This document shows positions 1 through 64,000 of a stretch of 64,000 nt of DNA, piece by piece. Within the stretch, counting starts at the first letter, position 1, and every line of letters begins with the position of its first letter. The position numbers and the translations under genes are program-made. This DNA comes from Candidatus Omnitrophota bacterium (GTDB lineage Bacteria; Omnitrophota; Gorgyraeia; JABMRG01), in NCBI GenBank assembly GCA_041650035.1, contig JBAZLY010000002.1, forward strand, positions 15,436-79,435, written 5' to 3'. The notes beneath the pieces were generated by a model. The model was given only the letters and a program-made list of their open reading frames with translations, ran no database searches and had not been told where the DNA came from.

Positions 1-146
1 GGGCGATCTGGTAAAATTGCCCGAAGGGACGGTATGCGACTGGCGGGTTTTTGAGAATATCCGCAAGGTTTATACCTTCAGATAAAAATAACGGAATAAT
101 TTTTCCTCTTAAGGGTTGTATCTATAAATGACCATCAGGAGGGAAT

Positions 147-293
147 ATGAAAACGTTATACAAATGCCAGATATGCGGAAATATTGTCCAGGGCCCGGTT
201 GAGGAATGGTGCCGGCAATGCGGGGGCCACAGGGTTATATTCAAACGCATAGTCCTAAACGATGACGAGGCCCTGCTGGCCTCACAGGGGTGA
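147..293 (+). CDS. 48-aa zinc-ribbon mini-protein (CxxC...CxxC), not in ORF track
   Basis: ATG at 147 preceded by AGGAGG (137-142); MKTLYKCQICGN...WCRQCGGH contains two CxxC knuckles; stop at 291-293. Confidence 0.35.
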   Translation: MKTLYKCQICGNIVQGPVEEWCRQCGGHRVIFKRIVLNDDEALLASQG

Positions 294-347
294 GGCCGCT
301 TGGGTTTATCACGGAAATACCCTCAAAAATAGACAAGGAGCACATTT

Positions 348-1040
348 ATGAGAACTGCATTCGGTTTTTTTTGCGTTTCAGTAATGTTATTATCGTTTAT
401 GGCCATACCATGCGTGTTCGCCGATAATACAAGTTTGAACATTAAAATAAGTGAGGCGGATGACCTGATACGCGAAATAATGCAGATGCCCGAACAGAGT
501 ATACCTGCCGACCTCTTATCAAAGGCCGAGGGGATAGCAATATTCCCGTCTGTCCTTAAGGGCGGATTTATATTCGGGGCAAGATACGGAACAGGGGTGG
601 CCCTTCACAGGGATAAAAATACCCGTAAATGGAGCGCGCCTTGTTTTTACAGGATAGCGGGCGGCAGCTGGGGCCTTCAAATCGGCGGGCAAATAATCGA
701 CCTAATACTGGTAATAACGAATGAACGCGGCATGAAGGGCCTATTGCAGAATAATTTTACCCTTGGAGGCGATGCCGCTGTATCGGCAGGCCCCATAGGG
801 CGTAATGCCGAGGCAAGCACAGACCTGTTTCTTAAGGCAGGTATCCTCTCTTACTCAAGAAGCAAGGGGCTTTTCGCGGGTATCGCCCTTGACGGCGCCG
901 TATTATCCCCGATAGCGGATGCCAACGAAAACTATTACAACCAAAAGCTTACATCATACGACATACTCATGGCCAATAAGGTCCAGCCTACCGCTGAAGG
1001 CCGGGCGCTTATCGCGACCATTGATAAATATTCCAAATAA
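348..1040 (+). CDS. secreted SYLF/Ysc84-like (DUF500) domain protein
   Basis: N-terminal signal peptide; Gly-rich GGSWGLQIGGQ repeats typical of the SYLF lipid-binding domain. Confidence 0.5.
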   Translation: MRTAFGFFCVSVMLLSFMAIPCVFADNTSLNIKISEADDLIREIMQMPEQSIPADLLSKAEGIAIFPSVLKGGFIFGARYGTGVALHRDKNTRKWSAPCFYRIAGGSWGLQIGGQIIDLILVITNERGMKGLLQNNFTLGGDAAVSAGPIGRNAEASTDLFLKAGILSYSRSKGLFAGIALDGAVLSPIADANENYYNQKLTSYDILMANKVQPTAEGRALIATIDKYSK

Positions 1041-1155
1041 CCTTTAGCATATTTACAATCCGGGGGCCCTGTTTAAATATGCCTTGTCAAGCACCTAAAG
1101 GGCGCGCGTTTAAACCCGGCGGGGCCGGGGTGTTGACAGGGAAAAGGAATAAGAC

Positions 1156-1338
1156 ATGAGAGCTAAAAAGGAAAAGAGAAAGATAATTTTAAAAAAACTC
1201 CGGCACGACATGGAAAAAGACAAGGCTGACCCGCACAGGCTTTCCAAATGGCTTAAGATAACGGAATCAAAGAAGATGCTCTTTACCCTTGAAGATGAGA
1301 TAGATAGGCTCACCGAGGAATTAGGAAACCGGGAATAA
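1156..1338 (+). CDS. small Lys/Arg-rich hypothetical protein (60 aa)
   Basis: ORF with AAGGAA-like RBS, highly basic N-terminus, coiled-coil-like C-terminus; no family recognised. Confidence 0.3.
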   Translation: MRAKKEKRKIILKKLRHDMEKDKADPHRLSKWLKITESKKMLFTLEDEIDRLTEELGNRE

Positions 1339-1350
1339 CCTCCGTCTGTT

Positions 1351-1989
1351 ATGAGAAACAATAACAGGGCCGGGCTTATCGTAAAAAAACTAAAAGCCTT
1401 CCTTCCGGAAAACAAAACATCGCTAAACTATCGCGACCCGTTTGAACTTTTGACCGCCACCATCTTATCGGCGCAATCAACTGACCAAACCGCCAACAGG
1501 GTTTGCGTTGATATATTCAAGAAATATAAAGGTATAACGGGGATCGCGGAAGCAAATTTACGCGAATTCCAGAAGGACATATATCCATCGGGATTTTACA
1601 GGTTAAAGGCGCGTAATATAATAGCGGCGGCAAATATAATACTAAAAAGATTCAAGGGCCGCGTGCCCCGGGGCATGGATGAACTCCTTAGTCTGCCCGG
1701 GGTTGGACGCAAGACTGCCAATATCATCCTCTCAAGCGTGTTTAAGACCTCTGAAGGCATCGCGGTTGACACACATGTAACGAGAGTATCGCGCCGTTTG
1801 GGGCTAAGCTCTAACACGGACCCCGCAAAAATAGAACAAGACCTTATGCGGGCTGTGCCGCGCGAATACTGGCTTGAGTTTAATTACCTGCTGGTAAATT
1901 TCGGGCGCGCGGTCTGCAGGGCAAGGCATCCCCTGTGCGGTATATGTCCCATAAGAGAGCTATGCCGGTTTGCGGAAAGATATCCATGA
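1351..1989 (+). CDS. nth: endonuclease III (DNA glycosylase/AP lyase)
   Basis: HhH-GPD motif LPGVGRKTANI, catalytic region, C-terminal CX6CX2CX5C [4Fe-4S] cluster; collinear with E. coli Nth. Confidence 0.85.
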   Translation: MRNNNRAGLIVKKLKAFLPENKTSLNYRDPFELLTATILSAQSTDQTANRVCVDIFKKYKGITGIAEANLREFQKDIYPSGFYRLKARNIIAAANIILKRFKGRVPRGMDELLSLPGVGRKTANIILSSVFKTSEGIAVDTHVTRVSRRLGLSSNTDPAKIEQDLMRAVPREYWLEFNYLLVNFGRAVCRARHPLCGICPIRELCRFAERYP

Positions 1990-2855
1990 AACATCAGGCG
2001 ATGTTTTTTAAAAAATACAATAATTACGTCCAATGTTATCTTTGCGCGCATAACTGCAGGATAATACCGGGGGGTTTCGGCATTTGCAAAGTAAGAAAAA
2101 ATATTGACGGTGAACTTTTTACCTTTGCTTATGGCATGGCGGCGGCCGCGCATGTAGACCCCATTGAAAAAAAACCACTGTATCACTTCCTGCCCAAGAC
2201 AAAGACATTTTCAATCGCCGCGGCGGGCTGTAATTTCAGATGCAGATTTTGCCAGAATTGGCAGATATCACAGCAAACCGCGGAAAACGGCGGCACATCT
2301 TCAAGGCTTATGCCTGATGACATAGTTCAGGCGGCCATTAGGTCGGGGTGCGCTTCTATTTCATACACCTACACCGAACCTACGGTATTCTTTGAATATT
2401 CATATGACACAGCCAGGCTCGCCAGACAAAAGGGCTTGCGCAATGTATATGTCACCAACGGATATATGGGTAAAGAGGCCCTGGATACCATAGGCCCATA
2501 TCTCGATGCCGCTAACATAGACCTGAAATCCTTTAATGACGGCTTTTATCGGGACATTTGCAAGGGGCGGCTTAAGCCTGTACTTAAGACCATAGAGCGT
2601 ATGTGGTCTAAAGGTATATGGATAGAGATAACGACCCTTCTTATCGCCGGGGAGAACGATTCTTCCGGCGAGTTGCGAGATATTGCCCGTTTTATCGCGG
2701 ACATTGATAAGAATATACCCTGGCATATAAGCAGGTTCCACCCTGACCATAAAATGCTTAACGCTGATATCACGCCTATGGCGCTTATGGAAAAGGCCGG
2801 AGAGATAGGCGCCGGCGCAGGCCTTAAAAATGTTTATCTTGGAAACATTAAATAA
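1986..2855 (+). CDS. AmmeMemoRadiSam-system radical SAM enzyme (PflA-like activase family)
   Basis: N-terminal Cys-rich C.LC..C....G.C followed by DPIEKKPLYHF and radical SAM CNFRCRFCQNW motif; start ATGA overlaps nth stop. Confidence 0.7.
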   Translation: MKHQAMFFKKYNNYVQCYLCAHNCRIIPGGFGICKVRKNIDGELFTFAYGMAAAAHVDPIEKKPLYHFLPKTKTFSIAAAGCNFRCRFCQNWQISQQTAENGGTSSRLMPDDIVQAAIRSGCASISYTYTEPTVFFEYSYDTARLARQKGLRNVYVTNGYMGKEALDTIGPYLDAANIDLKSFNDGFYRDICKGRLKPVLKTIERMWSKGIWIEITTLLIAGENDSSGELRDIARFIADIDKNIPWHISRFHPDHKMLNADITPMALMEKAGEIGAGAGLKNVYLGNIK

Positions 2856-2923
2856 GGGCGTTGGTCATTTAGCCCCTTAATGCGGGGATCTTTCAAACCT
2901 GCTGACAAGCCCTTTAATTAGAG

Positions 2924-2951
2924 TTGACAAAACCCTGATTTTCTATAGAAT
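2924..2951 (+). promoter_or_regulatory. sigma70-type promoter TTGACA-16-TAGAAT upstream of 2982 gene
   Basis: TTGACA at 2924-2929, TAGAAT at 2946-2951, about 30 nt before the ATG. Confidence 0.35.
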
Positions 2952-2981
2952 ATAGTATCACGTTTAAACACGGGATCACGC

Positions 2982-3521
2982 ATGGATATGATGGACAAAT
3001 GGGAAAAGGCCCTCAAGCAGACAGAGATCATCAGGCCCAGGATCCAGCCGCTTCTTACATTCGCGGCCACCGAGATGCCTTATATATTCCTGGCCGAATC
3101 ATCTGTCAATATAGGGGATACTGTCGTAAGAAAAGGCAAGGTCTACGCCGAAAAACCTTCTATTATACTGCCGGGGGATATGCCTTATTTTGAAGGTTTC
3201 AGATTTGAGGAAGAAATGGATACCACAGAATCTATGGTCACAAATTTCCTCTTCATCAGAGGCATACGCTTTCCCTCATATAGATACAATAATATGGCCC
3301 AATCCCTTGATGTTATGGAAGCAAGCCTCAAGAGGGCTGAAGACAAATTCAGGGGGGCATTACAGAAAAAAGAGGACGTGCATACAGGGCTTATCATGGG
3401 CCCTGAAGACTGCTGGCAGTTTTCTGTCCTTATTTATATATGCAGTATGGCCGCCCGGTCAGCGGACAGGGATATCAGGAATATCCTGGACGAGATTGAC
3501 AGAAAAAGAAGGTCATCATAG
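2982..3521 (+). CDS. hypothetical protein (179 aa)
   Basis: Clean ORF with own promoter-like element; no recognisable domain. Confidence 0.5.
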   Translation: MDMMDKWEKALKQTEIIRPRIQPLLTFAATEMPYIFLAESSVNIGDTVVRKGKVYAEKPSIILPGDMPYFEGFRFEEEMDTTESMVTNFLFIRGIRFPSYRYNNMAQSLDVMEASLKRAEDKFRGALQKKEDVHTGLIMGPEDCWQFSVLIYICSMAARSADRDIRNILDEIDRKRRSS

Positions 3522-3529
3522 GAGGCCTT

Positions 3530-4027
3530 ATGCAGACGTTTCAAGCGATAAAGAAAAGGAAAAGCGTCAGGGAATACGGAAAAAAGCCCCTCTCCCGCAG
3601 GCTCTTGACAAGGCTTATCGACGCGGCCAGACTTGCCCCGACCGCCAGAGGTGTGGAGCCGTGGGATTTTGTGGTCATCCAAAAACAAAAAACACTCGAT
3701 GAGATCTCCCGCCTTGCGCCAAATGGGGTATTTATCAAAAACGCGCGCGCCGCTATCGCCGTATTATCACAAGATACAAAATATTATATTGAGGACTGTT
3801 CCGCAGCCACAGAGAACATATTGCTTATGGCAGCCGACGCCGGCATAGGCGCCTGCTGGATAGCAGGCGATAAAAAAGACTACGCCCGCGATACCGCGCG
3901 GCTTTTGAACTGCCCTAAGGACCACAGACTGGTAAGTATTATAGCGCTTGGTTTCCCTTCTAAGAAAGCCTCCGGCGGAAAAAAGAAAAGGCCGCTTAAT
4001 GATGTCATCCATTGGGAGTCGTTCTGA
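3530..4027 (+). CDS. nitroreductase family protein
   Basis: RKS.R.Y...P.....L..L..AA..APTA and C-terminal nitroreductase fold motifs; strong RBS AGGAGG. Confidence 0.8.
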   Translation: MQTFQAIKKRKSVREYGKKPLSRRLLTRLIDAARLAPTARGVEPWDFVVIQKQKTLDEISRLAPNGVFIKNARAAIAVLSQDTKYYIEDCSAATENILLMAADAGIGACWIAGDKKDYARDTARLLNCPKDHRLVSIIALGFPSKKASGGKKKRPLNDVIHWESF

Positions 4028-4302
4028 TGGAGACGGATGATTACGCCGCGTATCTGGCACTGAAAGAACAAGCATATGAATCATTGTGCCTTAGGTGCGG
4101 CAAATGCTGCGGGACAGCGGATGACCCGTGCGTGCATCTTGAAAAAACCAACAAGAATTTATACACTTGCAGGATATACGCAAACAGGCTCGGCAGGCAT
4201 AAAACCATTTCAGGGAAAAACTTCACGTGCGTGCCTATCAAGGAACTTATAAAAAAAGACGCTCTGCCATATGACTGCGCGTATTCAAGGAGAAGGCAAT
4301 GA
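4027..4302 (+). CDS. YkgJ-family cysteine-cluster protein (CxxCxxCC, PF03692-like)
   Basis: CLRCGKCCG motif; ATG overlaps the nitroreductase stop by 1 nt (TGATG). Confidence 0.55.
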   Translation: METDDYAAYLALKEQAYESLCLRCGKCCGTADDPCVHLEKTNKNLYTCRIYANRLGRHKTISGKNFTCVPIKELIKKDALPYDCAYSRRRQ

Positions 4303-4583
4303 GCTTATTGGCAATAATATCATTGATCGCCGGCATAGCGCTTCCTTTTTGGAACATACCGCTTATCGCGCGCATTATCAAAAGAAGGTCCGCCGAAGAT
4401 ATAAGCCTGCTATGGGGTATAGGGGTATGGACCTCATTATTGTTCATGCTCCCGCACGGGCTTATCACGGATGAGATAGTCCTGCGCTGTTTTACCATAT
4501 CAAATTTCTTGTTGTTTACCATAACATTTATTATCGTGCTAATATATCATAAGCCGCGCGGGAAAGACAAAGACAATGGTTAA
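4299..4583 (+). CDS. small 3-TM membrane protein (PQ-loop/SemiSWEET- or LAB_N-like?)
   Basis: 94 aa, three hydrophobic segments, AGGAGAAGG RBS, ATGA overlap with upstream gene. Confidence 0.45.
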   Translation: MSLLAIISLIAGIALPFWNIPLIARIIKRRSAEDISLLWGIGVWTSLLFMLPHGLITDEIVLRCFTISNFLLFTITFIIVLIYHKPRGKDKDNG

Positions 4584-5025
4584 ATTGATATTATTATCCG
4601 CTGCCCTAATAGGTTTATATCCCGTTGAAGCGTCCGCCGAGACCTCGGGCTCACAGGAGACATGGGAATCCATGCTTACAGGGATAAGGCGCTACAGCTC
4701 CGACAGAAAGCTTAATGAACAATTTGAACAATTGCTTAAAAATCATCCCGTGGCAACGGTAAACGGCAGGGTCCATACGGGAGACGGGCTCTATATGGAT
4801 ATGGATGTGGCCGTGTATAACTCCCCGGGCGGATCAAAGATGACACAACTTGCCCCTGATACAATTGTCATCTTAAGCGGCCAATCACGCGAATATGAAG
4901 GCAATACATGGAAAGAGGTGCAATTTTTATACGTATCCCGGTATACAGAGATGGCTGTGGGGATAGAAAAGGCATGGATATTGGAATCCTGCCTGAAGCA
5001 TAATACCGAAGAGGCCTCCCGATGA
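4576..5025 (+). CDS. secreted bacterial SH3-like domain protein
   Basis: Signal peptide (LYPVEASA); C-terminal segment resembles SH3b (NGRVHTG...W.EVQF). Confidence 0.45.
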   Translation: MVKLILLSAALIGLYPVEASAETSGSQETWESMLTGIRRYSSDRKLNEQFEQLLKNHPVATVNGRVHTGDGLYMDMDVAVYNSPGGSKMTQLAPDTIVILSGQSREYEGNTWKEVQFLYVSRYTEMAVGIEKAWILESCLKHNTEEASR

Positions 5026-5633
5026 AAGCTGTAATACTGGCATCGGGCTCAAAGAAACGCTCTCAAATACTGTCCTCGTGCGGGATAAGGCATAAGGTCT
5101 ATATCACCAATGCCGAAGAGGCGCATCTTCAAAATCGTTCGGCCCGGTGGAACGTGATGGAAAACGCCGGAAGAAAGGCCCTTGCCTGCGCGAAGATATA
5201 CAAAAATAATATCATTATTGCCGCCGATACTCTTGTAGTGCTCGATAAAAAACTTATCGGCAAACCGAAAAACAAAGACGAGGCAAAGAAACTTTTCTAT
5301 AGTTTCAGCGGCAGGAAACTGACCGTCTGCACAGGGCTCTGCGTTATGGACACGGCCGCGGCCAAAAAGGTATGCGGGGCCGAGACAAGTTATCTCTATG
5401 CCCGCCGCCTTCTCCGGCATGAGTTTGGAAGGTATTTCGAATCCTTAAAGCCTTATGATAAGGCGGGGGGCTTCTCCATAGAAGGGATAGGGTCATTTCT
5501 CTATGATGATATCCGCGGTTCGTATTTTAATATATTAGGCCTTCCCATGGGCTGCCTTAAAGACCTCTTCAATAAGGCTGGGCTCGAGATACTTGATATC
5601 TGCAACGCGGCCGCGGAAAGGCCCAGCCTATAA
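5022..5633 (+). CDS. maf: Maf-like nucleoside triphosphate pyrophosphatase
   Basis: ILASGS.RR N-terminus, AADT and GKP motifs, GLP C-terminal motif. Confidence 0.85.
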   Translation: MKAVILASGSKKRSQILSSCGIRHKVYITNAEEAHLQNRSARWNVMENAGRKALACAKIYKNNIIIAADTLVVLDKKLIGKPKNKDEAKKLFYSFSGRKLTVCTGLCVMDTAAAKKVCGAETSYLYARRLLRHEFGRYFESLKPYDKAGGFSIEGIGSFLYDDIRGSYFNILGLPMGCLKDLFNKAGLEILDICNAAAERPSL

Positions 5634-5745
5634 CCAGGCATAACCTCTGCCCCGTGCCGCGGTATTATAAAAAAATTCCCTAATCGGCTGATTTGACTTT
5701 ATTATCCGCCGGTTTTTTTATATAATAATTCCGGAGGTAACATTC

Positions 5746-6891
5746 ATGACCGGCGGGAAAAAACCTAAATTACTTATGCTCTATGCCTCGGCAGGGGCCG
5801 GGCATATGCAGGCGGCAAAGGCGCTAAAGGCCGTCTGCCTCGAAAACGGTTATGCCGACGCGGAGGCCATAGATATCCTTGATTATACGCCATCCTACTT
5901 TAAGCAACTCTATAAAGGCAGTTATCTTCAGATTGTAAAGAGAATACCCGAATTATGGGGATATCTTTATGACCGTTCCTATAAATTCAAAAAACCCACT
6001 ATCACAACCCGTCTGCACCACGCCGTAGGCAATATGCATCTTGCTCCACTGTTAAAATATGTTAAAGAGTTTCGGCCTGACGCTATCGTATTCACGCATT
6101 TCCTGGGATGGGACGCCCTTGGCAGTTTAAAAAGCCTGAAGCTTTTTAATATACCGTTTTTCTGTGTGGTAACCGATTTCGCCGTGCACGCCCTCTGGAT
6201 TAATAAATATGTTAACAAATATTACGTGGCAAGCGAGGGTGAAAAGAGGGTGCTCAAACTGCATAATATCAAAGAGAGCGATATATTGATAACAGGCATA
6301 CCCGTCAATCCTGTATTTGCCGCGGATTTTGATAAGGCGGCCCTGCGTGAAAAATTAGGCATCGAGCAGCTCGCGCCCTGCGTCCTTATGATAAGCGGCA
6401 GGTATAATCTCCAGGGTTATGAACAACTCCTGGAATCATTTAAAGACGTGGAGAATTATTGCCATATAATAGTCCTCGCGGGCAAGAATAAATTGCTTGA
6501 GATAAAGATGAAACAAATTACCAAGGGCTTAAAGAACAAAAAGGTCTCCATATACGGGGTCGTGGATAATATGCATGAGCTCATGGCGGCCTGCGATATC
6601 GTAATATCGAAACCGGGCGGGCTTACCACATCCGAGGTTTTGGCAAGTAAGACATTGATGGCTGTCATAGACCCTATACCGGGACAGGAACAAAGAAACT
6701 CCGACTATCTTTTGGAATCAGGCGTGGCCATAAGGATACACGATATGGAGACAGGCGGCAGGAAGATAGCCGATCTTCTCGCCAGCAAAAGGAGACTGGC
6801 TATAATGCGCAGGCATTTAAGGTATGTCTCAAGACCGCGGGCGGCCTATGATATCGTTAAGGATATCACCGCGGAGCTAGGCCGTTTATGA
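5746..6891 (+). CDS. MGDG synthase/UgtP-family glycolipid glycosyltransferase (GT28)
   Basis: N-terminal ASAGAGHMQAAKAL (MGDG_synth domain) and C-terminal GT28 fold; GGAGGT RBS. Confidence 0.7.
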   Translation: MTGGKKPKLLMLYASAGAGHMQAAKALKAVCLENGYADAEAIDILDYTPSYFKQLYKGSYLQIVKRIPELWGYLYDRSYKFKKPTITTRLHHAVGNMHLAPLLKYVKEFRPDAIVFTHFLGWDALGSLKSLKLFNIPFFCVVTDFAVHALWINKYVNKYYVASEGEKRVLKLHNIKESDILITGIPVNPVFAADFDKAALREKLGIEQLAPCVLMISGRYNLQGYEQLLESFKDVENYCHIIVLAGKNKLLEIKMKQITKGLKNKKVSIYGVVDNMHELMAACDIVISKPGGLTTSEVLASKTLMAVIDPIPGQEQRNSDYLLESGVAIRIHDMETGGRKIADLLASKRRLAIMRRHLRYVSRPRAAYDIVKDITAELGRL

Positions 6892-8108
6892 AAACCTTTT
6901 TGGTGATATGCGCGATAATCATGGCCTGCGCCGTATCCGCGGGTATCTATATTTACGCCAACAGGCAGGAACTGCTTAACGCCAATATAGATAAAATAAT
7001 TCGCGCGGGCATACCTGATTATATCCGGATGCAGGAACTAAAGCTTGACATGCCGTCACGGTCAATAACGGTTAAAGGAATTGGCATAGCAAACCCGCCG
7101 GGGTTTAAGAGGGCTGATTTTATCGAGATAGACAGCGTCAGCTCATCATATGAACAAATAAGCAACTGGAATATACTTCGCGGGGTAAGGCTTAAAGGCA
7201 TCAAGGTCTCCGGGGCGAGGTTTTTTCTTGAAAGGAATAAGTTTGGCCTGGTCAACGCGATGAAGATGGACTCTGTTATCGGCGCCAAAGATGCCCGGGT
7301 TAGCGGCGGTATATGGTCAAGGGTGATCGCCCGCGCAGCGGGCCTTTTTATACCCAGGATCGATTTAGATAATATCCTGCGCGTAAAACCTGTATTTGAC
7401 ATAAGCAATGGCGCCATTATATTTGATGACTATTTTATCGGCAACCAGTATCTGCGGACAAGCATAGATATGATAAACGGGAAAGCTGACGCGGATTTTA
7501 AACGCGGATACCGTGGCATAAATTTCCTGACATTCGACGGCAGGGGCATCGTGAATAACACGCCGGGTCAGGGTTTATCATTGTCAGCAAGGTATGACTT
7601 CTCCAAAGACCGAATAATATTGGACAACACCATAGATATCAATAATACCGACATACCACCCTTCAAGCCATACTACGACAGGTTTTCTCCGTTCATATTC
7701 CATTCCGGCAAAGTAAGCGGCAGGCTTATTATCAATATCGACAACGGCCGTATAGATTCTTCGAACAAACTGTTATTTTCAGCTCTTGAGTTGGAGGCCA
7801 AAAAAGACCATAGCTTCAACAAGTTTTGGCCGTCAGGCGTGGGTGACCTTTATAATTATTTTTCTTCCGAAAGAGGGGATATTCTGTTTGATTTTAATGT
7901 AAAGGGGCCTGTTAACGAGCCCAAATTTTACCCCGGACCAAAGACAAAACAGGCCCTGACATATATGGTCATAGATAAGATCGCGGGCGCTATCTTGGGA
8001 GCGGGTAAAGATAGCGCGGATGCCTCCGGAAAGAGCGCTGAAGAGACGGGGGCCGGAGAAGATAAACCCGCGTTAAGCCGTGTAATCGACATAATAAAGG
8101 GCCTTTAA
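6888..8108 (+). CDS. AsmA-family-like membrane-anchored protein
   Basis: N-terminal TM anchor then GIGIANPPGFKRADFIEIDSV, matching the AsmA/YhdP N-terminal hallmark; overlaps GT28 stop (ATGA). Confidence 0.45.
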   Translation: MKTFLVICAIIMACAVSAGIYIYANRQELLNANIDKIIRAGIPDYIRMQELKLDMPSRSITVKGIGIANPPGFKRADFIEIDSVSSSYEQISNWNILRGVRLKGIKVSGARFFLERNKFGLVNAMKMDSVIGAKDARVSGGIWSRVIARAAGLFIPRIDLDNILRVKPVFDISNGAIIFDDYFIGNQYLRTSIDMINGKADADFKRGYRGINFLTFDGRGIVNNTPGQGLSLSARYDFSKDRIILDNTIDINNTDIPPFKPYYDRFSPFIFHSGKVSGRLIINIDNGRIDSSNKLLFSALELEAKKDHSFNKFWPSGVGDLYNYFSSERGDILFDFNVKGPVNEPKFYPGPKTKQALTYMVIDKIAGAILGAGKDSADASGKSAEETGAGEDKPALSRVIDIIKGL

Positions 8109-8155
8109 CCTCTTGCAGACGATAAGAGCGATCACCTAATCAAGGAGACGTTAAT

Positions 8156-9373
8156 ATGAATCCGGTATTGGTAATCGGGATTATCGTTGTTGTGGGTTTT
8201 ATTTTTGGCGAGTTAGCCCAAAAGGCGGGTCTTCCAAGGGTCACGGGTTTTATATTAGCGGGCATATTTCTAAACCCGGATGTAATGACGTTTATGCCCC
8301 ACGCAGCTGCAAAGGCGGCCAATCTTATCATAAATCTCGCTTTGTGTTTTATAACATTTTCTATCGGCGGGACACTCTCTCTGGCAAACCTTAAAAAACT
8401 CGGCAAGGGCATACTTTGGATAACAATACTGGAGGCGCAGTTCGCTTTTCTTTTCGTCACATTCGGCTTCCTGGCACTGATACACCTATTTTTAAAAGGC
8501 CCCGGTATAGGCTGGTTCAACACATATATACCTTTTAGTATATTGATAGGCTGTATCGCGTCACCGACCGACCCCACGCCCGCGCTTGCCATAACGCATG
8601 AATATAATGCCAAAGGCGATGTCACATCAACCATACTCGGGGTCTCTGCCCTGGATGACGCGGCAGGCATTATGAATTTCTGCATAGCTATGGTCATAGC
8701 GGCAACCTTCGCGATGCACACGAATTTCAGCCTTTACCAATCAATAGCAGTGCCTGCCGGCATTATCGCGGGCTCCGTGGGATTCGGTATAGTCTTCGGG
8801 CTCTGCCTGAATGCCATGTCGGTATTCCTTGATAAAAAATCGGACGGCGCGCTTATCGCCGCGCTCTTAGGGATTTTAACACTGTGTTTCGGCGTCACCG
8901 AATCGTTGAAATTTGACGCCCTGCTGGCGACAATGGTCATGGGTATCGTCGCGGTAAACCTTAACCCGATACAACAAAGGATATTCAGCGTCCTGGAACA
9001 GAGCACGGAAGAGCTTATATTTCTTATGTTTTTTGTCGTCAGCGGCATGCAGTTAAACTTTTCAGTAATACCGACCGCTCTGGTTTTGATAGTATTTTTT
9101 GTCGCCTTCAGGATATTAGGAAAATACGCCGGCACACTGTGCGGTGCCATAGCCGCCGGGACATCTGACAACGTGAAAAAATACACGCCGGCCGGATTGA
9201 TACCATACGGAGGCATTGTTGTAGGCCTCGGGCTTTTAATGAAACAGGAGCCGGCCTTTGCCGGTTTCGCGGACATCATAATAGCCGTGGTGATAGGGGG
9301 CACCATACTATCGGAGATAATCGGTTCAATCTTTGTCAAGTTATCGCTTAAAGCGGCGGGGGAGATATCCTGA
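8156..9373 (+). CDS. cation:proton antiporter (Na+/H+ exchanger, CPA family)
   Basis: About 12 TM segments, N-terminus [20 protein letters not shown] typical of KefB/NapA-like exchangers; no KTN domain. Confidence 0.65.
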   Translation: MNPVLVIGIIVVVGFIFGELAQKAGLPRVTGFILAGIFLNPDVMTFMPHAAAKAANLIINLALCFITFSIGGTLSLANLKKLGKGILWITILEAQFAFLFVTFGFLALIHLFLKGPGIGWFNTYIPFSILIGCIASPTDPTPALAITHEYNAKGDVTSTILGVSALDDAAGIMNFCIAMVIAATFAMHTNFSLYQSIAVPAGIIAGSVGFGIVFGLCLNAMSVFLDKKSDGALIAALLGILTLCFGVTESLKFDALLATMVMGIVAVNLNPIQQRIFSVLEQSTEELIFLMFFVVSGMQLNFSVIPTALVLIVFFVAFRILGKYAGTLCGAIAAGTSDNVKKYTPAGLIPYGGIVVGLGLLMKQEPAFAGFADIIIAVVIGGTILSEIIGSIFVKLSLKAAGEIS

Positions 9374-9375
9374 CA

Positions 9376-10545
9376 ATGGACAACTTCAAATACCACTCTC
9401 CTACAACGGTATATTTTGGAAAAGGCCAGATCGAATCGCTTTCGCGCGAGATCATGGACAAAGGCTTCAAAAATATACTCATTGTAACCGGCATGTCAAG
9501 CGCGAAAAAACACTCCGTATTCGATGAGGCCGTCTCACGGATAAAGGAGGCCGGCGCGCGCTATTTTGAGCTTTCAGGCATACAACCCAATCCAAAGATA
9601 AAAACGGTCTATGAAGGCATACGGATATGCAGGCGCGATAATATAGACCTTGTCCTCGGTATTGGCGGAGGCAGTGTGATAGACACCTCAAAGGCAATCG
9701 CGGCTGGGGCTGTTTATGACGGTGACTGCTGGGATTTTTTTAAAAAAACGGCTGTGTGCCAAAAATCACTTCCAATAGGTTGTGTATTGACCCTTGCGGC
9801 CACAGGCACAGAGACAAACGGGAACGCTGTCATAACTCATGAGGAACATGTAAAAAAAGCGGCATTGTGCGCCAATACACTAAGGCCGGTATTCGCGATA
9901 TTAGACCCGGTATACACGTTTACAGTTGATGAGTTCAATACCGCCGCGGGCATAGTCGATATCATGACCCATGTCTTTGAACAGTATTTCAGCCATACAC
10001 AAGCCTGTGATATCCAGGACAGGCTCTCCGAAGGCATACTCAATGTATGCGTAAAATACGCCCCCATCGTCCTGCGAGAACCGCAAAATTACGATGTTAG
10101 GGCGAATATCATGTGGGCTGGGACGCTGGCATTAAACGGCCTGCTCGGCGTGGGCCGGCGCGGAGATTGGTCTTCTCACGGCATAGGACATGAGATAAGC
10201 GCCTTTTACGATATCAGTCACGGGGCGGGGCTTGCCATTATCGTGCCAAACTGGATGAGGCATGTCCTCAACGAAGAGACGGCCTGCAGATTTGCCGATT
10301 ACGGCAGGAGCATCTGGTCCGCCAACCCGAGAAACAGCTCATTGGATATAGCTAATTACGCCATCGACAAGACAAGGGATTTTTTTAATTCTCTCGGTAT
10401 GCCGTCGGGCTTAAGGCAGATGGGCATAGATGATAGCAGATTTAAGGAAATGGCAGAAGGTGCCGCCGGCAATGGGGTGCATCTGGGATCATTTATCCCT
10501 CTCGATAAAGATGACATACTATCCATACTCATGGCATCATTATAA
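9376..10545 (+). CDS. iron-containing alcohol dehydrogenase (YqhD/BdhA-like)
   Basis: GGGSVID glycine motif, Fe-ADH His-rich C-terminal half; 389 aa. Confidence 0.8.
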   Translation: MDNFKYHSPTTVYFGKGQIESLSREIMDKGFKNILIVTGMSSAKKHSVFDEAVSRIKEAGARYFELSGIQPNPKIKTVYEGIRICRRDNIDLVLGIGGGSVIDTSKAIAAGAVYDGDCWDFFKKTAVCQKSLPIGCVLTLAATGTETNGNAVITHEEHVKKAALCANTLRPVFAILDPVYTFTVDEFNTAAGIVDIMTHVFEQYFSHTQACDIQDRLSEGILNVCVKYAPIVLREPQNYDVRANIMWAGTLALNGLLGVGRRGDWSSHGIGHEISAFYDISHGAGLAIIVPNWMRHVLNEETACRFADYGRSIWSANPRNSSLDIANYAIDKTRDFFNSLGMPSGLRQMGIDDSRFKEMAEGAAGNGVHLGSFIPLDKDDILSILMASL

Positions 10546-10721
10546 AAATATCCGGCATATTTTTTCACCGCAGGCGCTGAAAATCCTTGACATAATACCG
10601 TGGCAGGGATAAACTTGTCAAGTATGAGGGGGTAAAAAGACAATCGGGAAAATTTTGGTTTTCTTTGCCCGGAACCAAAAGAGGGCTTGTTAAAAAATTT
10701 TACAAAAATGGTATTTTTTTA

Positions 10722-10750
10722 TTGACAGATACGCTTAATTGTATTACAAT
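10722..10750 (+). promoter_or_regulatory. sigma70 promoter TTGACA-17-TACAAT, then a ~130-nt cold-shock-type 5-prime UTR
   Basis: TTGACA 10722-10727, TACAAT 10745-10750; long leader is typical of csp genes. Confidence 0.45.
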
Positions 10751-10880
10751 GACAATGAAAGTAAATAAGGCAGTAGAAATGTTTGTAGCCGCAAGGTAAA
10801 GAAACAGCTCGCCTTGCGGATTTTTAATCTGTGCCATTATTTACTAGCATTAAATTCTTAAGAAAGGAGGTTAGTGAGTA

Positions 10881-11081
10881 ATGGCAAAAGGAAAAGTTAA
10901 ATGGTTTAATAACCAAAAAGGCTACGGTTTCATTACTCCTGAAGACGGTAAGGACGTATTCGTTCATTACAGCGCTCTTCAGGGTGAGGGATATAAGTCG
11001 CTTGAGGAAGGCCAGGATGTTGAGTTCGAGATAGAACAGGGCCCTAAAGGCGAACAAGCCAAAAATGTAACAAAGATATAA
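10881..11081 (+). CDS. cspA: cold-shock protein CspA family
   Basis: [19 protein letters not shown]1 and [11 protein letters not shown]2 motifs; AAGGAGG RBS. Confidence 0.9.
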
Positions 11082-11160
11082 CCGGATAAGACGTCTCCGG
11101 CATATAAAGACGGCCGTTTAGCTTAGTAAGTCTAAGTTACGCGGTCGTTTTTATTTTTTA
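11082..11160 (+). terminator. candidate intrinsic terminator region downstream of csp
   Basis: Hairpins CCGGA...TCCGG and CTTAG...CTAAG followed by GTTTTTATTTTTT. Confidence 0.35.
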
Positions 11161-11357
11161 CTTGAAAGAGGGGCGCGATAGCGGTATAGTATCCGAGAAT
11201 AAATAAACTTTGCACATAGCAAGGCCCGCGGGGAAAAACATCCGCAGAAATGGTCTGCCTGCCTCGTGGATTTTGAAAAATATCCTAAATGACAAAAGAG
11301 TTTTTCCGCGCAATAAAATATTAAGGGCGCGGGTAAATCATGCCTTAAGAAGCCTTT

Positions 11358-11723
11358 ATGGTAATCAAGATCACGGGTTGGATCTGGTTTTGCGTTGGTA
11401 TTATACTATTGCTTTTTCCAGGCCTTCTGCGCCAACGCATACTAAGGAAGGGTAATAAGATCATTAGGAAATACCTGTTTGCCGTTATGCTTGTCATTAT
11501 CGCGGCCTTGATGACAACAGGGCTTAAAATCGCCGGCGGTATGCGGGTAAAACTCTTTATAGCAATAGGCATTATTTTAATCGTCAAATTCACATTCACC
11601 GTCAAGTCTAATTTTGCGCGCAAGACCTCTGTTTTTTTGCAGGAACAGCCGCTCTTGTTTTTTAGGGTAGTGGCCCTTGCGCAGGCGGTTACGGGGCTTT
11701 TTATGATATTGTTCGCGAGGTAA
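11358..11723 (+). CDS. hypothetical small membrane protein (121 aa, about 3-4 TM)
   Basis: Hydrophobic ORF; no family recognised. Confidence 0.4.
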   Translation: MVIKITGWIWFCVGIILLLFPGLLRQRILRKGNKIIRKYLFAVMLVIIAALMTTGLKIAGGMRVKLFIAIGIILIVKFTFTVKSNFARKTSVFLQEQPLLFFRVVALAQAVTGLFMILFAR

Positions 11724-11755
11724 TACCGGATGCATCCGGAAAAAAGGCCTTGAGC

Positions 11756-12355
11756 ATGGACACGTATGATACAATATTAAAAAGAAGATCTATCCGCAGT
11801 TTCAGCGATAAGCCGGTCAAGATGAAAAACCTGCGCCGTATGGTAAATGCCGCCAGGCTTGCCCCAAGCGCGGGCAACATGCAGATATTGGAGTTTATCA
11901 TAGTCACATCAAAGCGTTTACGAGGCGGGGTATTCAAATGCCTGCGATGGGCAGGGTATCTCGCGCCAAGATTAAACCCCCGCGCGGGGCATGAACCAAA
12001 AGCGTATATCATTATACTGACCAACTCGTCTAAGCCGGCTTCATCGGATAACAAAGTGCTTACGCCTGATTTGCGGGATATCGGGGCGGCGGCTGAAAAT
12101 ATAATGCTGACAGCCCAGGCAAACAATATAGTCAGCTGCTGGCTGGGCGCTATCGATAAAGAAGGGTTAAGCCGGCTATTCTCGCTTCCCGGACATATAA
12201 CGATAGACTCTGTTATCGCCCTGGGGTATCCTAACGCGTCCTCAAAGGCCGTAAGATTCAAAGGCTCTGTTAAATATTTCCTTGATAAAAATAATACCTT
12301 AAACGTCCCCAAGAGAAGCCTTAATCACATAACACATATTAACGGGTTCTCTTAA
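11756..12355 (+). CDS. nitroreductase family protein (second paralog)
   Basis: ILKRRSIRSF...AARLAPSAGN motif; ATG at 11756 preferred over TTG at 11750. Confidence 0.75.
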   Translation: MDTYDTILKRRSIRSFSDKPVKMKNLRRMVNAARLAPSAGNMQILEFIIVTSKRLRGGVFKCLRWAGYLAPRLNPRAGHEPKAYIIILTNSSKPASSDNKVLTPDLRDIGAAAENIMLTAQANNIVSCWLGAIDKEGLSRLFSLPGHITIDSVIALGYPNASSKAVRFKGSVKYFLDKNNTLNVPKRSLNHITHINGFS

Positions 12356-12434
12356 ATCAGCAGGCATTCACGTCTTCGGCGGCGGTTCCCGGGGCCGTAT
12401 TCATCTTTAAAAAGGATTTTGACCGTGTTTCGTT

Positions 12435-13670
12435 ATGCGCAAAAAAAATCAACCTGAAAAACCTAAAAGGATAGAGCTTTCCGCGCCGGCAGGAAACTGG
12501 TGCGCTTTAAGGACAGCTGTCAAGGCCGGGGCCGACAGTGTCTATTTCGGCATCAGGGGGCTTAATATGAGGCAGGGGGCTGACAATTTTGACATGCTCG
12601 AGCTTGGCAAGATAATGGATTTTCTACGCGGTAAAGACAAAAAAGGGTATCTTGCCTTAAACACCATAATCCTTAACCGCGACATCAAAAAATCCGAGAC
12701 GATACTAATCCAGGCTAAAAAACACGGTGTCCATGCCGTTATATGCTGGGATATGTCACTGTTCTCCATGGCAAGAGACTTAAACCTTGATATACATCTC
12801 TCCACGCAGGCAGGTGTTGCCAACAAAAACGCCTTAAAATATTATGCCCAGTCAGGCGCTAAAAGGGTAGTCATTGCCAGAGAATGCGGCCTTGACGGCA
12901 TAACGGAAACCGCCGAATTCATAAAAAAAGAGCATATCCCGTGCGAGATAGAGGTATTCATACACGGGGCCATGTGCGTAAGCGTATCAGGCAGGTGTTT
13001 TTTATCGCATGAGTCATTTAAAAAATCGGCCAACAAAGGCGAATGTCTTCAACCGTGCAGGCGCATGTTCTTTATACAGGACACTGATAATGAAAGCGGC
13101 TACAGAATAGGGCCTGATTATCTGTTAAGCCCCAAGGACTTATGTGTCATGCCTTTTATCGAAAAGATGATGGAGTCGGGGGCGGATGTGTTCAAGATAG
13201 AGGGCAGGAACCGTTCTCCGGAGTATGTCAAAGAGGTGACCCTTTGTTATCATGAGGCGATGGCTGCCTATTATGGCCGTCGGTTAGACACGCGGCTTAA
13301 AAAGGGACTTCTTAAGCGGCTTGGGTCAACATATAACAGGGGCCTGGACGGCGGATTTTACCTCGAAAAACCCGGTGGGCTGGATAACAGTCCGCGCAAG
13401 GGCGGTGAAAAGATATACGCCGGCAGGATAATGCGCTTTTTTTCAAAGATAAGCGTAGCCGATGTCCTGGTAGAAAAAGGCCCTCTAAAAATAGGGGATA
13501 AAATCCTGGTATCAGGCAAACATACGCCTGCCGAATATTGCCTCATTCGAGAAATGCAGATGGAAAAAAACCCCCTGCAAACAGCCTTAAAAGGCTGGCG
13601 GATAGGTATAAAGATCCCATTCAAGGCGCATGTAAACGATAAGGTCTTTTTCATAAAAGAATCGTGTTAG
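12435..13670 (+). CDS. peptidase U32 family protein (PrtC/YhbU/RlhA-like)
   Basis: Characteristic U32 E.G..R and Cys-rich CVSVSGRCFLS...CLQPCRR segments; 411 aa. Confidence 0.8.
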   Translation: MRKKNQPEKPKRIELSAPAGNWCALRTAVKAGADSVYFGIRGLNMRQGADNFDMLELGKIMDFLRGKDKKGYLALNTIILNRDIKKSETILIQAKKHGVHAVICWDMSLFSMARDLNLDIHLSTQAGVANKNALKYYAQSGAKRVVIARECGLDGITETAEFIKKEHIPCEIEVFIHGAMCVSVSGRCFLSHESFKKSANKGECLQPCRRMFFIQDTDNESGYRIGPDYLLSPKDLCVMPFIEKMMESGADVFKIEGRNRSPEYVKEVTLCYHEAMAAYYGRRLDTRLKKGLLKRLGSTYNRGLDGGFYLEKPGGLDNSPRKGGEKIYAGRIMRFFSKISVADVLVEKGPLKIGDKILVSGKHTPAEYCLIREMQMEKNPLQTALKGWRIGIKIPFKAHVNDKVFFIKESC

Positions 13671-13808
13671 GCAAGGGTTAACTTCAAATCGCCCTTTAAA
13701 TACATGATAAAATCCTTTGAACTATAACCAAATGTCTGACTAAATACCCTTGACAATCGTCACTCAATAATGTAAGCTGATATTTCATTTAACAAAAAGG
13801 AGGCAAAG

Positions 13809-14045
13809 ATGCCGTATGACAGCAGTCTGGACCAGCAGTTATTCACAAAATCGTGCGAAACAGACAATGGAAGGCTAAGCGTAAGCGTGTATTCCTATAA
13901 TAACGGTCCGAAAAAAATACAGATATCAAGAGAGTCCAGGGACCAGCAGGATAATTTAAAATTCGCCAAGTTGGGCAGGGTATCAAAATCCGAGATGCAA
14001 TGCCTTTTGCCTATTATACAAGAGGCCCTTTCCAAAATAGATTGA
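13809..14045 (+). CDS. PC4/p15-like ssDNA-binding protein (YdbC-like)
   Basis: RLSVSVYSYNNGPKKIQISRE...KLGRVSKSEMQCLL resembles the PC4 C-terminal domain; AAGGAGG RBS. Confidence 0.5.
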   Translation: MPYDSSLDQQLFTKSCETDNGRLSVSVYSYNNGPKKIQISRESRDQQDNLKFAKLGRVSKSEMQCLLPIIQEALSKID

Positions 14046-14125
14046 TCTTATTGCCGGCTGAAGGCAGCACACCGCTTATTGGCCTTTGAATAAAGACATA
14101 TAAGCGACAAGGCGAGGTAAGGAAA

Positions 14126-14863
14126 ATGGCCCGCAATAAAACATATATATACGGCAAAAACTCTATCTATGAGCGCTTAAAAGTAAATCCTAAGTCCATT
14201 AGAAGCGTGTATGTGCAGGAAAATTTCAATGCCCCTCACATAATCCAGCTTTTGAAAACAAACAGCATAGCTTACAGGGTCGTGCGTGAAAAAGAGCTGT
14301 TAAGGATCAAGCGCGCGGACAGGCTGCAGGGTATTGTCGCCGAGGTAACAAGTTTTGAATACACGCCTTTTGAGAGCATCCTAAACCCGGATAAAATCAA
14401 CAGGCCATGCGTGCTATTCCTTGATGATATAAACGACCCGCATAATCTCGGTTCCATCTTAAGGATAACCGCCTGTTTCGGCGGTTTTGCCGTTGTCATC
14501 CCGGGACATTCAAGCTGTCAGGTAAACGATACAGTTATCCATGTCGCTTCAGGGGGAGAAAATTTTACACCTGTAGCCCTTGTAAACAACCTGCTAAACG
14601 CTATTACCAAGGCCAAGAAAGCGGGCTACTGGGTAGGGGCCTCGGTCATTGATGGCGGCCATGATATAGCGAATTTCAAATTCCCAGCTCCATTCGCGCT
14701 TGTGCTCGGTTCCGAAGGCAAGGGCATAAAACCAGCCATACTAAAACATATTGACCTGCTCGTAACATTAAATATGAAAGGCGAGCCGCTTTCGCTTAAT
14801 GTGGCTATGGCAGGCGCCATATTTTGCCATGAGATCTCTAAACAGGCAGAAAGCGCGAAATGA
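14126..14863 (+). CDS. rlmB: 23S rRNA (guanosine-2'-O)-methyltransferase, SpoU/TrmH family (RlmB-like)
   Basis: SpoU substrate-binding N-domain plus SPOUT motifs LVLGSEGKG and NVAMAGAI. Confidence 0.8.
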   Translation: MARNKTYIYGKNSIYERLKVNPKSIRSVYVQENFNAPHIIQLLKTNSIAYRVVREKELLRIKRADRLQGIVAEVTSFEYTPFESILNPDKINRPCVLFLDDINDPHNLGSILRITACFGGFAVVIPGHSSCQVNDTVIHVASGGENFTPVALVNNLLNAITKAKKAGYWVGASVIDGGHDIANFKFPAPFALVLGSEGKGIKPAILKHIDLLVTLNMKGEPLSLNVAMAGAIFCHEISKQAESAK

Positions 14864-15762
14864 CCCCTGTTTTTAGAAAATGGCCAGTGATAAAGGCGTC
14901 ATTAATTATCCTGCTTCTCGCGGCCGTGTCGGGCGCAACCTTCCATTTTTTCACGGATTATAAAAAAGAAAGAGCGCGGTGGGCGGGTCTCGAAATGTCT
15001 CTCCGGGAAAAAAGCAACGCATTCCGCGGACTGGCATGTATTGTCATTAAAGATTATAACCGCAACCGGCGTATCGAGATCAATCCTGAAACAAAAGTCG
15101 CCTCCGCCAGTATCGTAAAGATCCCCATTATGGCGGCTTTATTGTGCTCTCAAAAAGAAAAAGGCTTTTCGTTATCCGATAAAATAGAACTCAAACAGAA
15201 AGACATAACCGGAGGCTCCGGAACTCTAAAAAATACCCGGGCAGGGAAGGAATTCAGCATAAAAGAACTCATGGAACTGATGATCTCCATAAGCGATAAT
15301 ACCGCGACAAATATACTAATTAAATTTCTCGGCTTTGATTTCCTTAATTCGTGGATGAAAAAGGCCGGGCTGAAGAACACAAATCTGTCCAGGCTGATGA
15401 TGGATATGGCGGCAAGGAAAAGGGGCGTTGAAAACTACACTACGGCAGACGATATCGCCTTAATACTTGACAAGATATATCTAAACAGCCTGCCTGATAG
15501 AAACGCCTCCGCCGAATGCCTGCGCGTGTTAAAAACACAAAAGACCCGCAACAGGATACCGGCAAAACTGCCGCGGGGCACGGTAATAGCGCATAAGACA
15601 GGCCTTGAAAACGGCGTCTGCCACGACGCGGGCATAGTATTCACGAAAAACGGCAACTTTCTCATATGCGTCCTTACCGCGCATCGAAATACCAATTCTT
15701 ATAAATCGAGGAAATTTATAGCGGCCATAGCGGAGACGGTTTACAAGTATTACGTGCCTTAA
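14860..15762 (+). CDS. class A beta-lactamase-family serine hydrolase
   Basis: SxxK (SIVK), SDN and KTG motifs in canonical order; N-terminal TM/signal; start overlaps rlmB stop. Confidence 0.6.
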   Translation: MTPVFRKWPVIKASLIILLLAAVSGATFHFFTDYKKERARWAGLEMSLREKSNAFRGLACIVIKDYNRNRRIEINPETKVASASIVKIPIMAALLCSQKEKGFSLSDKIELKQKDITGGSGTLKNTRAGKEFSIKELMELMISISDNTATNILIKFLGFDFLNSWMKKAGLKNTNLSRLMMDMAARKRGVENYTTADDIALILDKIYLNSLPDRNASAECLRVLKTQKTRNRIPAKLPRGTVIAHKTGLENGVCHDAGIVFTKNGNFLICVLTAHRNTNSYKSRKFIAAIAETVYKYYVP

Positions 15763-15869
15763 GGGGTCCAGGCATTATTTGTCGTTATATTGTCCGCGTA
15801 ACGGAATTTTCTTGTAATTGGCCAAAGACAAGGGTAAAATATCTTATAAATTTAAACCTGGGAGGATAT

Positions 15870-16688
15870 ATGTTTAAAAAGATCTTTGCTGTTATCGCCG
15901 TGATGTTATTCGGCATCGCTTCTTACGCCTGCGCGCAGAAAGATTACACAGGCGATCTGGAGGCGGCAAAAAAGGAACTCGCGGGGCTTGAAGAAAAAAT
16001 AGCTGACTATAAAAACAAGATCAAGGTATTGACAAAGAAATTCAACGAAGCGGATATTTCCTTAAGGCAAGACCTTATGCTGTGCAAGGCTCATATGGAT
16101 GAAAAGACATTTATCCGCGAATCCAAAAGAAGGCAATCACAGCTTAAGGGGGATTTTCAGGTTAAATACGCCCCTGTAAAATCAGAATATAATAAACTTA
16201 AAGATGCCCATAAAAGATGTTCCAGGCGCATAAAAGCCCTCGATAAAAAAATAGACCGTCTTGCCGGCGATCCCGGATACGAATCATATATCGAAAAGAT
16301 GGACGCGTGCAGGGCGGATGCGCAGGCAGCAAAAGATAAATTACATTCAGGCATTGCCGCGATATACAATGAGGCGGGGGACAAGATAGAGCAGATCACC
16401 GATATGGCGAATAAGAGCAAGATAAAGAACCAGATATTAGCTGACGCTCAAATCAAAGAACACGCCCTAAGAATGGAATATCAAAAGGAAAAACAATTAA
16501 TCGAATCCCACATAGAACAGGTACGGTCAGACTATAAAAAAAGCAAGTCGGAATTCAATTTAAACCGGGCGCAAAAGGCGCCGGAGGCAGAGGGTCAGGC
16601 GAACCTCAAGGCCAAACCGGTTAAATACACGGATAAAAATACCCGGGTAAAAAAACAACCTTCTTCCAATTTTTCTCCAGCTAATTAG
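15870..16688 (+). CDS. coiled-coil lipoprotein, hypothetical
   Basis: Signal peptide with Cys (IASYAC), Lys/Glu-rich heptad-like body; GGGAGG RBS. Confidence 0.45.
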   Translation: MFKKIFAVIAVMLFGIASYACAQKDYTGDLEAAKKELAGLEEKIADYKNKIKVLTKKFNEADISLRQDLMLCKAHMDEKTFIRESKRRQSQLKGDFQVKYAPVKSEYNKLKDAHKRCSRRIKALDKKIDRLAGDPGYESYIEKMDACRADAQAAKDKLHSGIAAIYNEAGDKIEQITDMANKSKIKNQILADAQIKEHALRMEYQKEKQLIESHIEQVRSDYKKSKSEFNLNRAQKAPEAEGQANLKAKPVKYTDKNTRVKKQPSSNFSPAN

Positions 16689-16823
16689 AAAAGTTGTTAT
16701 AAAAGGCAAATTAGATGAAGCTTTTACGGCATAGCCTGTGCAGAAGGCGGTACAGAACGCAGATCAAGATAAGACAATGGTTTGCCGCGGGGATGCGCGC
16801 CATATTAAAAAGGAGGCCCGGAC

Positions 16824-17552
16824 ATGATAAGATCAGGCAACCCCACGCTTAGAGACAACGTATTCAGCCAGTTGTCCAACGCGGGGGCATATAATGCCAT
16901 GACCGTGCAGGGGACCGTGAATAAGTCTTTTCTGATGGCCCTGCTTGTCGTTTTTTCGGCAAGCCTGGTATGGAACAGGCCTTCGGCCGCTGCCGGGCTT
17001 CTACTACCTTCATTGGCCGTCGGTTTTATTATAGCCCTTGTCACGGTATTTAAGAAAGAATACGCCCCTTACACGGCGCCGATATACGCCCTGACACAGG
17101 GCGTCGTATTGGGCGCCGTATCGGCTTTTTTTGAAAAAAGCTATCCTGGGATCGTTATACAGGCCGTTGGGCTTACCATATCAACCTTGATATGCATGTT
17201 AATAGCGTATAAAACAGGCATTATCAATCCTACGCAACGTTTCAGGTTAGGCATAATAGCGGCGACAGGCGGTATAGCGCTTTTTTATCTAACAGGCCTG
17301 ATTATGAGCTTTTTCGGGTTCAATATGGGGATTATCCACAGCAGCACACCCATAGGAATAGCCTTTAGCGCAGTTGTCGTCATTGTAGCGGCGCTTAATC
17401 TTGTTATTGACTTTGATTTTATTGTCAAAGGCGCCGCTTATAATGCGCCGGGATATATGGAGTGGTATGGCGCCTTTGCCCTGATGGTCACCTTGATATG
17501 GCTTTACCTTGAGATCTTAAGGCTGCTGTCAAAAACGCGTAATAGGTGGTAA
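16824..17552 (+). CDS. Bax inhibitor-1/YccA family membrane protein
   Basis: About 240 aa, 7 predicted TM helices, cytosolic N-terminal tail; AAAGGAGG RBS. Confidence 0.55.
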   Translation: MIRSGNPTLRDNVFSQLSNAGAYNAMTVQGTVNKSFLMALLVVFSASLVWNRPSAAAGLLLPSLAVGFIIALVTVFKKEYAPYTAPIYALTQGVVLGAVSAFFEKSYPGIVIQAVGLTISTLICMLIAYKTGIINPTQRFRLGIIAATGGIALFYLTGLIMSFFGFNMGIIHSSTPIGIAFSAVVVIVAALNLVIDFDFIVKGAAYNAPGYMEWYGAFALMVTLIWLYLEILRLLSKTRNRW

Positions 17553-17557
17553 TCGCG

Positions 17558-18034
17558 ATGGAAAAAATATATCTTACGCAGCAAGGTCATGACAAGCTCA
17601 AACATGAACTTGAATATTTAAAGACAAAAAAAAGGCGCCAGCTCTCGGAAGAGATAGGCAAGGCCCGCGCCCTCGGCGATATAAGTGAAAATGCCGAATA
17701 CGACGCGGCAAAGGATGCCCAGGGCCTAAACGAGAAAAGGATATTTGAACTGGAGGACAAGCTGTCCCGTGCCCAGATAATAGATGAATCGCGTATGACC
17801 GCGGACATGGCCCTTATAGGGGCCACGGTAACCGTCAGGGACATTACCGCAGGCGGGGAGGAAGAATCCTATACCCTCGTCTCTGAAGCAGAGTCTGATT
17901 TTTCAAAAGGTATGATATCGGTATCGTCACCCGTAGGCAAGGCCCTTCTCGGCAAAAAAAAAGGCGAGACTGTTGATATTATTGTGCCCGCTGGCACATT
18001 AAGATACGTAATAATCAATATCGAAAGGAGGTGA
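17558..18034 (+). CDS. greA: transcription elongation factor GreA
   Basis: N-terminal coiled coil with acidic tip (LGDISENAEYDAAK), C-terminal FKBP-like domain; AGGTGG RBS. Confidence 0.9.
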   Translation: MEKIYLTQQGHDKLKHELEYLKTKKRRQLSEEIGKARALGDISENAEYDAAKDAQGLNEKRIFELEDKLSRAQIIDESRMTADMALIGATVTVRDITAGGEEESYTLVSEAESDFSKGMISVSSPVGKALLGKKKGETVDIIVPAGTLRYVIINIERR

Positions 18035-18040
18035 ACCTGT

Positions 18041-18394
18041 ATGAGAATCCTGTTGGCATGCGTTGCCATTATGCTGTTTTCCTGCGCCACGTTAGTTCAA
18101 GCTGAAGATATGCCGGGTGAAGAGGCGCAATCTTTTTATTCTTACGGCGAGGTGTTGAGCGTATCAGCTGATCAGATCCTTATCAAGGAATTCGATTATG
18201 TGACAGGGGATGAAAAAGAGGCTGTTTATCATATCGACAAAGAGACGTCTTTTGACTCGGTAGAATCGGCCCAGCAGATTGCCCCCGGCGAGCTCGTGGA
18301 TATTGAGTTCATTGTTTCGGAGGACGGCAGAAACATAGCAAGAGATATATTCGTTGACCGCATTGAGGATTTCGAGAATTTTGAGGAAGACTAA
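18041..18394 (+). CDS. acidic secreted/lipoprotein, hypothetical (117 aa)
   Basis: Signal peptide with LFSC lipobox-like motif; acidic C-terminus; AAGGAGGTGA RBS. Confidence 0.45.
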   Translation: MRILLACVAIMLFSCATLVQAEDMPGEEAQSFYSYGEVLSVSADQILIKEFDYVTGDEKEAVYHIDKETSFDSVESAQQIAPGELVDIEFIVSEDGRNIARDIFVDRIEDFENFEED

Positions 18395-18442
18395 TCTTTA
18401 AGCAACCGTTGTGCGCGCCAAAAATATAAGGAGGGTATTTCT

Positions 18443-18619
18443 GTGTGCTGCGAGTCATGTATACGCTATGAAAAATGTTTAGAAGATGGCCGGACAAAAG
18501 ATGAATGTTGTCCCCGCTGTCCTGAATACAATGAATGTTCAGGCGGCGATAGAGCCAGGGATTGCAGTAACAACAGCTATGACGGCTACAGCAGGGAGGA
18601 TGAGAACTATTATCAATAA
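18443..18619 (+). CDS. 58-aa Cys-rich micro-protein (9 Cys), not in ORF track
   Basis: GTG start 8 nt after consensus AGGAGG (18429-18434); VCCESCIRYEKC...ECCPRCPEYNEC...DC; frame open only from the upstream stop; strong terminator follows. Confidence 0.5.
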   Translation: MCCESCIRYEKCLEDGRTKDECCPRCPEYNECSGGDRARDCSNNSYDGYSREDENYYQ

Positions 18620-18670
18620 AGGCGGGGGTCTTTCCCGCGATTTTAAAGGCTATCGTGGTAACAGATAGGG

Positions 18671-18710
18671 CCGCGCGGATATCCGCAATACGATCCGCGT
18701 GGTTGTTTTT
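18671..18710 (+). terminator. rho-independent terminator
   Basis: 10-bp stem CCGCGCGGAT/ATCCGCGTGG (one G-U), 12-nt loop, followed by TTGTTTTT. Confidence 0.6.
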
Positions 18711-18945
18711 AAATGAACGTTTTTCCCCGTATTCGCGGGCAGCGGGCGGGCCCCGGTAAAGGCATGTTATCCGTCGTTAGACACGCATAGCTTAGGCGGC
18801 ATAGATTGGGTTATGCGATGATAAATATCCCCGCGTCAAACACCGTATGGGGACATTGCTTGTTTGCAGATACGCATTTCACGCTTCTTAACATTTACAC
18901 AATAATAGAAAGGCCCTGTAAAAACAGGCTCTTACACAGGATAAA

Positions 18946-19599
18946 ATGAACGATATAAAAACCAAATCCATAAGGACTATAGAAGAAAAGATGTCACACC
19001 TTGAGGAATCCGATATAAGACGCGGCATACTCGAATCCGCCAAAAGCTTTAAGACCTCATGGATAAGTTTCGGCCAGGCGCTTTACACGGTATGGAAAGA
19101 TAAATTATACAAAGGCTGGGGTTATGATAAATTTGAGGCATATACGGCAAAGGAGATAGGTATACGCAAACAAACGGCCGTGAAGCTATTAAGATCATAC
19201 TGCTTTCTGGAAAAGGAAGACCCCCTTTACCTTAAGAAAGATTATAATGATGAGGCTGATACCGCGCTGGTACCCAGTTATGAATCAGTTGATGTTCTGC
19301 GGTTGGCAAGGGATAAGAAGGACCTAAGTAAAGAGGATTACGCGAAAATAAAGAAATCTGTGCTTGAGATGGGCAAAGACGCGGGATCAGTCAAAAAAGA
19401 CCTGACAGCCCTTATAAGACAGCGCGAGCAGCTGCAGCCGGAAGAGGTATGGCAAAAAAAGCGCCTTACATTGTTAAAAAGATTTTTGACCACGCTAAAA
19501 AGCCTGGTTGACGAGGCAAGGGCGTCAAATATGCTTTCATCGAAAGCCATAGACGATCTTCAAAAGATTATAGACGGGATGGAGACGGAACTTTTATAA
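18946..19599 (+). CDS. hypothetical protein with possible HTH segment (217 aa)
   Basis: Clean ORF; FEAYTAKEIGIRKQTAVKLLRSY resembles a helix-turn-helix; otherwise no family assignment. Confidence 0.45.
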   Translation: MNDIKTKSIRTIEEKMSHLEESDIRRGILESAKSFKTSWISFGQALYTVWKDKLYKGWGYDKFEAYTAKEIGIRKQTAVKLLRSYCFLEKEDPLYLKKDYNDEADTALVPSYESVDVLRLARDKKDLSKEDYAKIKKSVLEMGKDAGSVKKDLTALIRQREQLQPEEVWQKKRLTLLKRFLTTLKSLVDEARASNMLSSKAIDDLQKIIDGMETELL

Positions 19600-19636
19600 T
19601 AAAAGAATTGTAATCTATAAACACACGGGGGATGAA

Positions 19637-19918
19637 ATGGCGAAGGCAAAGGCTAAGCACATTCTGGTTTCAAGCAGGGAAAGGTGCGAGAACCTAAAAA
19701 AACAAATTGAATCCGGTGAAAGTTTTGAAAAAATAGCCGGACTTTATTCGGAATGCCCGTCAGGACAGGACGGCGGAAATCTCGGTGAATTTGAACCCGG
19801 GCAAATGGTAGAGGAATTTGATGAAATCGTCTTCAGCGGGGAAATAGGCAAGGTCCATGGCCCGATTAAAACAGATTTCGGTTATCACCTTATACAGATA
19901 CTTAGCAGAAGCGAATAA
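19637..19918 (+). CDS. ppiC: parvulin-type peptidyl-prolyl cis-trans isomerase (PpiC/Par10-like)
   Basis: AKHILV...CPSG..GG.LG.F..G.MV..F, GPI.T.FGYH.I rotamase motifs; 93 aa. Confidence 0.8.
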   Translation: MAKAKAKHILVSSRERCENLKKQIESGESFEKIAGLYSECPSGQDGGNLGEFEPGQMVEEFDEIVFSGEIGKVHGPIKTDFGYHLIQILSRSE

Positions 19919-19933
19919 CGACAGGAGCGCCTA

Positions 19934-20902
19934 ATGAATCAAGCCAAGGAAATGCGCCTTAAGAAAACGAATATTGATAAATTCATCAAAGAAAAATGCG
20001 CCAATATATCCGCTATTGTAGGCGGCGCGGAGGCGATCAACGCACTTTCCGGCGGAGTAGATAGTGCCGCCGTCACCATGCTCGGCCATAAGGCGATAGG
20101 CAAAAAACTTAAGACATATTTTATAGACAACGGGCTGATGCGCCAGAACGAGGCGCGAATGGTAAAGGATATTTTCAAAAAACTCGGCGTTGAGGTCAAT
20201 GTTATCAACGCCAGAAATATATTTTTAAATGCCCTTCGTGGAATAGAAGACGCGGAAATGAAAAGAGAGGCCATATCGCAGACCTTTTACAAGGATGTAT
20301 TCGGCCGATTGGTAAAAAACAGCCATGCCCGCTTCCTCCTGCAAGGGACAATCCTGACAGACATTGATGAGACTGTCGCTGGGATAAAAAGACAGCATAA
20401 TGTGTTTGAGCAGCTTGGTATTGACCCTGAAAAAAGTTTCGGATACAAGATATTGGAACCTCTTGTCCGGCTTCGCAAGGACAGCGTCAGGTATCTGGCA
20501 AAATCTCTCGGTCTGCCGGAAGACATATATAACCGTCAGCCTTTTCCAGGTCCTGCGCTTGCCGCGCGGATCATTGGCGAGGTAACCGGCGAACGGATAG
20601 AACTGGCCCGGGAATCAACCGGCATTCTTGAACAAGAATGCCGCGGGATAAAGGCTTTTCAGTATATGGCCATACTTCATAACGACAAGGTCACAGGCGT
20701 AAGGGACGGGAAAAGGGCTTTCGGCGCGCAGATAGAAATAAGGTGCTGGGATAGCACGGACGCCAGAAAGGCCAAACCTACAAACCTGCCGTTTAAAATA
20801 CTGCGCAAGATAGCTGACAGGATAACATCCGAGATTGCCGGCGTTGTAAGCGTAACCTATAACATAACCACGAAACCCCCTTCAACCATAGAGGCTGTTT
20901 GA
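19934..20902 (+). CDS. divergent stand-alone GMP-synthase-like ATP pyrophosphatase (GuaA C-terminal domain / archaeal GuaAB-like)
   Basis: SGGVDS PP-loop, C-terminal KPPSTIE dimerisation motif; the XMP-binding [10 protein letters not shown] region is altered to DAEMKREAISQTF; a canonical guaA sits at 37887-39428. Confidence 0.65.
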   Translation: MNQAKEMRLKKTNIDKFIKEKCANISAIVGGAEAINALSGGVDSAAVTMLGHKAIGKKLKTYFIDNGLMRQNEARMVKDIFKKLGVEVNVINARNIFLNALRGIEDAEMKREAISQTFYKDVFGRLVKNSHARFLLQGTILTDIDETVAGIKRQHNVFEQLGIDPEKSFGYKILEPLVRLRKDSVRYLAKSLGLPEDIYNRQPFPGPALAARIIGEVTGERIELARESTGILEQECRGIKAFQYMAILHNDKVTGVRDGKRAFGAQIEIRCWDSTDARKAKPTNLPFKILRKIADRITSEIAGVVSVTYNITTKPPSTIEAV

Positions 20903-21267
20903 TATCAGCGCCTTAAATCCGGGTTCTTTTTCCAAAGAACTGCATCGATTTGTCACGCAGCGAAACCTGAAATACCTATTAAGCGTGCTGAAATTCAACG
21001 CGGAACATGGTATAATGTTTTTCAGGATCGGTTTAAGGACTTGCGCCCTTCGTCTCTCACAAGGCGTGGCTTATAAACTGGCAAAGGGGATTTAAGGCTT
21101 AAGGAGCGAGAAAAGGGGCCCATGCCGTTAGCATATCAGGCCGGGTGTTTTTAAGGATTTTTTGCGGAATAGACAGCCTTACGATTTTGATATAACGCTT
21201 AAGATTAAGGGTAAGGAGAAAAACCCGCTAAAGGCGCTTGAAATAGCGAAACGGGACAAAAGGCTTT

Positions 21268-22293
21268 ATGAAAAAAACTGATGTAAGAAATTTAACTCTT
21301 CAGGAATTGAACAAAATAATAATACAGCTTGGCCATCCCGCCTACAGGGCAAGGCAGATATTTTTGTGGCTTTTTCAAAAAGGCGCCGCATCATTTGACA
21401 TGATGACCAATATTCCGAAACCGCTCATACATAAGCTTAAGGATTTATTTTACATATCATCCCTGCGGCAGGGACAAAAACTTGTAAGCAGGGATTCGAG
21501 CATAAAGGTATCATTCTTGCTTGAAGACGGCCCTTGCGTTGAGACCGTTGTCATACAGTCAAGGTCGAGAAATACAATCTGTCTTTCGACACAGGCCGGA
21601 TGCAAATTCAAATGCGTTTTTTGCGCCAGCGGGATGAAAGGTTTTACAAGAAATTTGTCCCCGTCGGAGATACTGGGCCAGATATTGCATATCCGCGATA
21701 TCCTGCATATCCAGGCTACCAACTATGTGTTTATGGGCATGGGAGAACCCCTTGATAACTATGAAAACCTTGTTCAGGCAATCAGGGTAATGAACGATAA
21801 GGATGCCTTCAACATAGGGGCGAGGAGAATTACTATATCAACCTGCGGCATTGTACCCGGTATAAAAAGGCTTGGCGAATTTGACATGCAGGTCAATCTA
21901 TCATTATCCCTGCATGCCGTGACCGATGAAAAACGCTCAAAGATCATGCCTGTTAACAGGCTCTACCCGCTTAAAAAGGTTATAGATGCCATGGCTGGAT
22001 ATGCCCAACGCTCCGGCAGGCTAATCACCCTGGAATATATATTAATACCCGGGTTAAACGACTCTGCTTCCGACGCGGAGGGCCTTGCCCAGATTGCCAG
22101 ACAACTTAAATCAAAGATCAATCTTATACCCTACAGCGAGGTCACGGGATTAAGGTTCAATGTCCCCACACCGCGCGAGCTTGACATCTTTACCAGCAGG
22201 GTAAAGAAGGGACACAAATATATAACCACAAGACAATCCAGGGGAAAGGATATACAAGCGGCCTGCGGCCAGTTGGCGGCAAGGCGCCCGTAA
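21268..22293 (+). CDS. rlmN: 23S rRNA/tRNA adenine-C2 methyltransferase RlmN (radical SAM)
   Basis: CLSTQAGCKFKCVFCASG radical SAM motif, conserved C-terminal Cys, typical length. Confidence 0.85.
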   Translation: MKKTDVRNLTLQELNKIIIQLGHPAYRARQIFLWLFQKGAASFDMMTNIPKPLIHKLKDLFYISSLRQGQKLVSRDSSIKVSFLLEDGPCVETVVIQSRSRNTICLSTQAGCKFKCVFCASGMKGFTRNLSPSEILGQILHIRDILHIQATNYVFMGMGEPLDNYENLVQAIRVMNDKDAFNIGARRITISTCGIVPGIKRLGEFDMQVNLSLSLHAVTDEKRSKIMPVNRLYPLKKVIDAMAGYAQRSGRLITLEYILIPGLNDSASDAEGLAQIARQLKSKINLIPYSEVTGLRFNVPTPRELDIFTSRVKKGHKYITTRQSRGKDIQAACGQLAARRP

Positions 22294-22299
22294 TACCGC

Positions 22300-22974
22300 A
22301 TGTTCAGAATGATAGCGTTTGACATAGACGGCACCATAACCGAACATATCAGTTCATGGCAAATGATACATGAAAAACTCGGCCTATGGAATGACTTTGC
22401 CAGCCGGTATCAAGAGAGATTTTTGCAGGGGAAAATAAGTTATGATCAATTCTGCCGCCTTGATGCCGCCTGCTGGAAAGGTCTGCCGGAGGCAAGGATA
22501 TCGGACATATTCCACCCGGTCAAATATATAAAAAACGCTAAATCATGTCTAAAAAAACTGAAAAAAAAGGGGTTTAAGCTGGCGGCCCTTTCGACAGGAC
22601 TGCAATATACGGCTGACGCCATAGCAAAGGATGTGGGTTTTGATTTTATCCTGACAAATATCCTAACCGCGCGCGCCGGTGTTATGACAGGCGACGTAAG
22701 AATCAATATCTCGCATGGCGCCAAGAATAGGGCCCTGGGGCAGGTAATAAAGCGGTTTGGGCTTAAGCGAAATGAGGTCATAAGCGTTGGCGACAGCGCG
22801 GGTGATATACCGCTGGTAAAAAATTCCGGCTACTTTATAGCGTTCAATTCATCCAACAAGGCCCTTTCGGATATGGCCGATTACAATTGCAAGAGCGGGG
22901 ATTTTAAGGATGTTTACGATAAGATCATCGAGATAACGCAAGAAGAGATAAAAAAACACAGGAGAACCCCATGA
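22300..22974 (+). CDS. HAD-superfamily hydrolase (SerB-like subfamily IB)
   Basis: Motif I FDIDGTIT, motif IV GDSAGDIP. Confidence 0.7.
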   Translation: MFRMIAFDIDGTITEHISSWQMIHEKLGLWNDFASRYQERFLQGKISYDQFCRLDAACWKGLPEARISDIFHPVKYIKNAKSCLKKLKKKGFKLAALSTGLQYTADAIAKDVGFDFILTNILTARAGVMTGDVRINISHGAKNRALGQVIKRFGLKRNEVISVGDSAGDIPLVKNSGYFIAFNSSNKALSDMADYNCKSGDFKDVYDKIIEITQEEIKKHRRTP

Positions 22975-23753
22975 TAATAAAAACCCCTCTCGTAGTCTTT
23001 GACCTTGAAACAACGGGCACATGGGTGGAAAAAGACAAGATTGTTGAGATCGGCATGGTAAAACTCATGCCTGACGGCACCAAAGAGGAGTATGTAAAAC
23101 GCGTAAACCCCGGCATACCAATACCTGTCAATGTCACACGGATAATCGGTATAACAAACGACGACGTCAGCAATGCTCCGGCCTTTAAGGAAATCGCGGC
23201 GGAGGTTTTGGAATTTATTGGTGACGCCGACCTCGGAGGTTTTAACATATACCGGTTCGACCTGCCGGTCCTTGAGCGTGAATTAATCGAGGCGGGCCTA
23301 AGTTTCCGCTGGAAAGACCGTGGCATATATGACGCTCAAAAGATTTATCACATACACGAAAAAAGGGACCTTATGGCCGCGTACCAACTTTATTGCGAAA
23401 AAGAGCTTACTAACGCCCATACGGCATTAGGCGACGCCGAGGCCACGTTTGAGATACTTAACGCGCAAATAATAAAATACGGTTCAGAGAGGGAGGGCAT
23501 CCGCTCTTTAAGGGATATCGATTACGAGACATCCAGTTATTACTATGACAAAGAAAAGAAATTTTGCTGGTGGAACAGCGACCTTTACCCGTCATTCGGG
23601 AAATACAGGCGGAAAAAACATATAAAGGCTATAGCAAAAAATGACCGTGGTTACCTGGAATGGCTTGCCAGCCAGGATTTTAGTGATGAAGTAAAATTGC
23701 TCGCCCTAAACGCCTTGAATGGAAAATTTCCTAAACCACCAGATAACATTTAA
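22971..23753 (+). CDS. DEDDh 3'-5' exonuclease (DnaQ/epsilon-like) with C-terminal accessory domain
   Basis: Exo I VVFDLETTG, Exo II YRFDLPVL, Exo III HTALGDAEATFE; overlaps HAD stop. Confidence 0.7.
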   Translation: MIIKTPLVVFDLETTGTWVEKDKIVEIGMVKLMPDGTKEEYVKRVNPGIPIPVNVTRIIGITNDDVSNAPAFKEIAAEVLEFIGDADLGGFNIYRFDLPVLERELIEAGLSFRWKDRGIYDAQKIYHIHEKRDLMAAYQLYCEKELTNAHTALGDAEATFEILNAQIIKYGSEREGIRSLRDIDYETSSYYYDKEKKFCWWNSDLYPSFGKYRRKKHIKAIAKNDRGYLEWLASQDFSDEVKLLALNALNGKFPKPPDNI

Positions 23754-23776
23754 TAGTTTTTAAAAAAGGGGTACCG

Positions 23777-24355
23777 ATGAAAAATTTTTTCTTGGCCTTC
23801 ATACCGTTATTCGTTGCTGTTGACGCCATAGGGGTATTACCCATATTTTCATCGCTTACCGAAGGCGCGAGTCAAACCCAAAGGCGCAGGATAATTGTTC
23901 AGTCAATGATAACGGCATGCTGTTTGGCGATAGGTTTCATATTCCTGGGCAAGGCCACATTCAGGCTTCTGAATATCACTATTGCCGACTTTATGATAGC
24001 CGGCGGGATAGTGCTTTTTTCAATTGCCATACTCGACATCCTCAACCCTGAAAAAAAGAGGCGCGCGCCGGGCAGCAGCCTAGGGGCGGTGCCTCTGGGG
24101 ACACCGCTTATATCGGGACCCGCGGTCCTGACTACATCGCTTATTATGCTTGAAAACTATGGGCTTGGAGTCACACTGCTATCGGTTATAGTAAATATAG
24201 CGCTTGCAGGGGCTATTTTCTTTTTTTCAAACATTCTTATAAAAACGCTGGGCGTGGCAGGGTCAAGGGCATTATCCAAGATCATGAGCCTTTTGCTGTC
24301 CGCTATAGCGGTCATGATGATAAGAAAAGGCCTTATGGTTTTTCTGTCTTTATAA
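23777..24355 (+). CDS. marC: MarC-family (UPF0056) integral membrane protein
   Basis: 6-TM, conserved N-terminal F..LF..VD.IG..P.F motif. Confidence 0.75.
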   Translation: MKNFFLAFIPLFVAVDAIGVLPIFSSLTEGASQTQRRRIIVQSMITACCLAIGFIFLGKATFRLLNITIADFMIAGGIVLFSIAILDILNPEKKRRAPGSSLGAVPLGTPLISGPAVLTTSLIMLENYGLGVTLLSVIVNIALAGAIFFFSNILIKTLGVAGSRALSKIMSLLLSAIAVMMIRKGLMVFLSL

Positions 24356-24392
24356 CTTGGGCCGTGAAAATACCGGGATCAAACAAACACGT

Positions 24393-25031
24393 ATGGATAC
24401 TATTGTTCAGAAATTGCCTGACAACTGCAGGCGTAACATACATGAGATTGTTAAGCTTTTCGCGGAGATTGATATGCGGGTAGCTGATTTTGTCAGGATC
24501 ACCGGCATCCACTGCCCCGAGGGATGCGGGTTTTGCTGTAATAGCATAGAGATAGAGACAACCGTATTGGAGATGCTGCCTTTATCCGCCTGGTTGTGGG
24601 CAAACGGCAAGGCCGATGGGGTATTGTCTATGTTATCACGGACAAGCAATAATACTTGCGTTTTTTTTAACAAAGCTCCTAAGACGGGCGGAAACGGCCA
24701 CTGCACCATATATGGACTAAGGCCTTTGATATGCAGGCTTTTTGGTTTTTTTACCAATAAGGATAAAAACGGAAAATACACATACGGGTCGTGCAAGGTC
24801 ATAAAAGAGGTCTACCCGGAAACATACAAAAAATGCTTAAGATTGATAGAGGCAGGATATCACCCATCCAATATGACCGATTTCTCCGTCAGGGTAATCG
24901 CTCAAGGCACGGACTTCGGCCGAAAAATGCTGACTATTAACACGGCGGCAAAAATCGCGATTGAAAAAATCGGGTTTATGCTGTCGCTGATTGAAACCCC
25001 TCCGGAAACGCCAAACCCTCGGGCTGCTTAA
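24393..25031 (+). CDS. YkgJ-family cysteine-cluster protein (second paralog)
   Basis: CPEGCGFCC (CxxCxxCC); alternative TTG start at 24357. Confidence 0.55.
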   Translation: MDTIVQKLPDNCRRNIHEIVKLFAEIDMRVADFVRITGIHCPEGCGFCCNSIEIETTVLEMLPLSAWLWANGKADGVLSMLSRTSNNTCVFFNKAPKTGGNGHCTIYGLRPLICRLFGFFTNKDKNGKYTYGSCKVIKEVYPETYKKCLRLIEAGYHPSNMTDFSVRVIAQGTDFGRKMLTINTAAKIAIEKIGFMLSLIETPPETPNPRAA

Positions 25032-25051
25032 AAAATGAAGCTCATTCCTAA

Positions 25052-25450
25052 ATGAATATTGCCATATATAAAAAGAACATGATCGGGCTTACAGCATTTT
25101 TATTTTTTGGCCTTATTATTTTTTGTTTAATATCCCTGGCACGAAATAACAACAGATCCAACACGATTACCGTTAAAAGCGGCGGCACATTTACCATATC
25201 ACTTGCTTCAAACGCCACTACCGGGTTTACCTGGCAATTTGTCAGGCAAATAGACACAAACCTTTTAGGGCTTGAGGGTTCGCGGTATTTAAGCCCTGGC
25301 ACAGGCCTTGTTGGCGCGGGAGGCAGGCAGGAATGGACATTTAGGGCAAAGAAGCCGGGCAGGGCAGTAATATCTCTTGAATATATCAGGCCATGGGAAA
25401 ACGACAAGGCCTGTGCCAGGGCAAAGAATTTAACAGTTATAATTCGTTAA
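25052..25450 (+). CDS. chagasin/ICP-family (I42) cysteine-protease inhibitor
   Basis: NATTGFTW and GAGG motifs spaced as in the chagasin Ig-like fold; N-terminal TM/signal. Confidence 0.55.
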   Translation: MNIAIYKKNMIGLTAFLFFGLIIFCLISLARNNNRSNTITVKSGGTFTISLASNATTGFTWQFVRQIDTNLLGLEGSRYLSPGTGLVGAGGRQEWTFRAKKPGRAVISLEYIRPWENDKACARAKNLTVIIR

Positions 25451-25628
25451 AAGAGATGGTTGCTTAATGAGCATATGCTAATGAGAGGGTATTAAAAAAG
25501 ATAGAAACAAGCAATCGGACCAAATCTAATCATTCATAAACACGATTTAAGTCCATCAGAAAACCTGTCAGACAAGACTCAACTTCAATCGAGAACCCAT
25601 AAAAAACCCTTTTTCTGCCTCAATCTCT

Positions 25629-25656
25629 ATGTCCTATAATATATCTTATGTTAACT
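25629..25656. other. dif: dif-like XerC/XerD chromosome dimer resolution site
   Basis: ATGTCCTATAATATATCTTATGTTAACT; XerD arm TTATGTTAA identical to E. coli dif; about 23/28 identities to the Bacillus-type dif as I recall it; sits where the plus- and minus-strand gene blocks converge. Confidence 0.5.
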
Positions 25657-25896
25657 ATGCAATGTGAAAAACCCAGCCATAACCCATTATATTACGTAAG
25701 TTATAAAGTTATACATCTCGGTTGTGGATAATACCTAAATAATACCCCTAATGGCGATTAAAACATATCAAGTACTATCAGATATTACCTGCCTTTTATC
25801 ATTGTGGACACGCTAAGGTGATCGTATATTTAAAATTTTAAAATTTTTTTTTGAGCTTGAAACCGGAAAAAATAGCTTATTTTTTGTGGATATTTT

Positions 25897-27204
25897 TTAG
25901 CCGAGGTTTAGAAGCGGGATATTGAGGCGCTGTCTTTTGGTCTCCCCTTTTTGCAGGTTTTTTTGGCGCCAGGAAAGGCTGTTTCTTGGGTGGTTTTTTA
26001 AGCCCTTCCGCAAGGGGTTTTTTGATGATGCCAGATGGATGGTATGCTTGCCGTATTTTTTGGCAATTTCATCAATCATCCTTGAGACCTTTTCTACCTT
26101 TTCTATTCTTATCGCATCATCAAAAAGCGTCCTTTGATACTGCAAGTTTACGGTGATATCTGATAAGACAATGCCCGATGCCCTGTACAGCAGGCCATCT
26201 TTAAAGATATCGTCAAAAAGCCCTGCTAAAATATCTGCGAATTCCATCGTTGATGATGAATGACAGCTCAAGGTTGCCATGAGGCCTGTTGCCTTAAAAT
26301 CCTGCGTTTTTAGATATGCCAGAAGACGTCTCGCGAAAAGGCCGTGACGCCTTAATTTTATGCATGCAGACTCAAGATTTCTTGTAATCTGCGCCTTGAC
26401 AAACAATCTGTTTTTTGATGCCGGCGAAAAGGTCTTTGTCTTGCTTATTGATAAATACTTCTCTTTTCTTAATGTGTTGATTCGATACACATAATGCCCT
26501 CTAAGTTCAAGCCACAATTCCCTGCCTATTTTGCCTAAAATACTCTCCGCAAAATCTAAGGGTTTATTGATATAATCAAAGACATTATTAAGCCCATAAC
26601 GGCGTAAAAGCTCAACCGTATTATGCCCGAAACCGCAGACCTCCTCAAAAGAAGTCTGCTTTAAAAAGCAATGGATCTCATGGCCCGGCAATGCCTTTAT
26701 GCCGGACGGTTTATTACAGCCCGAGCAGAGTTTTGCAAGTGTCTTTGACAGGCTTAGGCCTATTGAGACAGTGATATCCAGCTCTTTTTCGATTCTTTTC
26801 TTTATTAGAAGCGCGATATTCTCATAGCCTGCGTGATAAAGCCTCCTCATACCGGTAATGTCGCAAAATGCCTCATCAATAGAATATTCCTCAACATCGG
26901 GGCTGAATTGCCTTAATATGGAAAACATCCTTTCAGAATAAATACTGTAAAGCTCATAATCACTTGGTATTATAATTGCGTCGGGGATAATCTTCTTAAC
27001 CTCATGCAGGCGTATACCCCTTCCAATGCCTCTGGCCTTTGCCTCATAGCTTGCGCAGGATACTATCCCCCTCTCTTTCCCCGTTATCACGGATTTTCCT
27101 TTTAAAATAGGGCTTCTGGCCTGCTCGCATGAAACGAAAAAGGCATCGCAGTCTACATGCAATATAGCCTTTGGATAGTTTTTAAGGGTTATGAATTGGG
27201 ACAC
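25897..27204 (-). CDS. Y-family DNA polymerase (UmuC/DinB-like translesion polymerase)
   Basis: LHVDCDAFFVSCE and YSIDEAF catalytic motifs; 435 aa; immediately downstream of lexA. Confidence 0.8.
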   Translation of the reverse strand: MSQFITLKNYPKAILHVDCDAFFVSCEQARSPILKGKSVITGKERGIVSCASYEAKARGIGRGIRLHEVKKIIPDAIIIPSDYELYSIYSERMFSILRQFSPDVEEYSIDEAFCDITGMRRLYHAGYENIALLIKKRIEKELDITVSIGLSLSKTLAKLCSGCNKPSGIKALPGHEIHCFLKQTSFEEVCGFGHNTVELLRRYGLNNVFDYINKPLDFAESILGKIGRELWLELRGHYVYRINTLRKEKYLSISKTKTFSPASKNRLFVKAQITRNLESACIKLRRHGLFARRLLAYLKTQDFKATGLMATLSCHSSSTMEFADILAGLFDDIFKDGLLYRASGIVLSDITVNLQYQRTLFDDAIRIEKVEKVSRMIDEIAKKYGKHTIHLASSKNPLRKGLKNHPRNSLSWRQKNLQKGETKRQRLNIPLLNLG

Positions 27205-27208
27205 GTCT

Positions 27209-27790
27209 TTATTTGTATTTTCTTATATTCGCGATAACCACACCGGCTATAATAAGCTCATGCTTAGGTATTATAGTGGGATACTTCTGATTTGCCGCCT
27301 GCAGATAGACCTTTTTGGCCTTTTGCTTAAAATATTTTAATGTCCACTCATTATCAACCCGGGCTATAACAATATCACCGTCTTTTGGGTCAAGGCCTTT
27401 CTGGATAAGGACAAGGTCCCCCTGATGTATGCCAGCCTCTATCATGGAATCGCCCCGGACATTTACAAGGAATGTCGCGTTGGGATTTGACACGAGATAC
27501 TCATCAATGCTTACAACATCCTGAAGCTCTTCTTCAGCGGGACTTGGAAAACCTGCCTGTATTGAGCCCAGTATAGGTACTGCCCTCATTGCCTTTTTAG
27601 GGATAAGCCGGCCTCTGTCATCTTTTTCCAAAAGGCCCGCTTTTATAAGAGCCGATACTCTTTTAAACGCGGCATTCTTTGAGCTTAAACTAAAGATAGA
27701 AAGCATTTCAGAATATGACGGCATTCTTTTTTTCTTAAAGTAAAAACCCTTTATCTTATCTAAGTATAATAAAAGCTTTTCTTTTTTCAT
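27209..27790 (-). CDS. lexA: LexA repressor (S24 peptidase)
   Basis: N-terminal winged HTH, Ala-Gly cleavage site (IQAGFP), Ser (GDSM) and Lys (VIARVDNEWTLKYF) catalytic dyad. Confidence 0.8.
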   Translation of the reverse strand: MKKEKLLLYLDKIKGFYFKKKRMPSYSEMLSIFSLSSKNAAFKRVSALIKAGLLEKDDRGRLIPKKAMRAVPILGSIQAGFPSPAEEELQDVVSIDEYLVSNPNATFLVNVRGDSMIEAGIHQGDLVLIQKGLDPKDGDIVIARVDNEWTLKYFKQKAKKVYLQAANQKYPTIIPKHELIIAGVVIANIRKYK

Positions 27791-27799
27791 GACAGGGAT

Positions 27800-27828
27800 A
27801 TTATAGTGAACGATTGTTCACGTGTCAA
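27800..27828 (-). promoter_or_regulatory. lexA promoter TTGACA-17-TATAAT with an SOS box (GTGAAC-N4-GTTCAC, Cheo-box type) filling the spacer
   Basis: Minus strand reads TTGACAcgtgaacaatcgttcacTATAAT, with the ATG 9 nt downstream; palindrome at 27806-27821. Confidence 0.6.
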
Positions 27829-27875
27829 CAAAAATATGCAAAGGCAACGGCTAAAGGCCCCGGCTACTTAACTCT

Positions 27876-27903
27876 TTGACATTTCTGCCGCTTTTGCTAT
27901 AAT
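27876..27903 (+). promoter_or_regulatory. divergent sigma70 promoter TTGACA-16-TATAAT for dus (leaderless mRNA implied)
   Basis: TTGACA 27876-27881, TATAAT 27898-27903, ATG at 27910. Confidence 0.45.
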
Positions 27904-27909
27904 CATGCC

Positions 27910-28971
27910 ATGCTAAAAATCGGAGACTATACCCTGGAATCAAAACTCATCCTGGCCCCTCTTTCAGGCTGTTCAGACCTGCCATTTAGACTCATATGCA
28001 GGGAGCATGGCTGTAAGTTTGCCTTTTACGAGATGCTTGACGCCCATGGTATAACCTATGGACATAGGCGCACATTGTCAATGCTTGAAACAGACAAAAG
28101 AGACTCCCCCATTGGTGTGCAAATCTTAGGTAATGACCCCGAGAGGGTGCTGGAAGCTGTTCAGATTATATTAAACAATTCTAATTCAAAAATAATTGAT
28201 CTTAATTGTGCCTGCCCGGCTTTAAAAGTCCTTAAGAAAAAATGCGGCGCTTATCTTCTTAAAGAACCGGAACAGGCAGGAAGGATCATTAAAAAACTCT
28301 CCTCCTGCCTCTCTACTCCTATTACAATAAAACTAAGGGCAGGCTGGGGCAGGGAACACCAGAATGAAGGACTATTACTTGCTAAAATAGCCCAGGATAA
28401 TGGCGCAAAAGCAGTGTTTTTCCATGGAAGGAGCTGTTCGCAGGGGTATTCCGGCAAGGCATCATATGAACCCATAAAACAGGCCAAAGAAGCCCTTAAA
28501 ATCCCTGTTATTGGAAGCGGTGATGTATTATCCCCCGAGCTTGCGAAGGATATGCTGGATAGAACTGGCTGTGACGGTGTTTTAATAGCAAGAGGCGCTT
28601 TTGGCGCGCCCTGGATATTTGCGCAGACAGAAAAATATTTAAAAGACGGCCTGCCTTCTTCTCTTGCTTCTTATGAAATAATAGTAAACACTGCCAAACG
28701 CCACATTCAAATCTTTAAAGACTGGAAGGATAGAAAACTTCTTTGCCATAACGAGGAGGCCTCAAATAGGCAACCAAAACAACCAACCTCCCCCGCCCCT
28801 GAAAAATACTATATCGGTCATCTGCGAAAAATAGCTATGTGGTATTCAAAAGGCCTGCCCTACTCTAAAAGAGCCCGCGAGACCATATCATTTGCCAATA
28901 GCTTTGATGAAATCATAGGTATTCTTGACAGGCTTAAGAATGATTATGATATCAAGTGGCTGAAAAGGTAA
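27910..28971 (+). CDS. dus: tRNA-dihydrouridine synthase (DusB-like)
   Basis: LAPLSGCSDLPFR, catalytic Cys region NCACP, TIM-barrel FMN motifs; C-terminal extension with Pro-rich insert. Confidence 0.8.
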   Translation: MLKIGDYTLESKLILAPLSGCSDLPFRLICREHGCKFAFYEMLDAHGITYGHRRTLSMLETDKRDSPIGVQILGNDPERVLEAVQIILNNSNSKIIDLNCACPALKVLKKKCGAYLLKEPEQAGRIIKKLSSCLSTPITIKLRAGWGREHQNEGLLLAKIAQDNGAKAVFFHGRSCSQGYSGKASYEPIKQAKEALKIPVIGSGDVLSPELAKDMLDRTGCDGVLIARGAFGAPWIFAQTEKYLKDGLPSSLASYEIIVNTAKRHIQIFKDWKDRKLLCHNEEASNRQPKQPTSPAPEKYYIGHLRKIAMWYSKGLPYSKRARETISFANSFDEIIGILDRLKNDYDIKWLKR

Positions 28972-29123
28972 AATACGCAGTCAAGGTTAATATAGGGTAC
29001 AGTGCGAAGCTCAATCTTGGGACAGTGGCCCGATTGAATTTCAAAGCGTCTGTATTAAGGTATATTAAGGTATTAAGGCATCAAACTGCTAACGGCAATC
29101 GGGCTGCCTCTTTACATCCTTGC

Positions 29124-30071
29124 CTAAACAGAGGCTTCCACTCTTTTCATGACCAGGATGCCCCGGCGCGACATCTCATTCGCGTTTTTAGAGTTCACGT
29201 CGGCAAGCATATGCCGCAGGAGAAATGCCTTGATGCCTAAACCTTCTTTGGCGGACATCTGCGTTAAACCCGCCATACCCTCAACTATATCATCCTCTCT
29301 ATCGAAATTATTGAATATGTAAAGTGTTAACAACATGCTGATGCCGCCTGGCGAATCCCTGCCGAATTCAACAATGTTATTAAGTTCGAATTCATTGCGC
29401 GTGTTTACAAACATCCTGGCAAAGCGGTCGAGCCTTTCCCCGTCGCATATTATACTGCATAGGACATTAAACATAAATTCTTCTTTTGAATCACTTGCGA
29501 ATAGATTAAAAGACAGATTAAGCTGTCGGGCTACGTATCTGCCGTATCCAGCGTTGTCAAATAATATGCCATCGTCCTTCCGGACAGAGGCAAGCTTACG
29601 TTTGAGGCTGTTTCTTTCAAGCCCATTCAGCTTTTTATAAGGACTATACATGAACGAATACCCTGCGCCATTCAAAGACTTAGAGAGTATGCCCAGTTGT
29701 TCCAATAATCTAAGCGATGTCCTGATATCTTTTATTGTGTATTGCGGCTCTCGCTCGCCGGTATACCAGAATTGCCGGATATCCCGAAGCGTTATGCCGT
29801 CTTTTCTACCATAAAAACGCTCTTCCAATATCCCTAATACCTTTAATAACGGTCTCCGTATCGTAGCGGCATCTGAAGAAGCGGATTCTGCAGGCCAGGT
29901 TGTTACAGCGGTCAAACCCCTGACATCATGCGATAACCCGGCAGATACCGGCCTTAACAATCTGTCATGACCCCAGACACAGGCAGGGTTAATAACGCGC
30001 CGCGCATCCTCTTGCGCGAGGATGGGGCGAAAACATGTTAATAATATATAAAAATATATTATGATCATCAA
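29124..30071 (-). CDS. hypothetical secreted protein (315 aa)
   Basis: N-terminal signal-like segment; no family recognised. Confidence 0.5.
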   Translation of the reverse strand: MMIIIYFYILLTCFRPILAQEDARRVINPACVWGHDRLLRPVSAGLSHDVRGLTAVTTWPAESASSDAATIRRPLLKVLGILEERFYGRKDGITLRDIRQFWYTGEREPQYTIKDIRTSLRLLEQLGILSKSLNGAGYSFMYSPYKKLNGLERNSLKRKLASVRKDDGILFDNAGYGRYVARQLNLSFNLFASDSKEEFMFNVLCSIICDGERLDRFARMFVNTRNEFELNNIVEFGRDSPGGISMLLTLYIFNNFDREDDIVEGMAGLTQMSAKEGLGIKAFLLRHMLADVNSKNANEMSRRGILVMKRVEASV

Positions 30072-30185
30072 ACGTAACCAGTAAACAAGAAATTTTTTTG
30101 CCGGGTTATTTTTCCCTGCCGCTATTATCTCCTATTAAGGATAGCAGGTATAGCTTGAGGGATTTGAGACAAGGCGGTAAAAATG

Positions 30186-32021
30186 TTAATCCGCCTGTGC
30201 CGCGCGGCCGGCTCTTTTGCGGGCGGTTTCAGCAAGATAAAGCTTTCTGATCCTTATAGACTTTGGGGTAATCTCAACTAATTCATCATCCTCGATAAAC
30301 TCAAGGGCAAATTCAAGGGTCATCTGCCTTGGCGGGGTAAGCGCTATAGCCTCATCGCTTCCCGAAGCACGCATATTGGTTAGTTTTTTACCACGCAACG
30401 CATTTACAACCAAATCAACGCCTTTATTGTTGACGCCTACAATCATGCCTTCATAAATCTTGTCTCCCGGGCGTATAAATATCTCGCCACGGTCCTGAAG
30501 ATTAAAAAGGGCGTAAGCTACGGCATTACCTGCCGCCTGGGAAATAAGAACGCCGCTTTGACGCAACGGCAATTCTCCTTTATAGGGCTGATATTCAAAA
30601 AAGTTCTGATACATCACGCCATTGCCGCGTGTCATCATCAAAAAATCACCTCTAAAACCAATCAAGGCCCTTGAGGCTATAAGAAACTCCATACGGCATG
30701 TACCCGCTGACGTTATCTTTATATCCCGTGTCTGCGCTTTGCGGGAGCCGAGGGCCTGCATAACAGCCCCTTGATACTCGCTTTCAACTTCTATGACTAC
30801 CTCCTCCACAGGTTCAAACGGCCGGCTGTCAATCTTTTTTAAAATCACCTGCGGCCTTGATACCTCCATCTCATAGCCTTCGCGGCGCATTGTCTCAATA
30901 AGTATGGCGAGATGAAGCTCTCCCCTGCCGGAGACCTTAAGCCTTTCCGTTCCGGCCACATCTTCTACCTTTATACCAACATTTATCATTGCCTCATGCA
31001 TAAGGCGTTCGCGTATATGCCTTGAGGTCAAAAATCTGCCTCCGTCCGACCCTGCAAGCGGGCTTGTATTATGAGAAAAATTCATGGATATCGTCGGCTC
31101 ATCTATTTTAATTACCGGCAGTCCTTGCGGATTATCCGCGCATGCCAGAGTCTCTCCTACTTCAGCATTTTCAACACCGGATATCAATATAATGTCGCCT
31201 GCTGCAGCCTCTTCCGCCTCAACCCGCGCCAGGCCGCGGTATTTCATGATCCGGGTCACTTTGCCCTTCTCAATAGACCCGTCACGTTTGACAAGTGCTA
31301 TGGTATCATTAATACGGACAGCTCCGCAGAATATCCTGCCTATGGCAATACGCCCTATATAAGAATCATAATCAAGCATTGTGATCAGCATCTGAAAAGG
31401 CAGGTCAGGGTCTGCAATAGGGGGTAATACCCTGTGCAATATTGCCTCTAAAAGAGGCCTCATTGAATCCCTCGGGTCATCAAGGTCAAGCATGGCATAG
31501 CCATCCTTACCGGAGGCATAGATTATGGGAAAATCAAGTTGTTCATCGGTTGCATTTAGCTCGCAGAAAAGATCAAATACCATGTCCGCCACCTCGTCAG
31601 GGCGAACATGCGGGCGGTCAAGTTTGTTTATTACAAGTATGGGTTTTAGATGCAGTTCAAGGGATTTTTTAAGGACAAATTTGGTCTGGGGCATAGGGCC
31701 TTCAAAGGCATCAACGAGCAGGAGTACACCGTCAACCATTTTCAATATACGCTCGACCTCGCTTCCGAAATCAGCGTGGCCGGGCGTATCCACAAGATTG
31801 AATTGAACCCCTTTATACTGCAAAGAGGCGTTCTTGGAGAGGATAGTGATCCCTCTTTCTTTTTCAAGCGGGTTGGAGTCCATTATGGCGGACTCGCCTT
31901 CCTTAAATTTATGAGCGCCCGAATACCTTAATAAGGCGTCAATCAAGGTAGTCTTGCCATGGTCAACATGGGCTATTATAGCAAGATTTCTTATGTCTTT
32001 TCTTCTCTTTTGATGCGGCAT
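30186..32021 (-). CDS. typA: translational GTPase TypA/BipA
   Basis: G1 AHVDHGKTT, G3 DTPGH, G4 NKLD; EF-G-like domain order. Confidence 0.9.
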   Translation of the reverse strand: MPHQKRRKDIRNLAIIAHVDHGKTTLIDALLRYSGAHKFKEGESAIMDSNPLEKERGITILSKNASLQYKGVQFNLVDTPGHADFGSEVERILKMVDGVLLLVDAFEGPMPQTKFVLKKSLELHLKPILVINKLDRPHVRPDEVADMVFDLFCELNATDEQLDFPIIYASGKDGYAMLDLDDPRDSMRPLLEAILHRVLPPIADPDLPFQMLITMLDYDSYIGRIAIGRIFCGAVRINDTIALVKRDGSIEKGKVTRIMKYRGLARVEAEEAAAGDIILISGVENAEVGETLACADNPQGLPVIKIDEPTISMNFSHNTSPLAGSDGGRFLTSRHIRERLMHEAMINVGIKVEDVAGTERLKVSGRGELHLAILIETMRREGYEMEVSRPQVILKKIDSRPFEPVEEVVIEVESEYQGAVMQALGSRKAQTRDIKITSAGTCRMEFLIASRALIGFRGDFLMMTRGNGVMYQNFFEYQPYKGELPLRQSGVLISQAAGNAVAYALFNLQDRGEIFIRPGDKIYEGMIVGVNNKGVDLVVNALRGKKLTNMRASGSDEAIALTPPRQMTLEFALEFIEDDELVEITPKSIRIRKLYLAETARKRAGRAAQAD

Positions 32022-32098
32022 ATTTTTCCCACAAATAAAAAACGCGTGTTTATCGCGCCTTTGATAAGATACGTATTTCTTACTCTATGAATTGCCAT

Positions 32099-32126
32099 AT
32101 TTTAACAAAATAGCATTATTTGTCAA
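32099..32126 (-). promoter_or_regulatory. sigma70 promoter TTGACA-16-TAAAAT upstream of typA
   Basis: Minus strand TTGACAaataatgctattttgtTAAAAT, about 75 nt before the typA ATG. Confidence 0.4.
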
Positions 32127-32367
32127 GCAAAGAACGCATGCCTGCCAGGCCCGGCCCAAAGATACCCACTCTTATATAAGACCTGACACATTTTGGGCTA
32201 TCTCTGCCCCAGGGCCCGGTAACAGGACATAAAAACCACAGAGAGGCAAATATAAACTCTGCCTGTTAATGGCCGAAAGCAATTTTTTCCTGACTGGTTT
32301 TAGGAATACCCCCCGGCAATTGGCTTAAAACATCTCCGGGTTTCACCTTAGGGGTTTAGGCAGGGGG

Positions 32368-32670
32368 TTAAAATTTGTCAAGGGGACAGGATTCCTCAAC
32401 CTCCCATCGCCTGTCAAATTCATTGTATCTTAAAGTGACCCGTTCCTTGACATATTCGTGAGATATATCAACATGCGCGGACACGCGGCCTATCATGGCA
32501 TCGGTTATGGTCAATCCCTCTATATCGTATCCATATTTACGCGAGACATATTCCTTCGCGGCCTGTTCGGGCATATCTATCCCCATATCTGTCTCCTCCG
32601 CCATAATCACACCCTGGCAGGAGAAGAAAAGAAAAACAGTCAGCAAGACAAAGAATATGAATTTCATCAT
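32368..32670 (-). CDS. small secreted hypothetical protein (about 100 aa)
   Basis: Start MMKFIFF preceded by AAGGGGAG RBS; signal peptide; no family. Confidence 0.45.
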   Translation of the reverse strand: MMKFIFFVLLTVFLFFSCQGVIMAEETDMGIDMPEQAAKEYVSRKYGYDIEGLTITDAMIGRVSAHVDISHEYVKERVTLRYNEFDRRWEVEESCPLDKF

Positions 32671-32689
32671 CCCCCATACTCCCCTTTTT

Positions 32690-34210
32690 TTAGGACACAA
32701 ACATGCTGTTTGTTGAGAAATTCGGTTCAGTGGTTAGGTTTATGCCCAATCTGCGAAGCCCTGTCTCATCACCAGTAGTCGGTATATGCGTAATATGCAT
32801 CTCACAGCCGGAAAGATCTTTAAGATGCTTCATGCATATCTTTGATGTCGGATTAGTCGCGGCACTGATACTAAGCGCTATTAAGGCCTCTTCAAGGTCA
32901 AGGCTTGCCGTTTTTTCGTCAGATATGTCTTTTTTTAGCTTGGCAATAGACCTGATTACGCTTGGGGACAATAGGTGCACACCGTCAGGTATACCGGCCA
33001 ACACCTTTATCGTGTTCAATATAAGGCTTGATGTGGCATGCATAAGGGTTGAATTCTTGCCCGTAACGATAGCCCTGTTTTTGAGCTCTATGGCAGCCCC
33101 GCAATAAATACCCTCATTTCCTTTCCCAGACCTCTCCGCCTCTTTTGCCGATTTCTGGGCGGCCGACACAACGCGCCTATCAGATATTTTTATCTTAAGC
33201 TTCTTCATAATAGCCTCAACACGTTCTACCGCGTCTTTTTCTACAAGGCCGAGTATATATTCGCACGAATACCTGAAATAACGCCTTATTATCTCCTGCC
33301 TTGCCGCGCGTTCGACAATCTTATCGTCAATGATACCGAATCCCGCGCGGTTAACGCCCATATCGGTGGGCGATTTATACATCGCTTCGGCACCCGTTAT
33401 CTTCTCAAGTATCCTTTTAAGCACGGGGAATATCTCGATGTCCCGGTTATAATTAATAACGCTTTGGCCATAATGTTTGAGATGGAACGGATCTATCTGG
33501 TTAAAGTCCCCTATATCAGCCGTCGCGGATTCATAAGCGACATTAACAGGGTGCTCAATAGGCAGATTCCATATGGGAAATGTCTCAAACTTCGCGTAAC
33601 CGCTCTTCTTGCCTTTTCTGTAATCATGATAAAGCTGGCTTAGGCATGTGGCAAGTTTACCGCTGCCCGGGCCGGGCGCCGTAACAATAACAATCGGGTT
33701 TTTTGTCTCTATATACCTGTTGGCGCCGTAACCTTCATCGCTTACGATAGTATCCACATCCTTTGGATATCCTTTTATGGCGCGGTGGGTATACACCCTT
33801 ACCCCTCTTCTTTCAAGCTTGTTCTTAAAGATCTTGACGGCAGGCTGATCGTTAAAACGGGTAATCACGACAGCCAGTATACTAATACCCCAGCCTTTCA
33901 GATCATCTATCACTTTAAGTATATCGCTGTCATAGGTAATACCGAAATCCGCCCTTACCTTTCTTCTCTCTATATCGCCCGAATGTATGCAGAGTATAAT
34001 ATCCGCTTTACCTTTAAGCTTATGCAAAAGCCGCATCTTCGCGTTAGGGTCAAAACCGGGCAGGACCCTTGAGGCGTGATAATCAAACAGGAGCTTTCCC
34101 CCAAATTCCAAATATAGTTTGCCATTAAACCTCTCCACGCGCTCCAATATGGCATCTGTCTGTTCACGCAGATACCTTTCATTATCAAAACCAATCCCGC
34201 GCAATGCCAT
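32690..34210 (-). CDS. DUF1846/UPF0371-family protein
   Basis: N-terminus IGFDNERYL...KLYLEFGGKL..D.HASRVLPGF as I recall for UPF0371; P-loop-like TAPGPGSGKLAT; start 1 nt after purF stop. Confidence 0.6.
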   Translation of the reverse strand: MALRGIGFDNERYLREQTDAILERVERFNGKLYLEFGGKLLFDYHASRVLPGFDPNAKMRLLHKLKGKADIILCIHSGDIERRKVRADFGITYDSDILKVIDDLKGWGISILAVVITRFNDQPAVKIFKNKLERRGVRVYTHRAIKGYPKDVDTIVSDEGYGANRYIETKNPIVIVTAPGPGSGKLATCLSQLYHDYRKGKKSGYAKFETFPIWNLPIEHPVNVAYESATADIGDFNQIDPFHLKHYGQSVINYNRDIEIFPVLKRILEKITGAEAMYKSPTDMGVNRAGFGIIDDKIVERAARQEIIRRYFRYSCEYILGLVEKDAVERVEAIMKKLKIKISDRRVVSAAQKSAKEAERSGKGNEGIYCGAAIELKNRAIVTGKNSTLMHATSSLILNTIKVLAGIPDGVHLLSPSVIRSIAKLKKDISDEKTASLDLEEALIALSISAATNPTSKICMKHLKDLSGCEMHITHIPTTGDETGLRRLGINLTTEPNFSTNSMFVS

Positions 34211-34211
34211 A

Positions 34212-35594
34212 CTATCTGCCTTTCTCTAATATATTTTTTGTAAATTTTTTCGGTATTTGTGTCGGGTAATCCCGGTTGAAACAGGCCTTGCAAAAATTAT
34301 CACCCGCAAGGGGCATAGCCTTTAGCATACCCTCGAGGCTAAGGTAGTTCAGGCTGTCAAGGCCTATGAAATCCCTTATCTTATCAACCGTGCGGTTAGA
34401 GGCTATAAGCTCTCTCCTGGTCGGAAAATCTATCCCATAATAGCAAGGTGATATCACGGGTGGACAGCTTATCCGCATATGGACCTCTTTGGCCCCTGCC
34501 TGCCGCAGGCTTTTAACGCGGCTGCGGCTTGTGGTCCCGCGCACTATTGAATCTTCAACTATCACGACCCGTTTCCCCTTAAGCAATTCACTGATCGGAT
34601 TAAGCTTTATCCGTACCCTGAAATCCCTAATCTGTTGTACCGGCTGAATAAAAGTCCTGCCGACATAATGGTTCCTTATCATACCCATCTCAAACGGCAG
34701 ACCTGATTCTACTGCAAAACCCAAAGCCGCGTAATTGCCTGAATCGGGAAACGGCATGACCATATCGGCATCAACCGGCGCCTCTTTCGCCAACTCCGCC
34801 CCAAGACGCTTTCTTGTAAGATACACATTCTTGGTAAAAATATCGCTGTCAGGCCTGGCAAAATATATAAACTCAAAGATACAGTGGGCCCGGGATGCGC
34901 AATCATTGAATACCACGCTTGAAGGCTGGCGTCCATCAATAAAAACAATCTCGCCGGGATTAATATCGCGTATATATTTAGCGCCTATGATATCAAAGGC
35001 GCATGTCTCGCTTGACAGCACATAAGAATTACCAATACTGCCCAGACTTAACGGCCTCATACCTAAGCGGTCGCGCGCGCCTATCAACATCCCATCAACC
35101 AACATTATAACAGAAAAAGCCCCTTCAAACCTGGAAAAAACCTCGGGCAGGCTTTCTTTTAAGGGCTTGCGGCGCAGACGGGCAAGCATATGGATTATGA
35201 GTTCCGAATCCATGGTTGTCCCAAAAACAGAACCACCCTGCTCCATTTCCTCGCGCAGAGAATACGCGTTGGTAAAATTCCCATTATGCGCTACCGCGAT
35301 ATGGCCCTTGCCGTGTCTTGCCAAAAACGGCTGAATATTACTAGCGCTGCTGGAACCCGTAGTGGAATACCGCACATGGCCTAATGCCAAGGTGCCTTTT
35401 AATTTTTGTATGGAATCCCCGTCAAAGACATCACTGACAAGCCCCATACCCTGGCGCTGTATTATCCTGTTTTTACTATAAGATAGTATGCCGGCGCTTT
35501 CTTCGCCTCTGTGCTGCAAGGCATACAACCCCAGATATGTCAATAATGATGCGTCTTTGTTTCCGTATACACCAAATACACCACACATAGTCAT
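34212..35594 (-). CDS. purF: amidophosphoribosyltransferase
   Basis: N-terminal MCGV nucleophile, Ntn-GATase plus PRTase (VEDSIVRGTT) domains. Confidence 0.9.
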   Translation of the reverse strand: MTMCGVFGVYGNKDASLLTYLGLYALQHRGEESAGILSYSKNRIIQRQGMGLVSDVFDGDSIQKLKGTLALGHVRYSTTGSSSASNIQPFLARHGKGHIAVAHNGNFTNAYSLREEMEQGGSVFGTTMDSELIIHMLARLRRKPLKESLPEVFSRFEGAFSVIMLVDGMLIGARDRLGMRPLSLGSIGNSYVLSSETCAFDIIGAKYIRDINPGEIVFIDGRQPSSVVFNDCASRAHCIFEFIYFARPDSDIFTKNVYLTRKRLGAELAKEAPVDADMVMPFPDSGNYAALGFAVESGLPFEMGMIRNHYVGRTFIQPVQQIRDFRVRIKLNPISELLKGKRVVIVEDSIVRGTTSRSRVKSLRQAGAKEVHMRISCPPVISPCYYGIDFPTRRELIASNRTVDKIRDFIGLDSLNYLSLEGMLKAMPLAGDNFCKACFNRDYPTQIPKKFTKNILEKGR

Positions 35595-37823
35595 TTATTC
35601 CAGTCTTGACTTAATAGCATTGCGCCATATTTGGCTAAGTTCGGAAAGCCCTGCATTAATAACTGACCTGCCGCCAACCCTGATGTCCAAAGCATCCGAA
35701 CCGACAACGCCTATTACACTACACCGTGTCTTGTTTTTAGCGGCAATGGCCTGAAGCTTGCCAAGCGCGGCCTTATCCAGACTGACTATTATCCTGGAAG
35801 GGGCCTCGCCGAACAAAAGCTCATCTGTCCTCATACCGCCCTTTTCCAGGTTAACGCAAGCGCCTAACATCCGGGATGGATCGGAGATAGCGGATTCTGT
35901 CAGCGCGACAGCAAGCCCGCCTTCCGAGAGATCATGCGCCGAACGAATTATGCCCGCGTCAATGGCGGAAAGCACTGTTTCATGAAGGCGTTTTTCAGCC
36001 TCTATGTCAATGCTGGGATTGCCTTTCTTCATATCGTGAATAAGATACAGATATTCGCTTCCCGAAAGGTCGCCCCTGCTTTCTCCTAAGAGAACTATCA
36101 CATCCTGCTGTGTTTTGAAATTTTGCGTTACGTATTTGCCCGCGTCCTCTATCAAACCAACCATACCGACCATCGGACTTGGGTCAATAGCGCCTTTCGG
36201 ATTCTCATTGTAAAAACTGACATTACCGCTTACCACTGGCGTGTTCAACACCGCGCAGGCGCGGGAAAGTCCATCTATGCATTTTTCAAACTGCCAGTAA
36301 TTTTCAGGCTTCATGGGGTTTCCAAAGTTGAGCCCGTCGGTTATTGCCAATGGCCTCGCGCCCGCGCATACCACATTCCTGGCGGCCTCCGCCACATTCA
36401 TCATAGCCCCTTGATAGGGGTTAAGGTAACAAAACCTACCGTTACAATCAACGCTTAAGGCAAGGGCCTTTTTAGTCCCCTTGACTCTTATTATAGCCGC
36501 GTCGGATCCGGCATTGAGGATAACATCATCTTTATCAACATAGGCAAACTTGGAATACGCCGATTCCTTGCTGGCAATAGTCGGTGAATCCAACAATTTC
36601 AATAAAACCTTGTTCATGTCTTTCGGTTCGGATACCTTAGACAGATCAAGTTTCTGCGCGGGTTTTAAGTACTTTGGCTGTCTGGAAGGTCTGTCATATA
36701 AGGGGGCCTTTTGGGTGAGCGCGCTTATAGGCACCTGGCAGACTACAACACCCTTTTCTTTAACGCGCATGGTCTTTTCTTTTATAACCTTGCCTATCGC
36801 AACCGCATTGATGCCCCATTTTTTAAGAACAGACATAGCCTTTTTCTCACTGCCGTGATTAAGTATAGCAAGCATCCTTTCCTGTGATTCCGACAAGAGT
36901 ATCTCATAGGCTGTCATGTTCTTTTCACGCTGGGGCACAAGGGCGACATCTATCTCGATCCCGGTCCCGCTTCTTGAGGCTGTTTCACACGAGGAACATG
37001 TAAGCCCGGCGGCACCCATATCCTGCATGCCTGCAACAAGGCCCTTCTCAATAAGCTCAAGACAGGCATGCCTTAAACGCTTTCCGAGCTCGGGATCACC
37101 GATGGCTACCCTGCCCGTGTCAGAGGCGGAATCATCCGTTATCTCCTGCGAGGCGAAACTCGCTCCTCCGACACCATCTCTTCCGGTATCGCCTCCGATA
37201 TAATATACGGGATTTCCTACCCCGCAAGCGGCGCCGCGCATTATATTCTTATGCTTAACGACACCCACGCAAAACGCGTTGACCAGGGGATTGCCTTCAT
37301 AACATTTATCAAAATAAGTGTCCCCGCCTACAGCGCTTACCTCCGATTTACTGGCATAATGGACAAGGCCCCTGACGACCTCTTTAAAGAGATATTTTAC
37401 TTTTTTAGTATCAAGGCTGCCGAATCTTACGGCGCCTAATACCGCGACAGGCCTGGCACCGGTAGTAAAGATGTCTCTAAGGCATCCCCCTATACCCGTC
37501 GCCGATGCCTCAAAGGGCTCAACCGCCGACGGATGGTTATGGGACTCCATCTTAAACGAGACGCCATATCCATCGCCGATATCAACGATGCCTGAATTTT
37601 CCTCTCCGGCGCCAATCAATACCTGCTTTGATCTTTTAGGAAATTTCTTGAATTGTTTTCTTGAATTTTTATAGCTGCAATGCTCCGACCACATTGCCGA
37701 AAAAACGCCCAGCTCGGTAACATTCGGCGTTCTCCCCATTATTTTTTTTATATTAGTAAATTCCTGCCTGCTCAAACCCATCTCCTTTACCAATGCCAAG
37801 TTCACCTTGACCTCTTTTTTCAT
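35595..37823 (-). CDS. purL: phosphoribosylformylglycinamidine synthase subunit PurL (small form)
   Basis: 742 aa, duplicated PurM-like domains, no fused glutaminase; stop abuts purF start. Confidence 0.9.
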   Translation of the reverse strand: MKKEVKVNLALVKEMGLSRQEFTNIKKIMGRTPNVTELGVFSAMWSEHCSYKNSRKQFKKFPKRSKQVLIGAGEENSGIVDIGDGYGVSFKMESHNHPSAVEPFEASATGIGGCLRDIFTTGARPVAVLGAVRFGSLDTKKVKYLFKEVVRGLVHYASKSEVSAVGGDTYFDKCYEGNPLVNAFCVGVVKHKNIMRGAACGVGNPVYYIGGDTGRDGVGGASFASQEITDDSASDTGRVAIGDPELGKRLRHACLELIEKGLVAGMQDMGAAGLTCSSCETASRSGTGIEIDVALVPQREKNMTAYEILLSESQERMLAILNHGSEKKAMSVLKKWGINAVAIGKVIKEKTMRVKEKGVVVCQVPISALTQKAPLYDRPSRQPKYLKPAQKLDLSKVSEPKDMNKVLLKLLDSPTIASKESAYSKFAYVDKDDVILNAGSDAAIIRVKGTKKALALSVDCNGRFCYLNPYQGAMMNVAEAARNVVCAGARPLAITDGLNFGNPMKPENYWQFEKCIDGLSRACAVLNTPVVSGNVSFYNENPKGAIDPSPMVGMVGLIEDAGKYVTQNFKTQQDVIVLLGESRGDLSGSEYLYLIHDMKKGNPSIDIEAEKRLHETVLSAIDAGIIRSAHDLSEGGLAVALTESAISDPSRMLGACVNLEKGGMRTDELLFGEAPSRIIVSLDKAALGKLQAIAAKNKTRCSVIGVVGSDALDIRVGGRSVINAGLSELSQIWRNAIKSRLE

Positions 37824-37886
37824 TTTGTTCTCCTGTATGTTTATCTTTATTCGCTGCTTACCTTATGCCCTGATATTACCAAAAAA

Positions 37887-39428
37887 CTATTCCCACTCTA
37901 TGGTGCTCGGAGGCTTTGAAGATATGTCAAAAACCACCCGGTTTATACCACTGACCTCGTTCATAATACGGTTTGATACCCTTTGCAGAACATCCCCGGG
38001 CAGCCTTGCCCAATCCGCGGTCATAGCATCATTGCTTGTAACGGCGCGCACACATATGACATTTCCGTATGTCCGCTTATCGCCCATAACACCCACCGTA
38101 TTAACAGGCAAAAAAACACAAAACGCCTGCCACAACTTAGAGTAGAGCCCGCAACCTTTTATCTCATCTATTAATATCGCGTCAGCGTCCCTTAATATAT
38201 TGAGCTTCGCCCTTGTGATATCACCTATTATCCTGACGGCAAGTCCGGGGCCCGGGAATGGGTGCCTATAGACCAATTCATCCGGCATCCCGAGCTCTTT
38301 CCCCAGAAGCCTGACCTCGTCCTTAAAAAGCTCCCGGAGCGGCTCTATAAGGCTGAATCTTATCTTGACCGGCAGGCCGCCTACATTGTGATGGGTCTTA
38401 ATAACGGCAGAAGGTCCACCGGCGATTGAACTCGATTCAATAACATCGGGATACAGGGTCCCTTGCGCGAGAAACTTGATATCGCCAAAAGACCTTGCCT
38501 GTTTCTCGAAAACATCAATAAAGACCTTTCCGATGATCTTGCGTTTTTTTTCAGGCTCCATAACACCTTTAAGGGCCTTTAAAAACACCTTTGAAGAATC
38601 AACGCATTTCAGATCTATCCGGTAATTACGCTTGAACCTCTTTTCAACAATAGCCGCTTCATCTTTACGCAACAGGCCGTTATCGATAAATACGGCCTTA
38701 AGATTGGGGCCTATGGCCTTATGCAAAAGCAACGCCAAGACAGAGGAATCAACGCCTCCGCTTAAACCGCATAATACTTTTTCGCCACGGGTTTTTTCGC
38801 GTATGATTTTTACGGCCTCTTCCGCGAATGAACCCATAGACCAACTCCTGCGGCAGGCTGATATATCAAAAATAAAATTTTTTAAAATCTTCGCGCCGCC
38901 GATTGTATGAACTACTTCCGGATGAAACTGCACGGCATAAAACCTTCTTCCGGTATCCTGCATAACCGAGATACCTGCATTGCCGGTCTTTGCTGATACG
39001 CTAAACCCCGCGGGAAGCCGGGTAATTTTATCGCCATGGCTCATCCAGACAATCCCGCAATGCCCCAGACCGCTCAAAAGGCCGTTGTTATCAACAATTC
39101 GCAACTGCGCGCTGCCATATTCCCCGGCAGGCGCTTTGGCAACAGAGCCACCAAGCAGTTTAGCCATCAGCTGCGCGCCGTAACATATACCCAATACGGG
39201 CATGCCGAGAGAAAAAATATTTTTGTCAGGGCGGGGACTCTTTTTTGATATAACACTGGCCGGTCCGCCGGATAGAATTACGCCATTTGGATTTAAGGAC
39301 AGAATCTTTTCGGCAGGTGTATTATAAGGCAATATTTCCGAATACACATGATTTTCCCTTATTCGACGGGCTATCAGATGGGTATATTGGGAACCAAAAT
39401 CAAGAATCGCTATCCAGTCTTTTGCCAT
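37887..39428 (-). CDS. guaA: GMP synthase (glutamine-hydrolysing)
   Basis: GATase Cys (GICYG), SGGVDSS PP-loop, canonical PEKKRKIIG and C-terminal KPPSTIEWE. Confidence 0.9.
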
Positions 39429-39526
39429 AGGAGGCGGTAGAAACCCATATTGTAAGCGTAAGTTAAATAATAGCCTTACCGCGAGTACTTAATTATCGCG
39501 CGAAAAAATCCATCTGCCGTATCATC

Positions 39527-42500
39527 TTAGGCCTTTGCTGGCGCGCCTAAATCTTTGTAATAATCCTGTAGAGACTTCGGGAAGATCTTGCTCTTTTTGG
39601 CCGCGTCTATTCCCTCTATCGCCGCGGTAGCGGCCGCAAGTGTTGTGATATAAGGGACTTTGTATTGTATGGCCTTCATCCTTATATAGCTGTCGTCATA
39701 TTTTCCGGTCCGCCCGACAGGCGTATTAATAATAAAATGTATCTCTTTATTCTTGATCGCGTCGGCAATATTAGGCCGGCCCTCATGGAGCTTTTTTAAT
39801 ACAACCGTGTCAATACCGTTCTCATTCAAAAACTCCGATGTGCCTGACGTGGTCAATATATTAAACCCGATCTTCTTAAGTTTCCTGGCTATCGGCAAAA
39901 GTTTATGTTTATCTTTATCGGCAACCGTTAACAAGACATTGCCCTCAAGGGGCAGCCTTGAACCCGCCGCCTCTTCAGCCTTAAAAAATGCCAAGCCGAA
40001 GGTATCTGCTATACCCATTACCTCGCCTGTGGCGCGCATCTCGGGGCCAAGAACAGGGTCAACCTCGGGAAACATATTGAACGGGAAAACAGCCTCCTTT
40101 ACGCAAAAATAGGGTATATTTGATGACCTTAGGATATCCTTGAAGTCTTTTATGCGTTTGCCAAGCATGACCTGGGTGGCGATATGGGCCAGCGGGACAT
40201 TTTGCACCTTAGAAACAATGGGCACCGTTCTTGAAGCGCGGGGGTTTGCCTCAAGTATATAAACCTTGTCCCGGCATATCGCGTATTGAATATTCATAAG
40301 ACCGACGACCTTCAGAGATCTGCCTATACGGCCTGTGTATTCCCTTATCGTATCAAGGTGGGATTTCTTTATAGTCTTCGTGGGTATAGCGCAGGCGGAA
40401 TCACCGGAATGCACGCCCGCAAGCTCTATATGCTCCATAATCGAGGCGACAAATGTTTCTTCACCGTCACAAACGGCATCAACCTCTGTCTCTACGGCCT
40501 CCTCAAGAAATCTGTCAATAAGCATAGGATGTTCAGGACATACATTAATAGCCTCGAGGGCGTATTTGCGCAGCATTTCTTCATCATAGACAATCTCCAT
40601 GCCGCGGCCGCCAAGCACGAAAGAAGGCCTTATCATAAGCGGATACCCTATCCTTTTGGCAATAACAAGCGCCTCATCAAGGGACATGGCTGTCCCGCTT
40701 TCAGGCTGAGGAATGCCGAGCTCCATTATCTTCTGCCTGAAACTTTCCCTGTCTTCGGCGAATTTGATGCTTTCAGGCGTTGTCCCGGCTATTTTTACGC
40801 CGTTTTCTTTAAGCTGTTGCGCTATATTTAACGGCGTCTGGCCTCCAAACTGGACTATCACACCTTCAGGTTTTTCTTTTTCATAAATGCTAAGCACATC
40901 TTCCACGGTAAGCGGCTCAAAATAAAGTTTATCCGAGGTATCATAGTCGGTTGACACGGTCTCGGGATTGCAGTTAACCATGACCGATTCATATCCGGAT
41001 TCTTTAAGTGCAAAAGCGGCATGAACACAAGTATAGTCAAACTCAATGCCCTGACCTATCCTGTTGGGACCGCCGCCTAATATCATAATCTTTTTTTTGT
41101 TTGACGAGACAGGGGTATTGTCCTTGCCGTTATAAGTTGAATAATAATAATAACAAGCGTTTTCTACGCCGCTGACAGGAATGGCCTCATATGCCTGTCT
41201 TATGCCAAGGGCAATCCTCTTCGCCCTGATTTCCATTTCGCCCGCATTAATGACCCTGGAAAGATACCTATCGGCAAAACCCCATTTTTTGGCCTTTACA
41301 AACTTATCTTTAGGCAGGCTATCCAAGGTATATTTTGATATGTCTTCCTCAAACTCCACCAGCTCTTTGATCTCGTTTAAAAACCATTCATGGATATGCG
41401 TGAGCTTGTTTATATCGTCAACGGAGCAGCCTTTACGTAAAGCTTCATAAATCAAAAAAACGCGTTCACTTGACGGCATAGACAGCATTTCAGTTAATTT
41501 TTCCTTGGATAATTCGTTAAAATTTTTGGCAAAACCCAAACCGTATCTGTTTATTTCAAGAGAGCGTATAGCCTTCTGAAAGGCCTCCTTGAATGTCTTG
41601 CCTATGCTCATCACCTCCCCGACAGCCTTCATTTGGGTACCCAGCACATCCTTGGCCTGGGGAAATTTTTCAAAAGCCCATCTGGCGAATTTGATAACTA
41701 CATAGTCGCCTCCAGGCTTGTATTTGTCAAGACTGCCATGTCTCCAATAGGGTATCTCGTTAAGCGTTAACCCGGAGGCAAGCTTGGTTGATATAAGCGC
41801 TATCGGAAAACCCGTGGCCTTTGAGGCCAGGGCCGAAGAACGCGATGTTCTCGGATTGATCTCTATAACCACTATCCTGCCGTCCTGTCTGTTGTGGGCA
41901 AACTGGACATTTGTGCCGCCTACAACATCAATGGCGTCAACAATTTTATATGCCATATCCTGCATGCGGGTCTGAAGCGGCTTCGGCACTGTAAGCATAG
42001 GGGCGGAACAAAAACTATCTCCCGTGTGAACACCCATTGGGTCTATATTTTCAATAAAACATACAGTTATCTTTTGTCCATTTTTATCGCGCACGACTTC
42101 AAGTTCAAGCTCTTCCCATCCAAGAACTGATTCTTCAATCAGAACCTGGTTTACCAAACTCGCCGCAAGGCCTCTTGCGGCGATCTCCCTTAGCTCCTCA
42201 ACATTATAGGCTATGCCTCCGCCTGTGCCGCCCAATGTATAAGCAGGCCGCAGGACAACGGGGTATTTAAGTCTCTCCGCGATCCTCTCCGCCTCCTCTA
42301 TGGAATAGCACGGTTCAGATTTGGCCATAGGAATACCTATATCATTCATGGCCTGCTTAAAGGCTATCCTGTCCTCACCCCGTTCTATAGCATCAACCTT
42401 AACCCCTATTACCTCAACGGCATATTTATCAAGAATCCCTGACTTATGAAGGCTTGAGGCGAGGTTTAATCCTGTCTGACCCCCGAGATTGGGCAGCAGG

Positions 42501-42754
42501 GCATCGGGTCTTTCTTTTTCAATTATCTTTTCTATTGTCTCAACGGTAAGAGGCTCAATATACGTCTTGTCTGCTGTCGCGGGATCGGTCATTATGGTGG
42601 CAGGATTGGAGTTAACCAGGACAACTTCATAGCCCTGTTCTTTCAAGGCCTTACAGGCCTGCGTCCCTGAATAATCAAATTCGCAAGCCTGGCCTATTAT
42701 TATAGGTCCTGAACCAATTATAAGTATCTTATGCAGATCTTTTCTTTTCGGCAT
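39527..42754 (-). CDS. carB: carbamoyl-phosphate synthase large subunit
   Basis: 1075 aa, duplicated ATP-grasp halves, MGS-like C-terminal domain; no carA adjacent. Confidence 0.9.
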   Translation of the reverse strand: MPKRKDLHKILIIGSGPIIIGQACEFDYSGTQACKALKEQGYEVVLVNSNPATIMTDPATADKTYIEPLTVETIEKIIEKERPDALLPNLGGQTGLNLASSLHKSGILDKYAVEVIGVKVDAIERGEDRIAFKQAMNDIGIPMAKSEPCYSIEEAERIAERLKYPVVLRPAYTLGGTGGGIAYNVEELREIAARGLAASLVNQVLIEESVLGWEELELEVVRDKNGQKITVCFIENIDPMGVHTGDSFCSAPMLTVPKPLQTRMQDMAYKIVDAIDVVGGTNVQFAHNRQDGRIVVIEINPRTSRSSALASKATGFPIALISTKLASGLTLNEIPYWRHGSLDKYKPGGDYVVIKFARWAFEKFPQAKDVLGTQMKAVGEVMSIGKTFKEAFQKAIRSLEINRYGLGFAKNFNELSKEKLTEMLSMPSSERVFLIYEALRKGCSVDDINKLTHIHEWFLNEIKELVEFEEDISKYTLDSLPKDKFVKAKKWGFADRYLSRVINAGEMEIRAKRIALGIRQAYEAIPVSGVENACYYYYSTYNGKDNTPVSSNKKKIMILGGGPNRIGQGIEFDYTCVHAAFALKESGYESVMVNCNPETVSTDYDTSDKLYFEPLTVEDVLSIYEKEKPEGVIVQFGGQTPLNIAQQLKENGVKIAGTTPESIKFAEDRESFRQKIMELGIPQPESGTAMSLDEALVIAKRIGYPLMIRPSFVLGGRGMEIVYDEEMLRKYALEAINVCPEHPMLIDRFLEEAVETEVDAVCDGEETFVASIMEHIELAGVHSGDSACAIPTKTIKKSHLDTIREYTGRIGRSLKVVGLMNIQYAICRDKVYILEANPRASRTVPIVSKVQNVPLAHIATQVMLGKRIKDFKDILRSSNIPYFCVKEAVFPFNMFPEVDPVLGPEMRATGEVMGIADTFGLAFFKAEEAAGSRLPLEGNVLLTVADKDKHKLLPIARKLKKIGFNILTTSGTSEFLNENGIDTVVLKKLHEGRPNIADAIKNKEIHFIINTPVGRTGKYDDSYIRMKAIQYKVPYITTLAAATAAIEGIDAAKKSKIFPKSLQDYYKDLGAPAKA

Positions 42755-42854
42755 AGAAATCCCTGTTCATGTATACTAATCGGTGATTATAACATAGCCA
42801 AAAGTATCTGGCAAATCATTTTATATCTATTTTTGACGTCTATAACAAATACCG

Positions 42855-45645
<2,791 letters not shown>

Positions 45646-45695
45646 TCTATCCGCAGTTGTTTTTTTAATGTCTGATATCCGGTACCGTATATCCG

Positions 45696-46532
45696 CTATC
45701 TACCCAGGCGGCATATATGCTCTTCTTTATCTATATACGCGCGCGATCTGTTAATCAATTCGTCCCAATCCACAAGATGGGCATTAAATTCCGGGCCGTC
45801 AACACAGCTAAATTTGACCTGGCTTCCGATCTTGACCCTGCAACCCCCGCACATACCGGTGGCATCGACCATCAGAGCGTTAAGAGAGACGATAGTCTCC
45901 ACGCCAAAAACTTTGGTAACTTCTGAAACCGATTTCATCATCGGAATAGGTCCAACAGCATAAACCAGAACGGGTTTCGGGCCGGCATCTGCCAAGTTTA
46001 ACACCTCTGACAATATGCCTGTGACAAAACCCTTTCTTCCGTATGAGCCGTCATCCGTGGTAATGTGCAGAATATCGGATACCAACCTAATCTTTTCCTC
46101 TAATAACAAAAGGCCTTTTGTCTTTGCGCCCAGGATAACAGTAATATGATTGCCGGCCTCTTTCATAGCCCTGCCTATAGGATATAATTCGGCTATGCCA
46201 AGACCTCCCCCTACCAATACTACGTTACCATATCTCTTTATCGGGGTAGCATGACCCATAGGTCCGGCTACAGCATACACGGAATCTTCTTGACTCATCG
46301 CTGATAATAGTCGTGTGCTGAAACCTATCTCTTGAATTATCAGCGTAATAGAACCCGACACAGGGTCTTTGTCTACAACAGTAAGAGGTATCCTCTCGCC
46401 CTGTTCTTTTGCCATGACAACAACAAATTGGCCGGGCTTAATCTTTGCCGCTATCAAAGGCGCGTGAATAACAAGTCGGGTTATCTTTGTCCCAAGGCAT
46501 TGTGCTATAGTATTCTTTTCCAATATTTTCAT
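45696..46532 (-). CDS. PyrK-like FAD/[2Fe-2S] electron-transfer subunit (NfnA/SudB-like)
   Basis: FNR-like fold, C-terminal MVDATGMCGGCRV cluster motif; ATG (MKILEKN) preferred over upstream TTG. Confidence 0.65.
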   Translation of the reverse strand: MKILEKNTIAQCLGTKITRLVIHAPLIAAKIKPGQFVVVMAKEQGERIPLTVVDKDPVSGSITLIIQEIGFSTRLLSAMSQEDSVYAVAGPMGHATPIKRYGNVVLVGGGLGIAELYPIGRAMKEAGNHITVILGAKTKGLLLLEEKIRLVSDILHITTDDGSYGRKGFVTGILSEVLNLADAGPKPVLVYAVGPIPMMKSVSEVTKVFGVETIVSLNALMVDATGMCGGCRVKIGSQVKFSCVDGPEFNAHLVDWDELINRSRAYIDKEEHICRLGR

Positions 46533-46663
46533 AGATAGCCTTTTAGAAAGACGTCGGTGCTTGAACACGGGATATAAAAAATAGGTGCCTTTTTCCTCCG
46601 ACAATCATTGTCGAAAAAAGACACCTTTGTCATACATACGATTTAATATAACATAAAACAAAA

Positions 46664-47860
46664 TTATGTCAACATTATTTTGCGCCAAAAATCCTTCAGG
46701 TCCGGCTTATCAATAAGCCTAAGAACGTTTTTTGTAAATTGCTCACCGGTAATTCCGGTGCCCCTTCCGGTAATGAGCATTTTTTTATCGGCGCCGCAAA
46801 CGTCAAGAACCATATCCATTTTTTCAGCCAAAGACGAATAACCAATATGCCTTAGAAGCATAGCTCCCGCGCGGATCATGGAACTGGGATCGGCATATTT
46901 CTGCCTACCCTCTTCAACCATCCGCGGCGCGCTACCGTGTATTGCCTCAAACATTGACCAGTGTGTCCCTATATTAGCACTGCCAGCGGTCCCGACACCA
47001 CCCTGCAGTTGGGCCGCTTCATCCGTAAGTATATCCCCATAGAGGTTAGGCAGGACTATTACCTTGAAATCGCCTCTCCTTGCCGGGTCTATAAGTTTGG
47101 CGGACATTATGTCCACATACCACTCATCTAATTTAATATTTGGGTATTCCTGCGCTATCCGGTAAGCTGTCCTGGAAAACCTGCCGTCCGTTGCCTTGAT
47201 CACATTTGATTTCGTAACCGCCGTAACGCGGTCTATATTATTCTTATCGGCATATTCAAAGGCCATCCTGATAATCCGCTCCGAACCCTGGCGCGTCGCT
47301 ACGCTGAAATCCACACTGATATCATCGGCAATATCAAACCCCCTGGAACCAAGTATATAAGCGCCTTCGGTATTTTCCCGGAAAAAAACCCATTCTATTT
47401 TTTCTTTCGGTATCCTGAACGGGCGCACATTAGCAAACAGGTCAAGCTGGCGTCTCATGGCGACATTAGCGCTTTCTATATTAGGCCATTTGCCGCCCGC
47501 TTGAGGCGTTGTAGTTGGGCCTTTCAGTATTACATGACAACTCTTAAGCTCATCGAGAACATCATCAGGTATGGCCTTATTATGCCTTACCCTGTTCTCT
47601 ATCGTAAGCCCGGTTATGTCCTTAAAAGAGATCTTTCTCGCGGCAATCTTATCGCGTAATACATGCGTTAAGACCTCCCGCGCGTGCTTTGATATCTCAA
47701 GACCTATACCATCGCCGGGGCATATACCGATGATAATAGCCGGCAGGTTGGAATAATCAGTCTCTTCACGGGGCATTTTCATCTTGTCTATCCGTTCCAG
47801 CTGTTCCCTGATTATCGCGCCGAATTTGTCCTTCGCCTTTTCTATGACATCATCATACAT
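46664..47860 (-). CDS. icd: NADP-dependent isocitrate dehydrogenase (IDH/IMDH superfamily)
   Basis: NLYGDILTDEAAQLQGGVG and GSAP motifs; N-terminal extension of about 25 aa. Confidence 0.75.
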   Translation of the reverse strand: MYDDVIEKAKDKFGAIIREQLERIDKMKMPREETDYSNLPAIIIGICPGDGIGLEISKHAREVLTHVLRDKIAARKISFKDITGLTIENRVRHNKAIPDDVLDELKSCHVILKGPTTTPQAGGKWPNIESANVAMRRQLDLFANVRPFRIPKEKIEWVFFRENTEGAYILGSRGFDIADDISVDFSVATRQGSERIIRMAFEYADKNNIDRVTAVTKSNVIKATDGRFSRTAYRIAQEYPNIKLDEWYVDIMSAKLIDPARRGDFKVIVLPNLYGDILTDEAAQLQGGVGTAGSANIGTHWSMFEAIHGSAPRMVEEGRQKYADPSSMIRAGAMLLRHIGYSSLAEKMDMVLDVCGADKKMLITGRGTGITGEQFTKNVLRLIDKPDLKDFWRKIMLT

Positions 47861-47876
47861 AAGAGGGCCTTCCTGC

Positions 47877-49196
47877 TTAAAGGATAGCTAAATAGCGGTC
47901 GAGCTCATGCCTTGTGACCTGTTTCTTATACTCATTCCATTCATCTTTTTTATTTCTTATGAAATATTCAAACACCTTATCGCCGAGGGCCTTCCTGACA
48001 AGAGGGCTGTTTTCGGTTATCCTTATGGCATCATAGAGATCGTCAGGTAAAGACTCTATGCTATGGACATTTCTTTCATCTTCCGTCATATTATAAATAT
48101 TATTGGTGACCTGTTTCGGGAGCTTATATCTTTTCCTTATACCCTCGAGGCCGGCCGCGAGCATGACCGAAAACGCCAAATAAGGATTACACGCCGGGTC
48201 AGGGTTTCTCATCTCAATCCTTGTTGCCATTTCCTTACCCGGCTTATACATAGGCACCCTGACCAGGGCTGACCTATTCCTATGCGCCCATGACACATAG
48301 ACAGGAGCTTCATACCCCGGCACAAGCCTTTTGTAAGAGTTTACCCATTGACAGCATACGGAGCATATCTCCTTGGCATGCATTAACAACCCTGCTATAA
48401 AATACCTGGCCGTATCCGATAGGTGGTATTTATCGTTTTTATCATAAAACGTGTTTCTCCTGCCTTTGAACAATGACATGTGCGTGTGCATGCCACTTCC
48501 ATTAATACCGTAAACAGGCTTTGGCATAAAAGTCGCGTGCATATTCTGCTGCATCGCCACCTCCTTAACGATCATCCGGTATGTCATAACATTATCCGCC
48601 ATGAGAAGCGCCTCGTTATAACGAAGGTCTATTTCGTGCTGGGAAGAGGCCACCTCATGATGCCAGTATTCCACCTCAATACCCATCTTTTCAAGGGCAA
48701 GGACCGTTTTGCGCCGCAGATCCTGGCCTATGTCCATAGGCGTTAAGTCAAAATATCCGCCTTTATCAAGTATCTCCGTGCCCCCGGAATTCCTGAAATA
48801 AAAATACTCGAGTTCAGGTCCGACATTAAAAGTGTAACCCATCTTTTTTGCCTCGGCAATATTCCTTTTTAAGACATAACGCGGGTCTCCCCCAAAGGGT
48901 TTACCGTCGGGCTCGACAACATCACAGAATATCCTTGCCACAGGCCCTTCCTCTGTAGCCCACGGCATAATCTGGAAGGTAGAGATATCAGGCCTTACTA
49001 CCATATCGGATTCTTCGATACGAGAAAAACCCTCTATTGACGATCCGTCAAAACCCATGCCCTCATCCAGGGCATGGGGCAATTCCTGCACCGGGATATC
49101 GAAACTCTTTAAAAAACCCAGGACATCCGTAAACCACAAACGTAAAAAGGCTATCCTTTTCTTTTTGACTGTCTCTAATATCTCTTGTTTGGTCAT
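47877..49196 (-). CDS. glnA: glutamine synthetase type I
   Basis: GS beta-grasp and catalytic domains; 439 aa. Confidence 0.9.
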   Translation of the reverse strand: MTKQEILETVKKKRIAFLRLWFTDVLGFLKSFDIPVQELPHALDEGMGFDGSSIEGFSRIEESDMVVRPDISTFQIMPWATEEGPVARIFCDVVEPDGKPFGGDPRYVLKRNIAEAKKMGYTFNVGPELEYFYFRNSGGTEILDKGGYFDLTPMDIGQDLRRKTVLALEKMGIEVEYWHHEVASSQHEIDLRYNEALLMADNVMTYRMIVKEVAMQQNMHATFMPKPVYGINGSGMHTHMSLFKGRRNTFYDKNDKYHLSDTARYFIAGLLMHAKEICSVCCQWVNSYKRLVPGYEAPVYVSWAHRNRSALVRVPMYKPGKEMATRIEMRNPDPACNPYLAFSVMLAAGLEGIRKRYKLPKQVTNNIYNMTEDERNVHSIESLPDDLYDAIRITENSPLVRKALGDKVFEYFIRNKKDEWNEYKKQVTRHELDRYLAIL

Positions 49197-49295
49197 AATA
49201 CTCTCCTTGATCTTTACGCGTTATACTATAAAAAATTCATATATACCGGCCGCCCCATTTCGGGCAAATCGCCGCGGGCAAGGCCGCGGGACGGA

Positions 49296-50996
49296 TTAGA
49301 ATACCTCCCTCTCTTCACTGTAAGACAAGTCAAGAAAATTACGGAGTTTTTTGCTGCGAATAGGGTGGCGCAATTTACGCAGGGCCTTTGCCTCTATCTG
49401 CCTTACCCTTTCCCTGGTGACATGGAATATGGTCCCTACCTCTTCCAGGGTCCTGGGGTAACCATCACCTATGCCAAACCTTAATTTTAACACCTGCTTT
49501 TCCCTTTCCGTCAATGTATCAAGGACACCGTCCATCTGTTCCTTGAGCATCGAATAGGCGGTGGCGCTGGCAGGCGACATCGCCCTTTTATCCTCTATAA
49601 AATCGCCGAAATGCGTGTCACCTTCATCTCCGACCGGGGTCTGCAGTGATATCGGCTCCTGGGCTATTTTTAATATACCCCTCACCTTCTCGACGGAAAG
49701 GTCCATGTGCCGGGCTATCTCCTCCGGGGTCGGTTCCCTGCCTGTCTCCTGAACAAGCGACCTGGATACCCTGACAAGCCTGTTTATGGTCTCTGTCATA
49801 TGAACAGGTATCCTTATAGTCCTGGCCTGGTCCGCGATCGAGCGGGTAATAGCCTGGCGTATCCACCATGTGGCATATGTGGAAAATTTATAACCTCTCT
49901 TGTATTCAAATTTATCAACGGCCTTCATGAGGCCTATATTGCCTTCCTGTATAAGGTCTAAAAATGAAAGCCCCCTGTTCGTGTATTTTTTAGCAATTGA
50001 GACCACAAGCCTCAAATTCGCCTCAACAAGGATCTTTTTGGTCTTCTGGAAATTTGCCTCTCTCTTCTTTATATTGAATATAAGCTGTCTAATCTTATCC
50101 TGGCCGAAACCGAATTCCTTTTCTATCTTCCTGATATTCTTATTGAGGCCCGCGAGCTGCGAAAACCTTCTTAACCTCTTAAGCCTGTTTACCTCCTTCT
50201 GTATTCTCTCGATCTGTTCGGCATGCATCTTGATCCTAAAACCCATTTCCTCAATAAATGTGGTCACAAGGACGAATTTGCACAAGATCTCTTTTATGGT
50301 CTTTTGACTCTTTGTCCTCTTTAATTTTTTCAAAAGTTTCGCGATACGGGTAACAGGTTTTATCTTGGCGGGGGCCAGGTCCTCTTTTATATAATCCTCT
50401 GGATTCAATTCTTCGTTGACAATCTTTTGGGTAAGTTCCTTGACATACTCAACGCTTAGCCTGCAATCGAATATAACATCCCTAAAACCGTTTTCGGCCT
50501 CTTCTATCCTTTTGGCCAGACTTATCTCATCCTCTCTTGAAAGAAGCGGTATCTGACCCATCTGGCGAAGATACATCCTGACAGGATCATCCATGGGCCC
50601 GTCAGACTTAGGGGAAAGCGCATGTTTAGCAGCTTTGTCTTTTTCGCGGGCCGATTCCGAATCAAGGAGTTCTATATGCTCCCGGTCAAGAGTGGAGAGA
50701 ATCTCATCTATATCCTCGGATGATGTTACGTCTTCCGGTAATATTTGGTTTATCTCGTCAAAAGTAAGATAACCCTTGGCCTTGCCGAGGCTTATCAGCT
50801 CTTTTATCTTGGCCGCGGGAACAGCGCTCTGCGCCCACGCCTGCCCGGATAGCGTTTTACTTGAACAATTTAAGTCCGCGATTTCGGCCGTATCACGATT
50901 CGCGGCCCCGGTGGAAGGTTGCGTCTTTATAGTTTTATTTTTTTTCTTGACCGTGAAACTTTTTTTCTTCTTTACCACTTTTTTCTTGGCCATCAA
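49296..50996 (-). CDS. rpoD: RNA polymerase primary sigma factor RpoD with Lys-rich N-terminal extension
   Basis: Regions 1.1-4.2 conserved ([38 protein letters not shown]); about 60-aa K-rich leader. Confidence 0.9.
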
Positions 50997-52756
50997 ATCC
51001 TCTCGCTGCTTAAGGCGTCGAGCTGTTTTATAAGCTTCATAAGCTTATCATCGTCTCCCGCGGATTCCGCCTGCTTTATCATCGTTGTCAGGGTCTGTTC
51101 TTTGCGCGCGAGACAATCGCGTTTTACGCGGACAACGCAATCGTGAAGCGTCTTACGCCTGTCAACAAGCTTTTCAGATTCCTCAAACGCTTCATATATT
51201 ATACTGCTAAGCCCTTCATCACCTATGCGTTCAATTACCTTGCGTCCGCTGGGTATCTTGTTTTCATCAAGCAGTCGATAGATAACATCCACTATCCTGC
51301 GTATATCAGCGCTGGCAAATTCTTCTATATCAAGGACTGTCCTGACATTGCGGGCTATCGCCTCCTCCTCCATCATAAGGTTTATGATTATCTTTTCAGC
51401 CGGAGGTATCCTGTTGACGGATATCGCGCTTTTTGATTCAGAGATAGAAGAGTAATCGGATTTTATTTTTGACAACTCATCCAGCAGGACATCCTCCTGC
51501 ACAAAAAGAGTTTTTGACAGCCTTTTGATATAATCAGATCTAAGAACGCTGTTCTCTATCCTCTTTATGGTCGGCAGCATTTCCGCTGTTATGCGGGCCT
51601 TATCTTCCGAATGGGCCGGATTATATTTATTAAGAAGCAGCGTTAGCTTATAGTCAAAAAGATTGGGGGCGGAATCTACAATCTTTATCAGCCCTTCAGC
51701 CCCCTGCCGCCGGACATAACTGTCAGGGTCATCCCCTTTGTCGAGAGTAGCAACCCTTACAAAAAGCCCTTCGGAGACAAGCAGGTCGAGACCCCTTAAT
51801 GACGCGGCCTCACCGGCGGCATCCGCATCATATACTATGACCGCGTTCTCCGTGAACCTCTTGATGAGCCTTATCTGTTCAATGGTAAGGGCTGTCCCGA
51901 GCGTGGCCACAATGTTTTTTATGCCGTTTTGAAATGGGAGTATCAGGTCTAAATACCCCTCTACAATAATAACATAATCCTTTTTCCTGATCTCATCTAT
52001 AGCAAGGTTTAAGCCGTAAAGATGCCTGCCTTTGACATAGATCTCGCTCTCGGGAGAATTCATATACTTTGGCAGAGAATCGTCAAGTGTCCTGCCGCCA
52101 AAGGCTACAACCCTTGAACGCATGTCAAATATCGGGAAAATGGCCCTGGCCCTGAACCTGTCATAAAAACCATTATTCTTGCCGGGCATGACCAATCCGG
52201 CCTTTTGGAGAACTGACTCTGAAACACCCTTGGATTTGGCGTATTTCAGCAATCCATCCCATTCGCCGGAGGCATAACCGATTTTAAAAAAACCCACCGA
52301 TTCGGCATTCAGCCCGCGCCGGGCCAGGTATTCTCTGCCTGCGGCGGCCTTTGCGGAGGCCAGCAAAACCGCGTTATAATATTCCACGGCGAGCTGATTA
52401 ACGCGATATAATCCCGCTGAAGACCTGCCCGCCGGTGAACCATGCCTATAATTACCTTTTATGCCGGAAAGAGCTATTCCCGCCTTGTCAGCTAAAAGCC
52501 TTAAAGCCTCCATGAATTCAAGGCCTTCATGCTTCATTACAAAGGATATCATATCGCCGCCGGCGCCACAACCAAAACAATGATATATACCCTTAACAGG
52601 GCTTACCACAAACGATGCCGTTTTTTCATGGTGAAATGGACAGCATGCCTTAAAATTCCTGCCTGCCTGTTTTAACGGTATATAAGCCCCTATTATATCC
52701 GCTATATTAAGCTTTGAATGTATCTGTTCAATAATACCTTCTAAATCATTGGCCAT
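50993..52756 (-). CDS. dnaG: DNA primase
   Basis: Zinc ribbon [11 protein letters not shown]...CFGCG, TOPRIM EGYLD, C-terminal helicase-interaction domain; stop overlaps rpoD start. Confidence 0.9.
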
Positions 52757-52780
52757 CCTAAACCCGGTATCCGCTGTAAG

Positions 52781-53734
52781 CTATCTCTTTACCCTTATAA
52801 AACCTGAACATGGGGTGATTTCCATCTCTTGGCCGCGGGTTATAGAATCAAGGAGTATGTTAAGCCCAAGGCTGTCGCTTGAGATATGGCCCGCGATAAG
52901 GATATTCAATTTGTGTTTCTTGGCCTTTTTAAAATTATCCTCGCTCATATGCATAGAAATTATGGTTTTGACATCGGCCTTTACAAGCTCGGGAAATATT
53001 TTCTTCGAACCGCCTGTGCCGCCTGTCATCTCCACAATAACCTTACCGCAGGGATTTGACAACTTTCCCAGTATAACCCTCGGCCCGGTGCCGGTCTTTA
53101 TGGCATATTTATATTCGGGCTCTTCCGAGATAAGATCAACGATATCCTGAACGGTCTTGGGCCTGTTTTTTGATATCAGCTTTTGCAAATATTCCGACAC
53201 GCAGTTATCGGCAACAGTATGGGCGCACATAAAGGGGATGCCTAAAAGTGCCGCCGCATCCACCGCGCGCATAACATTGGCGGGGTGCGTCCTCCTGCTG
53301 ACCTCTTCTATCCTTTCATCAAGAAGTTTTTTTGCTTTTTTTCTGGAGACACCTGCGTCCTCCAGCAGGTCAAGCTGTATATCCATAACCTTATGCAATG
53401 CAGACAGGGCAGGACCCTCGGGGTGATGTGAAAGCACCATATCTATGCCTTTACCTTTGCCCCTAAGCATCTCGGCAAACATTATCTCCTGGGTCTCCAT
53501 GTCAATACCGGCAAGAATATTTTTTATCTCATGGACATGCTCGCCAAAAAGTATCCTTGTATCCCCATAAGGATTGAAAAGCCTGTCCATGTCGAAATCC
53601 TCCTTACCGGCAGGGTCTAAACCGTCATATTCCTTCTTAACAGACAATAAAAAATCCTTAACACCTTTTTCGCCGCGCGGATCGTGCCTTATGCCTTCGG
53701 CAACAGCACTGTCATAGAAATCCTTTAGCTTCAA
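52781..53734 (-). CDS. Nif3-family (DUF34) dinuclear-metal-centre protein
   Basis: MVLSHHPE metal-binding motif and C-terminal GTGGS...AGHISSD matching the Nif3 pattern. Confidence 0.55.
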   Translation of the reverse strand: MKLKDFYDSAVAEGIRHDPRGEKGVKDFLLSVKKEYDGLDPAGKEDFDMDRLFNPYGDTRILFGEHVHEIKNILAGIDMETQEIMFAEMLRGKGKGIDMVLSHHPEGPALSALHKVMDIQLDLLEDAGVSRKKAKKLLDERIEEVSRRTHPANVMRAVDAAALLGIPFMCAHTVADNCVSEYLQKLISKNRPKTVQDIVDLISEEPEYKYAIKTGTGPRVILGKLSNPCGKVIVEMTGGTGGSKKIFPELVKADVKTIISMHMSEDNFKKAKKHKLNILIAGHISSDSLGLNILLDSITRGQEMEITPCSGFIRVKR

Positions 53735-53770
53735 TTTCTACCTCTCTTTTACTTCAGTTTTCCAATGGGT

Positions 53771-54328
53771 TTATTTATATTTAGTCTTTTTTCCGGCGAG
53801 ATCAAATATAAAGGTGCCAGCGGTCTCTTCAGGCAGCCAAAATGTAAGAGATGTGTACGTACTTTCAACGGCCTTGACCAGAAACCCTCCCGTGCAGGAT
53901 TTTTCCTCAATGGAATCTCTCAAATAATCGCTTGGGATGAGCCCCAGGGCCGTCACAATTATTCCCGATAATATCACTCCCCTGCCAAAACCAATCACCG
54001 CGCCGCCTAATCTTTCAAGCTGGGGTATAAGCTGCACATTCATTATCTTTAGTAATAACGCGAACCCATATTTGAATATCAGCCTGATAAGCTGGATGAT
54101 TACAATAAAGCATAAAAACTGCGAAAGCCAGACAGGCAATTCAAAATTCACGACAAGGACATTCGCCGTGCGGGCATACCATATTACCGCGCAAACAAGG
54201 CTTACCAATATGCCCAAAAAATTAAACAACTCCGCGGTGAGCCCGAGTTTGGCCCCGATATATACAGCCCTCAAGCTTATGATTAGCACTATTACATCAA
54301 GCCAATTAATATTTTTTAAGATTTCCAT
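53771..54328 (-). CDS. cvpA: CvpA-family membrane protein
   Basis: NWLDVIVLIISL N-terminus, 4 TM helices; about 185 aa. Confidence 0.75.
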   Translation of the reverse strand: MEILKNINWLDVIVLIISLRAVYIGAKLGLTAELFNFLGILVSLVCAVIWYARTANVLVVNFELPVWLSQFLCFIVIIQLIRLIFKYGFALLLKIMNVQLIPQLERLGGAVIGFGRGVILSGIIVTALGLIPSDYLRDSIEEKSCTGGFLVKAVESTYTSLTFWLPEETAGTFIFDLAGKKTKYK

Positions 54329-54437
54329 ATAGTTTTATATCAAATAATAGTCAATATATATCATACAAAAAGCCAAAAGTCAAGGGCATTAGATTTTTGG
54401 GGACTCCTGCCTTTGACAAAACCGCAATTAAGCCGTC

Positions 54438-54459
54438 AAAAAATGCTGAAGTCACAGCA
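54438..54459 (-). terminator. candidate intrinsic terminator after the GT39 gene
   Basis: Minus-strand UGCUG-loop-CAGCA hairpin followed by UUUUUU. Confidence 0.3.
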
Positions 54460-54497
54460 AATAATTTTCAATTTATATAACCAACACTCTATTTAGG

Positions 54498-56009
54498 TTA
54501 CTCTTTTATGAACTTGCTCTTATCCGCATATAATGAATATTTAGCAAAAACCTTAATTTTCGAAATTAATTTATTAACTTGAGCAGGAATTTGATCAACA
54601 TCACTATTCATAACCACATAAAAATCTATTTTTTCATCATTCGCATATTTTAATAGTTCATTCTCATCAAATCCATTAAGCATTTTATTTGCTATCCCGC
54701 CACTATAAAAATCTGCCGAATAAGGCACCTGACAAAGATAAATTAATTCAGAGCCATCCTCCTTAGCTTTATCAAACGTCTTGCATATTATTTTATGAGA
54801 TTTCTTTAGCCCTTCATTAGGCGCAATAGTGAATAAGGCAACAGTAAAAAGAAAAGGCATAAAACACACAAAGAAAATAAAGACCTTAAAACTTGTAAAC
54901 CATTTGACTTTAGCAGCAACATTTAAAGCCTGATTATATTCAATCAGATAGACTATCAACACAGCAAATGCTGGTAAACCAGGCAACACATAGGTTATCA
55001 GAATATTCCCTGCTAAAGTAAAAAATAATAAGGGTGACAGAAACCACAACAAAAAATACGAAACCCAACTATCCTTGAATAGGCAATCGATAATTTTCTT
55101 TTTTCTAACAGTATACTGAATATTAAAAATGAAAATACCGAGCCATGGCAAGGCTGCCAAAATAAAAAACAACCAAATCATACCTCGAGGAAAATCATGG
55201 ACACTGCCATACAAATCCCCGCTCCAGGCATGGTAAATAAAGCGCATGAAATGCTCACCTATAAAAAAATATCTTAAGAAACCGGGAGTTTTGATTTCAG
55301 CAGCAATATACCATGGTAAGGATATTGCCAGCATTAAAATAGTTCCCCCAATCCAGGGAAAACTGCGTATCGCCTTAGCCCACTTTTTTTGAAATGATAC
55401 CCATACAATAATAGGAAATAAAGTTAAAACAACACCAACCGGCCCCTTAGATAGCAAGCTTAAACCTATTCCTAAAAAAAATGCATATCCCCAAAGAAGC
55501 TTATGACGACTAACCTTTTCTTCTATCGCTAACAAAAATGCACTCATTGATAAGGTAATTGAAAACGATAACGCAGGATCAGTCATAACTCCACCTGACA
55601 TAATATAAAATAACCCCACCGTTAATAATACTAAGCATGACTTTAATGCAAACACATTATTTCTAAAATTCTTTGCTGATAAAAACAAAAAGATCATATT
55701 GCCTATTGCAAATAACAAAGAAGGCAATCTAGCTGCGGTCTCCGAAACACCGAATAATTTAAAGCTCAATGCCGTTGCCCATATAGAAAGCGGCGGTTTA
55801 GCCCAAAAGGGAATTCCCGGGTCAGTTTGAGGTGTAATCCAATTATTCGTTGCAAGCATCTCACGAGCAATTTCAGCATAACGAGATTCCGTTTTATCCA
55901 TTAAAGGGCATGCTCCTAGTGCAATAAAACGTAAGCAAATAATAGCAAATAACAAAAACAAAAAAAATTTCACTTCTGAAAAATTATGGCTTGCTGTCAG
56001 TTTATTCAT
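54498..56009 (-). CDS. GT-C membrane glycosyltransferase, family 39/83 (ArnT/PMT-like)
   Basis: About 12 TM segments, N-terminal RYAEIAREML...WAKPPL motif, soluble C-terminal domain. Confidence 0.7.
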   Translation of the reverse strand: MNKLTASHNFSEVKFFLFLLFAIICLRFIALGACPLMDKTESRYAEIAREMLATNNWITPQTDPGIPFWAKPPLSIWATALSFKLFGVSETAARLPSLLFAIGNMIFLFLSAKNFRNNVFALKSCLVLLTVGLFYIMSGGVMTDPALSFSITLSMSAFLLAIEEKVSRHKLLWGYAFFLGIGLSLLSKGPVGVVLTLFPIIVWVSFQKKWAKAIRSFPWIGGTILMLAISLPWYIAAEIKTPGFLRYFFIGEHFMRFIYHAWSGDLYGSVHDFPRGMIWLFFILAALPWLGIFIFNIQYTVRKKKIIDCLFKDSWVSYFLLWFLSPLLFFTLAGNILITYVLPGLPAFAVLIVYLIEYNQALNVAAKVKWFTSFKVFIFFVCFMPFLFTVALFTIAPNEGLKKSHKIICKTFDKAKEDGSELIYLCQVPYSADFYSGGIANKMLNGFDENELLKYANDEKIDFYVVMNSDVDQIPAQVNKLISKIKVFAKYSLYADKSKFIKE

Positions 56010-56116
56010 TTTTATTGAAGTTTGTCGGTATTTTTTAGTTTGAAATATCGCTTTTTATGCCTTTTAGATCTTTTGCCTTGACCCGGGGTAAAATACCTGA
56101 TTCGCTTTTGCCGGCA

Positions 56117-58222
56117 TTAGGAATTGGAGGCGTCAAGAAACAACCCGGCATACTCCTGATTCCCATAGGCGGCGATAAAGGCATCGACTACCAAAGGATC
56201 GAAACAGCTTCCCTTTTTTTCTTTAAGCCTTTCGAGAGCCTGCCGCCTGTCGATAGGTTCTCCTTCCAGATGCGTTGAGGTCATAGCGTCAAAGGCATTG
56301 CAAACAGCTATAACGCGCGATGCCATAGGTATGGCGTTACCCTTCAATCCGTCAGGGTAACCCGTGCCGTCAAAATTCTCATGATGATACCGGATAACAT
56401 CAAAACTGTCTCCGATCTCCTTGATAGGCTTTAATATATTCTGGCCTATAATAACATGCTCCTTGAAATGTTCCTTTTCCTCTTCGGTTAAAACAGAATG
56501 TTTTTTTAGTATCCTGTCCGGTATGCCTATTTTGCCTACATCATGCAAAAGCGAGGCCACATGAAGCGTCTCATAAAAAGAATCGCTAAAATTGACGTAA
56601 GGAAGCAGCCTTTCGAGTTCTTTAGCCGTTGCCATCGCGTAATCGCTCAATCTCTGGGTATGGGCATAAGTATATCCGTCCTTTGAATCAATGGCAAAAC
56701 TGAATGCCGATGCCGCGTCTAAAAACAATGCGTGCTCTTCCTTATACAACGCGTCTAATTTGCGTATCCTCTCTTTGAGTTCTTCATACATCCGTGCGTT
56801 CTCAAAAGCAATGGCGGCATTATTGGCCAAGGTGGATAAAAGCGAAAAATCATCGCTCGTGTAGATATTTCCAGATAGTTTCGCTCCAAGCACTATGAAA
56901 CCGATAATCTGGCCCCTTAAAAAACTCGGGACACATAAGGCAGCGCCTGATCTTTCCATAGCCATCCTTATGTGGTCGAGGGTCTTTTTAAGGACGGGCC
57001 TCTGCGGAAAGATCTTGTCACCCTGTATCCAGCTTAAAACACTCTCATAACTTATAGGCTCTTTTTTTTCAACGAGCCATTTAACCAGCGGATTATCCGC
57101 GTCTATCTTATCCAGGGTATCCTGCCCTTTAAAACCCCTGCGCACCTCTCGGATATAGGCATTTGCCGTTTTATTGTAAATATATGCTGAACTTCCGGTG
57201 ATCCTTATCTCTTTTGATATAAATCTTACCATCAGGTTCAGAAGTTTTCTTGTATCGGTTATTAGTGTCATACCTTTGGCAACTTTTTTTAAAACCAGCA
57301 TATAATCATATCCGCGTTGATACAAGAACGCGTCGGTAAATCTGGCAAGAAATTCCTCCAGTGTCCTTATAAAAACGGTAAGGATAAAAACCGCGGCTAT
57401 GGGCAGTATCCATCTGTTCATATTAAAAGTAACGGATAGGTGCCGCTGAAGGATAAAGACAAACGCCACGAAGCTTCCAACGCTTGCCCCGTAAAGTGTT
57501 GAGAATATCAGCGTCCGCCTCTTTATGACCTCAACACCCATAAGACGTACCACGTATGTGGCAATAGCTACAAAAAGATTAGCGAGGGCAACAAAATACA
57601 GGGCCATCGGACCTATAACAGGAACGGAAATACCGTAAATTGTAAAAAACATCAAGCTGCCGCCGCTTAGCCCGCATACCCCCGCTATCGTAACATATTT
57701 CATCTGGCGTTTGCCTATATCGCTAAGCTTGCCAAACGATTTATGCATAAGATAATGCGCGTAAATAGGCAAAGCGGCAAAAAACAGCATAAAAACCGGG
57801 TGAAGTATGCCGGGGTCGTTAAAATTCAGGCCAAGTTTAAATGACACGCTCTTAACAATCAACGGCGTGAAACTTAAACATGAAAAAATCACCGCAATCG
57901 TATAACCCGCGGACAAGGCCTTTCTGCTTTTGCCAGTCAAGCCTAAAAGTTTTACGATAAAATGGAAATAAAATATAGGAACAAAAGAGACCCCGATATA
58001 AGAGACCCTGGCAAAAAATAACGCATAATCCTTATCGTTGAACAGGCAGAATAATAAAGTACATAACGAAAACTCCGCGATAGAAAGCATCAGCAGATAA
58101 TAACTTCTTACGATCTCACCTCTCCTACCGCGAAAATAAATAAGGCTTCCGAGCAAAAGAGTGATAACAAGCGTAAAGACGGAACCTGCCAAATAATGTA
58201 ATCTGTAATAACACATACTCAA
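56117..58222 (-). CDS. 7TM sensor - GAF - HD-GYP c-di-GMP phosphodiesterase (paralog 1)
   Basis: Multi-pass N-terminal domain, central GAF, C-terminal HD-GYP (HDVGKIG...HHENFDGTGYPDGL). Confidence 0.75.
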   Translation of the reverse strand: MSMCYYRLHYLAGSVFTLVITLLLGSLIYFRGRRGEIVRSYYLLMLSIAEFSLCTLLFCLFNDKDYALFFARVSYIGVSFVPIFYFHFIVKLLGLTGKSRKALSAGYTIAVIFSCLSFTPLIVKSVSFKLGLNFNDPGILHPVFMLFFAALPIYAHYLMHKSFGKLSDIGKRQMKYVTIAGVCGLSGGSLMFFTIYGISVPVIGPMALYFVALANLFVAIATYVVRLMGVEVIKRRTLIFSTLYGASVGSFVAFVFILQRHLSVTFNMNRWILPIAAVFILTVFIRTLEEFLARFTDAFLYQRGYDYMLVLKKVAKGMTLITDTRKLLNLMVRFISKEIRITGSSAYIYNKTANAYIREVRRGFKGQDTLDKIDADNPLVKWLVEKKEPISYESVLSWIQGDKIFPQRPVLKKTLDHIRMAMERSGAALCVPSFLRGQIIGFIVLGAKLSGNIYTSDDFSLLSTLANNAAIAFENARMYEELKERIRKLDALYKEEHALFLDAASAFSFAIDSKDGYTYAHTQRLSDYAMATAKELERLLPYVNFSDSFYETLHVASLLHDVGKIGIPDRILKKHSVLTEEEKEHFKEHVIIGQNILKPIKEIGDSFDVIRYHHENFDGTGYPDGLKGNAIPMASRVIAVCNAFDAMTSTHLEGEPIDRRQALERLKEKKGSCFDPLVVDAFIAAYGNQEYAGLFLDASNS

Positions 58223-58285
58223 CCTATATTTGAAGTAAACCGGCAGGACTATGGCCTGTTTAAATATCCATAATGAACCGGCTCG

Positions 58286-60355
58286 CTATTCTATCTTGCC
58301 CTGCTCAAAGGCCTTTAAAAAGGCCGCGACTACATAAGGGTCGAATTGCGCAGACGCGTTTTTTTGGATCTCATCCCTTGCCGTTAAAGGAGGAAGTCCT
58401 TTTCTATACGGTCTATCGGATGTCATAGCGTCATAGGTATCGGCTACGGAGATGATCCTCGCCATAAGCGGTATTTCATCCGATTTGAGACCTTCAGGAT
58501 AACCCTTACCGTCATATCTTTCATGATGATATCTGATGCCACCGACAAGATCCTTTAATCCCGCGATATGCGAGACGATCTCCGCACCCAGCACGGGGTG
58601 TTTCTCTATCTCTTTTCTTTCTTCAGGCGTAAGCTGCGCGGGTTTATGCAATATATCGTCAGGCACGCCTATCTTTCCTATGTCATGCAAGACCCCCGTT
58701 ATCTGCAGTCTGTGCCTGAAAAAGGCATCTTTATCTATTTCATCCATGGCACCCATAAAATCAAGTATCACCAAGCTGATATTAGTGACCCTCTGCGAAT
58801 GGCCGTGCGTATAGGGGTCTCTGGCGTCTATGGCGGCGGCGAATGCCACCGACGAATGCATGAATAGCCTGTGCTCTCTTTTGTAAAGATTTTCAAGCTC
58901 AAACGCCTTTCTGTCTATCTCAAAATATAACTGCGAATTTTTAAGCGCGATAGCCGCCTCGTTGGATAGAGCGCTGAACAGATCCATATCATCCTGCGAG
59001 AAAAAATCACCGTTTTTCTTTTCCCCGAGTATAAGCACGCCTAAAAGATCATCCCTGAAAAAACAGGGCACGCTCAATGCCGCGTGAAGGGTAGACATAG
59101 TGTCTTTTATCTGGAACAGGTCAGACTTAAGCGACCCGGGTATTCGTCTTTGGTTAAAATTATTCATCCACTTCAAGACATCATCCAAAGCGAGCGGTCT
59201 TTTTTTTTCGCTAAGCCACATTATCAGGGCATTTTCAGACCTCAAACTTATCAGGCCATCGCCGATGTCACCCCTTGAGGCCTTCAGAACATACGAAGAG
59301 GATCTGCTATCAAACAGGAATACAGCGGCATTTGCGAGCTTAAGCTTCGCGGATATTATGTGCACAATAAGGTTTAGCAGTTTTTTTGGGTCACGAATCT
59401 TCGACATGCCTTCGGCCGCGTCCTGCAAGGTCTTCTGGTATTCGTACTTCCTGCGAAAAAGGAATCTGCCGGCAACATTATATATAGTTTTTTCAACCGG
59501 ACGGATTACGAGGGTTACAAGCAGAAGTGAAAACGCGGGGACAATCCAACGATTATCGCCTATATAAGGCTTAAGGAATTGTTCACCGGCTATAATCGCG
59601 AGCATAAAAAGTCCTATCGAAAAACCGAATATACCTGCGAATATCGCCGTCTCACGTATAATAATCTCAATATCCATAAGACGATGACGTATTATAGCAT
59701 AGGCAATAATCATAAGCGAAATTGAAATAAAAACAAAACCAGGCGGATATATCTCAAAACCATAATTAACAGCGAAATCAATTCCTGCCAAAAAATATAG
59801 CCCAAAAGCAACTAACACATACTTGAGTTGTTTTTTTAAAAAAAGATTAGTTTCATTATAAAATTTCCCAATTGTTTTATATGAACCTCTACCAGCTAAG
59901 AAAAATAAAAAAATAATATAAAAAATATGCAGAACTCCTGCTTTCGGGTAATACCCCCATATATTTGAATAATGCCCATTAATAAAAATACGTGTCATCC
60001 ATAGAAAATAAATAAAAAACAAGCCAATAACATAAAATATTCTTATCGCTACGTATTCTTTTTTTGCTCCAATAAAAGATATAGCAAAATTAAAATATAC
60101 GATCGGTAAAAATATAATAAACGAATACCCAATTTTAATAACCAAATCAACAGGCAATAAATCAGGAAAACCAAACAATATAAACCATGAAAATTGCCAT
60201 CCAAACGTCGTTAAACTTAATAAAAAAAATAACCGATTCGTATGAAAACGAGAATTTTTTATTATCACAAAAATTCCCATTAGAAGAAACAAAATTGAGC
60301 TTAACAAAGGTGGGTATGAATATAAATTTAAATGCATATTATATATATTGGACAC
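58286..60355 (-). CDS. 7TM sensor - GAF - HD-GYP c-di-GMP phosphodiesterase (paralog 2)
   Basis: Same architecture as paralog 1; HDIGKIG...HHERYDGKGYPEGL; start overlaps thioesterase stop by 17 nt. Confidence 0.75.
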   Translation of the reverse strand: MSNIYNMHLNLYSYPPLLSSILFLLMGIFVIIKNSRFHTNRLFFLLSLTTFGWQFSWFILFGFPDLLPVDLVIKIGYSFIIFLPIVYFNFAISFIGAKKEYVAIRIFYVIGLFFIYFLWMTRIFINGHYSNIWGYYPKAGVLHIFYIIFLFFLAGRGSYKTIGKFYNETNLFLKKQLKYVLVAFGLYFLAGIDFAVNYGFEIYPPGFVFISISLMIIAYAIIRHRLMDIEIIIRETAIFAGIFGFSIGLFMLAIIAGEQFLKPYIGDNRWIVPAFSLLLVTLVIRPVEKTIYNVAGRFLFRRKYEYQKTLQDAAEGMSKIRDPKKLLNLIVHIISAKLKLANAAVFLFDSRSSSYVLKASRGDIGDGLISLRSENALIMWLSEKKRPLALDDVLKWMNNFNQRRIPGSLKSDLFQIKDTMSTLHAALSVPCFFRDDLLGVLILGEKKNGDFFSQDDMDLFSALSNEAAIALKNSQLYFEIDRKAFELENLYKREHRLFMHSSVAFAAAIDARDPYTHGHSQRVTNISLVILDFMGAMDEIDKDAFFRHRLQITGVLHDIGKIGVPDDILHKPAQLTPEERKEIEKHPVLGAEIVSHIAGLKDLVGGIRYHHERYDGKGYPEGLKSDEIPLMARIISVADTYDAMTSDRPYRKGLPPLTARDEIQKNASAQFDPYVVAAFLKAFEQGKIE

Positions 60356-60749
60356 CTCTTATAGCGATCTCGGGAGGAATGGGTATTACTGAACCATTCT
60401 GTCCAACAAAACCAATTTTTTGCCGACCTTCACCGTGTATTTCGTTGGTAACTTTATTAACAAATGTAAAAATAAGTTCAAATGTGGTAATTTTTGGATT
60501 TTTAACCTCTACCTTTATTTCAATATCATCAAACAACAAAGCCTCTTTCTTAAATTTCATACTAGCCTCTATCGTAACCATTTTGATCTTTTTATTTATA
60601 AAAAACATCGGGTCCGGCGTAACCTGCCTAAAAAATTCCTCTCTAGCAACACCTTGCCAATAAAAATAATTTGCGAAATAAACATTGCCAAATAAATTGG
60701 TATCTCGTAAATATACACGGATATTGATTGAGAAATTTTTTTTTGCCAT
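60339..60749 (-). CDS. hotdog-fold acyl-CoA/acyl-ACP thioesterase (YbgC/4HBT-like)
   Basis: 136 aa; N-terminal R.DTNLFGNVYFANY as in 4HBT thioesterases. Confidence 0.6.
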   Translation of the reverse strand: MAKKNFSINIRVYLRDTNLFGNVYFANYFYWQGVAREEFFRQVTPDPMFFINKKIKMVTIEASMKFKKEALLFDDIEIKVEVKNPKITTFELIFTFVNKVTNEIHGEGRQKIGFVGQNGSVIPIPPEIAIRGVQYI

Positions 60750-60752
60750 AGC

Positions 60753-60998
60753 CTATTCCCTTCCAAGGTTATTTTTTATGTAACAAATTAAATCATTCAC
60801 GGTCTTAATACCTTGTGTGTCTTCGGTTGAAATTTCAAAATTAAACTTCTCTTTCACAATAAAGGATAATTCCGCGAAACCAAAAGAATCAATAGCTAAG
60901 TCTTCAATTAATAGCAAATCGTTTTTTATTTTCGCGCAATCAATATCAAGCAACTCTGAAAACATACCTTTAACAGTTTCCTCTATATTAATATTCAC
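60753..60998 (-). CDS. acyl carrier protein (dedicated ACP)
   Basis: DLAIDSFGFAEL phosphopantetheine-attachment motif; GTG start after AGGAGG; the longer ORF-track version would overlap the KAS 3-prime end. Confidence 0.6.
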   Translation of the reverse strand: MNINIEETVKGMFSELLDIDCAKIKNDLLLIEDLAIDSFGFAELSFIVKEKFNFEISTEDTQGIKTVNDLICYIKNNLGRE

Positions 60999-61017
60999 AA
61001 GTCCTCCTAATTTCCTT

Positions 61018-62250
61018 TTACATCTTTGAAAAAAGCAGGCACGCGTTATTATTGCCAAATCCAAATGAATTGGAAAGGGCAATGTCCACGTTGCGTTTAA
61101 GATGCTTTTTCATGATGTGATTAAGCCTACAGTCCTCATCAGGGGTTTCAAGGTTAACCGTAGCGTGCATCTTGCCTGATATTATTGTCAAGGCGCATAC
61201 AGCTGCCTCAATCGCTCCAGCGGCGCCTAAGGTATGGCCTATCATAGACTTAGTGGAACTTACCGGTATATGTTGCGCGTCTTCCTTAAACACATTGACT
61301 ATCGCCTTGGCCTCCGCCTTATCATTCGCGATAGTGGAGGTCCCGTGGGCATTTATATAATCAACGTCTTTTGGCGTAACAGCCGATTCGTTAAGGCATA
61401 ACCTCATAGCCCTTGCCACGTCGATAGCATCAGGCCGCGGCATAACGATATGATAAGCGCCTGATGTCACGGAATAGCCTTTTATCTCGGCATATATGTC
61501 GGCCTTTCGCGCGAGCGCGTGGTCAAAGGATTCCAGTATCAGGACAGCCGCTCCTTCCCCCATCACAAAACCATCTCTATCTTTGTCAAAAGGCCTTGAT
61601 GCGGATTCCGGATTATCATTTCGCCTGCTCATTACACTTAATTTATCAAAACCCAAGAAATTATATCTCATTATAGGCGAGTCTGTCCCACCTGCTATCA
61701 TAATTTTAGCCCTTCCCCGACGTATTGTGTCAAATGCCTGGCCGATACTATGAGTGCCTGACGAACATGCCGTGCAAATGGTTAAATTCGGGCCTTGGGC
61801 ATTATGCACAATGGCAATCTGATTCGCGACGGAATTTGGCATTATTTTGGGGATAGAGACAGGATTGACCGCAGTATTGCCACCATCTATTATATTTACA
61901 ATTTGTGTCTCCGCGAACACCATGCCTCCTAGGCCTGTGCCTACGCATACACCGGTATATTTAGGATCCGGGTTGTTTAAACGGCTGTCTTCCATGGCCA
62001 TAGAGGCGGCGGCAATGGCAAACTGCGCGAATTTATCGGAGCGCCGCGCAATTATCTTATCCATGTATTGAGTGGGGTCAAAATTATCTATTGTGGAGGC
62101 TATCTTGCAGTTATACTCACTGACATCAAAGGCGGTTATTCTCCTGATATTGGATTTTCCGGACAAGCAATTTTCCCAAAAGATATCCTTGCCTATGCCG
62201 ATTGGGGTCACTAATCCGATTCCGGTAATTACAACCCTCTTATCATTCAA
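61018..62250 (-). CDS. beta-ketoacyl-ACP synthase II family (FabF/FabB-like)
   Basis: Active-site Cys (CTACSSG), His (HGTS, GHTLGAAG) triad; 410 aa. Confidence 0.85.
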   Translation of the reverse strand: MNDKRVVITGIGLVTPIGIGKDIFWENCLSGKSNIRRITAFDVSEYNCKIASTIDNFDPTQYMDKIIARRSDKFAQFAIAAASMAMEDSRLNNPDPKYTGVCVGTGLGGMVFAETQIVNIIDGGNTAVNPVSIPKIMPNSVANQIAIVHNAQGPNLTICTACSSGTHSIGQAFDTIRRGRAKIMIAGGTDSPIMRYNFLGFDKLSVMSRRNDNPESASRPFDKDRDGFVMGEGAAVLILESFDHALARKADIYAEIKGYSVTSGAYHIVMPRPDAIDVARAMRLCLNESAVTPKDVDYINAHGTSTIANDKAEAKAIVNVFKEDAQHIPVSSTKSMIGHTLGAAGAIEAAVCALTIISGKMHATVNLETPDEDCRLNHIMKKHLKRNVDIALSNSFGFGNNNACLLFSKM

Positions 62251-62253
62251 GGC

Positions 62254-62964
62254 TTATTCCCCTTTTTGCACCATCCCATCGGCAATATGTATCACCTTAT
62301 CGCCGTATTTGAGCTGGCGGTCATCATGAGTAACAAGAAACACGGTAGCGGATCTTTCCTTGTTTATCTTTGCCAGCAGGTCAAGTATTATCCTGCCGTT
62401 ATCAGAGTCAAGGCTGGCGGTAGGCTCATCACAGAGAAGTATGGCAGGGTTGTTGATAAGACTTCTGGCAACCGCTACCCTCTGTTTCTCACCCTCCGAC
62501 AGATGGGCAGGCCTGTGACGCGTTCTCTCCTTCATCCCGACAAGCTCCAGCATGCCTTCCGCTTTTGCCAAAAGGCTTGATGAATAACCTGCTTTGGCGA
62601 CGGCGGGCAAAAACACGTTCTCCAATGCCGTGAGTTCATCCAGGAGATAATACTTCTGGAAGATAAAACCTATATTGTTCAACCTGAATTCCGCCCTTTT
62701 GACACGGTTAAGTAAAACGGTGTCATGCCCGTCCAGCGCGATCGTGCCACAGGTAGGCACATCTATAAGCCCCAAAAGGTTTAAAAGAGTAGTCTTACCG
62801 CTGCCCGATGGGCCGAATAATATCGAAAACTCGCCGCTTTTTATCTCGAGATTAACGTCCTTTAATGCCCGCACAACGGTACTACCGAGATGATAATCCT
62901 TCTTCAGATTCTTTACGCTTATTATAACCCTATTGTTTTTGGAATTAAATTTAGTCTTAACCAT
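62254..62964 (-). CDS. ABC transporter ATP-binding protein (LolD/MacB/DevA type)
   Basis: Walker A GPSGSGKTT, signature LSEGEKQR, Walker B LLCDEPT. Confidence 0.85.
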   Translation of the reverse strand: MVKTKFNSKNNRVIISVKNLKKDYHLGSTVVRALKDVNLEIKSGEFSILFGPSGSGKTTLLNLLGLIDVPTCGTIALDGHDTVLLNRVKRAEFRLNNIGFIFQKYYLLDELTALENVFLPAVAKAGYSSSLLAKAEGMLELVGMKERTRHRPAHLSEGEKQRVAVARSLINNPAILLCDEPTASLDSDNGRIILDLLAKINKERSATVFLVTHDDRQLKYGDKVIHIADGMVQKGE

Positions 62965-64000
62965 TAGTCGCCTCTTATAACCTTGATTATATTCTCTTTC
63001 CCGCTCTTTACCGCGTAATAAACGCTTGCCATAAAAGACACACCCAGGAAAAGCGCGGTCGCGTAGATATAACTGTTTATCTCAAACATCGGATAAAGAT
63101 CCCCGAAAGGCATTACGATAGGATGGGCTTTAAGATACATCTGCAACAGACAATAAAGACCTGTCCCGGTAACTACTCCTATCACGGCAAACAATATCCC
63201 CTCAATGATAAAGAACGTTAAAAATATCCTGCCTTTTATGCCGATAGCCCTTAGGATACCTGTTGTTCTGCGTTTTTTCTGTGTATTGTAAAACACGATA
63301 AACGCGACCAATATTGCCGCGCAGATAATGCTTACGCCAAAAGTGATAATGCTTATAAGGTTAAAACCGTAAACAAGGTCATCTGTCCCGTAATCATCGC
63401 GGTCCTTCCAGTGTTTCAACTCCACGTCAAGATTGTAAGGCTTATACATGCTGGCGCCTTCCTGATCGATCTTCATATCATCCTTAAGGCGTATGAACAC
63501 ACTTGATGACCTATCCTGCAGTGTCGCAACATTTCTTAAGGTCTGCAAAGGTATAAAGATGCTGTTATTAGCTATGTAATCCCTGAAATCAGCAACACCT
63601 ACTATCTTGACATATTTGTCCTTATAGACATCTTTATTGAACTTGTCTATATTGTATTCTTTGATGAATATGCCCTTCGCGGTGTCTTCAAGCGCGATAT
63701 CCTCATTAATAGGTATCTTTAATTTAAAACGCCTCTTTAAGATCTTTCCCAATATTATCTCTTCCGAAACCGGCCCTGAAAAATATCTGCCCTCAACGAT
63801 ACTATTCTTCAGGTCCATAACCTGTTCGCCGAACTCAAGCCCCCAGGCCATGGTGACTATCCTTGAACCCTTATACTCCAAAACGCAGGGCATCTCAAGC
63901 ACAGGGGTCATCTCGCCTATCGTCGTATTAAGGCCTATAGCGGCCATAACACGCTGTGTGTCATATATATACGATTGCCCCCTTAAAGGCGTAGCGTAGA
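62964..64000 (-). CDS. FtsX/MacB-type ABC permease (LolE/DevC-like), 5-prime end beyond the window
   Basis: Large periplasmic MacB_PCD-like domain and C-terminal 3-TM FtsX domain; frame open to the window edge; stop overlaps the ATPase start. Confidence 0.7.
   Translation of the reverse strand, partial: YATPLRGQSYIYDTQRVMAAIGLNTTIGEMTPVLEMPCVLEYKGSRIVTMAWGLEFGEQVMDLKNSIVEGRYFSGPVSEEIILGKILKRRFKLKIPINEDIALEDTAKGIFIKEYNIDKFNKDVYKDKYVKIVGVADFRDYIANNSIFIPLQTLRNVATLQDRSSSVFIRLKDDMKIDQEGASMYKPYNLDVELKHWKDRDDYGTDDLVYGFNLISIITFGVSIICAAILVAFIVFYNTQKKRRTTGILRAIGIKGRIFLTFFIIEGILFAVIGVVTGTGLYCLLQMYLKAHPIVMPFGDLYPMFEINSYIYATALFLGVSFMASVYYAVKSGKENIIKVIRGD

Follow-up and report, generated by a model that had tools for sequence, protein, structure and literature searches.

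A conserved cassette of ketosynthase, acyl carrier protein and release enzyme beside seven-helix membrane receptors in Candidatus Omnitrophota and relatives

Genes of the operon and its limits

The window, by which we mean the whole 64,000-nucleotide stretch of DNA analysed here, comes from the metagenome-assembled genome of an uncultivated Candidatus Omnitrophota bacterium. The six minus-strand genes described in the first-pass annotation are all present, in the order and with the tight spacing given there, and are followed by a paralogous receptor gene (HD2) that it did not list:

62964 to beyond 64000, minus strand: FtsX-type permease, residues 63-407 of 407 inside the window
62254-62964, minus strand: ABC ATPase (ABC_tran, 4e-31)
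61018-62250, minus strand: ketosynthase (KAS), 410 aa, TTG start
60753-60998, minus strand: acyl carrier protein (ACP), 81 aa, GTG start
60339-60749, minus strand: 4HBT_2 hotdog thioesterase (TE), 136 aa
58286-60337, minus strand: HD1, 7TM-GAF-HD-GYP protein (Pfam HisKA_7TM, GAF, HD_5)
56117-58222, minus strand: HD2, paralogous 7TM-GAF-HD-GYP protein (Pfam)

The earlier statement that these genes overlap or lie no more than 3 nt apart is correct for three junctions read from the sequence: permease and ATPase overlap by 1 nt in TAATG, the TTG start of the KAS lies 3 nt past the ATPase stop, and ACP and TE are separated by 3 nt. It does not hold between KAS and ACP, where the gap is 19 nt with an AGGAGG ahead of the GTG start at 60998; an overlap of these two genes arises only from the longest ORF, beginning at TTG 61082, whose first 28 residues have no counterpart in any ACP homologue. 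Similarly, the 17-nt overlap reported between the TE and the HD-GYP gene exists with the GTG start at 60355, but the ATG at 60337 chosen by gene callers leaves a 1-nt spacer. The HD1/HD2 gap, also read from the sequence, is 63 nt.

The 5' part of the operon had been thought to lie off-window, with further biosynthetic, MFP or LolA-like genes to be sought there, but identical longer contigs (L001 and L093) reveal that merely 62 permease codons, including TM1, are missing (the full gene, 407 aa, spans 458-1681 of L001). Upstream of the permease, an AT-rich gap of 157 nt in which promoter-like hexamers cluster leads to nadD-proA-proB-obg-rpmA-rplU; thus, the operon begins at the permease and is essentially complete in the window. 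Within 10 kb of the operon in either direction there is no KR, DH, AT, CLF, MFP, LolA-like or MMPL gene. ArnT/PMT-like genes follow HD2 both in the window and in locus L006, and the PMT-CvpA-NIF3-DnaG-RpoD block represents housekeeping synteny.

Enzymes, receptors and transporter

The KAS is a FabF-clade beta-ketoacyl-ACP synthase of the KAS II type, scoring 524.2 bits against TIGR03150 (fabF, cutoff 493.75), and its translation contains the active-site motifs ICTACSSG (Cys), NAHGTST (His) and IGHTLGAAG (His). Cassette KAS proteins of every lineage tested score above this equivalog cutoff (524-575 bits). They form a monophyletic clade against 28 housekeeping FabF sequences in 100 of 100 neighbour-joining bootstraps, a grouping that could simply mirror organismal phylogeny. 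The orthologue in L003 (64% identity) occupies the fabF position, directly after rpmF-plsX-fabH-fabD, and since the 64-kb window holds no other fab genes there is no competing FabF locally; the KAS may double as the FabF of primary fatty-acid synthesis. Some relatives carry REC-KAS fusions, and the window KAS has no REC domain.

The ACP matches Pfam PP-binding (7.7e-6) and ACP_SdgA_C, and in motif alignments it has G-I/M-DSF where canonical AcpP has GADSLD. Its TIGR00517 score is 53.6 bits, and all five cassette ACPs, from five lineages including the window, fall below the AcpP cutoff of 70.45 (53.6-63.2 bits overall, 57-63 for the four outside the window), compared to 116.8 bits for the canonical AcpP in L128. 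The ACP is also fast-evolving, with 38% identity between cassettes whose KAS share 64%. The proposal that it is dedicated rather than of the housekeeping type is thus upheld, and it is unlikely to be the sole housekeeping AcpP of the genome.

The TE is likewise not of the housekeeping type, as had been suspected, but a CalE7/DynE7/SgcE10-type enediyne thioesterase. Its PDB sequence matches are SgcE10 (4i4j, 6.9e-15), CalE7 (2w3x, 3.2e-13) and DynE7 (2xfl, 2.1e-12), and the top Foldseek matches of its AF2 model (pLDDT 90.7) are enediyne thioesterases with TM scores of 0.85-0.89. Across homologues Asn18 and Arg36 never vary and Tyr28 seldom does, and an Asn occupies the position of the canonical catalytic Asp. 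Kotaka et al. in 2009 are said to have assigned catalysis in CalE7 to Asn19, Tyr29 and Arg37. Identity as YbgC was considered and rejected, based on 49.8 bits against a YbgC cutoff of 141, a PDB match to YbgC of 1.4e-4 and the replacement of the catalytic Asp. We predict that the TE is the chain-release enzyme of the cassette. Distant homologues lie beside giant KS-AT synthases in L162, L168 and L172. The window TE has no PilZ domain; PilZ-TE fusions (10 of 10 tested; 32 of the 65 nearest cluster representatives) independently implicate c-di-GMP. An effect on c-di-GMP has been described for a hotdog thioesterase (PMC5479800).

HD1 consists of a HisKA_7TM membrane domain, a GAF domain and an HD-GYP cyclic-dinucleotide phosphodiesterase with intact HDIGK and HHERYDGKGYP motifs. 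HD2, which is 32% identical to HD1 over its full length, has HDVGK and HHENFDGTGYP, and the order of the pair is conserved in L003 and L006. PDB matches of HD1 are the HD-GYP phosphodiesterases 5z7c, 4mcw and 4r8z; by sequence, the HD-GYP domain matches a 3'3'-cGAMP phosphodiesterase best, and we consider c-di-GMP its likely substrate. What links the enzymes to HD1 and HD2 in the window is adjacency and operon structure.

The permease belongs to the FtsX family of type VII ABC transporters with the MacB/LolCE fold (Pfam FtsX, 2e-10), and the ATPase is its partner, translationally coupled by the TAATG overlap. Like LolCDE/LolF-D, MacB and DevCA, the pair combines a four-TM FtsX permease bearing a large periplasmic domain with a separate ATPase; the AF2 model of P0185, a 91%-identical permease, is closest to LolE (9rlc_E, TM 0.68) and MacB (5gko, 0.65). 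The pair differs from these systems in its low identity to solved members (about 14%) and in having a single permease gene, with no MFP, LolA or DevB nearby. Neither DevBCA nor canonical LolCDE fits, as every curated subfamily cutoff is missed: the permease scores 50 bits against LolCE TIGR02212 (cutoff 362), and the ATPase 212.5 bits against LolD (cutoff 307.75) and 202.3 against DevA (cutoff 295.8). Only 35 permease homologues were found; JGI labels homologues as lipoprotein-release permeases.

Conservation of the cassette in relatives

Separate look-ups with KAS and TE recovered the arrangement KAS-ACP-X-7TM-GAF in L002, L003, L006, L089, L092, L095, L097 and L176. In a metagenome scan, TEs of at least 48% identity had the sensor downstream in 19 of 19 evaluable loci, the ACP upstream in 15 of 15 and the KAS upstream in 12 of 12, but the downstream sensor was found in only 2 of 22 loci with TE identity below 38%. 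The suspected link to an HD-GYP sensor is therefore real and far stronger than originally guessed. In the intermediate branch (38-47%) the TE-sensor pair is present and KAS-ACP is found in 0 of 18, which indicates that a private KAS and ACP are not obligatory for a joint role of TE and sensor.

The output of the sensor is exchanged while its 7TM-GAF input is conserved, with HD-GYP in the window lineage and a histidine kinase in most others. The 7TM-GAF part of HD1 and the histidine kinase beside the TE in L002 share 38% identity over 469 aa, which argues for orthologous receptors with an output swap; in L089 and L128 a split 7TM-GAF-histidine kinase is followed by REC and then HD-GYP. The slot between ACP and sensor varies too: it holds the TE in the window, L002, L089, L095 and L097, an HMG-CoA-reductase-like protein in L003 and L006 (312 bits, below the cutoff of 442), and an NAD_binding_4 reductase in L176. 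AAR/PigE-N-like thioester reductases occur nearby in L002 and L089.

The surroundings of the cassette also differ, from nadD/PMT in the window to a patatin gene ahead in L095, Icd-Mdh-Lpd in L089 and plsX-fabH-fabD in L003, and the cassette moves as a unit; in L089 it further neighbours a PlsC-like acyltransferase, an MGDG synthase, a lipid A acyltransferase and a GT2. By source labels, cassette and receptor occur in at least two phyla (the L095 thioesterase, P0136, is Margulisiibacteriota by NCBI name). A KAS, a private non-canonical ACP and a release enzyme are thus passed on together, along with a 7TM-GAF receptor encoded immediately downstream. We found no published description of a KAS, ACP and enediyne-type TE paired with a seven-helix membrane sensor; the cassette is real and apparently undescribed, and its mechanism is what we infer from sequence and gene order.

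The transporter behaves differently. In the window, L098 and L006 it is tightly packed with KAS-ACP-TE, but at 50% identity homologous FtsX-ABC pairs adjoin unrelated genes with no KAS, and the pair is not present at KAS-ACP cassettes outside the window's subclade. Because it is independent and cassette-adjacent in this subclade only, the pair argues weakly for export; most likely it is an independent Lol/MacB-like transporter that is co-transcribed with the cassette here.

Proposed function and alternatives

We see about an even chance that the operon core is an acyl-chain cassette coupled to signalling, rather than a pathway for lipid export or for ordinary fatty-acid synthesis. Housekeeping FabD and AcpS would load malonate onto the private ACP, and the KAS would condense the malonyl unit with an acyl primer from primary metabolism. 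Lacking KR, DH and ER, the cassette would probably leave a 3-oxoacyl chain, or one processed only a little, on the ACP. Thioesterases of this type in enediyne pathways carry out hydrolysis and decarboxylation of beta-oxo or beta-hydroxy acyl-ACP; the window TE, working by Asn/Tyr/Arg and not a carboxylate, would free a hydrophobic acid or methyl ketone. This lipid would partition into the membrane and be read by HD1 and HD2, which would then change c-di-GMP hydrolysis.

Parts of this scheme have counterparts in known systems. The enediyne pairs CalE8-CalE7, SgcE-SgcE10 and DynE8-DynE7 share the release-enzyme family (E 7e-15 to 2e-12), its predicted fold, the Asn/Tyr/Arg set and a TE next to KS and ACP, but their synthase is an iterative type I PKS with AT-KR-DH-PPTase from actinomycetes, whereas the cassettes of Omnitrophota and relatives have a discrete FabF-type KAS, a free-standing ACP and a membrane receptor, with no enediyne tailoring genes. 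The DSF/Rpf system (RpfF synthase, RpfC sensor kinase, RpfG REC-HD-GYP) is a functional analogue in drawing a fatty-acid-pathway lipid off acyl-ACP and coupling a membrane sensor to an HD-GYP c-di-GMP phosphodiesterase, and the split genes of L089 and L128 follow RpfC/RpfG-like logic; however, neither a crotonase-fold RpfF nor an RpfB is present, the sensor takes its input through HisKA_7TM and GAF rather than an RpfC-type module, and in the window receptor and HD-GYP form a single protein with no phosphorelay between them. In alpha-hydroxyketone quorum sensing (CqsA/CqsS, LqsA/LqsS), the synthase gene adjoins that of a multi-pass membrane receptor for a hydrophobic ketone-type signal, the same gene-pair logic as cassette plus receptor, but CqsA is a PLP-dependent acyl-CoA transferase rather than KAS/ACP/TE, and CqsS/LqsS are unrelated 6-TM kinases. 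The chemistry we propose for the TE is that of the 4HBT/YbgC-superfamily enzymes tomato MKS2 and S. meliloti SMc03960, in which hydrolysis of 3-oxoacyl-ACP and decarboxylation yield volatile methyl-ketone infochemicals (PMC12794305); those enzymes are YbgC-like, retain the canonical Asp, take their substrate from the housekeeping ACP pool and lack a KAS, ACP or receptor of their own. With FabF and AcpP of type II fatty-acid synthesis the cassette shares the fit of its KAS to the FabF equivalog model, the Cys-His-His triad and the adjacency of KAS and ACP; it departs from them in an ACP below the AcpP cutoff with DSF for DSLD, in the order KAS then ACP, in the absence of fabD, fabG and fabZ nearby in the window and in the REC fusions of relatives.

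Alternatively, the 7TM-GAF receptors may sense membrane or envelope state and control lipid remodelling via c-di-GMP or phosphorylation, loosely as DesK/DesR control a desaturase; the KAS-ACP-release unit would then be the regulated output, making a structural acyl chain for a lipid of the membrane or outer membrane, with the ABC pair and the ArnT/PMT-like transferase downstream assisting in its delivery or attachment. This is the specialised lipid first suggested, with the direction of signalling reversed. We regard this as possible, though on the unlikely side. In REC-KAS and PilZ-TE fusions the enzymes receive signalling output, and the lipid genes beside the L089 cassette, the patatin gene of L095, the ArnT/PMT-like genes after HD2 and the co-transcription (by junctions) of the FtsX/ABC pair are all in keeping with it. 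However, the acyl donors of membrane-lipid acyltransferases are acyl-ACP, acyl-CoA or acyl-phosphate, and a product set free as acid, ketone, aldehyde or alcohol serves them poorly as a direct substrate; lipid genes next to the cassette differ between lineages, the PMT block is housekeeping synteny, the exporter is unlinked beyond one subclade, and a TE and receptor so strictly adjacent, often with overlap, are more typical of synthase/receptor pairs.

We consider it distinctly improbable that KAS and ACP are simply the sole FabF/AcpP, divergent in a deep-branching phylum, with a YbgC-like editing TE, a LolCDE/LolF-D sorter and sensors that are unrelated synteny neighbours. The FabF equivalog score, the L003 gene order, the lack of other fab genes in the window, the LolE-like permease fold, the JGI labels and the fatty-acid synthesis reported to be encoded in Omnitrophota MAGs (PMC8542988) would all agree with it. 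The fast-evolving ACP, below the AcpP cutoff in five lineages, the enediyne-type TE with Asn for the catalytic Asp and the widely missed LolCE and LolD cutoffs would not; passive synteny does not predict a cassette and receptor shared by at least two phyla in varied surroundings, and neither reductive release enzymes in place of the TE nor REC or PilZ fusions make sense for bulk synthesis. A self-sufficient pathway that makes and exports a specialised lipid, in the manner of DevBCA/Hgl or of aryl polyenes, as first annotated, seems to us very doubtful: the tight gene arrangement in the window, L098 and L006 and the similarity of the ATPase to DevA and LolD are set against the missed DevA cutoff, the absence of an MFP, an Hgl-type PKS and the other genes sought within 10 kb, and an exporter that occurs without KAS and is missing from most cassettes.

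In the signalling-coupled reading that we favour, the output in sister lineages would feed back on the enzymes via receiver-KAS and c-di-GMP-binding PilZ-TE fusions, so that the unit would behave as a closed signal-synthase/receptor loop. Information in this conserved cassette may flow from a product sensed by the receptor, or from a receptor that controls the enzymes.

Extent and surroundings of the operon

The six-gene minus-strand series near the right end of the window, taken from ORF listing with Pfam and NCBIfam, and the paralogous receptor gene downstream of it are as follows.

Genes of the operon
62964 to beyond 64000, minus strand, FtsX-type permease
62254-62964, minus strand, ABC ATPase
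61018-62250, minus strand, ketosynthase (KAS), 410 aa
60753-60998, minus strand, acyl carrier protein (ACP), 81 aa
60339-60749, minus strand, 4HBT_2 hotdog protein (thioesterase, TE)
58286-60337, minus strand, 7TM-GAF-HD-GYP receptor (HD1)
56117-58222, minus strand, 7TM-GAF-HD-GYP paralogue (HD2), downstream of HD1

The first-pass annotation had described these genes as tightly packed; the series and its close junctions are confirmed, but two junctions had to be corrected. Read from the sequence, the KAS/ACP spacer is 19 nt, with AGGAGG ahead of a GTG start, and the 17-nt overlap between the TE and HD-GYP genes exists only with GTG 60355, while the ATG at 60337 chosen by gene callers leaves a 1-nt spacer. 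We compared two longer identical copies of the window sequence, one of 9.2 kb from Logan (L001) and one that comes from an ENA contig of 156 kb (L093). The permease is 407 aa long and its first 62 codons are the sole part that lies outside the window. In the longer copies there is no KR, DH, AT, MFP, LolA-like or MMPL gene within 10 kb of the operon. A 157-nt AT-rich gap with clustered promoter-like hexamers lies 5' of the permease, and beyond it are nadD, proA, proB, obg, rpmA and rplU. The hexamer cluster lends weak support to a promoter in the gap; the promoter/terminator scan overall was near the shuffled expectation (35 versus 30.8 promoter-like sites).

On the 3' side, the receptors are followed by a PMT-CvpA-NIF3-DnaG-RpoD block, which is syntenic in the related locus L006 and in L093 and is thus more likely a housekeeping neighbourhood than a component of the operon's conserved core. 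This block includes an ArnT/PMT-like lipid-linked glycosyltransferase gene (54498-56009; ArnT model, 153 bits, below the cutoff) and the CvpA gene (53771-54328). The remainder of the 64-kb window holds housekeeping genes. Elsewhere in the window, a 406-aa ORF without a Pfam match (6888-8108) shares 4 nt with the gene for an MGDG-synthase-like glycosyltransferase (5746-6891), and ORFs of 179-315 aa at 2982-3521, 15870-16688, 18946-19599 and 29124-30071 match no Pfam family at E ≤ 1e-6. GC skew changes sign near 25-27 kb, with a convergent switch from plus to minus strand (window ~24000-28000), and this switch could mark a replication terminus or reflect only coding-strand bias; the genes in this stretch include those for a UmuC/DinB-like protein (25897-27204) and an S24 LexA/UmuD-like protein (27209-27790).

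The permease and ATPase at the front of the operon had been likened to DevBCA, coupled to heterocyst-glycolipid (Hgl) synthases, a resemblance that does not survive comparison with the family models: the ATPase scores 202.3 bits on DevA (cutoff 295.8), and no HlyD/MFP or PKS gene is found within 10 kb. LolCDE and LolF-D were rejected as well, since the cutoffs are missed by wide margins (permease on LolCE, 50.4 versus 362.45 bits; ATPase on LolD, 212.5 versus 307.75). In Pfam the permease matches FtsX only, and its PDB sequence matches to MacB and LolF are marginal (LolF only 9e-4). The AF2 model of a 91%-identical homologue has a LolE/MacB-like fold (TM 0.65-0.68 at 14% identity), and this predicted fold is compatible with a very divergent Lol role for the pair, which is possible. 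An aryl-polyene (APE) system was likewise rejected, as there is a single KAS, ACP and hotdog gene, with no CLF, second ACP, KR, DH, LolA-like, MMPL or acyl/glycosyl-transferase gene within 10 kb. The permease family is narrow (35 homologues), and at 50% identity the FtsX-ABC pair has holin-like, NUDIX, HAD and PilZ genes as neighbours and lacks a KAS beside it. Only three loci, the window, L098 and L006, have the pair next to the KAS-ACP-release enzyme-receptor core, hereafter the cassette; it lies ~1 kb past the receptor-REC genes in L002 and is absent from the other loci. We therefore regard the pair as a type VII ABC unit of its own, probably co-transcribed with the cassette here but outside what defines it.

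The thioesterase, carrier protein and ketosynthase

The gene called a hotdog thioesterase does encode a hotdog enzyme, but sequence, fold and residues resolve its family to the enediyne CalE7/DynE7/SgcE10 type. Its best PDB matches (phmmer) are SgcE10 (4i4j, 6.9e-15), CalE7 (2w3x, 3.2e-13) and DynE7 (2xfl, 2.1e-12), with YbgC at ~1e-4. Foldseek with the AF2 model (pLDDT 90.7) placed 5vpj, 2w3x, 4i4j, 2xfl and 9ccr on top, with TM 0.85-0.89 for the enediyne TEs; YbgC structures follow close behind in fold score, and the distinction is carried by sequence. TE residues N18, Y28 and R36 align with CalE7 N19, Y29 and R37, which are reportedly catalytic, and Asn replaces the catalytic Asp of YbgC/4HBT in the window TE and its relatives. 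N18 and R36 are invariant in our 18-sequence alignment (A1), and among 150 TE cluster representatives the Asn is found in 131, the Arg in 146 and the Tyr in 109, with Phe at the Tyr position in 23. YbgC (TIGR02799) was rejected as an identity for the window TE based on a score of 49.8 versus 141.35 bits, the Asp to Asn change and the lack of tol-pal genes nearby. Some homologues carry the JGI label ‘enediyne biosynthesis thioesterase’. Unlike CalE7, DynE7 and SgcE10, the window TE is partnered with a discrete 410-aa KAS and 81-aa ACP, and no iterative type I PKSE (KS-AT-ACP-KR-DH-PPTase) lies within 10 kb.

The ACP also differs from its housekeeping counterpart. The window ACP fails the AcpP cutoff (TIGR00517, 53.6 versus 70.45 bits), and the scores of the five cassette ACPs tested, window included, are 53.6-63.2 bits (the four others 57.2-63.2), compared to 116.8 for the canonical AcpP encoded beside fabF in locus L128. 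Cassette ACPs have G(I/M)DSF instead of GADSLD; the window motif is AIDSFGF, in which the phosphopantetheine serine is kept. At L128 (142-7843), which is from another lineage, TE, 7TM-GAF-HK and REC-HD-GYP genes lie directly beside this canonical pair of acpP (116.8 bits) and fabF (645 bits), and thus a TE-receptor pair can sit beside a housekeeping carrier too.

The window KAS, which is 100% identical to a protein of a MAG named Candidatus Omnitrophota at NCBI, passes the FabF equivalog cutoff (TIGR03150, 524.2 versus 493.75 bits); other cassette KAS score 554-575, and the canonical FabF adjoining acpP in L128 scores 645. Its translation contains the catalytic motifs ICTACSSG, NAHGTST and IGHTLGAAG and the C-terminal loop NSFGFGNNN, which we take to correspond to the Cys-His-His triad and GFGG-type loop of E. 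coli FabF. In a tree with 28 housekeeping FabF sequences spanning many phyla, cassette KAS group as one clade (100/100 NJ bootstraps); the outgroup consists of generic FabF loci at 43-50% identity obtained from a contig scan with KAS patterns. This clade could mirror organismal phylogeny. Among the matches listed, the scan with back-translated KAS patterns found generic FabF only, without any Omnitrophota locus, and universal FDKDRDGF-type motifs were what matched.

By tblastn of the plsX, fabH, fabD and NMO genes of locus L003 and by Pfam on 40 window ORFs, the 64-kb window yields no other fab genes, and none lie in the 6.7 kb past its end. In L003 itself, the KAS orthologue is directly after plsX-fabH-fabD, where the fabF of a fab cluster would sit, and the window KAS may also serve primary fatty-acid synthesis; identity between the window and L003 is 64% for KAS and only 38% for ACP. 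The ‘FabK’ (NMO/FabK-like) protein of L003 reaches 142 bits where the cutoff is 453, and it has a C-terminal excisionase-type HTH. An enoyl reductase upstream of many cassettes was rejected, because the ‘fabK’ matches are to the HTH_17 segment.

The cassette in related loci

Look-ups of KAS homologues (51-80% identity) and TE homologues (52-59%) returned loci with the same core in differing surroundings.

Gene order at related loci
L002: REC-protein, KAS, ACP, TE, 7TM-GAF-HK, REC
L006: FtsX, ABC, KAS, ACP, HMGR-like, HD-GYP, HD-GYP
L003: rpmF, plsX, fabH, fabD, NMO/HTH, KAS, (TA pair), HMGR-like, ACP, HD-GYP, HD-GYP
L089: HK, REC, REC-KAS fusion, ACP, TE, 7TM-GAF-HK, REC, HD-GYP
L092: HTH_17, KAS, ACP, unknown 511-aa protein, 7TM-GAF-HisKA
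L095: patatin, KAS, ACP, TE (P0136; NCBI name Margulisiibacteriota), 7TM-GAF-HK
L097: KAS, ACP, TE, 7TM-HK
L176: KAS, ACP, NAD_binding_4 reductase, 7TM-GAF-HK

Scanning metagenomes with the TE alignment, we recovered 78 loci and annotated them by phmmer with cassette queries.

Neighbours of the TE in the metagenome loci, by TE identity
TE identity ≥48%: receptor immediately downstream in 19/19 evaluable, ACP upstream in 15/15, KAS upstream in 12/12
TE identity 38-47%: receptor immediately downstream in 14/20, ACP upstream in 4/23, KAS upstream in 0/18
TE identity <38%: receptor immediately downstream in 2/22, ACP upstream in 0/21, KAS upstream in 2/18

Several of the TEs below 38% identity adjoin giant KS-AT synthases, the classical PKSE-TE arrangement.

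The slot between ACP and receptor is occupied by a CalE7-type TE, an HMGR-like protein (L003 12503-13711, L006 7180-8394) or a NAD_binding_4 (terminal reductase/FAR-type) protein (L176 2334-3515). These enzymes all act on thioesters, in keeping with a step that frees the chain from its carrier protein, and we read the HMGR-like protein, from its sequence and position, as a putative reductive release enzyme. A mevalonate-pathway HMGR in L003 and L006 was rejected, as the score is below the HMGR cutoff (312 versus 442 bits), no HMG-CoA synthase is nearby and the slot is shared with TE and NAD_binding_4 proteins. In L092 the slot holds the 511-aa protein (11514-13049), which has no family match, and acyl-ACP-reductase/PigE-N-like proteins are encoded near the cassette in L002 and L089.

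An excisionase-type HTH_17 ORF is often found 5' of the cassette (L092 9828-9995, L089 4960-5193, L104, L106, L110, L115, L125, L127, L131, L140, L141) and may be a cassette-specific regulator; HTH_17 is also fused to the C-terminus of the NMO/FabK-like protein in L003 (8725-10014) and to KAS in protein P0013. A toxin-antitoxin-like pair, NTP_transf_2/Polbeta with a 149-aa ORF, splits the cassette between KAS and the HMGR-like gene in L003 (11313-12330), and also in L004 and L005.

Two kinds of domain fusion recur among the relatives. Searching exhaustively with a profile of the TE alignment, we obtained 65 cluster representatives at E ≤ 1e-30, about half with an N-terminal extension; 10 of the 10 tested are PilZ plus 4HBT_2, and the seed profile finds PilZ in 32 of the 65. 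PilZ-TE proteins are P0220-P0267, with loci at L120 7578-8474, L131 5472-6230, L137 1104-1964, L138, L139 and L144. A 7TM-GAF kinase gene usually comes next after their genes, which have no KAS-ACP upstream; in L120, L131, L137, L138 and L139, 7TM-GAF receptors follow. In the other fusion (~533 aa; L089 10001-11608; L105, L106, L115, L091; P0023, P0029, P0055 and others), a full FabF-type KAS carries an N-terminal REC. With 80.9 bits to the NosR-family model, this REC is similar to the one in REC-HD-GYP regulators, and we know of no description of a receiver-ketosynthase fusion. The same Icd-Mdh-Lpd-LplA-HTH_17 surroundings hold a REC-KAS-ACP-TE cassette in L089 (545-12282) versus PilZ-TE only in L131 (728-6230), which suggests that KAS-ACP was gained or lost at one chromosomal site.

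Receptors and a candidate lipid-signal circuit

The input part of the receptor is kept between lineages and the output part is exchanged. HD1 is 38% identical to the L002 kinase next to the TE across 469 7TM-GAF residues, after which the window protein has HD-GYP and the kinase HATPase, and the 7TM part of HD1 is nearer to this kinase than to HD2 (HD1 and HD2 are 32% identical overall). Between the window and L003, the HD1 proteins are 40% and the HD2 proteins 39% identical; judged from these identities, the pair is old and ordered. HD1 and HD2 match HD_5 (1.5e-36 and 3.9e-33), with intact HD-GYP motifs (HDIGK...HHERYDGKGYP and HDVGK...HHENFDGTGYP). Their PDB matches are 5z7c, 4mcw and 4r8z, the top one a cGAMP-specific HD-GYP; the PilZ-TE fusions of relatives point to c-di-GMP as the probable nucleotide. 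The link to an HD-GYP sensor noted in the first-pass annotation is upheld by the receptor 3' of the TE in 19 of 19 close loci. Genes for PilZ and MshEN-domain proteins, which are c-di-GMP receptors, also lie around cassette or FtsX-ABC loci (L091 11633-12523, L092 4007-4396 and 15012-16385, L177 10231-11852), which suggests dense c-di-GMP wiring in the Omnitrophota phylum.

If the cassette works as its components imply, the private ACP would be malonylated by housekeeping FabD and the KAS would add an acyl primer. As the cassette has no KR, DH or ER, the chain would stay 3-oxo or little processed, and the CalE7-type TE would hydrolyse and probably decarboxylate it, giving a free acid or methyl ketone. 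HD1 and HD2 would then sense the released lipid in the membrane and tune c-di-GMP. A hotdog TE is known to yield the infochemical 2-tridecanone from 3-oxomyristoyl-ACP (PMC12794305), and a hotdog TE influences c-di-GMP (PMC5479800). The closest known logic is that of DSF/Rpf or CqsA/CqsS; the likeness to DSF/Rpf is one of logic only, as neither a crotonase-family RpfF synthase nor an RpfC-type sensor is found in the operon or related loci.

A serious rival reverses the arrow, such that the receptor controls lipid output for envelope remodelling. The PilZ-TE and REC-KAS fusions, which indicate that cassette enzymes are direct targets of signalling output in sister lineages, favour this direction. 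Product sensing by the receptors and receptor control of the enzymes are compatible as a feedback loop. We tentatively propose, as a possibility we consider rather unlikely in its full form, that the operon is the founding example of a widespread and so far unrecognised class of bacterial lipid-signal circuits, in which a minimal synthase of KAS, private ACP and release enzyme would make a small hydrophobic acid, ketone, aldehyde or alcohol that is read by the dedicated 7TM-GAF receptor encoded beside it, with direct second-messenger or phosphorelay feedback on PilZ-thioesterase and REC-ketosynthase.

Full-text literature searches found no published description of the cassette; every component belongs to a known family, and the combination is apparently new. 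The pipeline labels FabF, ACP, ‘acyl-CoA thioesterase’ and ‘lipoprotein-release permease’ obscure it. If the circuit reading is true, c-di-GMP would act as a direct switch on a thioesterase, and a fatty-acid condensing enzyme would be under the direct control of a response-regulator domain; to our knowledge, neither has been described. PilZ-thioesterase and receiver-ketosynthase would then represent new classes of effector, the former for c-di-GMP and the latter for two-component systems. Enediyne-type hotdog thioesterases reach far beyond antibiotic biosynthesis, and the cassette may be where a ligand is made for HisKA_7TM-GAF receptors, a large family to which none has yet been assigned. On this reading, a lipid-based circuit tied to c-di-GMP would be present in uncultivated Omnitrophota as well as in at least one Margulisiibacteriota-labelled lineage.
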